From contig CAVTYO010000017.1 in NCBI GenBank assembly GCA_963738915.1, positions 73,070 through 137,069 of the forward strand: a DNA stretch of 64,000 nt, in the 5' to 3' direction. This DNA is from an uncultured Alphaproteobacteria bacterium (GTDB taxonomy: Bacteria > Pseudomonadota > Alphaproteobacteria > Rhizobiales > Xanthobacteraceae). Shown one piece after another: positions 1-64,000 of this stretch. The stretch's first letter is position 1, and every line of letters starts with the position of its first letter. The position numbers and the translations under genes are program-made. The notes under the pieces are model-generated. The model was not told the origin of the DNA. It saw nothing but the letters and a program-made list of their open reading frames with translations, and ran no database searches.

Positions 1-1410
1 CTCGACCGCTTCACCGAGCGCTTCGGCACGCGGCCGGCGGAATGGCATTCGCAACTTTCACCGCGCAAGCGCGCGCGCACCTGGGCCGCGGTGGCAGCAA
101 ACGAAGTCTCGGTCGTGGTCGGCGCACGCTCGGCGCTGTTTCTGCCTTATGCCGACCTCGGACTCATCATCGTGGATGAAGAGCACGACCCCGCCTACAA
201 GCAGGAGGACGGCGCGCATTACCACGCCCGCGACATGGCGGTAGTGCGCGGGCGTGTGGCCAAAATCCCGGTCGTACTCGCCTCGGCGACGCCGTCGGTC
301 GAATCGGAAGTCAACGCGCGGCGCGGCCGCTACAAGCGCATTCAACTGCCGGAGCGTTTCGGCGGCCAGCACATGCCGATGATCGAGGCGATCGATCTGC
401 GCCGCGAGGGGCCGCCGCGCGGGCGCTTCATTTCGCCGCGGCTTGCCGAAGCGGTGCAGACCGCGCTCGAGCGCAAGGAGCAGGCGCTGCTGTTCCTCAA
501 TCGCCGCGGCTATGCGCCGCTGACGCTGTGCCGCGCCTGCGGCTTCCGCCTGCAATGCCCGAACTGCGACGCCTGGCTGGTCGATCATCGCTTCAAGCGG
601 CGGCTCGTCTGCCATCACTGCGGCTTCTCGACGCCGCCACCGGTCGAGTGCTCCAATTGCCACGCCACCGAAAGCTTTGCCGCGGTCGGCCCCGGCGTCG
701 AGCGGTTGGAGCATGAAGCGGCCGAACTGTTCCCCGACAAGCGCATCCTGGTGCTGTCGTCCGATCTGGTCGAATCGATGGAGCGTCTGCAGCAGGAACT
801 CGACGACGTGGCGCAGGGCCGCTTCGACATCGTCATTGGCACGCAACTGGTGGCGAAAGGTCATCACTTCCCCAAGCTCAATCTGGTCGGCATCGTCGAC
901 GCCGATCTCGGGCTCGGCAATGGCGACCCGCGTGCCGGCGAGCGCACGTTCCAGTTGCTGCACCAGGTGGTCGGCCGCGCCGGTCGTGAGGAGGGCCGCG
1001 GCGTCGGCTTGCTGCAAACGCATCAACCCGAGCATCCGGTGATGAAGGCGCTGATTTCCGGCGACCGCGAGGCGTTCTATTCGAGCGAAATCGCGCTGCG
1101 CGAACACAGCGGCTACCCGCCGTTCGGCAGGCTGGCGAGCCTGGTCGTCACTGCCAACGACAGACACACCGCGGAAAGCTACGCGCGTTCGCTCGCGCAA
1201 GCCGCGCCGCGCGACGAGAACGTGCGCGTGCTCGGTCCCGCCGAAGCGCCGATCGCGGTGGTGCGCGGCCGCCATCGCTTCCGCCTGCTGGTCAAATCAC
1301 CGCGCGGCTTTGACCTCTCGGTCTATTTGCGGCAATGGCTTTCCGCCGCGCCGAAGCTGCGCGGCAACGTGCGGCTCGAGGTCGACGTCGATCCGCAGAG
1401 CTTCTTCTAG
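1..1410 (+). CDS. priA: Primosomal replication protein N' (PriA helicase), 3' portion; the gene starts upstream of the window
   Basis: Frame 1 is open from nt 1. Translation shows the DEEH box (IIVDEEHD), a Cys-rich zinc region (CRACGFRLQCPNCDAWL..CHHCG..CSNC) and helicase C-terminal motifs (IGTQLVAKGHHFP). Confidence 0.9.
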   Translation, partial: LDRFTERFGTRPAEWHSQLSPRKRARTWAAVAANEVSVVVGARSALFLPYADLGLIIVDEEHDPAYKQEDGAHYHARDMAVVRGRVAKIPVVLASATPSVESEVNARRGRYKRIQLPERFGGQHMPMIEAIDLRREGPPRGRFISPRLAEAVQTALERKEQALLFLNRRGYAPLTLCRACGFRLQCPNCDAWLVDHRFKRRLVCHHCGFSTPPPVECSNCHATESFAAVGPGVERLEHEAAELFPDKRILVLSSDLVESMERLQQELDDVAQGRFDIVIGTQLVAKGHHFPKLNLVGIVDADLGLGNGDPRAGERTFQLLHQVVGRAGREEGRGVGLLQTHQPEHPVMKALISGDREAFYSSEIALREHSGYPPFGRLASLVVTANDRHTAESYARSLAQAAPRDENVRVLGPAEAPIAVVRGRHRFRLLVKSPRGFDLSVYLRQWLSAAPKLRGNVRLEVDVDPQSFF

Positions 1411-3088
1411 GCGGCCTTCGGCTTGACCTCGGCGGCGCTCGCCGCATAGCGAACCAGCGGCGGCTTGAGGCCGGCCTGCGTGAGTGTGTGCCGCACCTTC
1501 GGCCTGGCGGCGGCGAAATAGATTTCGGTGCCGGCGCGTTCGATCTTCTTCACGAAGGCGACGAGCGAGCGTGCCGCCGTGGTGTCGATCAGCGGCACGT
1601 CGGTAAAGTCGAGCACAAGCACGCGCGGCGGAACGCCGACGCGCTCCAGCACCGTCAGCACGCGCGCGGTGGCGCCGAAAAAGAACGCGCCGCTGATGCG
1701 GAACACCATGACGTCGCGATCGGTCGCGCGGCCGGGGTCGTAGCGCTCGCGCGGCAGCGCATCGTCGGCAACGTCGTCGAGGGAAGCGCCGTCGATCTCG
1801 ACCGCTTCGGCCATGCGGTGCAGGAACAGCAACGCCCCCATGACCACGCCGACGGCGATGCCGGTGATGAGGTTGACGAAGACGGTGAGCAGAAACGTCG
1901 CCAGCAACACCGCCGCGTCGCCGCGCGAGGTGCGCAGCAGCGACCAGAACTCCTCCTTCTCCGCCATGTTCCAGGCGACGATCGCCAGCACGGTGCCGAG
2001 CGCGGCAAGCGGAATGTAACCAACCAGCGGCGCCGCCACTGCGAGGAACAGCAGCAGGTAGCCGCAGTGAAACATGCCCGAGATTGGTCCGCGCGCGCCG
2101 GACCGCACGTTAGTCGCGGTGCGGGCAACGGTGCCGGTGACGCATATGCCGCCGAAGATCACCGAGACGATGCTGGCGACGCCCTGGGCGCCGAGCTCGC
2201 AGTTGGAGCGGTGGCGGCGGCCGGTCATGCCGTCGGCAACCACCGCCGACAACAGCAATTCAATCGCCCCCAACAGTGCAATGGCGAAGGCATCGGGCAG
2301 GATCGCCTGCAGTTTTCCCAGGCTCAACGCCGGCAGCGACGGCGCCGGCAGCGAGCGCGGTATGGCGCCGAATTGGGAAGAGATGGTCGCGACCTCAAGA
2401 TGCAGGCCGATGGCGACGGCGGAAGCCGCAACGACCGCAATGAGGAACGATGGCCACGCTGGGCGTAAACGCCGCAAGACGAGAATGACAGCCGCCGACA
2501 ATATTGCGATTGCGACCGTCGCCCAATTGAGCGTCGGCAAGGCCGCCAAGATGGCGCTCAACTTGGGCAGCAGCTCCGAGGGCTCGTGTGCCATCGTCAG
2601 CCCGAGCAGGTCCTTGATCTGGCTTGCGGCGATGATGACGGCAATGCCGGCGGTAAATCCGACGGTCACCGGGAACGGGATGTATTTGATGTAGGTGCCG
2701 CCGCGCAGCAGCGCGACGACGATGAGAATGACGCCGGCAACGACGGTGGCGAGCGCCAGCCCGTCGTAACCGTGACGCTCGACGACGCTGGCGACCGCCC
2801 GATGAAGGCGCCGGCGGGCCCGCCGATCTGAAAGCGGCTGCCGCCGAGCAGCGAGACGATAAAGCCGCCCGCGATGGCCGTGTAAAGCCCGCGTTCCGGC
2901 GACACGCCCGAGGCAATGGCGATGGCCATCGACAGCGGCAAGGCCACCACGGCGACGGTGAGGCCGGAGATTGCATCGGCACGCAGGTCGCTTAAGCCGT
3001 ACCCCTCACGCCAAACCGTCACCAGCTTGGGCGTGAACAGTTCCGTAAAGCTCGGTTCTAGGCGCGGCTTGGTCTGCGGCATCGACAT
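1407..3088 (-). pseudogene. SulP-family anion transporter with C-terminal STAS domain, split by an apparent 1-nt frameshift near 2798-2800
   Basis: ORF 2666..3130 gives the SulP N-terminus (..[42 protein letters not shown]) and then turns to nonsense. ORF 1407..2669 gives the rest, including the STAS domain (VMVFRISGAFFFGA..LDFTDVPLIDTTA). The probable start is ATG 3088 (MSMPQTK). Confidence 0.8.
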
Positions 3089-3150
3089 CGGGGAAATAAC
3101 GTGAAGACCGCGACTGTAGGCCACAAGCAACTGAGCCGCAACACGCCTCC

Positions 3151-4050
3151 TCAGGCGCGCGGCTCAGGGCGCCGGCCTCCCGGCTGCAACAGCACGCAGG
3201 CCGCCGCGGCAAGAATCAGAACAAAGCCGACGATGTCGGACACGGTCGGCCGTTCGCCGAGAACGATGGTAGAGGCGGTCACGCCGATCACCGGCACCAG
3301 CAGCGCACCGATCGATGCGGTGATGGCCGGCAGCCGGCTGACGATCGCCCACCAGAGGAAATGCGCGAGACCTACGCCGAACACGCCGACGTAGAGGATC
3401 GCCAGAATCGAATTGATGTGCAGCGGCCAAAGTCTTGGATAGCCGTCAAAGATAAACATGCCGGCCGCGATGAAGAAAAATCCGAACAATAGTTGCCAGG
3501 CCGCGTTGGCGAGCGGAGAAACAGTCGCTTTCACCCATTTCATGTAGACGGTGGCAAAAGCCCAGCCCAGCGCGCAGCCGAGGGAATAGAAAACGAAAAT
3601 TGGGAAGCGGCCGGCAAACAGCGGCCAAACCAAGATTGTGATGCCGGCGACGCAGAGCAGGAAGGCGAGCAGGCGGATACCGTCCAGCTTTTCGCGCAGC
3701 ATCAGCCAACTGAGCAGCGTGGCCCAGATCGGCATCGAATAGGTGATGATGATGGCGCGCGAGGTCGCGCCGTTGAGCTGGGCGAAGGCGGACAGAATCT
3801 GGAATGCGGTGACGTTGCAAAAGCCGGCCACCATGACATGCACGCGCTCGCCGCGCGGTACCCGCAAGTTGTAGCCGCCGAGCAGGGCTGCGGTGAACAG
3901 CATGGCCGCGCCGATGCCGGCGCCGGCAAACCGGAAGCTCCATGGCGGCACTTCCTTGAGCGCTTCCGCCGCGGCGATCCAGTTAAAGCCCCAGGCGAAG
4001 GCGAGCAGCACGACCAGGAGTTTCGCCGTGGTGGCGCGTTCGGCCTTCAC
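3151..4050 (-). CDS. DMT/EamA-family permease
   Basis: Ten-TM-like hydrophobic profile with EamA-type repeats ([10 protein letters not shown].., [20 protein letters not shown]). The ORF extends to a TTG at 4101, but GTG 4050 ([12 protein letters not shown]) is a more plausible start. The start is uncertain. Confidence 0.7.
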
Positions 4051-4374
4051 GGCAATTCTCGAACGATGATTGCGAGCATGAAGCGGGCGGGCACTTTGCA
4101 AAGAAGGCGCAGGCTATAGGCCGCGCGCAGGGCTGGCGAGGGATGCCAGCGATGCAGATTTGTCGCCCCGGCTTTGCCGTCCTCCTCGGGCCGCAAGACC
4201 CGCGCGGGGCCCGCGCGATGTTGCACCGTAGTCCTCGCTGTGTTAGCTAGCCTTACGACCTCGCGGAGCAGGGTGACGCTCTGAGAGTCGGAATTCCCTC
4301 TTGAATTCCAGCAGCTTGCGCCGCCTTCCGGGAAGGCGCCCGGCCTCTGAAGTGGTAACGAGAAGAGCGTCCAG

Positions 4375-6467
<2,093 letters not shown>

Positions 6468-6479
6468 CGACAGACCACG

Positions 6480-7355
6480 ATGGCCTCTCTCAAGGACATG
6501 CGCGTTCGCATCGCCTCGACCAAGGCGACGCAGAAGATCACCAAGGCCATGCAGATGGTCGCGGCCTCGAAGCTGCGCCGCGCGCAGGTCGCGGCGGAAG
6601 CCGCGCGTCCTTATGCCGAGCGGATGGGCGTGGTGCTGGGTTCGATTGCGTCGGTGGTCGCCGGCAGCGATTCGGCGCCGAGGCTTCTGGCCGGCACCGG
6701 CGCCGACAAGGTCCATCTTCTCGTCGTCTGCACCGCCGAACGCGGCCTGTGCGGCGCCTTCAATTCCTCCATCGTGCGGCTTGCCCGCGAGCGGGTTAAT
6801 TCGCTGGTTGCCGACGGCAAGGAGGTCAAGATCCTCTGCGTCGGGCGCAAGGGCGCCGACCAGCTGCGCCGGCAATACGGCAAGCTGATCATCGAGACCA
6901 TCGAATTGCGCGGCATCAAGCAGGTCGGCTTCGAGCAAGCCGACATGATCGCGGGCAAGATTCTGGCGTTGTTTAACGAGGGCGGCTTCGACGTCGCCAC
7001 GCTTTTCTTTTCGCGCTTCCGCTCGGTGATCGCGCAGGTGCCGACCGCGCTGCAGGTCATTCCCCCGGTGTTCGAGGCGGCTGAGGCCGCCGGCCCGGCC
7101 GCGTCCTACGAATACGAGCCGGATGAAGAAGAGATCTTGAACGAACTCCTGCCGCGCAATCTTTCGGTGCAGGTGTTCCGCGCGCTGCTGGAAAACGCCG
7201 CGTCCGAGCAGGGCGCGCGCATGAGCGCCATGGACAACGCCACCCGCAACGCCGGTGAAATGATCCGCAAGCAGACACTCACCTATAACCGCACCCGCCA
7301 GGCGATGATCACCAAGGAACTGATCGAAATCATCTCCGGCGCGGAAGCGCTGTAA
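6480..7355 (+). CDS. atpG: F1 ATP synthase subunit gamma
   Basis: 291 aa. N-terminus [36 protein letters not shown] and C-terminus [15 protein letters not shown] are typical of AtpG. Confidence 0.95.
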
Positions 7356-7370
7356 CGGGCGAGGACATCC

Positions 7371-9247
<1,877 letters not shown>

Positions 9248-9251
9248 GGAC

Positions 9252-9500
9252 ATGCGCTCCAACCTCGTCGTATTCCTGCTGATCGGGCTCCTGGTCGGGG
9301 CACTCGCCGGCTACCTGACGCGGCCGGAAGCGGCAGAGATCAAGCTCGGGCCGTTGAGCATCGAGGTGAAGGGAAACCAGGTCGCGCATGACAACGGGCC
9401 TTTGACCTCGAGCCAGACGCAGCATATTGCAATCATTACGGCGATCGGCGGCGCCATCGGGTTGGGCCTGGGGTTTGCGATGAGCAGGAAACAGGGCTGA
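9252..9500 (+). CDS. Small hypothetical membrane protein (82 aa, two predicted TM helices) between atpD and atpC
   Basis: The ATG at 9252 lies 4 nt after the atpD stop. Hydrophobic segments are LVVFLLIGLLVGALAGYL and IAIITAIGGAIGLGLGFAM. It ends 8 nt before atpC. I recognise no family. Confidence 0.5.
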   Translation: MRSNLVVFLLIGLLVGALAGYLTRPEAAEIKLGPLSIEVKGNQVAHDNGPLTSSQTQHIAIITAIGGAIGLGLGFAMSRKQG

Positions 9501-9508
9501 CTTAAACC

Positions 9509-9919
9509 ATGGCCGATTTTCATTTCGAACTGGTATCGCCTGAAAAACTGGTGTTTTCCGGAGAGGTCGAACAGGTCGACGTGCCCGGCGCCGAAGGCGA
9601 TTTCGGCGTGCTCGCGGGCCACGCGCCCTACGTGACGACGCTGCGGCCCGGCATCCTCACAGTGCACGGTTCGGGCGGCACGCAGAAGATCGTCGTGCTC
9701 GGCGGCTTCGCCGAGGTGTCGGCGTCAGGCCTGACCGTGCTCGCCGAAGTGGCCGAGGCGGTCGAGGACATCGACCGCGATATGATCGCAACCCGCATCG
9801 GCGAAATGGAAAGCCGCATCGAGAAAATGCAGCCGGGCAACGCGCTCGACAAGCTGATCATGCGGCTCGACCACTTCAAGGCCGTGGATCGGCATTTGAC
9901 GGGTACGGCGGCGCACTGA
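9509..9919 (+). CDS. atpC: F1 ATP synthase subunit epsilon
   Basis: 136 aa. [40 protein letters not shown] is typical of AtpC. Confidence 0.9.
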
Positions 9920-9935
9920 GGGGCAGCCTTGCCGT

Positions 9936-10433
9936 TCAGGCAACGCGCGAAAATTCCTTCACCACCCGCTCATAAATCGATCGCTTGAACGGCACCACAA
10001 GGTCGGCCAGTTCGCGCATCGCCACCCATCGCCATTCGACGAATTCCGGCTCATGGCCGCCGCCGGGCTCGCTGATGTTGATCTCGCCGTCGTTGCCGGT
10101 GAAACGCAGGGCGTACCATTTCTGCTTCTGCCCGCGATATTTGCCGCCCCAGGCATCGCTCGCGAGCTGCGCCGGGATGTCGTAGGTGAGCCACTCCGCA
10201 ATCTCGCCGAGCTTTTGCACCGAGCGGATGCTGGTTTCCTCGTAAAGTTCGCGCAGCGCCGCCTTGTAGGGATCCTCGTTCTCGTCGATGCCGCCCTGCG
10301 GCATCTGCCAGACATGGGTGGGATCGAGATGTTCCGGCCCGCTGGTGCGGCGGCCGATGAACGCATGTCCGGCGCTGTTGAGCACCATCACCCCGGCGCA
10401 GGGACGATAGGGAAGCTGGTCATAGGGAGGCAT
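9936..10433 (-). CDS. rppH: RNA pyrophosphohydrolase (Nudix family)
   Basis: Nudix box [22 protein letters not shown] and the RppH-like N-terminus [11 protein letters not shown]. Confidence 0.85.
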
Positions 10434-10482
10434 CGGCGGGTCCCGTTATCACCGTGCGCTTCGATCGCGCGCGATAGTGACG

Positions 10483-11778
10483 TTACGATGACTTCGCCTT
10501 CGCCGCCACCATGGTCACCGGCACCAGCACGAAGCCGCGGCCTTCCACGCCCTTCGCCCACGCGCCGATGCGGTCGATGGTCGCGGGGAGCGCGTTGGCG
10601 ATGCCGACGGCGCTGCCATGTTCGCGTGCCGCCATTTCCAGCCGCGCCAGCGCCTGGTCGATCTCCTGCGGCGTGAGCACCGCGTCGAGGACGATATCGG
10701 TCTTCACGAACGGAATGTTCTGGCTGCCGGCGATCTGCGCGGCGGCGCTTCGCGCCGAGGCGCCGTCATCGACATAAATGAGGCCGCGCTTGGCGGTCTC
10801 GCGCAACACCGGCGACAGCGCCTGCTCGCTGGCGGTAAAGCGCGCGCCCATATAGCCGACAATTCCGACATAGCCGGCAAAGCGGCTCATCATCCATTGC
10901 AGCCGGTCGATATTCTGGTCGGGGGTCAAGGACGTGAGCAGCGTCTGCGGGCCGGGGTCGTTGTTGGGATAATCGAACGGCTCCATCGGCGCCTGCAGCA
11001 GCACTTCGTGCTTCTCGGCCCCCGCGCGCGCGGCGAGCGCGCCGAGATCGGCGCCGTATGGCGCGATCGCGAACGTGACCGGCGCCGGCAACTTGGCGAA
11101 TGCGTCCGCGGTGCCGGAGGCGCTGATGCCAAGGCCGCCGACGATGATGGCGATCTGGGGTACGCCTTTCTTGTCCGCCGGTAATTCGCGCGGCTGGGCG
11201 AACACGACCGAGGCACGGGCCCCACCCGGCCCGATGATCGGGATGGCGCCGTGCCGCGACGGCTCGCTGAGTTTTGGATCGGGCGCGCCCTTTGTCTCGC
11301 CCTTGATCTGCCCCTTCGCCTCGCCCGGCGTGTGCGGCGCCTTCTCTCCGGGATTGCCCGGAATCGTCACCTCCTGGGTTTTGCCGTTGGAGCCGTCAAT
11401 GATGGTGACGGTCTTGCTGCCCGGCGGCGGCGTGACGATCTTCACTGCGACGGCGCCGTCGGGCGCTTTCTGCTCGACCGGCCCGTCATAGCGGGCGTGG
11501 TTGACGCCGTCGCCGGCGCCCTCCGGCTTGGCAGGTGTGGCAGCCTGCAGCTGCTTGGTTGCGACCACCGCGATCGGCTCGCCGCCGAGCGGGTCGTCGG
11601 CGAAGATCGCCCAGGCAGCGACAATAATTGCGAATAGCCCAAGCGCGCCCGCGACCAGATGCGGCAGCGCGACCGGCAGCTTCCAGGTTTTCTTGGCCTT
11701 GTCCTGGCCGAGCGGGGCGTTCAGCTCATCCGGGGCCACGGCCGCAGATCCTTGCGAATCATGGGCCAAGTCTAGCAT
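10483..11778 (-). CDS. Divergent polysaccharide deacetylase (YibQ-like) protein with N-terminal TM anchor and Pro-rich linker
   Basis: C-terminal domain IAIIVGGLGISASGT..VTFAIAPYGADL..HEVLLQAPMEPFDYPNNDPGP matches the YibQ/divergent polysaccharide deacetylase pattern. Confidence 0.75.
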   Translation of the reverse strand: MLDLAHDSQGSAAVAPDELNAPLGQDKAKKTWKLPVALPHLVAGALGLFAIIVAAWAIFADDPLGGEPIAVVATKQLQAATPAKPEGAGDGVNHARYDGPVEQKAPDGAVAVKIVTPPPGSKTVTIIDGSNGKTQEVTIPGNPGEKAPHTPGEAKGQIKGETKGAPDPKLSEPSRHGAIPIIGPGGARASVVFAQPRELPADKKGVPQIAIIVGGLGISASGTADAFAKLPAPVTFAIAPYGADLGALAARAGAEKHEVLLQAPMEPFDYPNNDPGPQTLLTSLTPDQNIDRLQWMMSRFAGYVGIVGYMGARFTASEQALSPVLRETAKRGLIYVDDGASARSAAAQIAGSQNIPFVKTDIVLDAVLTPQEIDQALARLEMAAREHGSAVGIANALPATIDRIGAWAKGVEGRGFVLVPVTMVAAKAKSS

Positions 11779-11821
11779 GCGGGGCTATGAACCCGCCGTT
11801 ACCGCTGCGCCAAAGCGAAAC

Positions 11822-11845
11822 GGGGCGGCCATTAAAGGCCGCCCC
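11822..11845 (-). terminator. Putative rho-independent terminator downstream of ctpA
   Basis: Perfect 9-bp stem ggggcggcc/ggccgcccc with a 6-nt loop. On the minus strand it is followed by gtttcgcttt. Confidence 0.5.
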
Positions 11846-11875
11846 GCGGGATTGGTTTAACGCTTTTAGCCGCGA

Positions 11876-13222
11876 TTAATTCGGTACCGGTGTCTTCGGA
11901 TTTGGCGGGAAGGCCGAGTTCACCTTGACGCCGCGCAGCAGGTCTTCCGCCATGCTCAGCGCCTTGTCGTCCTTGCGCTCCGGCGGAATGTAGGACTGCG
12001 AACCGGTCTGCTCCTTGCCCGCATCGCCCTTGAGGTGGCCGCGCAACGAGGCCTCGCCCTTGGTCGAGGTGTCGGTCTTGGCCTTGATGTCGTCCGGCAG
12101 GTCCTGCAGCACCTCGATGTCGGGGGTGATGCCCTTGGCCTGGATCGAACGGCCCGACGGCGTGAAGTAACGCGCGGTGGTCAATCGCAAGGCACCGTTG
12201 CCGGAGCCGAGCGGGATGATGGTCTGCACCGAGCCTTTGCCGAACGAGCGGGTGCCGACCACGGTCGCGCGCCGGTGATCCTGCAATGCGCCGGCGACGA
12301 TTTCCGACGCCGAGGCCGAGCCGCCGTTGACCAGCACGATCAGCGGCTTGCCGTTGGTGAGATCGCCGGGCCGCGCCGAGAAGCGCTGCGTCTCCTCGGC
12401 ATTGCGGCCGCGCGTGGAAACGATCTCGCCCTTTTGCAGGAAGGCGTCAGACACCGAGATCGCCTGATCGAGCAGGCCACCCGGATTGTTGCGCAGATCG
12501 AGGACGTAGCCCTTGAGCTTGTCGTTGCTGATCTTGGCGCCGATATCGGTGATCGCCTTCTTCAGGCCGTCGAAGGTCTGTTCGTTGAACTGCGTCATAC
12601 GGATATAGCCAACGTCGTCGCCGATCGCTTCCGAGCGCACCGAGCGCACGCGGATGATGTCGCGCGTCAGCGAAATTTCCAGCGGCTTGTCCTGACCCTT
12701 GCGCATGACGGTGAGCTTGATCTTGGTGTTCACCGGTCCGCGCATCTTCTCGACCGCCTGGTTGAGCGTCATGCCCTGCACCTGGTCGTCGTCGAGCTTG
12801 GTGATGATGTCGTTGGCAAGAATGCCGGCCTTGGCGGCGGGGGTCTCGTCGATCGGCGTCACGACCTTGATCAGGCCGTCTTCCATGGTGACCTCGATGC
12901 CGAGCCCGCCGAACTCACCGCGGGTCTGCACCTGCATGTCGCGGAAGCTCTTCGGGTCCATGTAGCTCGAGTGCGGATCGAGCCCGGCGAGCATGCCGTT
13001 GATCGCGGATTCGATAAGCTTTGAATCGTCCGGCACTTCGACGTAATCGGAGCGCACCCGTTCGAATACGTCGCCGAACAGATTGAGCTGGCGGTAGGTA
13101 TCGGCCACCGCCGCCTTGGCGCTGGAGCCGGCGAACATCATGTGCGGTTGCGTGGCGAACAGCGTCACCGTAGCTCCCGCCACCGCGCCGAGTACGATCA
13201 GTGAGGTCTTGCGCATCATCAT
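11876..13222 (-). CDS. ctpA: Carboxy-terminal processing protease (S41 family, PDZ domain)
   Basis: 448 aa with signal peptide, PDZ region and S41 catalytic region (LVNGGSASASEIVAGALQD..GTRSFGKGSVQ). Confidence 0.9.
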   Translation of the reverse strand: MMMRKTSLIVLGAVAGATVTLFATQPHMMFAGSSAKAAVADTYRQLNLFGDVFERVRSDYVEVPDDSKLIESAINGMLAGLDPHSSYMDPKSFRDMQVQTRGEFGGLGIEVTMEDGLIKVVTPIDETPAAKAGILANDIITKLDDDQVQGMTLNQAVEKMRGPVNTKIKLTVMRKGQDKPLEISLTRDIIRVRSVRSEAIGDDVGYIRMTQFNEQTFDGLKKAITDIGAKISNDKLKGYVLDLRNNPGGLLDQAISVSDAFLQKGEIVSTRGRNAEETQRFSARPGDLTNGKPLIVLVNGGSASASEIVAGALQDHRRATVVGTRSFGKGSVQTIIPLGSGNGALRLTTARYFTPSGRSIQAKGITPDIEVLQDLPDDIKAKTDTSTKGEASLRGHLKGDAGKEQTGSQSYIPPERKDDKALSMAEDLLRGVKVNSAFPPNPKTPVPN

Positions 13223-14529
13223 CCGCGAACCTTTTCACCTTCGCCAGATGCCCACCATGGGCCTGGATCGACGGGAATCCCGTCTTTTCGAAATTCAACG
13301 TAGAGCACCGGTTGGCTGGAACCAGTCGCGAGGATCGAGGCGATATGGGAGCCGTTTCCCATCACCGCAACGGGTTCTCCGGCCAGCACGAACTGTCCGA
13401 GATCAACTGATATCCGTTCCATCCCAGCGAGCAAGATATGATAGCCGCCGCCGGCATTCAGGATCAAGAGTTGGCCATAAGAGCGGAACGGCCCGGCGTA
13501 AACAACCCAACCGTCGCAGGGCGCGGTAACCTGCGCACCGGCGCGGGTCGCAACGGATAGACCCTTTTCCGAACCGCCGAGGCCGTCGGGCGCCCCGTAA
13601 TCCTTGATTTTGACGCCATTAACCGGAATCGGAACTTGTCCACGCAATGACGCAAAAGTTACGGCCGGCGCGAGCCGTCCGGGATCGCGGAACGCAGACA
13701 GCGCCGGGCGGCTGTCGCTGCGCGCGGCCTCGCGGGCGGCGCGGATGGCCGGGTCGAGACCCTGTTCGAGTTTGGCGATCAAGTCCTTGAGGTTGTCGAC
13801 CTGTTTGGCGAGGTCGGCGGCGCGCGTGCGTTCGGCGTCGAGCGCCTTTTCGCGCTCGGCCTGCTGTTTTTGCCGCTCCCCGATCAACGCGGTCATGCGC
13901 GTGCGCTGCTCGTCGAGTGAGGCGACTTCCTTGCGCAGGCGATCGCGCTCCTCGGCGATCTTCTTGCGCACGCCGACCAGTTCGGTGAGGTCGCTCGCCA
14001 GCGCATCGACCTGCTGACGCATTTCCGGGAGCACCGCGCCGAGCAGCATGGCGGTGCGCACGGTCTGCAGCGCGTCCTCCGGGCTCGAGATCAGCGCCGG
14101 CGGCGGCCGGTGGCCAATCCGCTGCAGCGCTGCCAGCACTTCCCCGATCACGGCGCGGCGCCCGTCCAGCGACTTGCGGATGCTCGCCTCGTTATCGTCG
14201 AGCGGAGCGAGCCGGGCCTCGGTCGCCGCGATCTTGGCCTCGAACTCGCGTGAGTGCGTGGCGGTGTCGATCAGTTTCTGACTGAGCTTGCGGCGGTCGG
14301 CGCCGATCTCCTCGATCTCGCGCTTGAGGGCGGCTTCGGCATCGGCTGATTTACGCTGGGCCTCGCGGCTGCTGCTGAGTTCCTGGTCGCGCTGCTGCAG
14401 GTTCGCCGGAACCGCATTTTGCGCCGCCGTCCGATTCTGCAGCGCGGCAGTCAGCGCAAAGGGCAACGCCAGACCAAGCGCCAGCGCCGATCGCGAGCTG
14501 AAGCGGCCAAAACCGCCGGGGCAAATCAT
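13219..14529 (-). CDS. EnvC-like murein hydrolase activator (coiled coil + M23/LytM domain)
   Basis: Signal peptide, long coiled-coil region and a C-terminal LytM-like domain (GLSVATRAGAQVTAPCDGWVVYAGPFRSYGQLLILNAGGGYHILLAGM). ATG 14529 is preferred over TTG 14538. It overlaps the ctpA start by 4 nt. Confidence 0.8.
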   Translation of the reverse strand: MICPGGFGRFSSRSALALGLALPFALTAALQNRTAAQNAVPANLQQRDQELSSSREAQRKSADAEAALKREIEEIGADRRKLSQKLIDTATHSREFEAKIAATEARLAPLDDNEASIRKSLDGRRAVIGEVLAALQRIGHRPPPALISSPEDALQTVRTAMLLGAVLPEMRQQVDALASDLTELVGVRKKIAEERDRLRKEVASLDEQRTRMTALIGERQKQQAEREKALDAERTRAADLAKQVDNLKDLIAKLEQGLDPAIRAAREAARSDSRPALSAFRDPGRLAPAVTFASLRGQVPIPVNGVKIKDYGAPDGLGGSEKGLSVATRAGAQVTAPCDGWVVYAGPFRSYGQLLILNAGGGYHILLAGMERISVDLGQFVLAGEPVAVMGNGSHIASILATGSSQPVLYVEFRKDGIPVDPGPWWASGEGEKVRG

Positions 14530-14618
14530 TGCAGTCAAATTACGCTCGCCTGCATGGACGGCAAGAAGATTGTGGCGGAAATCCTTGGCCTTCGATTACG
14601 TCCAAATTGCGGGCCGAT

Positions 14619-15101
14619 TCAGGCGCGATGGTAAGGATGGCCGCTCAGGATCGTCGAGGCGCGGTAAAGCTGCTCCAGCAGCAGCACCCGGGCGAATTGG
14701 TGCGGCCAGGTAGCGGCACCAAAGGAAAGCCGCAAATCGGCCTTGCCGGCGAGGCTCGCGCTCAGGCCGTCGGCGCCGCCGATCATGAAAGCGACCGCCG
14801 GGCGGTCGGCGGTCCGCCATTGCGCCAGACGGCCGGCAAAGCTCGCGCTGTCGAGATTTTCGCCGCGGGCGTCGAGCAGCACGATGGCGGCGCCTTGCGG
14901 GATCACATTGGCTAGCGCGATCAATTCCTCGAGCATGCGCTTGGCGGCTTCGGCTGCGCGGCTTTCCCGGATCTCGACCACCTCGACCGCTCGCCAGCCG
15001 AGGTTGCGGCCGGTTTGCGCCGCCCGCTTGGCGTAACGTTCGCAGAGTTCGGTTTCGGCGCCCCGCTTCAGGCGGCCAACGGCGGCAACGATGATGCGCA
15101 T
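14619..15101 (-). CDS. rlmH: 23S rRNA (pseudouridine1915-N3)-methyltransferase
   Basis: A 160-aa SPOUT protein starting at ATG 15101 (MRIIVAAVGRLK..FMIGGADGL..LSFGAATWPHQFARVLLLEQLYRA). The longer ORF to 15347 would overlap the upstream gene. Confidence 0.9.
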   Translation of the reverse strand: MRIIVAAVGRLKRGAETELCERYAKRAAQTGRNLGWRAVEVVEIRESRAAEAAKRMLEELIALANVIPQGAAIVLLDARGENLDSASFAGRLAQWRTADRPAVAFMIGGADGLSASLAGKADLRLSFGAATWPHQFARVLLLEQLYRASTILSGHPYHRA

Positions 15102-15163
15102 AAGGTGTCCCGGCTCCGCAGCCCGCGGCCATACGGCGCGGCGGAGTTCCGGGAACACTAGCG

Positions 15164-16021
15164 CTACTGCTTGGTGACCACCACCTCGAGATATTCGCTC
15201 GGCACGATCAGCGTGCCGTCGCCGCCGCGGTTCATCCGCGCCAGCAGGTCGAGGATGTCGCCCTGCAGCGCCGCTTTCTTTGCCCCTTCGAGCTTGGCAA
15301 AGGCGCGGAGCATGGGGCCGTAATAGGCTTTGAAAACCTCGAGCCAATGCGCGGCGGATTTGTAGCGGAAGTTGAAGAACTGCCGCGACGCCTTGGCCTG
15401 GTGCCCGGCGAACAGCTCGCCGAGCCGCGCTTCGCTGCCCCAGGTCGCCGGCGACTTGATGCCGGCCGGCGGCGGCAGGTGCTTGCCGATGGTCTTGAAA
15501 AGTTGGCCGATGAAACCGTCCGGGGTCCAGTTGGCAAAGCCGATGCGGCCGCCTTTGCGTACGACGCGGATCAGTTCGGCCACCGAGGTCTCCTGATCCG
15601 GCGTGAACATGACGCCGAACGTGGACAGCGCGACGTCGAAGCTGCCGTCAGGGAAAGGCAGCGCTTCGGCGTCAGCCACCTGAAAGTTAACCGGGAGGCG
15701 CTCGGCGGTAGCGCGTTCCTTGCCGCGTTCGAGCAGGGCGGCGACGTAGTCGGTCGAGGTCACCACCGCAAAGCGGCGCGCCGCCGCAAGCGTGGCGTTG
15801 CCGTTGCCGGCGGCGACGTCGAGCACGCGCTCGCCGGCACGCAGGTCGATCGCCTCGCAGAGCTGCTCGCCGACGATCTGCAGCGTGGTGCCGATCGCGG
15901 CATAGTCGCCGGAGGCCCAGGTTTCCTGCTGGGTGCGCTTGATGGCGGTGTAGTCGGGTGGATCGCTGAGGATCGTCATGGCGTGCATTGGCAAGTTTCT
16001 CCTCTCAAATGACGTGGTCAT
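15164..16021 (-). CDS. Class I SAM-dependent methyltransferase
   Basis: SAM-binding motif I VLDVAAGNGNATL and post-I/II motifs (FQVADAEALPFPDGSFDVALSTFGVMF). Confidence 0.8.
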   Translation of the reverse strand: MTTSFERRNLPMHAMTILSDPPDYTAIKRTQQETWASGDYAAIGTTLQIVGEQLCEAIDLRAGERVLDVAAGNGNATLAAARRFAVVTSTDYVAALLERGKERATAERLPVNFQVADAEALPFPDGSFDVALSTFGVMFTPDQETSVAELIRVVRKGGRIGFANWTPDGFIGQLFKTIGKHLPPPAGIKSPATWGSEARLGELFAGHQAKASRQFFNFRYKSAAHWLEVFKAYYGPMLRAFAKLEGAKKAALQGDILDLLARMNRGGDGTLIVPSEYLEVVVTKQ

Positions 16022-16132
16022 GGCCGGTGCCGGCCGAGTGCGACTGTGTGGTTAGGACGGATCGCCTGCTGCTTTGAATGACCGCGGCGCTTGATCGCCT
16101 GATCGTGCGTCCGTTTCCCGCAAACGCTTGCG

Positions 16133-16321
16133 TCAGGAGCCCCGGCGGTTGAACCAGCCGTATTTACCGAGAAGCTCGTTGTGCAAGGCGCGCTCGGTCG
16201 AGTCGCACCACGGGCCGCGGACGTGACGCGCGATGAGCATGTTGCGCACCTCCTGCACCAGGAACGCATCGAAGCGTGCGATTTGACGCCTGATCAGCCG
16301 GATGAGGGTCGAGAGTATCAT
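16133..16321 (-). CDS. Small hypothetical protein (62 aa)
   Basis: The ATG at 16321 is preceded by AAGGA about 9 nt upstream on the minus strand. I recognise no family. Confidence 0.35.
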   Translation of the reverse strand: MILSTLIRLIRRQIARFDAFLVQEVRNMLIARHVRGPWCDSTERALHNELLGKYGWFNRRGS

Positions 16322-16426
16322 GGTCGTGTTCCTTCAGATGGCTTGGCAAGAGCGGCCAACGCCGGCCGCCTTTCGCCACGGTAAATGGGGAGCACCGGCG
16401 GCTGGATGTATGATCGCGCCGCCGGA

Positions 16427-17344
16427 TCAGTTGACCGCGCGTCCGATTTGCGGCCGCCGGATCGTCGGCGTTTGCACGGGTCTCGCGGCAACCGGGCGAC
16501 GGATCGGCGCAACGCGCGGAGCCCAAATCGGCCTGTTGCCCACGAACGCGACGATCAGTTGACGTACTTCTTCCGGATGCGTCATCGGCGACATGTGGCC
16601 GGCGCCCGCGATCTTCTCCAGTCTTGCGTTGGCAAGCTTGCGCGCAAGGTGGCGGCAAATCTGCTGCGCCGGCAGCGGCGAGAGGTCGCCGCATAAAATG
16701 AGCGTGCGGGCGCGAAGGTCGGCGAAATCCTCGAGCCGCATCGGGTCGTTGAGCGTGGCCCAGAAATCAAGCGTGACTTTATTGATGCGCGCGGCAAGCG
16801 CGGCACGTTGGCTGTGAGGCAGCGCATCCCAGGCTTTCTCTCCGCTCCAATAATTGATGAAGCGCCGCATGGCGTCGGCGTAGTTGCCGGAATTGACGGC
16901 GCGCGCGATTGTGCTGGCGACTTCAGAAATCTGCCGGTAGGCGGCCGCATCCATGTCGTTGCCGGTCAGCAGCAAGTGAAACGCGGCCGGCTCGATCACG
17001 GTGAGGCTCTTCACCAGCTTGGGATACCGGTGCGCAAGCTGCAGCGCCACCGCGCCGCCATATGAATGACCGACGACGTGCATCGGCTTGCCGAAATGTT
17101 CGATGAGCGCCGCGATCAGTGCGGCTTCGCTGCCGAGGCTGAATGGGCTCGCGCCGGGCCAGTGCGACGTCGCGCCGTAGCCGCAGAGATCGGGAGCGAC
17201 GATATGAAAGGCCGCGCCGGGCGCCTCGGCAAATGCGGACCACTGCCGGCTCGAACCGCCGGTACAATGCAACAGCATGATCGGTTCGCCGGCGCCCGAG
17301 GCAAAGTAGTTAACGCTGATATCGCCGACTTTGATGGTATTCAT
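16427..17344 (-). CDS. Alpha/beta-fold hydrolase
   Basis: HG oxyanion region (IMLLHCTGGSS) and nucleophile elbow GHSYGG. The C-terminal tail is Arg/Pro-rich. Confidence 0.8.
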   Translation of the reverse strand: MNTIKVGDISVNYFASGAGEPIMLLHCTGGSSRQWSAFAEAPGAAFHIVAPDLCGYGATSHWPGASPFSLGSEAALIAALIEHFGKPMHVVGHSYGGAVALQLAHRYPKLVKSLTVIEPAAFHLLLTGNDMDAAAYRQISEVASTIARAVNSGNYADAMRRFINYWSGEKAWDALPHSQRAALAARINKVTLDFWATLNDPMRLEDFADLRARTLILCGDLSPLPAQQICRHLARKLANARLEKIAGAGHMSPMTHPEEVRQLIVAFVGNRPIWAPRVAPIRRPVAARPVQTPTIRRPQIGRAVN

Positions 17345-17546
17345 GACGTTTTCTCATGCCGCAAGGCGGCTTTTTGGCTTGCTCGGCGCTCCTCGCGTCC
17401 ACATGTTGCCGCGAGCAGGCAAAGCGGACGTTTGGCCGGCATGGCCGCATCGTGCGGCAGTCGGTAGAATGGCGTCGCGACGGATTGAATGACAGTTTGA
17501 CCTGATCACTTGATTACGCGTCCAGATCATCGCGGGGGCGAAGACT

Positions 17547-18509
17547 GTGGATCCACTTTCTGAAGTGCTTCGCTCGGTTCGTCTAACCGGCGGCGTCTTT
17601 CTCGACGCCCAGTTCACGGCGCCGTGGTGCGTGACGTCGCAGATGACGGCGGCCGACTGCAATATGCTGATGGCTGCGCCCGCCCAACAGGTGATCGGCT
17701 ACCATGTCGTGGTCAAGGGCAGGCTGCTCGTTTCGGTTGAAGGCGAGCAGCCCATCGAGGTCTGCGCCGGAGAAATCATTCTGATTCCGCGCAACGAGCC
17801 GCACAGGCTTGCGAGCGCCAACGGCTTGAGATCCGTCGACTCTCACGACCTCATCCAGCCGGCGACCGACGGCGCTCTCGTGCGTATTCGTCACGGTGGC
17901 GGCGGTGTGCCGACGCATATCGTGTGCGGTTTCCTGGCCAGCAACGAAAGCTACAATCCCCTCATCGAGACGCTGCCGCGAATTCTCAAACTCGATGTGC
18001 GTGACGGCGCGTCGCGCGACTGGATCGAGGCGTCGGTTCGTTTTGCGGCCGGCGAACTCGCCCAGGGCCGGGTTGCCTCATCGAGCGTCATGTCGCGGCT
18101 GTCCGAGTTGCTGTTTGTCGAAGCCGTCCGGCAATACTCGACGACGCTCGCCAACGAGGAAGTCGGCTGGCTCAAGGGGCTGAAAGATCCGCACGTGGGC
18201 CGCGCGCTGGCGCTGATCCATCAGAATATCGGCGCGCCGTGGACGGCCGAATCGCTGGCCAAGGAAGTTGCGCTCTCGCGCAGCGCATTCATGGAACGCT
18301 TCAAGAGTCTCGTCGGCATGCCGCCGATCCGGTATCTCACGGTCTGGCGGCTGCAGACGGCGAAGCTGAACCTGCGCGAAACTGCGACAAGCATCGCGCA
18401 ACTGGCGCATTCGGTCGGCTACGATTCCGAAGAGGCCTTCAGCCGCGCCTTCAAGCGCGAGTTCGGGCTGCCGCCGGCGCAGTGGCGCGATCGGCAGGCG
18501 GCGGCTTGA
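17547..18509 (+). CDS. AraC-family transcriptional regulator with N-terminal cupin-type sensor domain
   Basis: GTG start. MDPLSEVLRSVRLTGGVF matches the AraC cupin_6-type N-terminus. The C-terminal HTH_18 region is WTAESLAKEVALSRSAFMERFKSLVGMPPIRYLTVWRL..AHSVGYDSEEAFSRAFKREFG. Confidence 0.85.
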   Translation: MDPLSEVLRSVRLTGGVFLDAQFTAPWCVTSQMTAADCNMLMAAPAQQVIGYHVVVKGRLLVSVEGEQPIEVCAGEIILIPRNEPHRLASANGLRSVDSHDLIQPATDGALVRIRHGGGGVPTHIVCGFLASNESYNPLIETLPRILKLDVRDGASRDWIEASVRFAAGELAQGRVASSSVMSRLSELLFVEAVRQYSTTLANEEVGWLKGLKDPHVGRALALIHQNIGAPWTAESLAKEVALSRSAFMERFKSLVGMPPIRYLTVWRLQTAKLNLRETATSIAQLAHSVGYDSEEAFSRAFKREFGLPPAQWRDRQAAA

Positions 18510-18516
18510 CCGGCCG

Positions 18517-18870
18517 TCACCGCCGTCCGGCCGACCACATCTTTTCCAGATTGTAGAATTCGCGCACTTCGGCGCGGAAGACGTGGACGATGACGTCGCC
18601 GGCGTCGATCAGCACCCAGTCCGCCTGGCGCATGCCTTCGACGCGCACGCGGCGGATGCCGGCGTCGTGCAGGTCCTTGACCACGCGGTCGGCGACGGCG
18701 CCGACATGGCGCTGCGACCTGCCCGTGGTCACAACCATGTAATCGCCGATCGAGGATTTGCCGGAGAGATCGATGGTGATGCTGTCCTCGGCTTTGGCGT
18801 CTTCCAGACACGCGAGGACAAGGCGGAGCGTCTCGTTGGCGTCAGCGCGCCGGGAGACGGGTTCGGGCAT
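18517..18870 (-). CDS. rsfS: Ribosome silencing factor
   Basis: 117 aa. DYMVVTTGRSQRHVGAVADRV..WVLIDAGDVIVHVFRAEVREFYNLEKMW is typical of RsfS/YbeB. Confidence 0.9.
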   Translation of the reverse strand: MPEPVSRRADANETLRLVLACLEDAKAEDSITIDLSGKSSIGDYMVVTTGRSQRHVGAVADRVVKDLHDAGIRRVRVEGMRQADWVLIDAGDVIVHVFRAEVREFYNLEKMWSAGRR

Positions 18871-18977
18871 ACGACGCGACGACGCCCGAGAGAGTGCAGG
18901 GGTAATCAGAGGGTTTGATCCTTTCCGTTCGTTGCACCCGCCCCGGTCGATCCGGGGTTCTCACTCAAAGATAAAGA

Positions 18978-19802
18978 CTATGTCCGCTTCTTTCCACTCT
19001 TGCGCCTGCTGCGGCCGGTCTTCTTCGTGCCTTTCTTGGCGCTTTTCCGCTTGTTCTTTGTGACTCTCTTTCCTTTGCCTGTCTGTTTCGGCTTTTTCGC
19101 GCTCTTTTTCTCGCCCGCGGACCGTGGCTTCTTGTCCTTGCCGGCTGTGCTGGAACGCTCCGCCTTGGCTGCGGTTCCGTCGAGCCGGCGCAATGCGCGC
19201 AGCGCCGTCGATGACAACGGCGATTTGAGCCCATGGATAAAGACCCAGGCGGGCGGCGCGCGGAACGGAAGCGAGGCGGCGTCGACTTCGGCGATTCGGG
19301 CGTGGTTGAGAGCCTGTCCGGCCGGGCTCGCGCCCGCGTAAAGGCTTGGCCCCAGGCGGTCGATGACCGCGAACGGCACCAACTTTGTTATTCCGCGCCA
19401 CCTCTGCCAGCGGTGAAAACTCCGCAAATTGTCGGCGCCCATGATCCAGACGAAGTGAACCCCGGGGCACCGGGCAACGAGCCATTTTATCGTATCGTAG
19501 GTATATCTCGTATTAATGACAGCTTCGAGACCGGTCACATCGATGCGCGGATGATGTGTCAAGGCGCGGGCGGCGGCGATTCGCGTCTTCAACGGCCCCA
19601 GCCCGCGGGTGTCTTTCAGCGGATTGCCCGGCGTCACCAACCACCACACCCGGTCGAGCTTGAGCCGCTTCAGGGCGAGCAGGGTTGCCGCCAGATGCGC
19701 CTCGTGCGGCGGATCGAAGGTGCCGCCGAACAAGCCGATCCTCATGCCGGGCGCATGCGGAGGTATGATGCGCTCGGGGAACGCGGGTCTTTTGTATTTC
19801 AC
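18978..19802 (-). CDS. nadD: Nicotinate-nucleotide adenylyltransferase with a ~60-aa Lys-rich C-terminal extension
   Basis: [15 protein letters not shown] (HxGH-type motif) and the SSTALR motif. GTG 19802 overlaps the proA TGA (GTGA); ATG 19745 is an alternative start. The tail is [55 protein letters not shown]. Confidence 0.85.
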
Positions 19803-21106
19803 GGGCGAATCTGACCGCTGCCAAGGACGCGGTATTTGAAGGTCGTGAGTTGCTCGACCCCGACGGGCCCGCGCGCATGCAGGCGGCCGGTGGCGATGCC
19901 GATCTCGGCGCCGAAGCCGAATTCGCCGCCGTCGGCAAACTGGGTCGAGGCATTGTGCAGCACGATCGCCGAATCCACCTCGGCCAGGAACTTGTCCGCC
20001 GCCGCCTTGTCGTCGGTAATGATCGCGTCGGTATGGTGTGAACCGTAGCGCTCGATATGCGTAATCGCCGCGTCGATGCCGTCCACGACCTTGGCGGCAA
20101 TGATGGCGTCGAGATATTCCGTGCCCCAGTCTTCCTCGCTTGCCGCTTTCACGCGCTTGTCCGCGGCCTGCACGGCCTTGTCGCCACGCACCTCGCAGCC
20201 CGCGGCGATGAGCATCTCGACTAGCGGCCTGAGATTATTTGCCGCCGCGGCGCGATCGACAAGCAGCGTTTCGGCCGCGCCGCAGACGCCGGTGCGGCGC
20301 ATTTTGGCGTTGAGCACGATGGTCTTGGCCATACCGAGATTTGCCGCCTTGTCGACATAGACGTGGCAGACGCCCTCGAGATGCGCGAACACGGGCACCC
20401 GCGCTTCTCCTTGCACGCGGGCAACCAGGCCCTTGCCGCCGCGCGGAACGATGACGTCGATATTGCCGTCGAGACCGGTGAGCATCTGTCCCACCGCGGC
20501 GCGGTCGCGCGTGGGAACAAGCTGAATGGCCGCCTCGGGCAGGCCCCCCTCGCGCAGGCCCTGGCCCAGCGCCGCGACGATGGCGCGGCTGGTGCGCAAA
20601 CTGTCGGAGCCGCCGCGCAGGATCGCGGCATTGCCCGATTTCAGGCACAGCGCGCCGGCATCCGCGGTCACATTCGGCCGGCTCTCGTAAACGATGCCGA
20701 TGACGCCGAGCGGCACGCGCACCCGCTCGATGGTCATGCCGTTCGGCCGTTTCCAGGATTCGGTGATGGTGCCGACCGGGTCCTTGAGTGCGCCTACGGC
20801 CTCGGTCGCCGCGGCGACGGCCTCGACGCGGCTGGCATTGAGGGTCAGGCGGTCGAGAAAAGCGGGCGTCATGCCGGCGGTTTTTGCCTCGGCGGCATCC
20901 TCGGCATTGGCGGCAAGAATCCGTGCCGCTTGCGCGCGCACGGCTGCCGCCATGGCCTGCAGCGCCTTGTCTTTTTGTGCCGCAGGGGCCAGCGCCAGGA
21001 CGCGGGCGGCGGCGCGCGCGGAGCGGCCGATTTCCGCCATGGCGGCGGCTATATCGCCCGTGCCTTCAACGCTTTTGAGCGGCGCGCTCATCGCCAAAAA
21101 CCCCAT
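19799..21106 (-). CDS. proA: Gamma-glutamyl phosphate reductase
   Basis: 435 aa with canonical ProA sequence ([36 protein letters not shown]). Confidence 0.93.
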
Positions 21107-21266
21107 CAGAACCCCAGCTTACGGGTGGTTCCTACCACGCCCGGACGGTCCCGGCGAGGTCGCCGGGATTGTGGGGATTGCGTGGATAAGTGGAGGGATT
21201 CCGGAACGGAACAATAGACTTACACATTGGGGGACCAGTGTAGGGCGACCTCAGCAGGAGGGTGTT

Positions 21267-21473
21267 ATGACGTATCGTTCCAGTCGCTTACCGAGCAATT
21301 TTCCCGTCGGCACCAAGCTGGTCATCGAGGGCCCGCGCGGTGGTGAAGGCCAGGCGCAGATTTATAGCCGCCATCTCGAATTTCCCGACGGCACCTGCAT
21401 GGCGCTACCTTCGCGCGCGGTGCCGCAGCCGACGCCCAGCCGCCGCCGCCGTCCGCGCAGCCGCCGCCGGTAA
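21267..21473 (+). CDS. Small hypothetical protein (68 aa) with Arg-rich C-terminus
   Basis: The ATG at 21267 is preceded by AGGAGG (21256-21261). I recognise no family. Confidence 0.4.
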   Translation: MTYRSSRLPSNFPVGTKLVIEGPRGGEGQAQIYSRHLEFPDGTCMALPSRAVPQPTPSRRRRPRSRRR

Positions 21474-21511
21474 TTTGCGCCGCGAGTCAGTGGCTTAAAG
21501 GCGCAACAGAA

Positions 21512-21539
21512 AACCCCAGCCACCGGTGGGCTGGGGTTC
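21512..21539 (-). terminator. Putative rho-independent terminator downstream of proB
   Basis: GC-rich hairpin aaccccagcc..ggctggggtt. On the minus strand it is followed by ttttctgtt. Confidence 0.5.
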
Positions 21540-21670
21540 CGGGCGATCGGTCAATCGCCTTCCATTTCGCGTCTTTGACTTCGCATCTCCTGCGTCGCGC
21601 CGGATTAATGCGTGAGTGGTGTAGAAGTTCCCGGCGAGCCGCCGGCAAAAGGCTTTTGCCGCCGTCGCAC

Positions 21671-22808
21671 CTACTCGCCGCCAAGCACGAGGTCGTCGCG
21701 ATGGATCATCTCGGTGCGGCCGGTGAAGCCGAGGATCGTCTGCACGTCGGCCGATGATTTGCCCTTGATGCGCTCGGCGTCGTCGGCATCGTAGGCGATG
21801 AGCCCGCGGCCGATCTCGCCGCCGTCCGGCCCGCGCACCACCACGGCGTCGCCACGGCCGAAGCCGCCGTCGATGCGGGTGACGCCGGCGGGCAGCAGGC
21901 TCTTGCCGCCGCGCAGCGCTTTCACCGCACCGGCATCGATGGTGAGCGCGCCGCGCGGCTCGAGCGAACCGGCGATCCATTTCTTGCGCGCCGTCACCGG
22001 ATTGGCCGGCGTCAGAAACCACGTGCAGGCCGCGCCCTTGGCAATGGCGTCGAGAGGATGGGCGATGCGGCCCGAGGCGATCACCATGTGCGTGCCGGCG
22101 GAGGTCGCGATCTTGCCGGCCTCGATCTTGGTCACCATGCCGCCGCGTGACAATTCCGAGCCCGAGGCGCCCGCCATCGAACTCGATCTCCGGCGTGATG
22201 CGCGGCACGACGGCGATACGTTTGGCGCCCGCGCCTTGCGCCGGCGGCTTGTCGTAGAGGCCGTCAACGTCGGAGAGCAGCACGAGCAGGTCGGCGCTGG
22301 TCATGGTGGCGACGCGCGCGGCGAGCCGGTCATTGTCGCCGTAGCGGATCTCGCTTGTCGCCACGGTGTCGTTCTCGTTGATCACCGGCACGTTTCTCCA
22401 TTCGAGCAGCTTGTCGATGGTCTCGCGGGCGTTGAGATAGCGGCGGCGCTCCTCGGTGTCGCCCAACGTGAGCAGCACCTGTCCGGCCACGAGACCGTGC
22501 GCGCCCAAGCGTTCCGACCAGGCGCGCGCCAGCGCGATCTGCCCGACGGCGGCGGCTGCCTGCGCTTCCTCGAGTCGCAGACTGCGCGCGCCGAGCTTGA
22601 GCACGGCGCGGCCGAGCGCGATGGCGCCCGACGAGACCACCAGGACGTCTCTTTTATCCTTGTGCAAGCCGGCAATGTCGGCGGCAAGTGAATCGAGCCA
22701 GTCGCGCTTTACGCCGCCAGCCGCGGAATCGACCAGCAGCGACGAGCCGACCTTGATGACGATGCGGCGGAAGCCGGTGAGGGTGGGGGTTTGTGGTGAT
22801 TTCGACAT
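21671..22808 (-). pseudogene. proB: Glutamate 5-kinase (with PUA domain), interrupted by an apparent 1-nt insertion near 22180-22181
   Basis: The N-terminal frame (ATG 22808: [35 protein letters not shown]) turns to Arg-rich nonsense. The C-terminal frame (ORF 21671..22267) continues [27 protein letters not shown] domain..IHRDDLVL. Confidence 0.85.
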
Positions 22809-22849
22809 GGCCCGGCGGAGTGTTGGCGCCGGGGGGTGTAGCATGAGGT

Positions 22850-23986
22850 CTAATTCTGCGCGACCCTGTCCACCTTATGCCCATGCTTGCGCTTGGCCGC
22901 GGCCACTTGCGCGATGGCCGATCCGGCGGTTGGCGCGGACGACGATTTTTCCGCGGGATTGGCGGACGGCTTTGCTTCGGCGACGACGGTTTTTGCCGAA
23001 GCGGCCTTCGGCTTGCCTGCCGCGATCTTCGCCGTCTTGTCGCGGTCCAGCGCCGGCTTCTTTTTCCCGTCCGGCGCCTCGCTATCCTTGGCATCGGCGG
23101 TGTCCGTACGCGCGACTTTCGTCTCCGTTTTCTTCGCCGAGACATAGACCGGCGGCAGCGGAATTCGTTCCGGCCCGTCCCAGGCGAGCAGGCCGGCCGC
23201 TTCCTGACAGGGCGCCTGGCGCGGCAACCTCACCGCCGGACTGCCTTTGGCCGCGGCGGTGAAAGTCTCCGGCGCGCGGCCGGTAATGGTCCTGACGTAA
23301 CCTTGCGTCTCCTGCGGCAACTTGCCCTTGCGCGCCAGCCAATCCTGAATGCGCTTCGGCCCCGCGTTATAGGCGGCGGCGGCAAGCCCGAGGTTGCCGA
23401 ACTCGCGCGCCAGATTGCGCAGCAGGCGCGCGGCGGCGGGGATCGCCTGCAACGGGTCGTAAGGATTATCGAGGCCGACGTCGGCGGAGGTCTCGCGCAT
23501 GAACTGCGCGATGCCTTCGGCGCCGGCGTCGCTCCACACGCCGGACTGGAAGCCGCTTTCCTGGAACAGCAGGCGGATGAAGAACGGCGCCGGCACGTCG
23601 TTGGCCTGCGCTTCGCGCGTCACCGCGTCGCAGATTTCCTCGCGCGAGCGCTCGACCACCGGCTTGGGACGCGGAGGCATCGGCGGCGGGAACGGAACGA
23701 TGCTGTCGTCGCTGTCGAGCACGGCGCCGGGCTCGAACGCGGTGCTCGCACTTTCGGCCGACGTTGCATCGTCGTCGTTCTGAGACTTGTCGCGCGTGCT
23801 CTCGCCAATGGCTGCGGCAACGGCTTCGAGGTCTTGCGTCGTTTCCGGCGCCGCACGCGAGATGAATTGCTTCTTGCTGACGATGACGGCATCGCTGAAG
23901 GTTTCGCCCGCGAGCCACGGCTGCTTGCCCGCCGGACCCGGCAACGCCATCAGGCAAAGGCAGGCAGGCACAAACAGATGCCGCAT
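22850..23986 (-). CDS. Lytic transglycosylase (SLT domain) protein, exported
   Basis: The SLT motif [20 protein letters not shown] is present. The start is taken at ATG 23986, which gives a signal peptide ([17 protein letters not shown]). The C-terminal region is Lys/Ala-rich. Confidence 0.8.
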
Positions 23987-24142
23987 CCGGGATTCCTTCG
24001 AGCGGTTCGGCAGCGCTGAACCGCTGCGGGCCGTGACGGTAGGACAGGAAAGGCGAAAGCCCTCTTGGTTCGCTCTCGTTGTATTGTCTAAAAGTGGACC
24101 GATTTTAGGCCGCATAAGGCGGAAAATGCGCGCGGGGAACTT

Positions 24143-25141
24143 TCAGCCGCGCTTGAGCAGACGCAGGCGAGAGGCGGCCTCGGCATTGGCGGCGCCCGGC
24201 GGCATGCGGCCGGCGAGCAACTCCTTGACCTGATTGACCGTATCGAAGGCCTGATGCTCGGCGGCGTCGGGGGTCAGTCCGGCAACGTGCGGCGTGGCGA
24301 TGACGTCGGCGCGCGCCGCAAGCGCAAGCGAGGGCTTCTGGTCCGGGGCGCGTCCGACATCCATGGCGGCGCCGGCGATGCGATTGGCATCGAGCGCCGC
24401 GGCAAGCGCTGCCTCGTCCACCAGATTGCCGCGCGACATATTGATGAAATAGGCGGACGGCTTCATCGCCGCGAAGGCGGCGGCGTTCATCAGATTTTCC
24501 GTCTGCTCGTTGGCGATGGCGAGGCAAATGACGAAGTCGGATTGCGCCAATAGCGCGGCAAGTTCCACCTGCTTGACGCCGGGTGCGGCCGCCTTCTTGA
24601 ACGGATCGCTGACCAGCACGGTCATGCCCAGCGCGACGCACAGGGTGCTGAGGTATTCGCCGATCACGCCGTAGCCGATGATGCCGACGGTCGAGCCTTT
24701 GAGCTGACGGCCCATGTGCGGCTCCGCGTCCTTGCCGGCACGGTACTCCGACACCGCTTGCGTCACGTAGCGTCCGCAATCGACCATGAAGCCGATCGCC
24801 ATTTCGGCGACCGAAGCGATAAAACCGGGTGTTGCATGTGTAACCAATACGCCTTTGGCGCTCGCCGCGGGCACATCGATGTTGCGGATATCGACGGCGA
24901 CGCGCAGGAAGGCGACCAGCGTGTCCGGCGCCGCGGCGAAAAATTCGCCAGGCCCTGCGGTCTGCCGGTCGGAGACGATGATGGCGCAGTCACCCGCGGC
25001 CTTCACCAGCGCCCGCGCGTCGAGCACCTGATCAGCCGGATTAAGGCGCACTTCGCCCAGTTTGCGCAGCGCCGCAAGGGCGCGCGGGCCATAATAGTTC
25101 GCCAGCATGTCCGGCGTGTGGGTGAGGAAAATTGCAGGCAT
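24143..25141 (-). CDS. D-isomer-specific 2-hydroxyacid dehydrogenase family protein (NAD-binding)
   Basis: GSTVGIIGYGVIGEYL Rossmann motif and the catalytic region NMSRGNLVDEAAL..TPHVAG. Confidence 0.85.
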   Translation of the reverse strand: MPAIFLTHTPDMLANYYGPRALAALRKLGEVRLNPADQVLDARALVKAAGDCAIIVSDRQTAGPGEFFAAAPDTLVAFLRVAVDIRNIDVPAASAKGVLVTHATPGFIASVAEMAIGFMVDCGRYVTQAVSEYRAGKDAEPHMGRQLKGSTVGIIGYGVIGEYLSTLCVALGMTVLVSDPFKKAAAPGVKQVELAALLAQSDFVICLAIANEQTENLMNAAAFAAMKPSAYFINMSRGNLVDEAALAAALDANRIAGAAMDVGRAPDQKPSLALAARADVIATPHVAGLTPDAAEHQAFDTVNQVKELLAGRMPPGAANAEAASRLRLLKRG

Positions 25142-25296
25142 GTGCTGTTGCGCCGCCGGGTTGAACGTGGGGGCCTTTATGTAGCATGATGCCGCCGGTT
25201 CCGCAGAGGGCTGGCGATTGTGGCACCGCGCCCCGCCTGGAACTCGTACCGGCGCTATTTTGTCGACCGCAGCAGCGCCTTATATGCCGGAGTGTC

Positions 25297-25803
25297 ATGA
25301 CGTTTATTGTTTATCTGGTCGTGGCGGTCATCACCGTCTTTGGCGTGTTGCTGGAGATGGGCCTGCTGGTCGAACCCGCGCACAAAGTTGAAGCTTCCAG
25401 GGCGCCGGTCACGATTCCGGCGCCGCCGCCCGTGGCCGAACGTATTGCGCCCGAGACCGATGCCCGGGCCACCGAGGCGCCGGTGATTCCGTTGCCGGCG
25501 CGGCAGGCGACGCCGGTGGTTTCCGGAAAGTGCGATGTGACCGCCTGCGCGGTTGCGTATACGAGCTTCCGCGCGGCCGACTGCACCTATCAGTCGAGCG
25601 CGGGACGGCGCGAGCTTTGCACCAAGGGCGTCGCCAGCGATCCGGCGACCGCGGAAGCGGTGCTCAATGCCCACTCCGACACCGCTACCGCAACGAGCGC
25701 CTTGTGCAACATCGCCGCCTGCACCACGGCCTATCACAGCTTCACGCCTGCCGACTGCACCTACCAGCCCACGGAAGGTCCGCGCCGGCTGTGCACCAAG
25801 TGA
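25297..25803 (+). CDS. Membrane-anchored protein with two tandem BA14K-like four-Cys modules
   Basis: An N-terminal TM helix (IVYLVVAVITVFGVLL) and a Pro-rich linker are followed by two 32-aa repeats, C-x4-C-x3-Y-x-SF-x3-DCTYQ-x4-G-x-R-x-LCTK. Confidence 0.6.
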   Translation: MTFIVYLVVAVITVFGVLLEMGLLVEPAHKVEASRAPVTIPAPPPVAERIAPETDARATEAPVIPLPARQATPVVSGKCDVTACAVAYTSFRAADCTYQSSAGRRELCTKGVASDPATAEAVLNAHSDTATATSALCNIAACTTAYHSFTPADCTYQPTEGPRRLCTK

Positions 25804-25842
25804 TGCGGCAATTCTAAATTCCGCGGCGCGCGCCTGCCTCCG

Positions 25843-26955
25843 TCAATAGACGACGACCGATCGGATCGACTTGCCCTCGTGCATCAGCTCGAAGGCGTCG
25901 TTGATCTTCTCCAGCGGCATGGTGTGAGTGATCAGGTCGTCGATATTGATCTTGCCGTCCATGTACCAGTCGACGATTCCGGGCACGTCGGTGCGGCCGT
26001 GAGCGCCGCCAAACGCTGTGCCGCGCCACACTCGTCCGGTCACCAGCTGAAACGGCCGCGTTGCGATTTCCTGGCCGGAGCCTGCGACGCCGATGATGAT
26101 GCTCTCGCCCCAGCCGCGGTGGCAGCATTCCAGTGCCTGGCGCATGACATTCACGTTGCCGATGCACTCGAAGGAGAAGTCGGCGCCGCCGCCGGTCAGA
26201 TCGACGACCGCCTGCACCACCTTGTCGCGGCCGACCTCGTCGGGATTGATGAAATGCGTCATGCCGAACTTTTCGGCCATGGCGCGCCGCGCCGGATTGA
26301 GATCGATGCCGATGATCTTGTCGGCTCCGGCAATGCGCGCCCCTTGCACCACGTTGAGCCCGATGCCGCCGAGCCCGAACACGGCGACGTTGGCGCCGGG
26401 CCACACCTTCGCGGTGTTGATGACGGCGCCGATGCCGGTCGTCACGCCGCAGCCGATGTAACAGATCTTGTCGAAGGGCGCGTCCTCGCGCACTTTGGCC
26501 AGCGCAATCTCGGGCAGCACGGTGAAATTGGCAAACGTCGAGCAGCCCATGTAGTGGAAGACGTTATCGCCGTCGCAGCGAAAACGGCTGGTGCCGTCCG
26601 GCATCACGCCCTTGCCCTGCGTGGCGCGGATCGCGGTGCACAGATTGGAGCGGCGCGAGAGGCAGGTTTTGCAGCTTCGGCATTCCGGCGTGTAGAGCGG
26701 AATGACGTGGTCGCCGGCTTTGAGCGTCGTCACGCCGGCGCCGGTCTCGCGCACGATGCCGGCGCCTTCATGGCCGAGGATCGCCGGGAAGATACCTTCG
26801 GGGTCGGCGCCCGACAGCGTGTAGGCGTCGGTGTGGCAGATGCCGGTCGCCTTGATCTCGACCAGCACCTCGCCCGCCTTCGGGCCTTCAATGTCGATGG
26901 TCTCGATCGAGAGCGGCTCGCCGGCCTTCCAGGCCACCGCGGCGCGGGTTTTCAT
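25843..26955 (-). CDS. adhC: S-(hydroxymethyl)glutathione dehydrogenase / class III alcohol dehydrogenase
   Basis: 370 aa. [34 protein letters not shown] and [15 protein letters not shown] are typical of class III ADH. Confidence 0.92.
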
Positions 26956-27045
26956 CGGGCAATTCCTTTTGAACAGCCCGGTTATCTAGCAGCGCCGCTA
27001 ATTTCTGTCATTCCAGTTCGCCTCGCGCGAGACCGGCAATAACGC

Positions 27046-27246
27046 CTAGAGCCTTTTCTTGCGCGGCACCTTCTTGCCCTTCTTGCGGGCCTTGGACAGG
27101 CCGATGGCGATCGCCTGCTTGCGGCTCTTTACCTTGCCGCCCTTGCCACCTTTGCCGCTTTTCGCCGTACCCTTGTTGTAACGCTTCATTTCGTTTTCCA
27201 CGTCGCGGCTCGCGGACTTCGAGTATTTGCGCTTCCTCTTGGCCAT
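27046..27246 (-). CDS. Small Lys-rich protein, DUF6496-like
   Basis: 66 aa. The motif SRKQAIAIGLSKARKKG resembles the DUF6496 family core. This assignment is from memory. Confidence 0.55.
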   Translation of the reverse strand: MAKRKRKYSKSASRDVENEMKRYNKGTAKSGKGGKGGKVKSRKQAIAIGLSKARKKGKKVPRKKRL

Positions 27247-27355
27247 GTCGCAGCTCCTCCAGGTTCCCCGCTACAACCTCCGGCAGCTACCGCGGTTCCG
27301 TCGCCGGATCGGCGTCATTTGCGCAGCACCGCAGTTTGCCGCCGCGCTTGCGGTG

Positions 27356-28393
27356 CTACGGCTGCCAGGCCGCTTCTTTGGTGGCCGGGTTTTCGGCGTC
27401 GGCGTTGGCTTCGCCGATCACCTTGACGAGCGCGCGCAGCACCTCGGGCACGCCTTTGCCCGACGCGGATGAGATGACCAGCGGCGCCTTCTTGCAGGCC
27501 TTCTTCAATTTGGCGGCCTGCGTCTTGATCTCGTCCGGCGTCATCGCGTCGGCCTTGGTCAGCGCCACGATTTCCGGCTTGCCAGCAAGGCCGTGGCCGT
27601 AGGCGTCAAGTTCGCCGCGCACGATCCTGTAGGCTTCGCCGGGCTCCTCGGCGGTGCCGTCCACCAGATGCAGCAACACTCGGCAGCGCTCGGTGTGGCC
27701 GAGGAATCGGTCGCCGAGGCCTACGCCTTCGTGCGCGCCTTCGATCAGGCCGGGGAGGTCGGCGAGCACGAATTCCTTGTTGTCGACGCGCACCACGCCG
27801 AGTTGCGGATGCAGCGTAGTGAAGGGGTAGTCGGCGATCTTGGGTTTCGCCGCGCTGACCGCGGCGAGAAACGTGGACTTGCCGGCATTGGGCAGACCGA
27901 TGAGGCCGGCGTCGGCGATCAGCTTGAGGCGCAGGCGGATGGTGCGTTCTTCGCCGGGCTGGCCGGGATTGGCCTTGCGCGGCGCGCGGTTGGTCGACGA
28001 CTTGAAATAGGCATTGCCGAAGCCGCCATTGCCACCCTTGGCGATGGTCACGCGCTCGCCGACCTCGGTGAGATCGGCCAGCAGCGTCTCGCCGTCCTCT
28101 TCGTAGATTTGCGTGCCCACCGGCACCTTGAGCACCACGTCCTTACCGTTGGCGCCGTGCATGTCCTTGCCCATGCCGTTGCCGCCGCTCTTGGCCTTGA
28201 AGTGCTGCTGGTAGCGGTAGTCGATCAGCGTGTTGAGGCCGTTGACCGCCTCGACGACGACATCGGCGCCCTTGCCGCCGTTGCCGCCGCTGGGACCGCC
28301 GAACTCGATGAACTTTTCGCGGCGGAAGGCGACGCAGCCGTTGCCGCCTGCGCCTGACGCGATATAGACCTTGGCTTCGTCGAGGAATTTCAT
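27356..28393 (-). CDS. obgE: GTPase ObgE/CgtA
   Basis: ATG 28393 gives the canonical [29 protein letters not shown] motifs [18 protein letters not shown] and TKAD are present. Confidence 0.93.
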
Positions 28394-28443
28394 GGCGCCT
28401 TCGTTTCTCCGGCGTATATAGCGTTCGCCGCCGGAACTGCAAA

Positions 28444-29349
28444 ATGACCACACAAAGCGCCGCGCTCCCGCGATCCATCGCATTGGCCGGAATCGGCCTG
28501 ATGCTCGTCGGCATCTTCTTTTTCGCCCTCAACGACGCCTTGGGGAAATGGCTGATCTCGACCTATTCGCTCGGCCAGCTTCTGCTGGTGCGCAGCGCCG
28601 CCGCGCTGGTGCTGCTGGCGCCCTTCATCTGGCGCGAAGGTTTAACGCCGTTCCGCGCCGCGCCGCGCCCACTGATCCAGTGGCTGCGGCCGGTTTTCTC
28701 CACGCTCGAACTCGGGTGCTTCTATTGGGCGCTCGCGTACATGCCGCTCGCCGACGTGATGACGTTTTATCTCGCCAGCCCGATCTACGTCACCGCGGTG
28801 TCGCCGTTCCTGCTGGGCGAACACGTCGGCTGGCGGCGCTGGGCGGCGGTGATCGCCGGATTTGCCGGCGTGATGATCGCGCTTAATCCGTCGGCGCAGA
28901 GCCTGACGCCGGCTGCGATGGTCGCCATCGTGGGGAGCGTGTCGTTCTCGGTGCTGATGATCCTGACGCGGCAGGTGCGCGGCACCTCCGATACCGTGCT
29001 GGTGACGACACAGATGGCCGGCGCACTCATCGCCGGCGCGGTACTGGCGCCGTTCACCTGGGTGCCGCTGACCTGGTCGGACGGCGGGCTGCTGGTGGTG
29101 CTCGGGGCCGTCGCCACCGCCGCCCACATCTGCGTCAACCGCTCGCTCAAGCTTGCGCCGGCCTCGCTCGTCGTGCCTTATCAGTACACCACGATCGTCT
29201 GGGCCATCATTCTCGGCTACGTCTTCTTTGGCGACATTCCGCGCACCGCGATGCTCGTGGGCGCCGCCATCATCATCGCCGCCGGCATCTACATCTTCAT
29301 CCGCGAGCAGGTCTGGCAGACGCCGACGTCCTTTGCCGAGCCGCCGTGA
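28444..29349 (+). CDS. DMT/EamA-family permease
   Basis: 301 aa with ten hydrophobic segments and EamA repeats. Confidence 0.8.
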
Positions 29350-29460
29350 CAGGGCCTGATGGCACCTGGGGGCGGCTGCACAGAAAACATGGAATCCGCG
29401 GGAATAAATCTCGCGTTGGCCCGATCTAGTCCTCTGCAGGTAAACGCAGGGAGACCGGCC

Positions 29461-30390
29461 ATGCCCGTACTCGACGAAGACCCAAGCCGCCGCAAAGTTC
29501 TTGAATGCATGACTTGGGCCGGAACCGGCGTTCTCTGGACCGTCGCTGGCGGGGTCCCGCGATCAATCGGCCTTATCGACCAAGCGATAGCGGCCGACGT
29601 CAAGGATTTCACGTTCCTGCAGATCAGCGACAGCCACGTGGGCTTCGACAAGCCCGCAAACCCCAACGCCAAAGGGACTCTGGAAGAGGCCATCGGCCGA
29701 ATTAAGACGCTGCCAGCAAAGCCAGCGTTCATGATTCACACCGGCGATATTACGCATCTGTCGAAGGACGACCAATTCGACGACGCCGAGCAGATCATCT
29801 CGCAAGCCAAACTTGACGTACATTATGTGCCCGGCGAGCACGACATTATCGATCCCGACATCAGGCTCTACAGGGAGCGTTACGGGCGCGGCACCAAGGG
29901 CTCTGGTTACTACAGCTTCGACGCCAACGGGGTGCACTTCATGGGACTGGTCAATGTTGCCAATCTCAAAGGCGGCGGTATGGGCAGTCTCGGCGACGAA
30001 CAACTCGAATGGATCGAGGCCGACCTCAAGGGCCGTTCCGCTTCGACGCCGATCGTGGTGTTCGCACACATTCCGTTGTGGACCGTTTATTCCGATTGGG
30101 GTTGGGGCACCGAAGATAGCGCGCAAGCGCTGGGTTATTTGAAGCGTTTCGGCTCGGTCACCATACTCAACGGTCACATTCACCAGGTCATGCAGAAGGT
30201 CGAGGGCAACGTCACCTTTCATACCGCGCGCTCGACGGCCTTCCCGCAGCCCGCGCCAGGCGCGGCGCCATCTGCCGGACCGATGAAGGTGCCGGCGGAA
30301 CGATTACGCAGTTTTCTCGGCACAGCCTGCATCACGTTCCGGTCTGGCGAGCAGCGGCTCGCCATCATCGACACGGCACTGCAAAGCTGA
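29461..30390 (+). CDS. Metallophosphoesterase (calcineurin-like), probably Tat-exported
   Basis: SRRKVLE twin-Arg N-terminus. Motifs: LQISDSHVG, HTGDITH, GEHD, FAHIPL, GHIH. Confidence 0.8.
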   Translation: MPVLDEDPSRRKVLECMTWAGTGVLWTVAGGVPRSIGLIDQAIAADVKDFTFLQISDSHVGFDKPANPNAKGTLEEAIGRIKTLPAKPAFMIHTGDITHLSKDDQFDDAEQIISQAKLDVHYVPGEHDIIDPDIRLYRERYGRGTKGSGYYSFDANGVHFMGLVNVANLKGGGMGSLGDEQLEWIEADLKGRSASTPIVVFAHIPLWTVYSDWGWGTEDSAQALGYLKRFGSVTILNGHIHQVMQKVEGNVTFHTARSTAFPQPAPGAAPSAGPMKVPAERLRSFLGTACITFRSGEQRLAIIDTALQS

Positions 30391-30398
30391 ATATCGCC

Positions 30399-30746
30399 AT
30401 GGACCGGAAAAGAACACTCGCAATTGGCGCCATAATCGGGCTCGCCGCCGTGGCTATTGGTACGTGCGCCGCGCAGGCCGCGGATGTCGAAGTCAAGATC
30501 GACAATTTTACGTTCAGTCCGCAACAGATCACGGTGAAAGCGGGAGACACGGTGATATGGATCAATCATGATGATATCCCCCACACTGTGACATCGAAAA
30601 CGTCGGTGTTTCGCTCCAAGGCGATGGACACCGACGACAAGTTCGCTTTCACATTCACGTCGCCGGGCACCTATGCGTACTTCTGTTCGCTGCATCCGCA
30701 CATGACTGGTTCTGTTGTGGTTGAGGCCGGCACGAGTGCGAAATAG
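30399..30746 (+). CDS. Amicyanin-like cupredoxin (type-1 copper protein), exported
   Basis: Signal peptide, copper ligands H (IPHTV) and C-x2-H-P-x-M (YFCSLHPHM). Confidence 0.85.
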   Translation: MDRKRTLAIGAIIGLAAVAIGTCAAQAADVEVKIDNFTFSPQQITVKAGDTVIWINHDDIPHTVTSKTSVFRSKAMDTDDKFAFTFTSPGTYAYFCSLHPHMTGSVVVEAGTSAK

Positions 30747-30799
30747 CTTAATGTTGGCTGTTCAACGGATCATAGTGACTGCGCGAGGCTAAACATTCA

Positions 30800-31363
30800 G
30801 TGATGGCAGGCGGCGCAGGATTGAGCGACAGCGGGAATACGGGCCGCTTCAAGCAGCTCGCCTTGCCGTATCTCGATGAGCTCTACACGCTGGCGCGTTA
30901 TCTCATGCGCAACGCGGACGATGCGGACGACGCGGTGCAGGAGTGTTATCTGCGCGCTTTCCGTCATTTTGACACGTTTCGCGGTGGCCCGATAAAGCCG
31001 TGGTTGATGGCGATCCTGCGGAATGTCTGCCGTGCCGGATACGCCGGCAACGCGAGATTGGTGTACGGGCTCGATCACCGGCAAGACGGCGAGGCGGCCG
31101 AACCAATCTGGCGCGAGGACAACGAAACGCCGGAACAAATTGTTGTGCGCAGCCATGAGTCGCAAACATTGCACCGACTGATCGGCGAGCTGCCGGCGGA
31201 GTTCCGCGAAGTGATCGTGCTGCGCGAAATCAACGACCTGTCTTATCGCGATATAGCGACTGTCATCGAGGCGCCGATCGGCACGGTAATGTCGCGTCTG
31301 GCGCGCGCGAGAACGATGCTCCGAGAGGCCTGGGTTGCAGCGGGAGGGAGTACGAATTCATGA
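30800..31363 (+). CDS. ECF-type RNA polymerase sigma factor
   Basis: Sigma-70 region 2 (DADDAVQECYLRAFRHFDTF..PWLMAILRN) and region 4 (REVIVLREINDLSYRDIATVIEAPIGTVMSRLARAR). Confidence 0.88.
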   Translation: MMAGGAGLSDSGNTGRFKQLALPYLDELYTLARYLMRNADDADDAVQECYLRAFRHFDTFRGGPIKPWLMAILRNVCRAGYAGNARLVYGLDHRQDGEAAEPIWREDNETPEQIVVRSHESQTLHRLIGELPAEFREVIVLREINDLSYRDIATVIEAPIGTVMSRLARARTMLREAWVAAGGSTNS

Positions 31364-32118
31364 CCTGCGAAGAAGCCGGTATTTTGCTGCACGCGCTGAT
31401 CGACGGTGAACTCGATGCTGGAAACGCGCGCGAAGTCGAAGCGCATGTGGCGGCTTGCCCTTCGTGCGCGGCACAGCTTCGCGGCGTTCAAGCATTGCGC
31501 ACGGCGATGATTCCGGCGCAGTTGCGCTACACCGCGCCCGCGCACCTGCGTACCGGCATTGAAGGAAGATTACCGGCACCGGCCGCGGCCGCTGCAAGCC
31601 GCCGCGCCGCCATCAAGGGTTTCGCTCTCGGCGCCGCCATATCGGCTCTCGCCGCGTCAGGCTTGTTCCTGATGATCGCGCGGAGGGACGGCAACGAGCG
31701 CATTCTCGACGAGGTCGTGTCCGCACATCTGCGTTCGTTGCAGGGCGAACATCTAATCGACGTGGCGTCGAGCGACCAGCACACCGTCAAGCCGTGGTTC
31801 AACGGCCGGCTCGATGCATCCCCACCGGTCATGGACCTGACCGCGCAAGGCTTCACCCTGCTCGGTGCCCGGGTCGATTATGTCGATGCCAAGCCGGTCG
31901 CCGCGATCGTCTATCGACGGCGCGTGCACATCATCAACTTGTTCTGCGAACCTGCCTCTAATTCGGCGGCGCACGCAGCCTCAATGCAGAGCCTGCACGG
32001 ATTTAACGTGAGGCAATGGAGTGAGAAAGGCCTCAATCTCTGGGCGGTCAGCGACCTCAGCTCCGACGAACTCGGTGACTTCGGCGAAAAGTTCGAGGCT
32101 GCACTGCTGCGGCAATAG
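31360..32118 (+). CDS. Anti-sigma factor (zf-HC2 / ZAS type), single TM
   Basis: ATGA overlap with the sigma gene. The N-terminus is H-x3-C-x2-C (EAHVAACPSCAAQL), followed by a TM segment and a periplasmic domain. Confidence 0.8.
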   Translation: MTCEEAGILLHALIDGELDAGNAREVEAHVAACPSCAAQLRGVQALRTAMIPAQLRYTAPAHLRTGIEGRLPAPAAAAASRRAAIKGFALGAAISALAASGLFLMIARRDGNERILDEVVSAHLRSLQGEHLIDVASSDQHTVKPWFNGRLDASPPVMDLTAQGFTLLGARVDYVDAKPVAAIVYRRRVHIINLFCEPASNSAAHAASMQSLHGFNVRQWSEKGLNLWAVSDLSSDELGDFGEKFEAALLRQ

Positions 32119-32139
32119 CAGGATATTCCGCCCCCGCGA

Positions 32140-32526
32140 CTACGGCACGATCGCGTCGGCTTCGATCTCGATCAGCCAAGACGGGTCGATCGCCTGCACG
32201 ATCTGGATCATGGTCGACGCCGGGCGGATGTCCTTGAAGAACTCGCCGTGCGCGCGGCCGGCCTCCTGCCAGTTTTTCATGTCTTTCAGGAACATCCGCG
32301 TGCGTACGATGTGCTCGCGCTTGCCGCCGGCGTCGTTGACGGCCTTCTCGATAATCTCGAGGCAGCGTTTGGTCTGGGCGCAAAGGTCGCCGGGCGAGGC
32401 GGTGCCGCCACCCGGCGCGAGCGGCGCCGTGCCGGATACGGCGATGTGCGGTCCGACGCGCACCGCGCGCGAGAAGCCGATCGCCGGCTCGAAGGTCGAA
32501 CCCGAGGAGATGAGCTTGCGGTCCAT
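32140..32526 (-). CDS. RidA/YjgF-family protein
   Basis: SGSTFEPAIGFSRAVRVGPHIAVSGT..IVRTRMFL..PASTMIQ is typical of the RidA/YjgF/TdcF fold. Its start overlaps the upstream stop (GTGATG). Confidence 0.85.
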   Translation of the reverse strand: MDRKLISSGSTFEPAIGFSRAVRVGPHIAVSGTAPLAPGGGTASPGDLCAQTKRCLEIIEKAVNDAGGKREHIVRTRMFLKDMKNWQEAGRAHGEFFKDIRPASTMIQIVQAIDPSWLIEIEADAIVP

Positions 32527-33167
32527 CACGTCATCTGTTTGCTGCGTTCGGCGACCTGCCGCGCCATCGCGTCCGCTTCATCGCCCTGGCCGGCGAGCCC
32601 GGCGGCGACGCCGGCCTGATCGACCGCCGGCCGGTTCTGGCTGACCTTCCATTTGCCTTCGATGCGGGCGATCGGGATCTCAAGCCCGACGATGCCCTTG
32701 ATCTGCATGGCGACGAAAGCATCGGGCGCGTCGGAAACCTTCCACGCCTCGGCACGGGTCCGCTCGTTATGTGCGGTCAGATCCTCGATCTGGCGGCGCA
32801 GCCACGCTGCATCATCCATGACCTGCGGTTTGCCCCAGGCGTGCACGGTGATGTAATTCCACGTCGGCACGACCTTTCCGTGCTCGCGCTTGGTCGGGTA
32901 GAGCGACGGGCTGACGTAGATTTGCGGCCCCTGGAACACCACCAGGCATTCGGGGACGGCCGCCAATTCGCGCAGTTGCGGATTGGCACGCGCGAGATGC
33001 GCGCGCAGCAAGCCGCGCTCCGATGCGTCGCCGTCGATCAGGAACGGGATGTGGTTCGCCTGCAACCCGCCCGGTCCCGCCGTGACCAGAAGGCCGAGCG
33101 GATGCTCGCGGATCAGCGCGTGCTGAACCGCGAGCCGGTCTTCGCGAAAATGCTGCGGCTGGTACAT
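32526..33167 (-). CDS. FMN-binding negative transcriptional regulator (PaiB family)
   Basis: MYQPQHFREDRLAVQHALIREHPLGLLVT and the conserved C-terminal WKVSQNRP region. Confidence 0.8.
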   Translation of the reverse strand: MYQPQHFREDRLAVQHALIREHPLGLLVTAGPGGLQANHIPFLIDGDASERGLLRAHLARANPQLRELAAVPECLVVFQGPQIYVSPSLYPTKREHGKVVPTWNYITVHAWGKPQVMDDAAWLRRQIEDLTAHNERTRAEAWKVSDAPDAFVAMQIKGIVGLEIPIARIEGKWKVSQNRPAVDQAGVAAGLAGQGDEADAMARQVAERSKQMT

Positions 33168-33191
33168 GGCTTTGCCCCCGACCGGTGCGCG

Positions 33192-33782
33192 TCAGACCCG
33201 CTTGACGCGGCCCCAGCCTTTCAGCGCCGTCCAGATACCGCGCTCGAGGCGGAAGCGGTCGATCGGCGCCGACGACTTGATCGACGAGATCCGGTAGAGC
33301 CCGACGCCGGTCCACTGGAAGCCGCACTTCTCCAGCACCCGGCGCGAGGCCGGGTTGGTGACGCGGCTGCCCGCCTGCAACGACTCGTGGTTGAGGTCGG
33401 TGAAGGCGTAGTCGATCAGCGCATGCAGCGCCTCGGTGGCATAGCCTTTGTTCCAGTAGGGTACGCCGAGCCAGTAACCGAGCTCCGGCATGTCGTCGTA
33501 ATGGAACATGATGCCGCAGGCGCCGATCACGGTCCTGTCGTGCAGCGTGATCAGGAATGCGGCTTCGCCCGCCTTGCTCGCCCCCGCGATGAAGCTCTCG
33601 GCATCCGCCAATCGGTACGGATGTGGAATGCGCGCGGTATTCTCGGCGATGCGGCGATCGTTGGCGAGCGCTGCCACCAGTTTAGCGTCCCCGAGGCGCG
33701 GCGCGCGCAAAGCAAGCCGCTTGGTCTCGAGGACGGGGATACTGGCTTCGCGGAAGGTCTCTCTGGGTATTTCTTGCAACAT
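33192..33782 (-). CDS. GNAT-family N-acetyltransferase (RimJ/RimL-like)
   Basis: TKRLALRAP..ELGYWLGVPYWNKGYATEAL.. is an acetyl-CoA binding pattern. Confidence 0.8.
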   Translation of the reverse strand: MLQEIPRETFREASIPVLETKRLALRAPRLGDAKLVAALANDRRIAENTARIPHPYRLADAESFIAGASKAGEAAFLITLHDRTVIGACGIMFHYDDMPELGYWLGVPYWNKGYATEALHALIDYAFTDLNHESLQAGSRVTNPASRRVLEKCGFQWTGVGLYRISSIKSSAPIDRFRLERGIWTALKGWGRVKRV

Positions 33783-33822
33783 GGCTCAGGCTCCATTTCC
33801 AGACGCAGCAGGTTGAAAAAGC

Positions 33823-33858
33823 GGAGAGGGGGAGCCGGTCACCCGTCTCCCCCTCTCA
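33823..33858 (-). terminator. Putative rho-independent terminator downstream of rpmA
   Basis: Near-perfect 12-bp stem ggagagggggag/ctccccctctca. On the minus strand it is followed by gcttttt. Confidence 0.5.
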
Positions 33859-33920
33859 GAGCCCATGAGCCCCGCCGGTTCGACTGAATGACCGGCAGAC
33901 CTCGATTTGAGTCTACCGTC

Positions 33921-34193
33921 TTACTCGGCCGCAGCCTCCGTCATCGGTACAACGGACACGTAGGTGCGGCCTTTTGCTTTGGTAGCGAACTGAACCTTTC
34001 CATTAACAAGCGCGAACAGCGTGTGATCCTTACCAACACCAACATTGCGGCCGGGATGCCATTTGGTGCCGCGCTGGCGCGCAAGAATGTTGCCGGCGAG
34101 CACGATTTCGCCGCCGGTCGACTTCAGGCCGAGCCGCTGGCCCGCGCTGTCGCGGCCGTTGCGTGAAGATCCGCCTGCTTTCTTATGCGCCAT
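33921..34193 (-). CDS. rpmA: 50S ribosomal protein L27
   Basis: [34 protein letters not shown] is canonical. Confidence 0.95.
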
Positions 34194-34249
34194 ATCACAC
34201 TCTCTTGAATTCTTCGATTTACTTACGCCGATTCCGTGAAGGAATCATC

Positions 34250-34756
34250 TCACTTCTTCTTACCTTTTGTGGGCGACTTAGCAGGCTTTTTTGCGGCCGG
34301 CTTTTTCGCCCCGGTTTTGCCCCTGGTCTTGGCCTTGCTCTTGGCCGGGCTGGCCTTAGTCCCGCCTTCCGCCGCTGCTTCGGCCGCGGTTTCGGCCTTG
34401 GGTTCGCGCTTGGGCCGTGGCTTTGCCTCTTTCGAGGGCTTGGCGCCGCCAGTCAGGATTTCGGTAATGCGGATCACCGAGAATTCGTGCCGGTAACCGC
34501 GCTTGCGGCGCGAATTCTGGCGCCGGCGCTTCTTGAAGGCGATGACCTTGTCGCCGCGAGTGTGCTGGAGCACCTCGCCGGCAACCGTCGCGCCGGCAAC
34601 CGCCGGGGTGCCGATCTGCGGAGTATCGCCGCCCACCACCAGCACCTCGCCGAATTCGACGATTTCGCCGGGCTGACTGCTGACGCGGTCAATCCGGATA
34701 ATGTCCTCGGGGGCAACGCGGTATTGTTTGCCGCCGGTTTTGATGACTGCGAACAT
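34250..34756 (-). CDS. rplU: 50S ribosomal protein L21 with Lys/Ala-rich C-terminal extension
   Basis: MFAVIKTGGKQYRV..KKRRRQNSRRKRGYR is canonical L21. A ~65-aa tail follows (..KSKAKTRGKTGAKKPAAKKPAKSPTKGKKK). Confidence 0.93.
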   Translation of the reverse strand: MFAVIKTGGKQYRVAPEDIIRIDRVSSQPGEIVEFGEVLVVGGDTPQIGTPAVAGATVAGEVLQHTRGDKVIAFKKRRRQNSRRKRGYRHEFSVIRITEILTGGAKPSKEAKPRPKREPKAETAAEAAAEGGTKASPAKSKAKTRGKTGAKKPAAKKPAKSPTKGKKK

Positions 34757-34962
34757 CATTCTTTCCTTCGTGTTCGACCCCGGCGCTCGGAGATATCCGG
34801 ACCGGCTTCTTTCAGTCGGATTGCTGTGTGTTTTGAGGGACTTGAATGCCCTCGAAAAAACGCACGGAGCCCTGAGGCCCCGCGATTGCGGGAAGCTTAT
34901 GGCGGGGAAGGGCGTCGGCTGTCAAGAAAGCCACGCGGAGCCCCCGCACCCCAAATTCGGGG

Positions 34963-35715
34963 CTAGCCCTCGGTCTTGGCGTCGGCCTCTGCGCCCGCCA
35001 GATGGCCATTGTCCGCTTCCGCGCCCGACTGCGCCAGCCGGTAGCCGACGCCCAGTTCGGTGACCAGAATGCGCGGCGAATCCGGGTGCGGCTCGATCTT
35101 CTGCCGCAGCTTGCGCACGAAAATGCGCAGGTAATGCGTGTCGTGCACGTGGATCGAGCCCCACACTTCCTTAAGCAGGTGCTGGTGGGTGACGACGTTG
35201 CCGGCGTGCTGCGCGAGAACCTGCAGCAGCCGGTACTCCTTCGGCGTCAGCGAAAGGCGCGCGTCATTAAGCATCACCGCGCGGGTGGCAAGGTCGATGG
35301 TCAAAGGACCCGCCGTGACCTTCGGCTCTCCGCTTGCCGCACGCATCTGCCGCCGCAGCGCCACGCGCACGCGAGCCAGCAACTCGGCCATGCCGAACGG
35401 CTTGACCACGTAATCGTCGGCGCCGAGCTCGAGCAAATGCACCTTTTGCGCTTCGGTGCTGCGCACCGAAAGCACGATGATCGGCACCGTCGACCACGAG
35501 CGGAGGCGCTCGACAACCTCGGAACCGTCCATGTCGGGAAGGCCGAGGTCGACGAGGACAAGATCGATCGGCCGCAGCGTTGCCGAGCGGATGGCCTCGG
35601 CGCCGGTACCGGCTTCATGCACGACAAAGCCATTTAGCTCGAAACCGGCGCGCAGGAAGCGCCGGATCTGGATCTCGTCGTCAACGACCAGGACAATCGG
35701 GGATGACTCACTCAT
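34963..35715 (-). CDS. OmpR-family response regulator, KdpE-like
   Basis: Receiver domain (IVLVVDDE..DLVLVDLGLPDMDG..DDYVVKPF) plus winged-helix domain (LTPKEYRLLQVLAQHAG..LRKKIE). ATG 35715 is preferred over TTG 35730. Confidence 0.85.
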   Translation of the reverse strand: MSESSPIVLVVDDEIQIRRFLRAGFELNGFVVHEAGTGAEAIRSATLRPIDLVLVDLGLPDMDGSEVVERLRSWSTVPIIVLSVRSTEAQKVHLLELGADDYVVKPFGMAELLARVRVALRRQMRAASGEPKVTAGPLTIDLATRAVMLNDARLSLTPKEYRLLQVLAQHAGNVVTHQHLLKEVWGSIHVHDTHYLRIFVRKLRQKIEPHPDSPRILVTELGVGYRLAQSGAEADNGHLAGAEADAKTEG

Positions 35716-37252
35716 CGGCGTCGCCTTCAAATTGTGACACGGTGGCTTGCGTTACTGGCAGTTCAATCACCAGCGTGGTGCCGAGGCCGGGACCGTCGCT
35801 GACTGCACTCATCTTGCCGTCATTTGCGGCGACAAAGGCGCTGGCGATCCAGAGCCCGAGCCCGGAGCCGCTGGTGGTCGCGCTATGGCGGTCGCCACGA
35901 ACGAAGCGTTCCCACATTTTCTCCTGTTCGCTGGCGGTCAAACCGGCGCCTTCGTCACTCACACTGAGCATGATGCGGCCGTCGCGGGCGCGGGCGGCGA
36001 CCTTGATCGCGGAGCCCGATGGCGAATACTTCACCGCGTTGTCGAAGATCTGCACCAGCGCCTGCTGCACCAGCACCGAATCGACATGGATCAGCGGCAG
36101 GTCGCGCGGCAGATTGATCGCGACGCGGCGGTCGCCGATGCGGCGGCGGCAGCGCTCGATCGCGGAATTTACGATGTCGGCGGGATCCGCCCATTCCATG
36201 TGCGGATTGATGCCGTCGCTGGAGATGCGGGTGGCGTCGAGAAGATTCTGGATATCATTATTAAGACGCTCGGCCTCGTCACGCACGCCGTGCACCAGCG
36301 CGCGCAGCTTCTTTTCATTGGCGAGCGCAGGCGCGGCGCTGAGCACGCTGGCCGCGCCGAGGATCGATGCAAGCGGCGTGCGCAGCTCGTGCGACACCGA
36401 GCCAATGAGCGCCTCGCGCAGCTGGTCGGTTTGCGCCCGCATGCGCGCCTCGCTGATCGCGTGAGCGACGCCGAGCCGGTCGAGCGTTGCGGTCGCGTCA
36501 CTGAGTACGCTATCGACGCGGACGCGCAGTTCGTTGGCGCCTTCTTTCGAAACCTTGCCGAGATTGATGGCGATGACGCCGAACTCTGCGCTCTTGGCGG
36601 AAACCGCGCGCACTAGCCAGACTTCGTCGCCGACCGTGATCGTGGCGCTCGCGGCGGAATCCTGGCTGGCCAGGGCGACCTCGGCGATCTTTGAGCGTAC
36701 CGGCTCCGGTACACCGCTGCGGCGCGTGCTGTCGCGGACGCCGGCAAAAAGCACGACCTTGCGCTGCATCACCGAAGCAAGATGGTCCTCGATCGCGGCA
36801 TGGATGTCGTTTACATCGAAAGCCATCGCCAGCCGGCGCGAGAAAGCATACAGGTCGCGCATGTCGATCTCGCGCTGCCGCGTCATCTCGAGCTGACGGC
36901 TGAGCTTGTTGGCGAGCTGGCTTATCACCACCGCGACGAAGATAAAGAGCGCGAGGTTGACCACCTCGTGCGGGTCGGTGACGCGGAAACTGTAAAGCGG
37001 CTCGTAAAAGAAGAACGCTGAAGCGGCGACGCCAAAAAAGGCGGCGACCACCGCCGAAACGATGCCCCAGCGGCTGGCGGCGATGACCACGGGTATCAGG
37101 TACATCGCCGAACCGTGCCGCATTCCGGTGGCGGATACCAAAAGGTAGACGCCGCCGGTCGCTATTGCGATCAGGCAGAGTGTCAGAAAGACACCGCGCG
37201 CATCTTTGCGAAAGCGAGCAGAATTCAATGCAAGGGGCATCTCTCGGGGCAT
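35708..37252 (-). CDS. Sensor histidine kinase resembling the C-terminal half of KdpD (DUF4118 membrane domain, GAF-like, HisKA, HATPase_c)
   Basis: H-box SHELRTPLASILG plus N/G boxes. It lacks the N-terminal KdpD/Usp domains. The ORF extends to 37417 but would overlap tRNA-Ser, so the start is placed at ATG 37252 (or 37240). Confidence 0.8.
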   Translation of the reverse strand: MPREMPLALNSARFRKDARGVFLTLCLIAIATGGVYLLVSATGMRHGSAMYLIPVVIAASRWGIVSAVVAAFFGVAASAFFFYEPLYSFRVTDPHEVVNLALFIFVAVVISQLANKLSRQLEMTRQREIDMRDLYAFSRRLAMAFDVNDIHAAIEDHLASVMQRKVVLFAGVRDSTRRSGVPEPVRSKIAEVALASQDSAASATITVGDEVWLVRAVSAKSAEFGVIAINLGKVSKEGANELRVRVDSVLSDATATLDRLGVAHAISEARMRAQTDQLREALIGSVSHELRTPLASILGAASVLSAAPALANEKKLRALVHGVRDEAERLNNDIQNLLDATRISSDGINPHMEWADPADIVNSAIERCRRRIGDRRVAINLPRDLPLIHVDSVLVQQALVQIFDNAVKYSPSGSAIKVAARARDGRIMLSVSDEGAGLTASEQEKMWERFVRGDRHSATTSGSGLGLWIASAFVAANDGKMSAVSDGPGLGTTLVIELPVTQATVSQFEGDADE

Positions 37253-37370
37253 CCGCGCTGGCGCTGTGTCAAAGGCGCGACAATATACGCCGGGGCGCCC
37301 TTGTCTGCCATGGCTTGCTTGGCTAGATAGCCCCATCCGAAGCGGGTGATTTACGGCCTTTTTCGGCTCC

Positions 37371-37460
37371 GGAGAGGTGGCTGAGCGGTTGAAAGCACCG
37401 CACTCGAAATGCGGCATACGGGCAACCGTATCGGGGGTTCGAATCCCTCCCTCTCCGCCA
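37371..37460 (+). tRNA. tRNA-Ser (anticodon CGA)
   Basis: A 90-nt cloverleaf folded by eye: acceptor GGAGAGG/CCTCTCC, anticodon stem CCGCA/TGCGG with loop CTCGAAA, long variable arm, T-loop GGTTCGAATCC, encoded CCA. Confidence 0.92.
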
Positions 37461-37473
37461 TTAACTCTATTAG

Positions 37474-38520
37474 CTAATGTTTTGGCGCGTTAAACTCGCC
37501 GCCTTCCATCTCGATATAGATGCGATAGGCGTTGCCGCGGTTGTTGGCGTCGAAGGCCGGCAGCTTGTCGTACTTCGACCAATCGGTCTGCCGGTAGGCG
37601 ACGTCAAAATCGGTCCAATTTTGCACGACGGCGCCAATGGCGGCACGTACATCACGGCGGCGCCCATGGCGGCAGCGTACATATTGTATGTAGTCGCGGG
37701 TGAAGGCGATTGCGTCCTCGGCGGCGGTCGACGGCCGCCAATGGCCGGGAATGATGAATTTGGGATCGAGCTTCTCCACTTCCGACAAAGCTGCAAGCCA
37801 TTGCCCGGTATTAACGTCGTCGCTGTTCATGTGCGGGATGCGCCCGTTCTGCACGATGTCGCCGGCAAACAGCACGCCGTCGGGCTCGACCATCATCATG
37901 ATGTCGCTCGCCGAGTGCGCGGGGCCGGCGTAGATGAGCTTGAAGCGCCGGCCGCCGAGCGTCAGCGTCATGCGGTGATTGAAGGTCACATCCGGCGGCA
38001 CGACACGGGTATTCTCGTTGACCCACGGCGCCAGCGCCTGCCGCCGTTGTTCTAGCCGCTGGCTGGAACGCTCATCGGCGGTCTCCTCGTTTTCTTCCTT
38101 GTATTCGCGGGCACGGTCCTGGGCGATGATGATGGTGTCGCTATAGTCGCGGAACGCCTGCAGCCCGTAGATGTGGTCGGCGTGGTAGTGGCTGACGACG
38201 TAATAGCGGATGGGCGCGTCGGTGCGCTGGCGGATGTCCTGCAGCATCGCCAGGCCGAGGCTCGGCGTCCCCAGCGCGTCGAACACCACCACGCCGGCGG
38301 AGGTGACGACATAGCCCGCGTTTGAGGTGTGGCCCTCGTTCGCCAGCGACGGCACGCCGGGTTTGCCGACGGTGTAATAGACCGGGGCTCCCGGCACCTG
38401 CTCGAAAACAATCGGGTCGTCGAGTGGCGGATAGTCCTGCGCCGAGGCCGGCGCGGCGAATGCGAGCCACGCCGACAGCAGCGTGAACAGCAGCGATTTG
38501 CTCTGGACCGGGGTACACAT
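37474..38520 (-). CDS. Exported MBL-fold metallo-hydrolase, SoxH-like
   Basis: Signal peptide and the HxHxDH motif (VVSHYHADHIYG). It is divergent from soxC, separated by only 48 nt. Confidence 0.75.
   Translation of the reverse strand: MCTPVQSKSLLFTLLSAWLAFAAPASAQDYPPLDDPIVFEQVPGAPVYYTVGKPGVPSLANEGHTSNAGYVVTSAGVVVFDALGTPSLGLAMLQDIRQRTDAPIRYYVVSHYHADHIYGLQAFRDYSDTIIIAQDRAREYKEENEETADERSSQRLEQRRQALAPWVNENTRVVPPDVTFNHRMTLTLGGRRFKLIYAGPAHSASDIMMMVEPDGVLFAGDIVQNGRIPHMNSDDVNTGQWLAALSEVEKLDPKFIIPGHWRPSTAAEDAIAFTRDYIQYVRCRHGRRRDVRAAIGAVVQNWTDFDVAYRQTDWSKYDKLPAFDANNRGNAYRIYIEMEGGEFNAPKH
37621..37680. repeat. Imperfect 2 x ~29/30-nt tandem duplication inside the soxH-like gene
   Basis: 37621..37650 (ttgcacgacggcgccaatggcggcacgtac) and 37651..37680 (atcacggcggcgcccatggcggcagcgtac) align with 2 mismatches and 1 indel over 28 nt. 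Confidence 0.8.
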
Positions 38521-38568
38521 TCAAGTCATTATATATGTGCAGGCCGCCCAGAGAGGCCCCAAGAGAGA
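38521..38568. promoter_or_regulatory. Short divergent control region between soxH-like and soxC
   Basis: A 48-nt gap containing the most A/T-rich stretch of the locus (tcattatatatgtgc). Promoter elements were not resolved. Confidence 0.3.
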
Positions 38569-39864
38569 ATGACGACAAAAAGGATTCTACCGGCAAACTC
38601 GTCGACATTTGGACCGGACGGCGCGGCCGCCGGGCGCCGTCAATTCCTGGCGCTGGGCGCCGGGCTCGCCGGCGGAGCGCTGTTTGGCCGCAAGGCGCTT
38701 GCCGCCGACACGTTCCCGCCGAACGATCCGGAATGGTCGCAGTTGCTCGGTCCCGGCGTGGTCGACCGTCCCTATGGCCAGCCCTCCGAGTTCGTCAAGG
38801 ATGTCATCCGGCGCAACGTGCCGTGGCTCACCGCGACGCCGGAATCCTCGGTGAGCTTTACGCCGCTGCAGGATCAGCCCGGCATCATCACCGCCAACGG
38901 ACTGTTCTTCGAGCGCTATCACGGCGGCCGCGCCACCGTCGATCCGGCGCAGCACAAGCTGATGATCCACGGCCTGGTCGAGCGGCCACTGCTGCTGACC
39001 ATGGACGACATCAAGCGCTTCCCCTCGGTGTCGCGCATCCACTTCATCGAATGTCCGGCAAATGGCGGCATGGAGTGGCGCGCGGCGCAGCTCAATTCGC
39101 TGCAATTTACCCACGGCATGGTGAGCTGCGCCGAATGGACCGGCGTCAGGCTCTCGACGCTGCTGGAAGAAGTCGGGCTGAAGAAAGACGCCAAGTGGGC
39201 GCTGGTCGAGGGCGCGGACGCCGCGCACATGGACCGCAGCCTGCCGATTGAGAAATGCCTCGACGACTGCCTTGTTGTTTACGGGCAGAACGGCGAGGCG
39301 TTGCGGCCGGAGCAGGGCTTCCCGCTGCGGCTCATCGTTCCGGGCTGGCAGGGCAATGTAAACATCAAGTGGCTGCGCCGCATCCAGATCGGTGACAAAC
39401 CCTGGTTCACGCGCGAGGAGACTGCGAAATATACCGAGCTGATGGCCGACGGGATGGTGCGCGGCTTCACCTGGCTGATCTACGCCAAATCGGTGATTAC
39501 CTTCCCCTGTCCGGAAAAGCCGCTGCGCGGCGCGGGCATATATGAAATGCGCGGCTTTGCCTGGTCGGGCAAGGGCCGCATCAGCCACGTCGATATTTCC
39601 ACCGATGGCGGCGTCAACTGGCAGCGCGCGCAGTTGCAGGAGCCGGTGCTGCCCAAGGCGCTCACGCGCTTCACGCACGAATGGCGCTGGGACGGCAAGC
39701 CAGCGCTGCTGCAATCGCGCGCCGTCGACGAGACCGGCTTCGTGCAGCCGACCATCGCCGAGTTGCGCGCGGTGCGCGGCATCAACGGCATCTACAACAA
39801 CAACTCGATCCAGACCTGGCAGGTGAAGGTGGACGGGAGCATCTACGATGTCCAGCTTTCATAA
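38569..39864 (+). CDS. soxC: Sulfane dehydrogenase molybdopterin subunit SoxC
   Basis: Tat signal (GRRQFLALGAG) and a sulfite-oxidase-family Moco domain (FFERYHGG..HFIECPANG..GFPLRLIVPGWQGNVNIKWLRRI). Confidence 0.9.
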   Translation: MTTKRILPANSSTFGPDGAAAGRRQFLALGAGLAGGALFGRKALAADTFPPNDPEWSQLLGPGVVDRPYGQPSEFVKDVIRRNVPWLTATPESSVSFTPLQDQPGIITANGLFFERYHGGRATVDPAQHKLMIHGLVERPLLLTMDDIKRFPSVSRIHFIECPANGGMEWRAAQLNSLQFTHGMVSCAEWTGVRLSTLLEEVGLKKDAKWALVEGADAAHMDRSLPIEKCLDDCLVVYGQNGEALRPEQGFPLRLIVPGWQGNVNIKWLRRIQIGDKPWFTREETAKYTELMADGMVRGFTWLIYAKSVITFPCPEKPLRGAGIYEMRGFAWSGKGRISHVDISTDGGVNWQRAQLQEPVLPKALTRFTHEWRWDGKPALLQSRAVDETGFVQPTIAELRAVRGINGIYNNNSIQTWQVKVDGSIYDVQLS

Positions 39865-40510
39865 ATTTGCCCTTGCCGGGCTCGCCGCGCTGCTGGCCGC
39901 GGGCGTCTCTGCCGGCGAGCAGCGTGTTGGCCACTACGGTTTCGGCACGACGCCGACTAAAGCCGAGATCGATGGCTGGTCGATCGCGGTGCGCCCCGAT
40001 GGCGAAGGCTTGCCGCCCGGCAGCGGCAGCGTCGCTCAGGGCGCCGAGGTCTATATCGCGCAGTGCGCGGCCTGCCACGGCACCTTTGGCGAAGGCGAAA
40101 CGCGCTATCCCAAACTTGCCGGCGGCTCGCTCAAGGGCGAACGTCCGGAGCCGACGGTCGGCAATTACTGGCCTTTCGCCACGACATTGTGGGACTATAT
40201 CAATCGCGCGATGCCGTTTTCGTCTCCGCACGCATTAAATGCTGATGAAGTCTACGCCATGACCGCTTACATTCTCAACGTGAACGATATCGTAGGAAAT
40301 AATTTCGTTGCGGACCGCGGCAGTTTGCCTAAAGTCAAAATGCCCAATCACGATCGCTTCATTTGGCTGGATCCGCGGCCCGATACGTTTGCTAAAGAGT
40401 GCATGACGGACTGCCTCGATCCGAAAAAAATCAAAATCGAATCGACGGCGGAAGGAAACGGACTGACGCCGCGCACCACCGGGCCGCTCGACGACATGCA
40501 GCCGAAATAA
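39848..40510 (+). CDS. soxD: Cytochrome c subunit SoxD (short, single CxxCH)
   Basis: It overlaps the soxC end by 17 nt. It has a signal peptide and one heme motif, CAACH. The 3' part is visibly more A/T-rich. Confidence 0.8.
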   Translation: MSSFHKFALAGLAALLAAGVSAGEQRVGHYGFGTTPTKAEIDGWSIAVRPDGEGLPPGSGSVAQGAEVYIAQCAACHGTFGEGETRYPKLAGGSLKGERPEPTVGNYWPFATTLWDYINRAMPFSSPHALNADEVYAMTAYILNVNDIVGNNFVADRGSLPKVKMPNHDRFIWLDPRPDTFAKECMTDCLDPKKIKIESTAEGNGLTPRTTGPLDDMQPK

Positions 40511-40551
40511 GCGGAAGAAAGAAAAAGAGATAAATTCGCGGGGAGGATCAG

Positions 40552-40914
40552 GTGATGGGATTGAGACGGTGCATTTTGTTGCCGGCGCTTGTTGCCGGCG
40601 CTGTCATTGGCGCGTTTGTCCTCGCCCCAGCTGCCATAGCGGCCGGTTCGCTTGACGGCAAGAAACTCGCCTTCGATCGCAGCAAGGGCAATTGCCTTAC
40701 CTGCCACGAGATCAAGGGTGGCGACGACCCGGGCAATGTCGCGCCGCCGCTCGCCGACATGAAGGCGCGATTTCCGGACCGCAAGGAACTCGTCGCCGTG
40801 ATCTCCGACGAAACCAAGCGCAATCCGCAGTCGGTAATGCCGCCGTTCAAGCGCAACCTCATCCTGACCGACCCGGAAATCGAAGCCATCGTCGATTTTC
40901 TCTACACCCAGTAG
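40552..40914 (+). CDS. soxX: Monoheme cytochrome c SoxX
   Basis: Signal peptide, CLTCH heme motif and MPPF. GGGAGG lies at 40541-40546. The start is either GTG 40552 or ATG 40555. Confidence 0.85.
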   Translation: MMGLRRCILLPALVAGAVIGAFVLAPAAIAAGSLDGKKLAFDRSKGNCLTCHEIKGGDDPGNVAPPLADMKARFPDRKELVAVISDETKRNPQSVMPPFKRNLILTDPEIEAIVDFLYTQ

Positions 40915-40930
40915 CTCTGGAGCAACGCCA

Positions 40931-41425
40931 ATGACTGTTTCGCCGGATGCGCGCAATTCGACGCGGCGCACCATTCTCAAGGCCGCCGTCGCCGGCAGTC
41001 TTGCCGGGTTCGGCCTCGGCAGCTTCCCATTCCCGGCCTTCGCCGATGCCGACCCCAAGGGCTGGCCGGGGGACGCCTTCAAGCTGAAGAGCGAGGCCGA
41101 GACGCTCAAGGCGCTCTACGGCAAGTCGGCCGAGGCGTCCGACAAAGTAAGCCTCGACGTGCCAGAGATCGCGGAGAACGGCGCAGTCGTGCCGGTCGCC
41201 GTCACCAGTGCGCTGCCGGGCATAACCGGCATTGCCATTCTGGTGCTGGAAAATCCGAACGTGCTCGCCTGCGCCTACAAGATCCCGGACGGCACCATGC
41301 CGGCGGTGGCGAGCCGGCTGAAAATGGCCAAGACCAGCAAGGTCGTCGCCGTCGTCGAGTCGGGCGGCAAGCTCTACAGCGCCACCAAGGAAGTCAAAGT
41401 CACCGTCGGCGGCTGCGGCGGCTGA
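40931..41425 (+). CDS. soxY: Sulfur carrier protein SoxY
   Basis: Tat signal (TRRTILKAAVAG) and the diagnostic C-terminal VTVGGCGG. Confidence 0.93.
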   Translation: MTVSPDARNSTRRTILKAAVAGSLAGFGLGSFPFPAFADADPKGWPGDAFKLKSEAETLKALYGKSAEASDKVSLDVPEIAENGAVVPVAVTSALPGITGIAILVLENPNVLACAYKIPDGTMPAVASRLKMAKTSKVVAVVESGGKLYSATKEVKVTVGGCGG

Positions 41426-41445
41426 CAGCAAAAAGGGTATTGACC

Positions 41446-41757
41446 ATGGCTTCGACAATCCGCGTTCGCGCCGTCGCCAACGGCGACACCACCGAGGTGC
41501 AGTCGCTGATCCAGCATCCGATGGATTCCGGCTTCGTAAAAGATGCCAAGGGCGAGCTGATCCCCCCACACCATATCGAGGTGGTGCAGTTCGAGCACAG
41601 CGGCAAGACCGTGTTCACCGCGCTTTGGGGGCCGGCGGTGTCCAAGGATCCTTATCTCAAATTCAGCTTCAAGGGGGCCAAGAAGGGCGACGACCTCAAA
41701 GTGAGCTGGGTCGACAACAAGGGCGCATCCGATTCATTGACGGCCAAAATTCAATAG
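41446..41757 (+). CDS. soxZ: SoxZ
   Basis: ~103 aa. IQHPMDSGF..IPPHHIE..VSKDPYLKFSF is typical of SoxZ. ATG 41446 is preferred over TTG 41440. Confidence 0.9.
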   Translation: MASTIRVRAVANGDTTEVQSLIQHPMDSGFVKDAKGELIPPHHIEVVQFEHSGKTVFTALWGPAVSKDPYLKFSFKGAKKGDDLKVSWVDNKGASDSLTAKIQ

Positions 41758-41792
41758 GCGGCCGTAAGAGCCGGAACGGGAGGATTTCAAAA

Positions 41793-42635
41793 ATGCTGCG
41801 CAAACTCTTTCTCGCGGTCGTCTTCGTCGCCGGCGCGGCGCAGCCGCTGCTCGCCGACAACGCCGTCAACCCGCAGGCCGACTTCAAGGCATTCCGCAAA
41901 TATTTCACCGAGCGCTTTCCCAAGGTGCCGCTCGACGATTTCGTCAACGGCCCCTATTCGATGGACGATGGCCTGCGCAAGCAGTGGAAGGCGATCGACG
42001 AATTTCCGCCGTATCAGTTCGCAGTCGACAAGGGCAAGGAGATGTTCGAGAAGCCGTTCAAGAACGGCAAGACGTTCGGCGATTGCTTTTCCAACAAGGG
42101 CATCGGCGTCCGCCAGAATTATCCCCTGTTCGATGCCAAGTCGGGTGATGTGATCACGCTCGAGGTGTCGGTCAACAAGTGCCTCGTGGAGAACGGCGAG
42201 AAGCCGCTCGACTACGCCCGCGACGACATGGCCGCGGTCACCGCCTACATGGCCTTCACCTCGCGCGGCAAGCCGTTCGACATCAAGATCCCGGACGATC
42301 CGCGCGCGCTCGCCGCCTACAAGAACGGCGAGGAATATTTCTATACCCGCCGCGGCCAGCTCAACTTCTCCTGCGCCAGTTGCCATGTGCAGAACCCGGG
42401 CAACCACATCCGCACCGAAGTGCTGGCGCCGGCGCTCGGCATCACCGCGGCGCTGCCGATCTATCGCTCGAACTGGGGCGGCATGGGCACGACCACCCGC
42501 CGCCTGCGCACCTGCAACAGCCAGGTCGGCGGCGAGCCGCTGCCGGGCGACGACAAGGACTATCGCGACGTCGAATATTTCCTGTCCTACATGGCGAACG
42601 GGCTGCCGATCTCGGGCCCCGGCGCACGGCCGTAA
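41793..42635 (+). CDS. soxA: SoxA, monoheme type
   Basis: Signal peptide and a single CxxCH (CASCH). The position of the first heme motif of diheme SoxA is degenerate (GDCFSNKG). The conserved RLRTCNSQ Cys is present. Confidence 0.9.
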   Translation: MLRKLFLAVVFVAGAAQPLLADNAVNPQADFKAFRKYFTERFPKVPLDDFVNGPYSMDDGLRKQWKAIDEFPPYQFAVDKGKEMFEKPFKNGKTFGDCFSNKGIGVRQNYPLFDAKSGDVITLEVSVNKCLVENGEKPLDYARDDMAAVTAYMAFTSRGKPFDIKIPDDPRALAAYKNGEEYFYTRRGQLNFSCASCHVQNPGNHIRTEVLAPALGITAALPIYRSNWGGMGTTTRRLRTCNSQVGGEPLPGDDKDYRDVEYFLSYMANGLPISGPGARP

Positions 42636-42660
42636 CCGGCAGAGAACATGGAGAAGTGAC

Positions 42661-42975
42661 ATGCGATTTCGTATTTTGATGCGCCTCGCGGTTGCTGTTT
42701 CGGCCGGCGCGCTGGCGAGCGCGGCGTGGGCTGCATCCGCCGACGACTACAAGGCGGCGCTGGCCAAGGCGGAAGCCGCCGCCATGCAGGCGCACGCGCT
42801 CAAGAACGAATGGACCGCGACAACGGCGGCGCTCAAGGCAGCGAAGGCCGCCGCCGATGCCGGCAAGTTTGACGACGCGGTCAAGGATGCCGAGCACGCG
42901 GAAGAACTCGCCAATGCTTCGGTCGCGCAGGCCAAGGCCGAGGAAAAGCTCTGGCCCGACGCCGTCATCCGCTGA
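42661..42975 (+). CDS. Small exported Ala-rich helical protein in the soxA-soxB gap; candidate SoxK-like SoxAX-binding subunit
   Basis: 104 aa with a signal peptide (..ALASAAWAAS). The only evidence is its position, which matches soxK in soxXYZAKB clusters, plus its size and export signal. Confidence 0.5.
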   Translation: MRFRILMRLAVAVSAGALASAAWAASADDYKAALAKAEAAAMQAHALKNEWTATTAALKAAKAAADAGKFDDAVKDAEHAEELANASVAQAKAEEKLWPDAVIR

Positions 42976-43008
42976 CAGCGGACTAAAAAACGGGATCCTG
43001 AAAACAAG

Positions 43009-44751
43009 ATGCGCCGCCGCGAGGTGTTGAAACTGTTCACCGCGGCGGCGCTGTCGGGCGCCGTGCCTTGCCTGCCCGCCCGCGCGGCCGACGGCGACGA
43101 GCTTTACGACATCGGCCGCTTCGGCAATGCGCGGCTGCTGCACATGACCGATACGCATGCGCAGCTCGATCCGGTGCACTTCCGCGAGCCGAGCGTCAAT
43201 CTCGGCATCGGCGCCATGGCCGGAAAGCCGCCGCACCTTGTCGGCAAGGCGTTCCTCGAGCATTTTGGCGTCGCCGCGGGAAGCCGCCTCGCGCACGCCT
43301 ACACCTATCTCGACTTCGCCGAGGCCGCGCACCGCTATGGGAAGCTCGGCGGTTTCGCCCATCTCAAGACTCTGATCGATCGCCTGCGCGCCGAGGCCGG
43401 CGCCGGGCGCTCGCTGCTGCTCGACGGCGGCGATCTGTGGCAAGGCAGCGGGCTTGCCGACGCGACGCAAGGCGCCTGCATGGTCGACGCCGCCAATCTG
43501 CTCGGCATCGAGGCGATGACCGGGCATTGGGAATTCACCTATGGCGAAGTGCAACTGCGCGCGAACCTGAAGAAATTCAAAGGCGAGTTCCTGGCGCAGA
43601 ATGTGTTCTTGACCGAGGAAGCCGCGTTCAACGACAAACCGGCCTTCGACACGGCAAGCGGGCGCGTGTTCAAGCCGGTGGCGGTCAAGGAGGTCGGCGG
43701 CGCCCGCATCGGCGTCATCGGCCAGGCATTTCCTTACGTGCCGATTGCGCATCCCAGGCGCTTCACGCCCGACTGGACCTTCGGCATCCGCGACGCCGAA
43801 TTGCAGAAGCTGGTCGACGAGCTGCGCTGGAAAGACAAAGCCGACGCCGTGGTGCTTTTGTCGCACAACGGCATGGACGTCGACTTGAAACTCGCGAGCC
43901 GCGTCACCGGCATCGACATTATCCTCGGCGGCCATACTCACGACGCGGTGCCGCAGCCGATCATCGTGATGAATGCGGGCGGCAAGACGCTGGTGAGCAA
44001 TGCCGGGTCGAGCGGCAAGTTTTTGGGCGTGATCGATCTCGACGCCGGCAACGGCACGGTCAAGGCTGTCCGCTATCATTTGCTGCCGATCTATGCCGGC
44101 CTGCTGAAGGCGGACGCCGCGATGCAGGCGCTGATAGATCGAGAGAGCCAGCCGCACGCCGCCGCTTTTGCCGAAAGGCTCAGCGTCGCCGGCGACCTCC
44201 TTTACCGGCGTGGCAATTTCAACGGCACCATGGATCAGTTGATCTGCGACGCGCTGCGTCAGGAACTCGATGCGGAGCTGGCGCTGTCGCCCGGCTTCCG
44301 CTGGGGCAATACCATGCTGCCGGGCGAGCCGATCACGCTTGCCGATGTAATGTCGGAAACGGCGATCACCTATCCTCAAGTCTATGTTCAGGAGATGACC
44401 GGGGCGCAGATCAAGGCAATCCTGGAAGACATCTGCGATAACCTGTTCAACCCCGATCCTTATTACCAGCAGGGCGGCGACATGGTGCGCACCGGCGGGA
44501 TGGATTATGCCTGCGCGCCGGCGGAAAGCGTCGGCAGCCGCATTTCCGATCTCACGCTCGATAACGGCAAGGCGCTGGACGCCAGCAAGAGCTACAGGGT
44601 CGCCGGCTGGGCCTCGGTCAATCCGCAGGCCGGCAAGCCGGTCGTCGAGATCTTTGCCAAATACCTGCGCGGGATGAAAACCGCGCAACCCAAGAAGCGC
44701 AACGCCGTTGCGCTCAAAGGCGTATCAAACAATCCGGGAATCTCCGGGTAG
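43009..44751 (+). CDS. soxB: Thiosulfohydrolase SoxB
   Basis: Tat signal (MRRREVLKLF) and dimetal 5'-nucleotidase-family motifs (LLHMTDTHAQ, GGDLWQGS, LSHNG, GGHTHD). Confidence 0.93.
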   Translation: MRRREVLKLFTAAALSGAVPCLPARAADGDELYDIGRFGNARLLHMTDTHAQLDPVHFREPSVNLGIGAMAGKPPHLVGKAFLEHFGVAAGSRLAHAYTYLDFAEAAHRYGKLGGFAHLKTLIDRLRAEAGAGRSLLLDGGDLWQGSGLADATQGACMVDAANLLGIEAMTGHWEFTYGEVQLRANLKKFKGEFLAQNVFLTEEAAFNDKPAFDTASGRVFKPVAVKEVGGARIGVIGQAFPYVPIAHPRRFTPDWTFGIRDAELQKLVDELRWKDKADAVVLLSHNGMDVDLKLASRVTGIDIILGGHTHDAVPQPIIVMNAGGKTLVSNAGSSGKFLGVIDLDAGNGTVKAVRYHLLPIYAGLLKADAAMQALIDRESQPHAAAFAERLSVAGDLLYRRGNFNGTMDQLICDALRQELDAELALSPGFRWGNTMLPGEPITLADVMSETAITYPQVYVQEMTGAQIKAILEDICDNLFNPDPYYQQGGDMVRTGGMDYACAPAESVGSRISDLTLDNGKALDASKSYRVAGWASVNPQAGKPVVEIFAKYLRGMKTAQPKKRNAVALKGVSNNPGISG

Positions 44752-44759
44752 AGGATGAC

Positions 44760-45200
44760 ATGGTTGCTCGTTTCCTGAGCCTGCTGGCGATCGCGGCAGT
44801 GCTGCTCGCGCCGGTCGCGGCGCAGACGCCGGCAGCCGACAAGCCGTTCGCCGAGCATCACCTGGTGTTGCAATTGTCCGACAGCGAGCAGGACAAGCAG
44901 CTGCTGGTGCTCAGCGTCGCCTATAACCTGCTCAAGGCCTACGACCCGGACAAGATCGCGATCGAGGTGGTCGCCTTCGGTCCCGGCATCGACCTCTTGC
45001 GCGCAGGAAGTCCCAACCGCGCGCGCGTCGACAGCCTGATCTCGCAGGGCGTGCAGTTCGATATCTGCATGAATACCGTCGACACGCTCGAGCGCGAGGG
45101 CAAAAAGGTCGAGATCAATCCGAAGGCCGTGAAGGTGCAGGTCGGCGTTGGCCGCATACTGGAACTGGCCGAAAAGGGCTATACGCTTGTTCGTCCATGA
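44760..45200 (+). CDS. Exported DsrE-family-like protein, paralogue 1
   Basis: Signal peptide (LLAPVAAQ). DsrE-like fold pattern with one conserved Cys (FDICMNT) and C-terminal GYTLVRP. It starts 8 nt after soxB. Confidence 0.7.
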   Translation: MVARFLSLLAIAAVLLAPVAAQTPAADKPFAEHHLVLQLSDSEQDKQLLVLSVAYNLLKAYDPDKIAIEVVAFGPGIDLLRAGSPNRARVDSLISQGVQFDICMNTVDTLEREGKKVEINPKAVKVQVGVGRILELAEKGYTLVRP

Positions 45201-45676
45201 AACGGGAGAGTGATATGAGAGCGGTTTCGCGCCGATTGGTCACCGCCGCGGCGGTTGTTGCAGGCTTCGGGCTCGCCGCACGCGGCCAAGCCGCCGACAA
45301 GAAGGAGCACCGCGTCGTCTTTCAGGTCGATCAGAATGATCCGGCGGTGATGAACCTCACGCTCAACAACGTCGCCAACCTGATGGAATATTACCACGAG
45401 AAAGGCGAGCAGGCGCAGATCGAGGTCGTCGCCTACGGGCCGGGCCTCAACATGTTTCGCGACGACAAGTCGCCGGTGAAGGACCGCATCGCGCGCATGA
45501 AGAGCGGTGCGTTCCCCTCGAACGTCGCCTTCTCCGCCTGCGGCAATACCAAGAAGGGCATGGAAAAGGCGGAAGGCCACGCCATCGACATCATCCCCGA
45601 AGCGACGATCGTGCCGGCAGGCATCGTGCGCCTGACCGAGTTGCAGGAGCAGGGCTGGAGCTACATCCGGCCGTGA
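45197..45676 (+). CDS. Exported DsrE-family-like protein, paralogue 2
   Basis: ATGA overlap with paralogue 1. It has a twin-Arg-like leader (SRRLVTAAAVVAG), shares IEVVAYGPG with paralogue 1, keeps a conserved Cys (FSACGNT) and ends GWSYIRP. Confidence 0.7.
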   Translation: MKRESDMRAVSRRLVTAAAVVAGFGLAARGQAADKKEHRVVFQVDQNDPAVMNLTLNNVANLMEYYHEKGEQAQIEVVAYGPGLNMFRDDKSPVKDRIARMKSGAFPSNVAFSACGNTKKGMEKAEGHAIDIIPEATIVPAGIVRLTELQEQGWSYIRP

Positions 45677-45687
45677 GGAGAAATTTC

Positions 45688-46179
45688 GTGAAGCGGTTGT
45701 TGCTGATGGCGCTGGCTTTCGCGTTCGCTGCGGCGGCTCATGCCGAAGACGCAATCGTGACCTTCAAGTCGCTGGCGCCCGATACCGCGCTGGAGCTGGC
45801 GCGGGCGGCGTTGCAGCGGTGCCGCAAGGACGGCTTCCAGGTCGCGGTGGTGGTGATTGACCGCTTCGGCGCGCCGCTTGTCGTGCTGCGCGACCGCTAT
45901 GCCGGGATCGGCGCCGTCGACATCGCCACCGGCAAGGCCTGGACCGCGGTCAACTTCACGCTCGATACGTCGGAGTTCCTCAAGCGCATCAAGGACGGCG
46001 CGCTCAGCGCCGGCCTCGCCGCACAGCCCAAGGTGACGCCGCTGGCCGGCGGTCTCATCATTCAGGCCGGCGGCTCGGTTCTCGGCGGCGTCGGTGTGGC
46101 AGGCGCGCCTGGCGGCGACAAGGACGAGGCCTGCGCCAAGGCCGGGCTCGATTCCGTCCGCGACAAATTGGATTTCTAG
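45688..46179 (+). CDS. Exported GlcG/HbpS-like (DUF336) heme-binding-family protein
   Basis: GTG 45688 is preceded by GAGGAG. Signal peptide LLLMALAFAFAAAAHA. The motif GGVGVAGAPGGDKDEACAKAG is typical of GlcG/HbpS. Confidence 0.72.
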   Translation: MKRLLLMALAFAFAAAAHAEDAIVTFKSLAPDTALELARAALQRCRKDGFQVAVVVIDRFGAPLVVLRDRYAGIGAVDIATGKAWTAVNFTLDTSEFLKRIKDGALSAGLAAQPKVTPLAGGLIIQAGGSVLGGVGVAGAPGGDKDEACAKAGLDSVRDKLDF

Positions 46180-46193
46180 ACTGCGCCGGATTG

Positions 46194-49100
46194 TTATTGC
46201 GGGCGTCTGAGATCGAGCGTGGTCGGGTATTCCGGCGAACCTTGCGCCGGCGGCGGATCGATAAAGCCGGCGGTGTGGCCGATATTCTCGAAGCGGGCAC
46301 GGCGGCGCGCCTCGGCTTCGTAGGAGTTCACCGGGAAAGTCTCGTAATTGCGTCCGCCCGGATGCATCACGTGATAGACGCAGCCGCCGAGCGAGCGCCG
46401 GCTCCAGCGGTCGACGATGTCGAAGGTGAGCGGCGCATGCGCGGGAATGGTCGGGTGCAGCGAGTTGGCGAGCGCCCAGGCCTTGAAGCGCACGCCGGCG
46501 ACGAATTCGCCGGCGCTGTCGGCCGGCGTGAGCGGCAGCGCGCGGCCGTTGCAGGTGACGACGTGGCGCGCCTGATCAAAACCCCGCACCTTGATCTGCA
46601 CGCGCTCGACGGATGAGTCGACGATGCGCACCGTGGCGCCGGCGACGCCTTCCTCGCCGAGCACGTACCACGGCTCGAGCGCGCCGCGCATCTCCAGTTC
46701 GACGCCGCCGTGCTGCACGGTGCCGTAATGCGGAAAACGGAACTGGCGCTGGGCGTCGAACCAGACCGGGTCGAACGGATAGCCGGCACCCTTGAGGTCG
46801 TCGAGCACCTGCAGGAAATCGGCCCAGACGAAGTGCTCGAGCATGAAACGGTCGTGCAGCGCCGAGCGCCAGCGCACCAAAGCGCCGTCGAGCGGCGCCC
46901 GCCAGAACCAGGCGATGAGCGCTCGCAGCAATAATTGCTGCGCCAGACTCATGCGCGCATCCGGCGGCATTTCGAACGAGCGGAATTCGACGAGGCCGAG
47001 ACGGCCGGTCGGGCTGTCCGGCGAGAACAATTTGTCGATGCAGATCTCGGTGCGGTGCGTATTGCCGGTGACGTCGACCAGCATGTTGCGGAACAGCCGG
47101 TCGACCAGCTCCGGCGGCGGTTGCTCGCCGCCCCCGGGCGGCGGCACCTTGCCCATGGCGATTTCGAGTTCGTAGAGCATGTCCTGCCGCGCCTCGTCGA
47201 TGCGCGGCGCCTGGCTGGTCGGGCCGATGAACAGGCCGGAAAAGAGATAGGACAGCGACGGGTGGCGCTGCCAATAGAGCACGACGCTCTTGAGCAGGTC
47301 GGGCCGGCGCAGAAACGGGCTGTCGGCGGCATCGAGCCCGCCGAGCACGACGTGATTGCCGCCGCCGGTGCCGGTGTGGCGGCCGTCGATCATGAACTTG
47401 TCGGTGCCGAGCCGCGACTGCCGCGCGTCTTCATATAGACCCGTGGTGATCTCGACCGCCTCGCGCCACGACGTGGCGGGATGGACGTTGACCTCGATGA
47501 CGCCAGGGTCGGGCGTTACCTTGATGAGGTTGACGCGCGGATCGTGCGGCGGCGTGTAGCCTTCGATCTGCACCGGCATGCCGAGGCTGGCGGCGGTATC
47601 TTCGACGGCGTTGAGCAGTTCGAGATAGTCGTCGAGTTTTTCGATGGGCGGCATGAACACGCACAGGCGTTTGTCGCGCGCTTCGACGGTGAGCGCGGTG
47701 CGCACCGGAATGCCCTTGGCGACCAAAGCGGGCTTGCGCGGCATCTTGTCTTCCGGCGCGGGCGGCGGCGCGTCGCTGCCGGCTCCGGCGCCGACCGTGG
47801 CTTTCGCCCGCGACGCGGGCAGCGGATCGCCGTCGGGATCGGCCGGCACCAGATGCGGATAATCGGCAGGATTGAAATAGGGCAGCGAAGAAAGCGGCAG
47901 CCGCAGGCCCATCGGTGAGTCTCCGGCGCTCAGGAACAGCGGGCCGCGGCGCGTGTGCCATAATTCGCTGAGCCAGCTCGTTTTGCCCTGCGCGCTTGCG
48001 CGCTGCACCGGCAGGACGAAACCGGCAGGCGCGGGAAGCTGCTGGCCGGCCGTGTCCTCAAATGCCGGTTGCGCGTACTCGGCCGCGAGTTTAAGCCGCG
48101 CCGCGATGCCCTCGGCGAAGCGCCGTGCGTCGCTTGCGGAAGCGGCTTTCGCCGGCGCCTCGCGCGCAATCAACGACAGGTCGCGCCAGATCGGCACGCC
48201 GTCGCGGCGCCACAGCAGCGACAGCGCCCAGCGCGGCAGCGGTTCGCCCGGGTACCACTTGCCCTGGCCGACATGCAGCAGGCCGCCGGGCCCGTAGCGA
48301 TCGTAAAGCCTGCGCACCAGTTCGTCGGAGCGCTTGCGCTTGTTCGGCCCGAGCGCTGCCGTATTCCACTCCTCCGACTGGTAGTCGTCGATCGACACGA
48401 AGGTGGGTTCGCCGCCCATGGTCAGGCGCACGTCGTCGGCGGCAAGATCGGCGTCGACTTTTTCCCCGAGCGCGTCGAGCGCAGCCCAGGCCTCATCGGA
48501 GAACGGCGCGGTGACGCGCGGCTTCTCGGCGATGCGCTTGACGCTCATGTCGAAGAAGAAGGACACGGTCGCCGGTTCGACCAGCCCGGTGATCGGCGCC
48601 GCCGAGCGGTAATGCGGCGTCGCCGCGACCGGGACGTGGCCTTCGGCACACAGCAGTCCGGAGGTCGGATCAAAGCCGATCCAGCCGGCGCCGGGCAGAT
48701 AGACTTCGGCCCAGGCGTGCAGATCGGTAAAATCCTGCGTGGCGCCCGAAGGGCCGTCGAGCGCCTTCACGTCGGGCTTGAGCTGGATCAGGTAGCCGGA
48801 AACGAAACGCGCGGGCAGGCCGATGTGGCGGAGGATCTGCACCAGCAGCCACGCCGAGTCCCGGCAGGAACCGGCGGCCGAGACCAGCGTTTCTTCCGGC
48901 TCCTGCACGCCGGGCTCGAGCCTGACGATGTAGCGAACGAGCGTGTGCAGACGCTGATTGAGTTCGACGAGGAATTCGACGGTGTTGCGCGGCTCGCGAG
49001 AAATGGTCTTCAGCAAGGCCGCAAGATGCGGGCCCGCCGGTTCCGGCACGACATAGGCGGAGAGATCCTCGCGCAGTTCATCGGGAAACGAGAACGGCCA

Positions 49101-49403
49101 TTTTTCGGCATAGGGCTCGACGAAGAAATCGAACGGATTGATGACTTCGAGATCGGCGAGAAAGTCGACCGTCACCGAGAACTCGGTGGTCTTTTCCGGG
49201 AAGACGAAGCGCGCGATCCAGTTGCCGTGCGGGTCCTGCTGCCAGTTCACGAAATGCTGCTTCGGCGTCACCGTCAGCGAATAGCTGGGGATGCGGGTGC
49301 GCGAGTGCGGCGCCGGGCGCAGGCGCACGAGCTGCGGCCCGAGGCCGACCGGCTTGTCGTAATTGTAGCGGGTGACGTGGTTGAGGGCGGCCAGGATCGA
49401 CAT
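46194..49403 (-). CDS. Large transglutaminase-family protein (Bact_transglu_N + transglutaminase core + DUF2126)
   Basis: 1069 aa. N-terminus [11 protein letters not shown] and the Cys/His/Asp core ([33 protein letters not shown]). The long C-terminal region is of the DUF2126 type. Confidence 0.85.
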
Positions 49404-49553
49404 GGGGTCTTGTTACTCTAGCGACTAAAAGCGTGTCGTGGGTGCAGGCCCGAAAGCCCATCGAAGTGCCTCGTAAGCATGCAAATTCCGGGCCGCCAAC
49501 AATGCACCGGACACAGGCGTTGCGCCAGCCGCACCGGCGCGAGCATGCGCCGG

Positions 49554-51050
49554 TCAAATACGCCGCAGCGGGTTGGTCAGCGCCAGGAAAAAGCCCCCGG
49601 TGGTGAACACCGCCATGGCCAGAAAGGCGGCGCTGAACGCCTGGCGGATATCGGCCTGGACCGCCGCCTGCGCGACCGTCAGCGCCGGCGCCATCTGGCG
49701 GCTCTGGATCGTGGCGGCGAAGACGTGCGCCGCCTCCGGACTTTTGATCGTGAGCACGCCGAACAGAATGGTGGCGACCAGCGCGGTGCCGAAGGCGGCG
49801 CCGATCGAGCGCGAGAACTGCACCGAGGCCGCCGCTTCGCCCAGCCGCGCCTGGCCGGCGGCGCTTTGCACGCTGACCTGCACGACGCCCATCACCGTGC
49901 CCATGAACAGTCCGCTGAGCAGCATGATGATCGCAAACTGAGTGGCGCTGAGGTCCGATGCCCAGACCGCAAGAATAATGAAAATGACGGTGGCGAACGC
50001 CAGACCGCCGATCGGGTAAACCGTGGTCAATCCGGTCTTGCTCACCAGCCGCCCGGTCACCAGCGACCCGGCGCCGATGCCGATAGTCAGCGGCACCAGC
50101 AGCAGGCCGGTGTCCGACGGCGTAAAACCGCGCACCACTTCGAGGTAGATCGGAAGAAACGTGATCAGCGAGACCAGCGCTGCGCCGTGGCAGGCGGCGA
50201 GCGCGTCGCTGTGCCAGATCGCCGGCTGGCGCAACAGTTTCAGCGGGATCAGCGGCGACGCGGCACGGCTCTCATGGCGCACCAGCAGCGCGACGGCGAT
50301 CAGCGCCAACACAAACAGCGCGCCGCCCACCGGCAGCGCCGCGACCTCGACGTGCTGGATCTGTTCGAGCGCCAGCAGCGTCGTCGTCACGAAGATGGTG
50401 AAGTAAAGCAGGCCGCCGGGGTCGGCGCGCCAAGGCACGCGCTCGACGGCGGGATTGGGCAGCCGCCACGTCAGCGCCAGGGCGCCGAGCCCGATCGGCA
50501 CGTTGATGAGGAATATCGACGGCCAGCCGAAATGTTCGGTCAGGTAGCCGCCGGCGACCGGGCCGAAGCTGTTGGCGCAGACCGCGACCGCGGCGAGGTA
50601 GCCCTGATAGCGCGCTCGCTCGCGCGGAGGAATCGTTTCGCCGACCAGCGCCTGCGACAGCGTCATCAGGCCGCCGCCGCCGAGCCCTTGCAGCACCCGC
50701 GCCAGCGTCAAAAGCTCAATCGTGGGCGCCGCGGCGCAGAGCACCGAGGCGACGATGAAAAGCGGCAGCGCGTAGAACATCAGCCGGCGGCGGCCGAATG
50801 AATCGCCGAGGCGGCCGTAGATCGGCGCCGCGATGGTCGCGGCGATGAGATAGGCGACGACGACCCAGGAGGCGCGCTCGACTTCGCCGGTCCCTGCCGC
50901 AATCGCCGGCAGCGCCGTGGCGACGATGGTCTGGTCGACCACGGCCAGAAACATCGGCAGCATGATCGAGGGAAAGATCGTCAGGAAGGCGGGAGATTTT
51001 CCGGGCGCGGGCGGCGAGGGTTTTGTGCTGTGGTCGGCCCGGTTCGGCAA
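49554..51050 (-). CDS. MFS transporter, DHA2 (14-TM, EmrB/QacA-like)
   Basis: MFLAVVDQTIVATALPAI motif and 14 hydrophobic segments. The ORF runs to 51182 but then overlaps the USP gene by 100 nt. TTG 51050 is a possible start; the start is uncertain. Confidence 0.75.
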   Translation of the reverse strand: MPNRADHSTKPSPPAPGKSPAFLTIFPSIMLPMFLAVVDQTIVATALPAIAAGTGEVERASWVVVAYLIAATIAAPIYGRLGDSFGRRRLMFYALPLFIVASVLCAAAPTIELLTLARVLQGLGGGGLMTLSQALVGETIPPRERARYQGYLAAVAVCANSFGPVAGGYLTEHFGWPSIFLINVPIGLGALALTWRLPNPAVERVPWRADPGGLLYFTIFVTTTLLALEQIQHVEVAALPVGGALFVLALIAVALLVRHESRAASPLIPLKLLRQPAIWHSDALAACHGAALVSLITFLPIYLEVVRGFTPSDTGLLLVPLTIGIGAGSLVTGRLVSKTGLTTVYPIGGLAFATVIFIILAVWASDLSATQFAIIMLLSGLFMGTVMGVVQVSVQSAAGQARLGEAAASVQFSRSIGAAFGTALVATILFGVLTIKSPEAAHVFAATIQSRQMAPALTVAQAAVQADIRQAFSAAFLAMAVFTTGGFFLALTNPLRRI

Positions 51051-51082
51051 AGCTGGAAAAGTCCCGATGGTACGTTTGACGC

Positions 51083-51913
51083 CTAGTGCGCCATCAAGAC
51101 CGGCAAAGTGGCGTTGGCAAGGATGTGCCGTGTGGCGCCGCCGAAAATCATCTGCCGCAGGCGGCTCTGGGTATAGGCGCATTTGACCAGCAGGTCGCAG
51201 CCGAGGGAAGCCGCGTGCTCGAGAACGATCTCTCCGGGAGAGCGCGTCCGCGGCTTGACCGTTATGGCGTCGGCCTTGATGCCGTTGCGGCGCAGATGAT
51301 GCGCCGCCTCCTCGCCGGACGGTCCGGGCACGATTCCGCCCTCGACCATCAGCACCGTGACCTTGTCGGCCTTGTGCAGCAGCGGCAGCGCAAAGGCATT
51401 GGTGCGCGCCTGCTGGGTGCTGCGGTTCCAGTGGATGAGAATGTTGCGGCCGATGCTCTTGGGCACCACCGCCGGCACGATCAGCACCGGGCGGCCGCAG
51501 TCGAACAGCGCGATCTCCAGCGGCGGCGTGCGCGGATTCTGCGGATCGGGTCCGGGCCGCCCGAGCGCGATCAGGTCGAAGACGCGTCCATGGCTGCCGA
51601 TGAAGCTGTCTTCCTCGGGGTCTTCGCGCGGCCAGCTGTAAGAAAAGACCGCCGGCTCCTTCTCCGCTTGCGGCACCTTGTGGCGCTGCATGAAGCTTTC
51701 AAACAGGGTGCGGGCCTGCCGCGCCGAGTCGCCCTCGTAGGCGCCGGAGATGGCGAGGCTGCTCACCGGCTCGACGGTCACGTAGCTCGCGGGCGAAGGG
51801 CGGACGGCGAAACCTTCCATGTAGCTGCCGAAAGCCTGCGCCACGAGGCGCGCGCCTTCCAGCACCGCCGGCATGGCGTCATGATCCTCGGTTGGGATCA
51901 AAATGGTCTTCAT
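51083..51913 (-). CDS. Universal stress protein, tandem UspA domains
   Basis: ATG 51913 (MKTILIPTEDHD) and the C-terminal USP ATP-binding-like motif (LLVKCAYTQSRLRQMIFGGATRHIL). Confidence 0.8.
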   Translation of the reverse strand: MKTILIPTEDHDAMPAVLEGARLVAQAFGSYMEGFAVRPSPASYVTVEPVSSLAISGAYEGDSARQARTLFESFMQRHKVPQAEKEPAVFSYSWPREDPEEDSFIGSHGRVFDLIALGRPGPDPQNPRTPPLEIALFDCGRPVLIVPAVVPKSIGRNILIHWNRSTQQARTNAFALPLLHKADKVTVLMVEGGIVPGPSGEEAAHHLRRNGIKADAITVKPRTRSPGEIVLEHAASLGCDLLVKCAYTQSRLRQMIFGGATRHILANATLPVLMAH

Positions 51914-51997
51914 GGCAAACCCGGTCGAAACGGAGAGCAATGACTGCCGTTACATATTATAGTGTCCCAGCGCCGGGACCTAGCGCGATCTCGCGCG

Positions 51998-52222
51998 TCA
52001 GCGCTTGCGGATGCGAAAGCTGAGCACGCCATCGGCTTCAGCCTTGTTTTCGAGAATGTCGCCGGTCTGCCGCAGCAGATTGGGAATATCGATCGCGGTG
52101 AGCGGGTCGGTGCATTCGATGCTGAGCACGTCACCGCTGGTCATGCCGGCGAGCGCCTTGCGCGCGCGCAGCGCCGGCAGCGGGCATTTGAGGCCGCGCA
52201 GGCTCATCGCTTTTTCCGTCAT
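51998..52222 (-). CDS. tusA: TusA/SirA-family sulfurtransferase
   Basis: 74 aa with the diagnostic LKCPLP (CPxP) motif near the N-terminus. Confidence 0.8.
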   Translation of the reverse strand: MTEKAMSLRGLKCPLPALRARKALAGMTSGDVLSIECTDPLTAIDIPNLLRQTGDILENKAEADGVLSFRIRKR

Positions 52223-52298
52223 GCCGCGCCTTTATTGGCCGGTTGGCCGCTTCAGGTGTTGAGGTAGACTGAATTATCGGGACGTCACAAGGTCAAGC

Positions 52299-53414
52299 AT
52301 GGCCACCACGATCGACAGCAGTCAGGCAATTTCGCGGCTCACGCCGCTGGCCGAGGTTCTGGCCATGGCGGACGCCGGCGTCAAACCGGTGGCGCCGCGC
52401 ACGATCGACGTTGCCGTAGCCGCGGGGCGTACGCTCGCCGGCGACGCCGTGGTCCACGCCCGGCCCAATGCCGCAACCGCCTTGGCCGACGGCTGGGCGA
52501 TGAACGCGGACGAGACGCAGGGCGCCGGCAGCTACGCGCCTGTGCAGCTCATGCGGACGCCGCAGCGCGTCGAAACCGGGCAGCCGATGCCGCCCGACAC
52601 CGATGGCGTGGCGCCGTTTGACGCGGTGAGGCTTGGCCGTGATCGCGCCGAAGCGCTCAGCCCGGTCAATCCAGGTGCGAGCGTCCTGCCGGCTGGCGGC
52701 GATTGCGACCCGGCGATTCCCTTGCGCCGCACCGGCGAGCGATTGCGTCTGACCGACCTTGCGGCTTTTGCCGGCGCCGGCCTTGCCCGCATCAGCGTGC
52801 GCGAGCCGCGCATCCACGTCCTTCCCGTGCGCGGCAACGCCATCATCAACGCCACGGCGCGGCTGGTGGCTGGTGACATCGAACGCAACGGCGGCGCGCC
52901 GCGGATCGAGACCGGCCGCGATCTCAAGCTGGCGTTTGCTGCGGACAGTCCCGACGGCATCGTCGTCATCGGCGGCACCGGCAGCGGCCGCAACGACACC
53001 AGCGCGCAGTTGCTGGCGCGCGAGGGCAGGCTTGCCGTGCACGGTATCGCGATCACGCCGGGGGAGACCGCGGCCCTCGGATTTGTCGGGTCGCGCCCGG
53101 TGCTGCTGCTGCCGGGGCGGCTCGATGGCGCGCTCGCGGTCTGGCTGACCATCGGCCGGCGTCTGCTGGCGCGTCTTGCCGGCGGCGACGACAGTGAACC
53201 GGCGGCGAACGTCAAACTTGCGCGCAAGGTTTCCTCGCCGCTCGGCCTTACCGAATTCGTCCCGGTGCGCCGCAGCGGCGATACCGCCGAACCGCTGGCG
53301 GCGAAATATCTGCCGTTCTCGACGCTGGCGCGCGCCGACGGCTGGATTCTTGTGCCGGCCGGCAGCGAGGGCTATTCGGAAGGCGCGACAGTGGCGGTGA
53401 GGCCGTGGCCGTAA
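52299..53414 (+). CDS. Degenerate MoeA-like protein (MoeA domain order retained, catalytic motifs eroded)
   Basis: 371 aa, collinear with MoeA: DGWAM for DG(F/Y)A(L/V)R, GGTGSGRND for GG(V/T)SxGxxD, LLPGRLDGA for LPGNPV. The (S/T)TGDE(L/V) motif is missing. Confidence 0.65.
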   Translation: MATTIDSSQAISRLTPLAEVLAMADAGVKPVAPRTIDVAVAAGRTLAGDAVVHARPNAATALADGWAMNADETQGAGSYAPVQLMRTPQRVETGQPMPPDTDGVAPFDAVRLGRDRAEALSPVNPGASVLPAGGDCDPAIPLRRTGERLRLTDLAAFAGAGLARISVREPRIHVLPVRGNAIINATARLVAGDIERNGGAPRIETGRDLKLAFAADSPDGIVVIGGTGSGRNDTSAQLLAREGRLAVHGIAITPGETAALGFVGSRPVLLLPGRLDGALAVWLTIGRRLLARLAGGDDSEPAANVKLARKVSSPLGLTEFVPVRRSGDTAEPLAAKYLPFSTLARADGWILVPAGSEGYSEGATVAVRPWP

Positions 53415-53435
53415 AAAGAAGAATGTGACGCTTGT

Positions 53436-55427
53436 ATGAGCGGTGAGCAAAAGGCCCCTGCCCAGGCCGAGAGCGATCTGATCGCGCGGGTGCGAGCGGC
53501 GGCGCGGCAGGAGCAGTTCCTCGAGGCCGTTTCGGCGGAGGAAGCGCGCGCGCGTTTCGAGCGGCACCTCGATCTGACGCCGCTTGCCGGCGAGGAGGTG
53601 GCGCTTGCCGATGCGCTCAACCGCGCGCTTGCCGCGGATGTCGTGGCGGCGGTCGATGCGCCGCCGTTCGACCGCTCCAACGTCGACGGCTTTGCGTTGC
53701 GCGCGGCCGACAGCACAGGCGCAAGCGACGTCGCGCCGAAGCGGCTGACGCTCAACGTCGAAGTGATCGCCTGCGGCCATGCGCCCAAGATCGAAGTTGC
53801 GCCGGGCACCGTGACCGCCATCGCCACCGGTGGCGTGCTGCCGCGTGGCGCCGACGCGGTCATCATGATCGAGCATACCGAGCTGCTGGATGGTCCGGCG
53901 CCGGCCATCGAGTTGCGCCGCACGATCCGATCCGGACAGTTCATCTCTTACGCGGGCTCCGACATCGCCCGCGGCGAAACCTTGCTGCGGCGGGGAACGC
54001 GCATCGGTTCGCGCGAAATCGGCATGCTTGCGGCAAGCGGGCTGGGGCGCGTCAGTGTCGTGCGGCGGCCGAAAGTGGCGGTGCTGTCGACCGGTGATGA
54101 ATTGGTGGCGCCGGGACAGCCGCTGAAGCCGGCGGGCGTCTACGACAGCAACGGCGCCATCATCGCCGCGGCGGTTGTCGAAGCCGGCGGCGAGCCGATA
54201 TCGATGGGCGCATTTCCCGACGACGAGGCCGTGCTGGAAAAAGCCGCGCGCGCAGCCCTGTCGGTCAGCGACATGGTGGTGCTTTCCGGCGGCACGTCGA
54301 AGGGCGCCGGAGATTTGTCGCATGCAGTCGTCGCAAAACTCGGCGCGCCGGGCATTCTGGTGCATGGCGTCGCACTCAAGCCGGGCAAGCCGCTCTGCCT
54401 CGGTGTTGTCGGCGACAAGCCGATCGTGGTGCTGCCGGGGTTTCCGACCTCGGCAATCTTTACCTTCCACGCCTTCGCCGCGCCGGTCATCCGCGCCCGC
54501 GCCGGCCTGCCGCCGGAAGCGGCTAAAACGGTCGCTGCGCATGTTCCTCTGCGCATCGCGTCCGAACTCGGCCGCAAGGAATTCGTGCTGGTCTCATTGG
54601 TCGCTGCGCCCGGCGGCACGCTGGCATTCCCGACCGACAAGGGCTCCGGCTCGGTGACCAGCTTTTCCCAGGCCGACGGGTTCATCGAAATCGACGCGCT
54701 GGCCAATGCGCTCGACGCCGATTCGGACGTCCACGTGACGCTGATCGGCAGCGCCGCGCGCGCGCCCGATCTCATCATCGTGGGTAGCCACGATATCGCC
54801 CTCGATGTCGTGGTCGGCGCGCTTTCCCAGCGCGGCGTCTCGGCACGCACGCTTGCCGTCGGCAGCCTCGGCGGCGTTGCAGCGGCAAGCCGCGGCCAAT
54901 GCGACATCGCGCCGGTGCATCTGATCAATTCTGTCACGGCCAAATACAATGTGCATCTGGTAACGCCGGCCTTGAGTCTGGTGCGCGGCTGGCAGCGCAT
55001 GCAGGGCGTTCTCTTCCGTCCAGGCGACGTGCGCTTTGCCGGACGCAGCGCGCGCGAGGCGCTGAAGATAGTGCTGGCCGATACATCCGCGCTGATGGTC
55101 AACCGCAATGCCGGTGCCGGGACACGGGTGCTCATCGACAAGTTGCTGGAGGGCGCCCGGCCTCCCGGCTATGCCAATCAGCCGAAGTCGCATAACGCCG
55201 TCGCCGCCGCGATCGCGCAAGGCCGCGCCGATTGGGGCGTCGCCATCGAGCCAGTGGCGAAACTCTACGGGCTCGGCTTTTTGCCGGTGGCGCCGGAACA
55301 ATATGACTTCCTCGTGGTCGAGAGCCGCCGCGAGCGGGCGCCGGTGCAGGCGTTTCTCGAAACCTTGCGCGATCCGGCGACGCGCGCGCGTATCGCCGCG
55401 CTCGGCATGCAGCCCTCCGATGGCTGA
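53436..55427 (+). CDS. MoeA-family molybdopterin molybdotransferase fused to a C-terminal PBP-like (oxyanion-binding type) domain
   Basis: 663 aa. MoeA motifs: FDRSNVDGFALR, VLSTGDELVAPG, LSGGTSKGAGD, VLPGFPTSA. A ~240-aa type-2 binding-protein-like domain follows (IVGSHDIALDVV..NRNAGAGTRVL..ADWGVAIEPVA). Confidence 0.8.
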   Translation: MSGEQKAPAQAESDLIARVRAAARQEQFLEAVSAEEARARFERHLDLTPLAGEEVALADALNRALAADVVAAVDAPPFDRSNVDGFALRAADSTGASDVAPKRLTLNVEVIACGHAPKIEVAPGTVTAIATGGVLPRGADAVIMIEHTELLDGPAPAIELRRTIRSGQFISYAGSDIARGETLLRRGTRIGSREIGMLAASGLGRVSVVRRPKVAVLSTGDELVAPGQPLKPAGVYDSNGAIIAAAVVEAGGEPISMGAFPDDEAVLEKAARAALSVSDMVVLSGGTSKGAGDLSHAVVAKLGAPGILVHGVALKPGKPLCLGVVGDKPIVVLPGFPTSAIFTFHAFAAPVIRARAGLPPEAAKTVAAHVPLRIASELGRKEFVLVSLVAAPGGTLAFPTDKGSGSVTSFSQADGFIEIDALANALDADSDVHVTLIGSAARAPDLIIVGSHDIALDVVVGALSQRGVSARTLAVGSLGGVAAASRGQCDIAPVHLINSVTAKYNVHLVTPALSLVRGWQRMQGVLFRPGDVRFAGRSAREALKIVLADTSALMVNRNAGAGTRVLIDKLLEGARPPGYANQPKSHNAVAAAIAQGRADWGVAIEPVAKLYGLGFLPVAPEQYDFLVVESRRERAPVQAFLETLRDPATRARIAALGMQPSDG

Positions 55428-55517
55428 CGTAAGAGCAATGTGGACCAAACGCACGCAGGGTCAGGCGGCCGCACCGTGCTATATGACATCGCGGGACCTT
55501 CGAGGACGTCGGTTTCT

Positions 55518-56048
55518 ATGAGCACCATGCGCATCGTCGGCCTCGCCGGCTGGAGCGGTTCGGGCAAGACCACGTTGATCACCAAGGCGATCCCGCGCCT
55601 CATCGCGCGCGGCGTGCACGTCTCGACGATCAAGCATGCGCATCACGGCTTCGACATGGATCAGCCGGGCAAGGATTCCTTCATGCACCGGGCCGCTGGC
55701 GCGACCGAAGTGGCGATTTCCTCGGCTAATCGCTGGGCCGTTCTGCGCGAACTGCGCGGCGAGCCGGAATGGAATCTGGCCGGGCTGCTCGCCAAGCTGT
55801 CGCCGGTCGATATCGTGCTGGTCGAGGGCTTCAAGCGCGACCGGATGGTCCCGAAGGTTGAAATCTTCCGTGCCGCCAACGGCAAGCCGCTGCTGCATCC
55901 GGAGGACCCGAGCATCGCGGCGATTGCCGCCGATGGTCCGATCGCGGCCGCGACCGTTCCGGTGGTCAATCTCAACGACATCGAAGCCGTGGTCGATGTG
56001 CTGCTCAAATATGCCGTGCCGGTCAGTGCGGCGTTGCGAGGCGGCTGA
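55518..56048 (+). CDS. mobB: Molybdopterin-guanine dinucleotide biosynthesis adapter protein MobB
   Basis: ATG 55518. P-loop GWSGSGKTTL, HHGFDMDQPGKDS, VLVEGFK. Confidence 0.88.
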   Translation: MSTMRIVGLAGWSGSGKTTLITKAIPRLIARGVHVSTIKHAHHGFDMDQPGKDSFMHRAAGATEVAISSANRWAVLRELRGEPEWNLAGLLAKLSPVDIVLVEGFKRDRMVPKVEIFRAANGKPLLHPEDPSIAAIAADGPIAAATVPVVNLNDIEAVVDVLLKYAVPVSAALRGG

Positions 56049-57322
56049 TGGCGCAACTGAGCGACGATTGTTTCGCCTTTTCCGGTTCGCTGCTGCCGCT
56101 CGCCGACATGGAGCGGCTGATCGGCGAGCGCGTCGCGCCGGTCGGCGAGACCGAGCGGGTGCCGTTGCGCGCCGCGCGCGGGCGCGTCACCGCAGCCGAC
56201 ATCAAGGCGCCGATCGATTTGCCGCCGTTCGACAACTCGGCGGTCGACGGCTACGCCCTGCGCCACGCCGACCTCAAGGCCAAGGCGGACAGCAGCCTTG
56301 CAATCGCCGGCCGCCTGACCGCCGGCCAGCGCCCGGACATTGCGCTAAAGCCGGGTGAAGCCATCCGGATTTTCACCGGCGCGGCAATGCCGGCAGGGGC
56401 CGATACCGTGTTCATGCAGGAAGACGTGCGCCTAGAGGGCGATCGCGTCATTGTGCCGAGCGGCCTCACGCGCGGCGCCAACCGTCGCCTTGCCGGCGAA
56501 GACGCGGCTAAAGGCGCGGTCGTGCTGCCGGCCGGAACGGTGCTTGAGGCGCAGCACATTGCGCTTGCGGCGGCGCTCGGCATCACCGAACTCGAAGTGC
56601 GCCGGCGGCTCAAGGTCGCGATCTTTTCCACCGGTGATGAGGTGGTCGAGCCGGGCACGCCGCGCGGCAGCGCGGCGATCTACGACGCCAACCGCTATCT
56701 GCTGGCCGCATTGCTGGAGCGGCTAGACGCGCAGGTTACCGACCTCGGCATTCTCGGCGACGATCCGGCGGAACTGGCGCGCGCGCTTGGCGAGGCCGCC
56801 GCCGGCCACGATTTGGTCATTACCTCGGGGGGCGTGTCCGCCGGAGAAGCCGACCATGTACGCAGCGCGGTCGAGCGCATCGGCAGCCTGGTATTCTGGC
56901 GCGTCGCTATCAAGCCGGGACGGCCGGTCGCCATGGGTGTGATCCGCGGCGCCACCAATCTCGATAGCCCTGCCTTCGTCGGCCTGCCGGGAAATCCGGT
57001 TGCCGTCTTCGTGACCTTTGTGCGCGTGGTCAAGCCGCTGCTGCGGCGCCTCGGCGGCGCCCGGGCGCAGCACCTGATTCCGCTGCAGGTGCGCGCCGCC
57101 TTCGCCTACCGTAAAAAGAAAGATCGTCGCGAATACGTGCGGGTCGCCCTGCGGCGCGGCGCCGACGGCGAAATCGAGGCGGTGAAGCACCCCCAGGATG
57201 GCGCCGGAATATTGATGTCGCTGACAGAGACCGACGGGCTGCTCGAATTTGCCGAAGACGTGACCGGGATAGAGCCCGGCGAGCGCGTGGGCTTTTTGTC
57301 TTACGCCGCGCTCACCAGCTAG
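56048..57322 (+). CDS. moeA: Molybdopterin molybdotransferase MoeA (canonical copy)
   Basis: 424 aa. FDNSAVDGYALR, IFSTGDEVVEPG, TSGGVSAGEADH, GLPGNPVAV. Its start overlaps the mobB stop (TGATG). Confidence 0.9.
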   Translation: MAQLSDDCFAFSGSLLPLADMERLIGERVAPVGETERVPLRAARGRVTAADIKAPIDLPPFDNSAVDGYALRHADLKAKADSSLAIAGRLTAGQRPDIALKPGEAIRIFTGAAMPAGADTVFMQEDVRLEGDRVIVPSGLTRGANRRLAGEDAAKGAVVLPAGTVLEAQHIALAAALGITELEVRRRLKVAIFSTGDEVVEPGTPRGSAAIYDANRYLLAALLERLDAQVTDLGILGDDPAELARALGEAAAGHDLVITSGGVSAGEADHVRSAVERIGSLVFWRVAIKPGRPVAMGVIRGATNLDSPAFVGLPGNPVAVFVTFVRVVKPLLRRLGGARAQHLIPLQVRAAFAYRKKKDRREYVRVALRRGADGEIEAVKHPQDGAGILMSLTETDGLLEFAEDVTGIEPGERVGFLSYAALTS

Positions 57323-57960
57323 CCGCCTTGCGCCTGCAGCGCAATGCGTGCCGCGCGCTCGGCGTCTTCCGGCGTGTTCACGTTGAAGAAGGGGTCGACC
57401 GGTTCGGCCGGCCAGTCGGCAATGGCGACGCCATGCTGCGCCGTCCACGCCTCGATCTTGCGCAGATTGTCTTCGACTAGCGACTTGCGCAGGCTGTCGC
57501 GCAGCGCCAGCGGCCACAAGCCGACGACCGGATGGCGCCATTCGCCGGAGCGGGCGCAGGCCAGCGGCACGCCGGCGCCCATCTTGCGTCGGGCCATGTG
57601 CAGACGCTCGACCAGATCGTCGGGCAGGAACGGGCAATCGCCCGGCACGCTGAGGACCCATTCGACGCCGTTGTCCTGCTTCGCCAGCCAATCGAGGCCG
57701 GCGAGAATGCCGGCCAGCGGCCCGGCAAAGCCGGGCACATTGTCGGGCACGACTTCCAGCCCGGTGTCGGCGAAGCGTTCGGGGTCGCCGTTGGCGTTGA
57801 TGATGATGCCGGTGCACTGCGCCGAGAGCGTCGCCAGCACCCGGTCGAGAATGCTGATGCCGCCGATCTCAAGCCGCGCCTTGTCGCCGCCGCCCATGCG
57901 GCGCGCGAGGCCGCCGGCAAGCACGAGCCCGAGTGTGGGAGGAATTGGGATGTCAGCCAC
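57319..57960 (-). CDS. mobA: Molybdenum cofactor guanylyltransferase MobA
   Basis: GTG start. LVLAGGLARRMGGGDK and PGDCPFLP motifs. It is convergent with moeA and shares a CTAG stop overlap. Confidence 0.88.
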   Translation of the reverse strand: MADIPIPPTLGLVLAGGLARRMGGGDKARLEIGGISILDRVLATLSAQCTGIIINANGDPERFADTGLEVVPDNVPGFAGPLAGILAGLDWLAKQDNGVEWVLSVPGDCPFLPDDLVERLHMARRKMGAGVPLACARSGEWRHPVVGLWPLALRDSLRKSLVEDNLRKIEAWTAQHGVAIADWPAEPVDPFFNVNTPEDAERAARIALQAQGG

Positions 57961-57968
57961 AGTGCGTC

Positions 57969-58070
57969 GTCATTCCGGGGCGCGAGTTAAAGCGAGCGAA
58001 CCCGAAATCCAGACACGCCCACGTTCGTCTCTGGATTCCGGCTCCGCGCTGACGCGCGTCCCGGAATGAC
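57969..58070. repeat. ~100-bp nested imperfect palindrome (REP/MITE-like intergenic element)
   Basis: The outer arms gtcattccggggcgcg (57969-57984) and cgcgtcccggaatgac (58055-58070) have 1 mismatch. The inner arms are cccgaaatccaga and tctggattccgg. Confidence 0.6.
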
Positions 58071-58078
58071 AGAGTGGA

Positions 58079-58963
58079 TTACTCATCATGCATCGCGGCT
58101 TTGCGCCGGTGCTTTGAGCTTTCCTCCTCGACATAGGCAAGGTCCTGGTCGAAGACGATGCGGTCCTCGCCGGCAAGCGCGACAAAGCGTTTGCCGCGGG
58201 CGCGGCCGATCAGCGTCAGGTTGGCCTTGCGCGCGAGTTCCACACCCCACGCTGTAAATCCGGAACGTGAGATCAGGATAGGGATGCCCATGCGCACGGT
58301 CTTGATCACCATCTCCGAAGTGAGGCGGCCGGTGGTGTAGAAAATCTTGTCGGACGGCGACACCTTTTCCTTGAACATCCAGCCGGCGATCTTGTCCACC
58401 GCGTTATGGCGGCCGACGTCTTCCATATAGACGAGCGGCTTGTCCTCGTGCGCCAGAACGCAGCCGTGGATGGCGCCGGCTTCGAGATAAAGCGACGGCG
58501 TGGTGTTGATCACATTGGTCAGCTTGTAGAGCCAGGAGGTGCGCAAGCTCGCCTTGGGCAATTGCACGCCTTCCAGCGCTTCCATCAGGTCGCCGAACAC
58601 GGTGCCCTGCGCGCAACCAGAGGTCTGCACCTTCTTCTTCAGCTTCTTCTCGTAATCGGTCTTGCGCTTTGTGCGCACCACCACAACCGCGAGTTCCTCG
58701 TCGTAATCGACGCCGGTGACCACGTCGTCGGGCAACAGCATATTCTGGTTGAGCAGATAGCCGATCGCCAGATAGTCCGGATAATCGCCGATGGTCATGG
58801 CGGTGACGATTTCCTGCGAGTTGAGGAAAATCGTCAGCGCCCGCTCGACCGTGACCGAGGTCTCGATCCGGCTGCCGGCCTGGTCGATGCCGCTGACGCG
58901 CTCGGTCAGCCGCGGGTCGGCCGGGTTGGGGCGGATGATGTAGCCGTCGGTTTTTTTATCCAC
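58079..58963 (-). CDS. fdhD: Formate dehydrogenase accessory sulfurtransferase FdhD/FdsC family, copy 1
   Basis: 294 aa. The active-loop Cys is in TSGCAQG. GGIHGCVL-like AGAIHGCVL and EDVGRHNAVDK are typical of FdhD. Confidence 0.9.
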   Translation of the reverse strand: MDKKTDGYIIRPNPADPRLTERVSGIDQAGSRIETSVTVERALTIFLNSQEIVTAMTIGDYPDYLAIGYLLNQNMLLPDDVVTGVDYDEELAVVVVRTKRKTDYEKKLKKKVQTSGCAQGTVFGDLMEALEGVQLPKASLRTSWLYKLTNVINTTPSLYLEAGAIHGCVLAHEDKPLVYMEDVGRHNAVDKIAGWMFKEKVSPSDKIFYTTGRLTSEMVIKTVRMGIPILISRSGFTAWGVELARKANLTLIGRARGKRFVALAGEDRIVFDQDLAYVEEESSKHRRKAAMHDE

Positions 58964-59778
58964 GTTTTTGTCCAGAAATTTTGCCTGGCGAAACTATAGC
59001 AGACCTTGCCGCCCACTGCCGAATGCGGGCGCGGGTGGGCAAAAAGCCGCGGCACACACGAATTCCCTGCGCCGCGCTTTCCCCGCTAATATGGTGATCA
59101 AGATAACGGGCCGCAAAGGCCTGTATTTATTCGGGAGGTTGCCAATGTATCGCGGAACCAAGGACATCATGCTGCCGACCACGGTCACCGGCTCGCTGCC
59201 GCGGCCGAGCTGGTACACGGAAAATCTCGGCAGCAAACATTTCCTCGAAGCCATGGTGTCGCGCCGCTTCCGCGAGCAATACGAGGATGCGCTCACCTGC
59301 TACCTGCGCGACCAGGAGATTGCCGGGCTCGACATCGTCACCGACGGCGACTGCCGCTTCGACGACGATGTCGGCGGCCAGAGCTGGACGGCATACCCGC
59401 CGAACCACATGACCGGCCTCGACGTCGAGCATCAGGTGCCGACGCCGGCGGGCCGCGGCGGGGTCTGGTTTCCGCGCGGTCACATTCTGCACGATTATCT
59501 GGAGTCGCGGGTGATGCCGGTGATCACCGGCCCGGTCGGCCGCGGCAATCTGCAATACACGGCGATGTGGAAGGCGGCGCAGCGCTTCACCGAGAAGCCG
59601 GTGAAATTCGGCGCGGTGTCGGCGGAGATCGTCGCCTTCGCGTTGCAGGACCGCCACTACAAGAGCATCCCCGACCGCATGCTCGCCTTCGCCGACGCCT
59701 TCAACGAGGAATACAACGAACTCGCCGACGCCGGCTGCCCGGTGATCCAGATCGAGGAGCCGCAGATCCACATGATCG
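58094..59778. repeat. Direct repeat, copy 1 (at least 1685 bp; partner at +4222)
   Basis: My base-by-base comparison with 62316..64000 found 12 substitutions and no indels. Confidence 0.95.
58964..59144. promoter_or_regulatory. Divergent fdhD / MetE-like control region (duplicated at 63186..63366)
   Basis: A 181-nt gap between divergent starts, GC-rich with several hairpins (gcccac..gtgggc; ggcc gcaaa ggcc). GGGAGG lies 7 nt before ATG 59145. Promoters were not resolved. Confidence 0.35.
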
Positions 59779-60329
59779 CGGCGCGCAAGGTGCAGGACAA
59801 GGTGATCACGCCGCAATTCATCGTCGAGGTGTTCAACCGCACGGTCAAGGGCCTGCGCGCCAAGACCGAGGTCTGGGCGCATTCCTGCTGGGGCAATCCG
59901 TCGCAGCAGAAGATGTTCGCCAAGGACATCAGCTACAAGCCGTCGCTCGAGACCTACAACACGGTGGACGCCGACGTCATCACCTTCGAGGCGGCAAGCT
60001 CCGGCTACATGGACCTCGAAGCCATCGGCAAGACCATCGTCGGAAAGAAAATCGCCATCGGCGTCATCGACCACCACACGCTGCAAGTGGAAAATCCCGA
60101 GGACGTCGCCGCCGCCATTCGCAACGCGCTAAAATGGATTCCGCCCGAGCGGCTGGTGATTTCGTCGGATTGCGGCATGGGCCGCGAGGGCATGAGCCGC
60201 CGCCACGCCTTCTACAAGATGGTGTCGCTGGTGCTCGGCACCAACATCGTGCGCAAGGAGCTTGGCTTCCCCGAGGCCAAGTGTCTCGCCGCCGACGAGC
60301 GCTACTCGCTGGTGGTGCCGGTCAAGTGA
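59145..60329 (+). CDS. MetE-C-terminal-domain-like (Meth_synt_2 family) zinc-dependent thiol alkyl/methyltransferase, copy 1
   Basis: 394 aa. PTTVTGSLPRPSW is a MetE-like N-terminus. The Zn-ligand pattern is H-x-C (WAHSCWGN), Glu (ITFEAAS) and Cys (ISSDCGMG). Confidence 0.8.
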   Translation: MYRGTKDIMLPTTVTGSLPRPSWYTENLGSKHFLEAMVSRRFREQYEDALTCYLRDQEIAGLDIVTDGDCRFDDDVGGQSWTAYPPNHMTGLDVEHQVPTPAGRGGVWFPRGHILHDYLESRVMPVITGPVGRGNLQYTAMWKAAQRFTEKPVKFGAVSAEIVAFALQDRHYKSIPDRMLAFADAFNEEYNELADAGCPVIQIEEPQIHMIAARKVQDKVITPQFIVEVFNRTVKGLRAKTEVWAHSCWGNPSQQKMFAKDISYKPSLETYNTVDADVITFEAASSGYMDLEAIGKTIVGKKIAIGVIDHHTLQVENPEDVAAAIRNALKWIPPERLVISSDCGMGREGMSRRHAFYKMVSLVLGTNIVRKELGFPEAKCLAADERYSLVVPVK

Positions 60330-60388
60330 GCCTGCAGCGCTCATCCTGACGCGCTCGACCGCGGGCACAACGCCGGCGCGACGGCCAA

Positions 60389-61414
60389 CTAGCCTCTGCC
60401 CGCCAGTATGCGGTCGATCTGCGCACCGTTGGGGGTCACGCGGTAGAACTTCGTGTAGAAGTCGCGCGTCAGCTCGCGCATGTCTTCCTTGAACAACTCG
60501 GGATAGAAAATCTTCCCCAGCCACCACAGCCCGATCAGCCGGTTGACCGACGGCGGGGAATCGACCCAGCCGAACGGCAACTTCGGCGACAGGTGTACCC
60601 GGTTGTTCTTCACCGCGGCGACCGAAGCCCAGGCCGGATTGATGCGTACGTCAGCCGCGAAATCCTGATCGACGGTGACGATGACGTCCGGGTTCCACAG
60701 CAGCACTTGTTCGACCGGGACATTGGCGAGCCCGCCTTTGCGCTCGCCGGCGACGTTGCGCGCCAGAAGCTCGATGGTCTCGACATCGATCGAGCCGCCA
60801 AGCCCGGTGGTGAGGCCGCGCGGACCGCGCGCGTAATACACCCGCGGGCGTTTTTCCGCCGGCACGAAGGCAATGCGGTTGGTGATGACGCCGAGCGTCA
60901 TGTTGCAATAGTCGGCAAAGTCGGCGCCTTCGCCCTCGCGGCCGATCAGCCTGCCGAGCTTCTCATAGCTTGTGGACAGCGAGAGAAAACGTCCATCCAG
61001 CAGAGCGTAGGGGATGCCGGTTTCCTCTTGCAGCCGGTTCGCCTGCGTGACGAAGAGGTCGCTGGTCGAGCCGACATCGACGATCAGGTCGGGTTGCAGC
61101 GCGATGACGCTTTCGAGGTTCGGCGTGTTGCCGCGGCCGGTGAGGCGCCCGACTTCGGGCCGCGCGCAGATTTCCGGCAGCATGAATTCGCACTCTTCCG
61201 GCCGGTTGGCGCGCGGCCAGCCCAGCAGCAACTCCGGCGCCAGCGTGTAAAGCAGGATGGCGGCGGGCAGTCCGGCGGGAAGGACGCGCCTGACCGGCGA
61301 GCGGATCGCAAGCGTGCGCCCGGTATCGTCGGCGGCAGTTGCCGCGCGGGCAAGGCGCGGCGCCAGCAGCGCGGCCGAGGCGGTGGTGACCAGTGTGCGG
61401 CGGGTGAGGGGCAT
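60389..61414 (-). CDS. Periplasmic binding protein, Peripla_BP_2 (FecB/BtuF-like) family, Tat/Sec-exported
   Basis: TRRTLVTTASAALLAP leader. LQPDLIVDVGS and NPDVIVT motifs typical of cluster-A siderophore/cobalamin-type binding proteins. Confidence 0.72.
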   Translation of the reverse strand: MPLTRRTLVTTASAALLAPRLARAATAADDTGRTLAIRSPVRRVLPAGLPAAILLYTLAPELLLGWPRANRPEECEFMLPEICARPEVGRLTGRGNTPNLESVIALQPDLIVDVGSTSDLFVTQANRLQEETGIPYALLDGRFLSLSTSYEKLGRLIGREGEGADFADYCNMTLGVITNRIAFVPAEKRPRVYYARGPRGLTTGLGGSIDVETIELLARNVAGERKGGLANVPVEQVLLWNPDVIVTVDQDFAADVRINPAWASVAAVKNNRVHLSPKLPFGWVDSPPSVNRLIGLWWLGKIFYPELFKEDMRELTRDFYTKFYRVTPNGAQIDRILAGRG

Positions 61415-61464
61415 GACGGCAACTATACACCGTCATCGTCGGCTTTTTGGCACTTGCGCGCCGC

Positions 61465-62295
61465 TCAGGCCTCCGTGTCACTCGCGTTGGGATAGAACAA
61501 CTGCTCGCCGTTGATCTTGTAATTGGCGATGTCCTTCTGCCCTTCCGGCGAGACCAGATAATCGATGAACTGCTGGCCGAGTTCGTTCTTCACGTTCGGG
61601 TGCTTTTCCGGGTTGACCAGCATGACGCCGTATTGATTGAACATGCGCTTGTCGCCCTCCACCACGATTGCGAGGTCGCCCTTGTTCTTGAAGTGAATCC
61701 AGGTGCCGCGATCGGACAGCACGTAGGCGTTGCTGGCGCCGGCAGTGTTGAGCGCCGCGCCCATGCCCTGGCCGATCGCCTTGTACCAAGGCCCTTTATC
61801 CTTCTCGATATCGATGCCGGCATCCTTCCAGAGGTTGAGCTCGGCGATATTGGTGCCTGATTTGTCGCCGCGCGAAATGAAATCGGCCTTCTTGTCTTTG
61901 ATGGTCTGGAATGCCTTGGCCACGTCCTTCATGCCCTTGATGCCGGCGGGGTCGCTCTTCGGTCCGATCAGCACGAAGTCGTTGTACATCACCGGATAAC
62001 GCTTCACGCCCTGGCCCTCGGCGAGGAATTTTTCTTCAGCCGATTTTGCGTGCACGAACACGACGTCGGCGTCGCCGCGACGGCCGGTGTCGAGCGCCTG
62101 GCCCGTGCCCTGCGCTACCACCTTGACGGCGATGCCGGTCTTTTTGGTGAATAGCGGCAGCAGGTATTCGAACAGGCCGGAATCCTGCGTCGAGGTGGTC
62201 GAGGCGACCACGATCGATTTGTCTTGAGCCAATGCGGGTGCTGTGGATAGCGCCGCGCAAAGCGTGGCGGCAAGCAGAAGGCGACGAGTGAACAT
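61465..62295 (-). CDS. tupA: TupA-like tungstate/molybdate-type ABC substrate-binding protein (PBP_like_2)
   Basis: ATG 62295 is preceded by GGAGG. Signal peptide, and the motif VASTTSTQDSGL typical of TupA-family oxyanion binders. The longer ORF to 62472 runs into fdhD copy 2. Confidence 0.72.
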   Translation of the reverse strand: MFTRRLLLAATLCAALSTAPALAQDKSIVVASTTSTQDSGLFEYLLPLFTKKTGIAVKVVAQGTGQALDTGRRGDADVVFVHAKSAEEKFLAEGQGVKRYPVMYNDFVLIGPKSDPAGIKGMKDVAKAFQTIKDKKADFISRGDKSGTNIAELNLWKDAGIDIEKDKGPWYKAIGQGMGAALNTAGASNAYVLSDRGTWIHFKNKGDLAIVVEGDKRMFNQYGVMLVNPEKHPNVKNELGQQFIDYLVSPEGQKDIANYKINGEQLFYPNASDTEA

Positions 62296-62312
62296 ACGGT
62301 CCTCCGTTATTG

Positions 62313-63185
62313 TCACGCGGCTTTGCGCCGGTGCTTTGAGCTTTCCTCCTCGACATAGGCAAGGTCCTGGTCGAAGACGATGCGGTCCTCGCCGGCAAGC
62401 GCGACAAAGCGTTTGCCGCGGGCGCGGCCGATCAGCGTCAGGTTGGCCTTGCGCGCGAGTTCCACACCCCACGCTGTAAATCCGGAACGTGAGATCAGGA
62501 TAGGGATGCCCATGCGCACGGTCTTGATCACCATCTCCGAAGTGAGGCGGCCGGTGGTGTAGAAAATCTTGTCGGACGGCGACACCTTTTCCTTGAACAT
62601 CCAGCCGGCGATCTTGTCCACCGCATTATGGCGGCCGACGTCTTCCATATAGACGAGCGGCTTGTCCTCGTGCGCCAGAACGCAGCCGTGGATGGCGCCG
62701 GCTTCGAGATAAAGCGACGGCGTGGTGTTGATCACATTGGTCAGCTTGTAGAGCCAGGAGGTGCGCAAGCTCGCCTTGGGCAATTGCACGCCTTCCAGCG
62801 CTTCCATCAGGTCGCCGAACACGGTGCCCTGCGCGCAACCAGAGGTCTGCACCTTCTTCTTCAGCTTCTTCTCGTAATCAGTCTTGCGCTTTGTGCGCAC
62901 CACCACAACCGCGAGTTCCTCGTCGTAATCGACGCCGGTGACCACGTCGTCGGGCAACAGCATATTCTGGTTGAGCAGATAGCCGATCGCCAGATAGTCC
63001 GGATAATCGCCGATGGTCATGGCGGTGACGATTTCCTGCGAGTTGAGGAAAATCGTCAGAGCCCGCTCGACCGTGACCGAGGTCTCGATCCGGCTGCCAG
63101 CCTGGTCGATGCCGCTGACGCGTTCGGTCAGCCGCGGGTCGGCCGGGTTGGGGCGGATGATGTAGCCGTCGGTTTTTTTGTCCAC
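62313..63185 (-). CDS. fdhD: FdhD/FdsC-family sulfurtransferase, copy 2 (identical protein except for loss of the last four residues MHDE)
   Basis: 290 aa. It has six nucleotide differences from copy 1, all synonymous. Its stop codon comes from the duplication junction. Confidence 0.9.
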   Translation of the reverse strand: MDKKTDGYIIRPNPADPRLTERVSGIDQAGSRIETSVTVERALTIFLNSQEIVTAMTIGDYPDYLAIGYLLNQNMLLPDDVVTGVDYDEELAVVVVRTKRKTDYEKKLKKKVQTSGCAQGTVFGDLMEALEGVQLPKASLRTSWLYKLTNVINTTPSLYLEAGAIHGCVLAHEDKPLVYMEDVGRHNAVDKIAGWMFKEKVSPSDKIFYTTGRLTSEMVIKTVRMGIPILISRSGFTAWGVELARKANLTLIGRARGKRFVALAGEDRIVFDQDLAYVEEESSKHRRKAA

Positions 63186-64000
63186 GTTTTTGTCCAGAAA
63201 TTTTACCTGGCGAAACTATAGCAGACCTTGCCGCCCACTGCCGAATGCGGGCGCGGGTGGGCAAAAAGCCGCGGCACACACGAATTCCCTGCGCCGCGCT
63301 TTCCCCGCTAATATGGTGATCAAGATAACGGGCCGCAAAGGCCTGTATTTATTCGGGAGGTTGCCAATGTATCGCGGAACCAAGGACATCATGCTGCCGA
63401 CCACGGTCACCGGCTCGTTGCCGCGGCCGAGCTGGTACACGGAAAATCTCGGCAGCAAACATTTCCTCGAAGCCATGGTGTCGCGCCGCTTCCGCGAGCA
63501 ATACGAGGATGCGCTCACCTGCTACCTGCGCGACCAGGAGATTGCCGGGCTCGACGTCGTCACCGACGGCGACTGCCGATTCGACGACGATGTCGGCGGC
63601 CAGAGCTGGACGGCATACCCGCCGAACCACATGACCGGCCTCGACGTCGAGCATCAGGTGCCGACGCCGGCGGGCCGCGGCGGGGTCTGGTTTCCGCGCG
63701 GTCACATTCTGCACGATTATCTGGAGTCGCGGGTGATGCCGGTGATCACCGGCCCGGTCGGCCGCGGCAATCTGCAATACACGGCGATGTGGAAGGCGGC
63801 GCAGCGCTTCACCGAGAAGCCGGTGAAATTCGGCGCGGTGTCGGCGGAGATCGTCGCCTTCGCATTGCAGGACCGCCACTACAAGAGCATCCCCGACCGT
63901 ATGCTCGCCTTCGCCGACGCCTTCAACGAGGAATACAACGAACTCGCCGACGCCGGCTGCCCGGTGATCCAGATCGAGGAGCCGCAGATCCACATGATCG
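62316..64000. repeat. Direct repeat, copy 2 (runs to the window edge)
   Basis: Identity with 58094..59778 starts exactly at 62316. Position 62315 (a) differs from 58093 (t). Confidence 0.95.
63367..64000 (+). CDS. MetE-like zinc thiol alkyl/methyltransferase, copy 2 (5' part; continues beyond the window)
   Basis: Over the 634 nt visible it differs from copy 1 at 5 positions: 4 synonymous and 1 Ile-to-Val. Confidence 0.8.
   Translation, partial: MYRGTKDIMLPTTVTGSLPRPSWYTENLGSKHFLEAMVSRRFREQYEDALTCYLRDQEIAGLDVVTDGDCRFDDDVGGQSWTAYPPNHMTGLDVEHQVPTPAGRGGVWFPRGHILHDYLESRVMPVITGPVGRGNLQYTAMWKAAQRFTEKPVKFGAVSAEIVAFALQDRHYKSIPDRMLAFADAFNEEYNELADAGCPVIQIEEPQIHMI

Follow-up and report, generated by a model that had tools for sequence, protein, structure and literature searches.

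A probable head-to-tail duplication of a 4.2-kb fdhD-to-tupA block, with unevenly diverged ends, in an uncultured soil bacterium

The window (the whole stretch of DNA analysed here, 64 kb long) probably holds part of a real head-to-tail duplication. A 4.2-kb block appears to have been doubled by one join, after which the two ends of the unit had differing fates. The order that we infer is mobA - [fdhD - metE-like - Peripla_BP_2 - tupA] / [fdhD' - metE-like' - Peripla_BP_2' - tupA'] - tupC - tupB, in which primes mark copy 2 and the slash marks the join. The Peripla_BP_2 substrate-binding protein is called BP2 below, and the features are listed in Table 1.

The repeat, its join and the gene order

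Positions 58094-59778 and 62316-64000 of the window, 1685 nt each, align without gaps. The first-pass annotation had reported 12 mismatches and no indels, and a base-by-base recount gives exactly 12. To the left of 58094 and 62316 identity ends abruptly, with matching at about chance level. The spacing is 4222 and this is the sole long repeat within the 64-kb window, where a search for an IS element or long repeat at the repeat ends found none. The first unit is therefore bounded on the left by the sharp end of the repeat. Its right edge is the point in the tupC-tupA spacer at which synteny with relatives ends.

Beyond 64000, copy 2 is known from its proteins alone. In the protein database each gene of the unit has two variants on the 168,980-bp source contig: FdhD (P0369 and P0370), MetE-like (P0001 and P0005), BP2 (P0361 and P0241) and TupA (P0121 and P0133). 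One variant of TupC was found on the contig (P0394). Second variants of the unit proteins and TupC were looked for throughout the window and are not encoded elsewhere in it. Residues 1-211 of P0005 are the window's translation of MetE-like', and the full-length protein has 394 residues. Copy 2 thus continues well past 64000, as had been predicted.

All 85 of the relatives' loci examined are single-copy, in the order mobA-fdhD-metE-BP2-tupA-tupC-tupB, and each of the 80 genome loci has a single fdhD. The adjacency of fdhD and mobA is kept in nearly all of 85 related loci, and tupA is carried within a tupB-tupC-tupA operon. This ancestral order is present in the closest relatives (L081, L082, L083 and L085), all of which have tupC on the upstream side of tupA. 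Copy 2 takes over at the very point where the ancestral synteny upstream of tupA breaks off; it has the orientation of copy 1 and no unique DNA lies between them, and therefore a single join explains everything. With two variants of all four genes and one tupC found on the source contig, the head-to-tail duplication of 58094-62315 first proposed is still the best reading. BP2', tupA' and tupC would adjoin metE', judging from the shared 168,980-bp contig and from parsimony. Among the matches listed, the FdhD relatives in genome contigs have at most 94% identity, and none in metagenome contigs is closer to TupA' (P0133) than 91%. The host, which has not been cultured, is a Pseudolabrys-like soil bacterium of the Xanthobacteraceae.

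The join at 62315/62316 reads CCGTTATTGTCACGCGGCTTTGCG and lies 20 bp upstream of the tupA ATG (62295). Comparison with an ancestral spacer of the L083 type reveals no microhomology, and the 24-mer of the join is absent from the JGI metagenome contigs searched. fdhD' is stopped at once by a TGA derived from the spacer (62315-62313, minus strand). It lacks the four-residue tail, (V/M/L)HD(E/D), that is conserved across the clade, and retains the whole FdhD/NarQ domain. Could this TGA be the former stop codon of tupC? The L083 alignment places it in the tupC-tupA spacer, which rules this out. A 290-residue FdhD from a JGI contig (P0383) is also ruled out as a second sighting of fdhD', being a different protein with its own ends.

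One consequence of the join is that the inner tupA and BP2 are separated from tupB-tupC and placed immediately downstream of fdhD'. There are now also two divergent fdhD/metE control regions. The inner tupA keeps its own GGAGG and sits 17 nt downstream of the fdhD' stop. Given this proximity, transcription of the inner tupA and BP2 most likely starts at the promoter of fdhD'. The anatomy suggests that the arrangement was formed by a single illegitimate, homology-independent recombination of the tupC-tupA spacer with the 3' end of fdhD. Homology-poor or homology-free junctions are usual in spontaneous bacterial duplications (PMC11721125).

Table 1. Features of the duplicated locus, in window coordinates
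Feature	Position	Strand	Description
mobA	57319..57960	-	unique left flank, downstream partner of fdhD copy 1; Pfam NTP_transf_3, E = 4e-35
fdhD copy 1	58079..58963	-	294 aa, full length, ends ...KHRRKAAMHDE; Pfam FdhD-NarQ, E = 2e-71
duplicated unit, copy 1	58094..62315		4222 bp: fdhD minus its last 5 codons (four residues and the stop), MetE-like gene, Peripla_BP_2, tupA and 20 bp upstream of tupA
divergent fdhD/MetE-like control region	58964..59144		duplicated at 63186-63366 with one SNP (58983)
MetE-like gene copy 1	59145..60329	+	394 aa, single Meth_synt_2 domain; Pfam PF01717, E = 2e-28; identical to P0001
Peripla_BP_2 substrate-binding protein copy 1	60389..61414	-	Pfam PF01497, E = 2e-16; equals P0361
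tupA copy 1, TupA-type tungstate-binding protein	61465..62295	-	276 aa; PBP_like_2, E = 1e-47; equals P0121
novel join 62315/62316	62313..62318		spacer DNA upstream of tupA fused to fdhD codon 290
fdhD' copy 2	62313..63185	-	290 aa; copy 1 protein minus last four residues MHDE; P0370
MetE-like' copy 2	63367..64000 (window end)	+	full protein P0005, 394 aa; I64V, V321I, L381P

The duplicated genes

Membership of the FdhD/NarQ family is clear. Residues 39-269 of both FdhD copies match the PF02634 profile with 240.8 bits (cut-off 27.2), and the FdhD proteins of relatives align over residues 1-294 of copy 1. The FdhD equivalog cut-offs are not reached (149.7 versus 269 bits for NF001943 and 131 versus 140.9 bits for TIGR00129), and exact functional equivalence to FdhD is uncertified by these profiles.

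The proper label for the next gene is MetE-like, not MetE. Its product scores 81 bits against TIGR01371, for which the equivalog score is 930, and has 394 residues where a two-domain protein of ~750 is expected. Two short-form methionine synthase models also remain below cut-off (153 versus 406 and 135 versus 392); PF01717 gives 99.8 bits. Copy 1 differs from the proteins of relatives at 0 to 5 residues, with none versus L084 and three versus L081, both at dS 0.09. The most likely start of the gene is the ATG at 59145 with its GGGAGG ribosome-binding site, rather than the beginning of the long ORF (58968).

Residues 27-259 of TupA match the tungstate-binding protein of PDB entry 3LR1 (E = 1e-76), and the score against the NF041772 profile is 251.9 bits (cut-off 400). 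In the control region a promoter-like site for fdhD is predicted at 59022-58993 on the minus strand, and a hairpin (59106-59124) lies just 5' of the metE ribosome-binding site. Rfam families and riboswitches were sought in the duplicated control region, with no match. The locus as a whole lies in a neighbourhood of molybdenum/tungsten cofactor and formate dehydrogenase maturation genes.

Uneven divergence along the unit and its explanations

It is clear that purifying selection has acted on the visible part of the repeat. All six differences between fdhD and fdhD' are synonymous and at third positions. The visible MetE-like sequences have five, four synonymous and one ATC to GTC (Ile64Val), and the single intergenic SNP is at 58983, between fdhD and metE. 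The classes first reported (10 synonymous, one Ile-to-Val, one intergenic) are therefore correct. At least 10 synonymous changes among 11 would arise by chance with P = 6e-5, the synonymous probability of a random coding change being 0.31 given the observed transition bias. The visible part is 99.3% identical, with dS 0.029 and dN/dS ~0.03 for fdhD and the 5' half of the MetE-like gene.

The first-pass annotation went further and argued that both copies have stayed under constraint since the duplication. This does not follow from the 10:1 spectrum for the host genome, because orthologues of fdhD and of the MetE-like gene have a dN/dS (~0.04) like that between the copies. Importing part of one copy from a related allele, or conversion against such an allele, would give the same spectrum. 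The practical warning is that a low dN/dS between copies of very constrained genes is not proof of selective retention since duplication. Across the 1685 nt there are 12 differences between the copies and 50-86 between them and their nearest relatives. Derived alleles are split over both copies, with seven in copy 2, four in copy 1 and one ambiguous.

Near-identity had also been predicted to extend to ~66537, and this very probably fails. The MetE-like proteins differ at 3 residues, the second BP2 differs from the first at 9 of 341 and the second TupA at 16 of 276. Past 64000 copy 2 is represented by protein sequences, and the heterogeneity is read from replacement changes only: these alone number at least 16 nt between tupA and tupA', where 5.9 differences in total are expected at the visible rate (P = 4e-4). 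From dS 0.029 and the orthologue dN/dS, 2.3 replacement changes are expected in tupA and at least 16 are observed (P = 3e-9); the figures for BP2 are 4.1 and at least 12 (P = 1e-3). The full-length comparison therefore contains many replacement changes, which the annotation itself had named as evidence against its account. The duplication is a mosaic, since the residue differences far exceed what 0.7% divergence under normal constraint predicts.

What produced the mosaic? Homogenisation of the fdhD-metE end is one answer, and faster evolution of the binding-protein genes the other. Most likely the 0.7% divergence understates the age of the duplication, and the fdhD-metE end was reset by gene conversion between the copies or by recombination with a related allele. 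The alternative to a reset is a uniformly young duplication (~0.7% throughout) with several-fold faster protein evolution of redundant binding proteins. Here fdhD and the MetE-like gene would be constrained and the binding-protein genes near-neutral or diversifying, without gene conversion. The fast evolution would affect one copy of each binding-protein gene, or both tupA copies. This alternative, which we hold to be possible but tentative, is a variant of the same explanation; the tandem duplication would still be real and the cause of the mosaic would differ. In its favour, at dS 0.029 the minimal dN (0.012-0.016 for BP2 and 0.025 for tupA) gives a dN/dS of 0.4-0.9, not above 1. Copy 1 has the majority state of the relatives at 9 of 9 BP2 differences, so that the changes look derived in copy 2, and the three MetE-like changes, including a Leu-to-Pro, are all derived in copy 2 as well. 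In TupA', five positions with 98-100% conservation among 103 homologues have changed, compared with 0-3 in orthologues. Relaxed or shifted selection accounts for this better than age alone does. However, the differences between tupA and tupA' avoid conserved sites (5 of 16 hit positions with 95% conservation or more, against an expected 72%, P = 7e-4). This indicates that constraint was acting, and it favours a deeper divergence at that end over free decay. Both tupA copies are on long branches (~9 and ~7 changes), which is odd if one still performs the function. The BP2' changes fall at sites as variable as those differing between orthologues; with 9 changes only, their avoidance of conserved sites is not significant.

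Two other explanations dispense with the tandem duplication. The locus might be an assembly artefact, with the single-copy loci of two co-occurring strains strung together or a chimeric read, and no cell having both copies. We consider this improbable. The sides of the join have no sequence in common that could lead a graph or overlap assembler astray, and a strain mix predicts ~4% difference throughout, as between relatives, not 0.7% over fdhD-metE. It would take a large coincidence for a chimeric read to link two points separated by 4.2 kb in matching orientation and leave both genes undamaged. On the other hand, the relatives recovered are all metagenome bins or contigs and the source is probably a metagenome-assembled genome. 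BP2' and TupA' are also as diverged from copy 1 as the orthologues of other lineages are, and the absence of the join from the other data searched is what an artefact would predict. Less credible still is a dispersed partial copy, with fdhD'-metE' alone beside tupA, and BP2' and TupA' encoded elsewhere on the contig by a separate, older paralogous tup locus. Such a locus would explain why BP2' and TupA' are far more diverged than fdhD' and metE', and the order past 64000 is indeed drawn from proteins, not from DNA. Nevertheless, two novel joins would be required instead of one, and within 10 kb the relatives carry no further tupA or BP2. A sister placement on long branches suits TupA and TupA', and the nearest protein to BP2' is the window's own BP2 (9 differences versus 16-19 to others). 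Moreover, relatives have tupC directly upstream of tupA; since the tupA in the window no longer has this neighbour, tupC should have another tupA beside it.

Comparison with known systems

The tandem duplication is an ordinary, known kind of event and its significance is modest. The locus is like the spontaneous tandem segmental duplications described elsewhere (PMC11721125), with which gene amplification begins, in that a direct head-to-tail repeat of a few kb has a single homology-free join, no IS element or long repeat at its ends and a gene behind a foreign promoter. Laboratory and clinical amplifications are young, identical and unstable, whereas the copies here have diverged (dS ~0.03 at one end, 3-6% of residues at the other). 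Therefore, the duplication has persisted; no more than two copies are evident. A 4-kb tandem repeat is normally lost fast through RecA (PMC11721125). One that lasts to dS 0.03 or beyond must have had selection or luck on its side. The locus is a clean natural case of small-scale tandem duplication that arose with neither repeats nor IS elements and is old enough to have diverged.

Models of the innovation-amplification-divergence type describe divergence after duplication under continued selection. The likeness is that reading frames are intact in both copies and that some genes are constrained while others gain replacements, including at invariant TupA' sites. The difference is that the replacement excess here may reflect an older end together with conversion at the other. 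Concerted evolution or gene conversion of tandem paralogues would match the several-fold change in identity along one unit, from 99.3% to protein divergence at orthologue level, but any tract boundary would lie outside the window. If the mosaic divergence holds at the DNA level, the locus would illustrate partial-repeat gene conversion or gene-by-gene differences in selection after duplication. Perhaps, too, the duplication is a maintained adaptive rewiring. FdhD and the MetE-like protein would be doubled, a second TupA/Peripla_BP_2 pair would be under the fdhD promoter without transporter genes, and the TupA paralogues would be diverging in ligand preference, as the five changes at otherwise invariant TupA' sites might suggest. 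We think this unlikely; if true, it would be natural post-duplication divergence caught early in an uncultured soil bacterium.

The repeat, its second copy and the join

The direct repeat reported in the first-pass annotation has been confirmed by realignment. The two 1685-nt arms can be aligned gap-free, with 12 mismatched positions. To their left the match level falls at once to about chance, and there is no other long repeat within the 64-kb window. The SNP classes were also correctly assigned. Six SNPs are in fdhD, all third-position and synonymous, and one is intergenic (58983). The part of the MetE-like gene inside the repeat and the window has four synonymous SNPs and one ATC to GTC change (Ile64Val). 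Derived alleles in the visible part number seven in copy 2 and four in copy 1, with one ambiguous.

All window proteins are in the protein database, on a 168,980-bp contig (NCBI and ENA). A contig of the same length and source also has a second variant of each of the four unit proteins (P handles are database variants), not encoded elsewhere in the window. The pairs are P0369 (294 aa) and P0370 (290 aa) for FdhD, copy 2 lacking the last four residues; P0001 (window copy 1) and P0005 (residues 1-211 identical to window copy 2) for the MetE-like protein, with I64V, V321I and L381P; P0361 and P0241 for Peripla_BP_2 (BP2); and P0121 and P0133 for TupA. Only one TupC variant (P0394) was found for the contig, and neither tupC nor tupB is present in the window. 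On the simplest reading, copy 2 would be the whole unit followed by tupC. The head-to-tail model proposed earlier therefore gains indirect support from two variants of all four unit proteins and one TupC, from which we infer the tandem adjacency.

Coordinates of features in and around the duplicated unit
Feature	Position	Strand	Remark
MoeA-PBP fusion	53436-55427 (with 55440-57322)	+	663 aa; complete MoeA (MoeA_N, MoCF_biosynth, MoeA_C) plus PBP_like periplasmic-binding-type domain
mobA	57319-57960	-	unique left flank
fdhD	58079-58963	-	294 aa
repeat arms	58094-59778; 62316-64000
promoter-like sites	59022-58993; 63244-63215	-	divergent control region
hairpins	59106-59124; 63328-63346	+	GC-rich
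MetE-like	59145-60329	+	394 aa, single Meth_synt_2 domain
Peripla_BP_2	60389-61414	-	binding protein
TupA-type	61465-62295	-	binding protein, 276 aa
fdhD'	62313-63185	-	290 aa
MetE-like'	63367 onwards	+	interrupted by window end

In none of the 80 genome loci listed from an FdhD search is there another fdhD within 10 kb. Among the matches listed, soil metagenomes supply the best relatives, which are Pseudolabrys-like Xanthobacteraceae, and the closest by DNA are the loci L081/L082, L083, L084 and L085 (95-97% identity). The order pieced together from these is mobA-fdhD-metE-BP2-tupA-tupC-tupB, each once. Synteny with this order extends past tupA for 20 bp into the tupC-tupA spacer and ends at 62315; from 62316 on, the sequence is the fdhD 3' end. 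Therefore, fdhD' is truncated and the inner tupA is cut from tupB-tupC. The fdhD' stop is a spacer-derived TGA immediately after Ala290, and the tail MHDE, kept in the clade as (V/M/L)HD(E/D), is gone. The inner tupA retains its own GGAGG, now 17 nt behind fdhD'. The join 24-mer is absent from JGI metagenome contigs.

Uneven divergence between the copies

A random coding change is synonymous with probability 0.31 (observed transition bias applied), at which at least 10 of 11 synonymous changes have P = 6e-5. The visible copies give dS = 0.029, dN = 0.0009 and dN/dS = 0.03 (Nei-Gojobori). Between window and relatives dN/dS is 0.04 in both fdhD (dS 0.16) and the MetE-like gene (dS 0.09), and therefore the 10:1 spectrum is simply the usual pattern of these genes. 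The earlier claim that both copies have been constrained since the duplication is thus limited to fdhD and the MetE-like gene, where it is undiagnostic, and does not extend to the binding-protein genes, which show excess replacements.

Compared at full length, the proteins carry many replacements, 9 residues in BP2 (at least 12 nt) and 16 in TupA. Assuming dS 0.029 over the whole unit and normal constraint, about 4.1 replacement changes are expected in BP2 against at least 12 observed (P = 1e-3), and 2.3 in tupA against at least 16 (P = 3e-9). The tupA replacements alone exceed the total differences predicted at the visible rate (5.9; P = 4e-4). Between window and relatives, dN/dS is 0.17-0.21 for BP2 (dS 0.06-0.08) and 0.10-0.15 for tupA (dS 0.19).

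As proteins, BP2' and TupA' are as distant from copy 1 as orthologues in other lineages. The nearest protein to BP2' is the window's own BP2, and TupA and TupA' are compatible with a sister relationship (about 9 changes on one branch and about 7 on the other). The tupA/tupA' differences are under-represented at conserved sites (P = 7e-4), which argues against free decay; the same test on BP2' (n = 9) has no power. In TupA', K89Q, Q95E, M122I, H201N and N228S hit sites 98-100% conserved among 103 homologues.

Origin and consequences of the probable duplication

What produced this arrangement? The best explanation, and a likely one, is that the four-gene unit has genuinely been duplicated in tandem. 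One illegitimate recombination would have done this on the source's own lineage, after its split from all sampled relatives. No microhomology was found between the two sides of the join (compared with the spacer type of L083), and spontaneous duplications in bacteria commonly have junctions with little or no homology (PMC11721125). An error of assembly is an unlikely alternative, because the join lacks shared sequence that could cause a mis-join and, had two strains been mixed, divergence would not run from 0.7% at one end to the orthologue level at the other. Still less probable is a dispersed partial copy, which calls for two joins plus an additional tup locus, seen in no relative.

How a tandem duplication came to diverge so unevenly is a further matter. 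One candidate is a uniformly young duplication combined with a several-fold higher rate of evolution in the redundant binding proteins. Preferred is an older duplication than the fdhD-metE end implies, in which that end would have been reset by gene conversion or related-allele recombination, because the tupA differences look selected against at conserved sites and sit at the orthologue level. Events of this sort are well known, and the duplication adds a new example whose mosaic divergence is the one moderately interesting feature.

Functionally, the event would double fdhD and the MetE-like gene, and every copy would have a divergent control region of its own. The join probably created a new transcription unit, fdhD'-tupA-BP2, and would leave the native tupB-tupC-tupA'-BP2' operon intact.

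Control region and neighbourhood

In both copies a hairpin (ACGGGCC GCAAA GGCCTGT) followed by ATTTATT lies about 20 nt ahead of the MetE-like start codon. It matches no Rfam family and may serve as a leader or attenuator. The divergent fdhD/MetE-like pairing occurs in many related loci, not all. The MetE-like protein is under extraordinary constraint, with 0-5 residue differences among the closest lineages and none from L084 (9094-10278) at dS 0.09.

Upstream of the unit are more molybdenum-cofactor genes, the MoeA-PBP fusion adjoining mobB and a second moeA of the ordinary kind. Many relatives keep the fusion (70-80% identity). L083 (1590-6211) and L084 (639-5297) have an FdnGHI-like molybdopterin oxidoreductase, ferredoxin and cytochrome b set directly upstream of mobB, where the window (about 52000-55400) and L081 (2957-6386) have TusA, a MoeA-like protein and the fusion. 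Therefore, this neighbourhood has been swapped between lineages. Identity left of mobB is only 85-87%.

On the L083 ENA contig, fdhD, tupA and tupC (8936-9819, 12315-12614, 13172-13633) are in fragments (77 + 218 aa, 99 aa, 153 aa), which seem to reflect frameshift errors in a long-read assembly and not genuine pseudogenes. In the more distant L009 (e.g., 1625-3385), L019, L038 and L076, tupA immediately precedes fdhD on the same strand, and no MetE-like gene intervenes. Thus, tupA-fdhD adjacency recurs in the family, in the order opposite to that at the join. G+C is lower in the duplicated block (0.57-0.65; 58000-64000) than in the molybdenum-cofactor genes at its left (0.65-0.71; 50000-58000). 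The sole RNA gene found in the window is a tRNA-Ser (CGA) at 37371-37460 (+).
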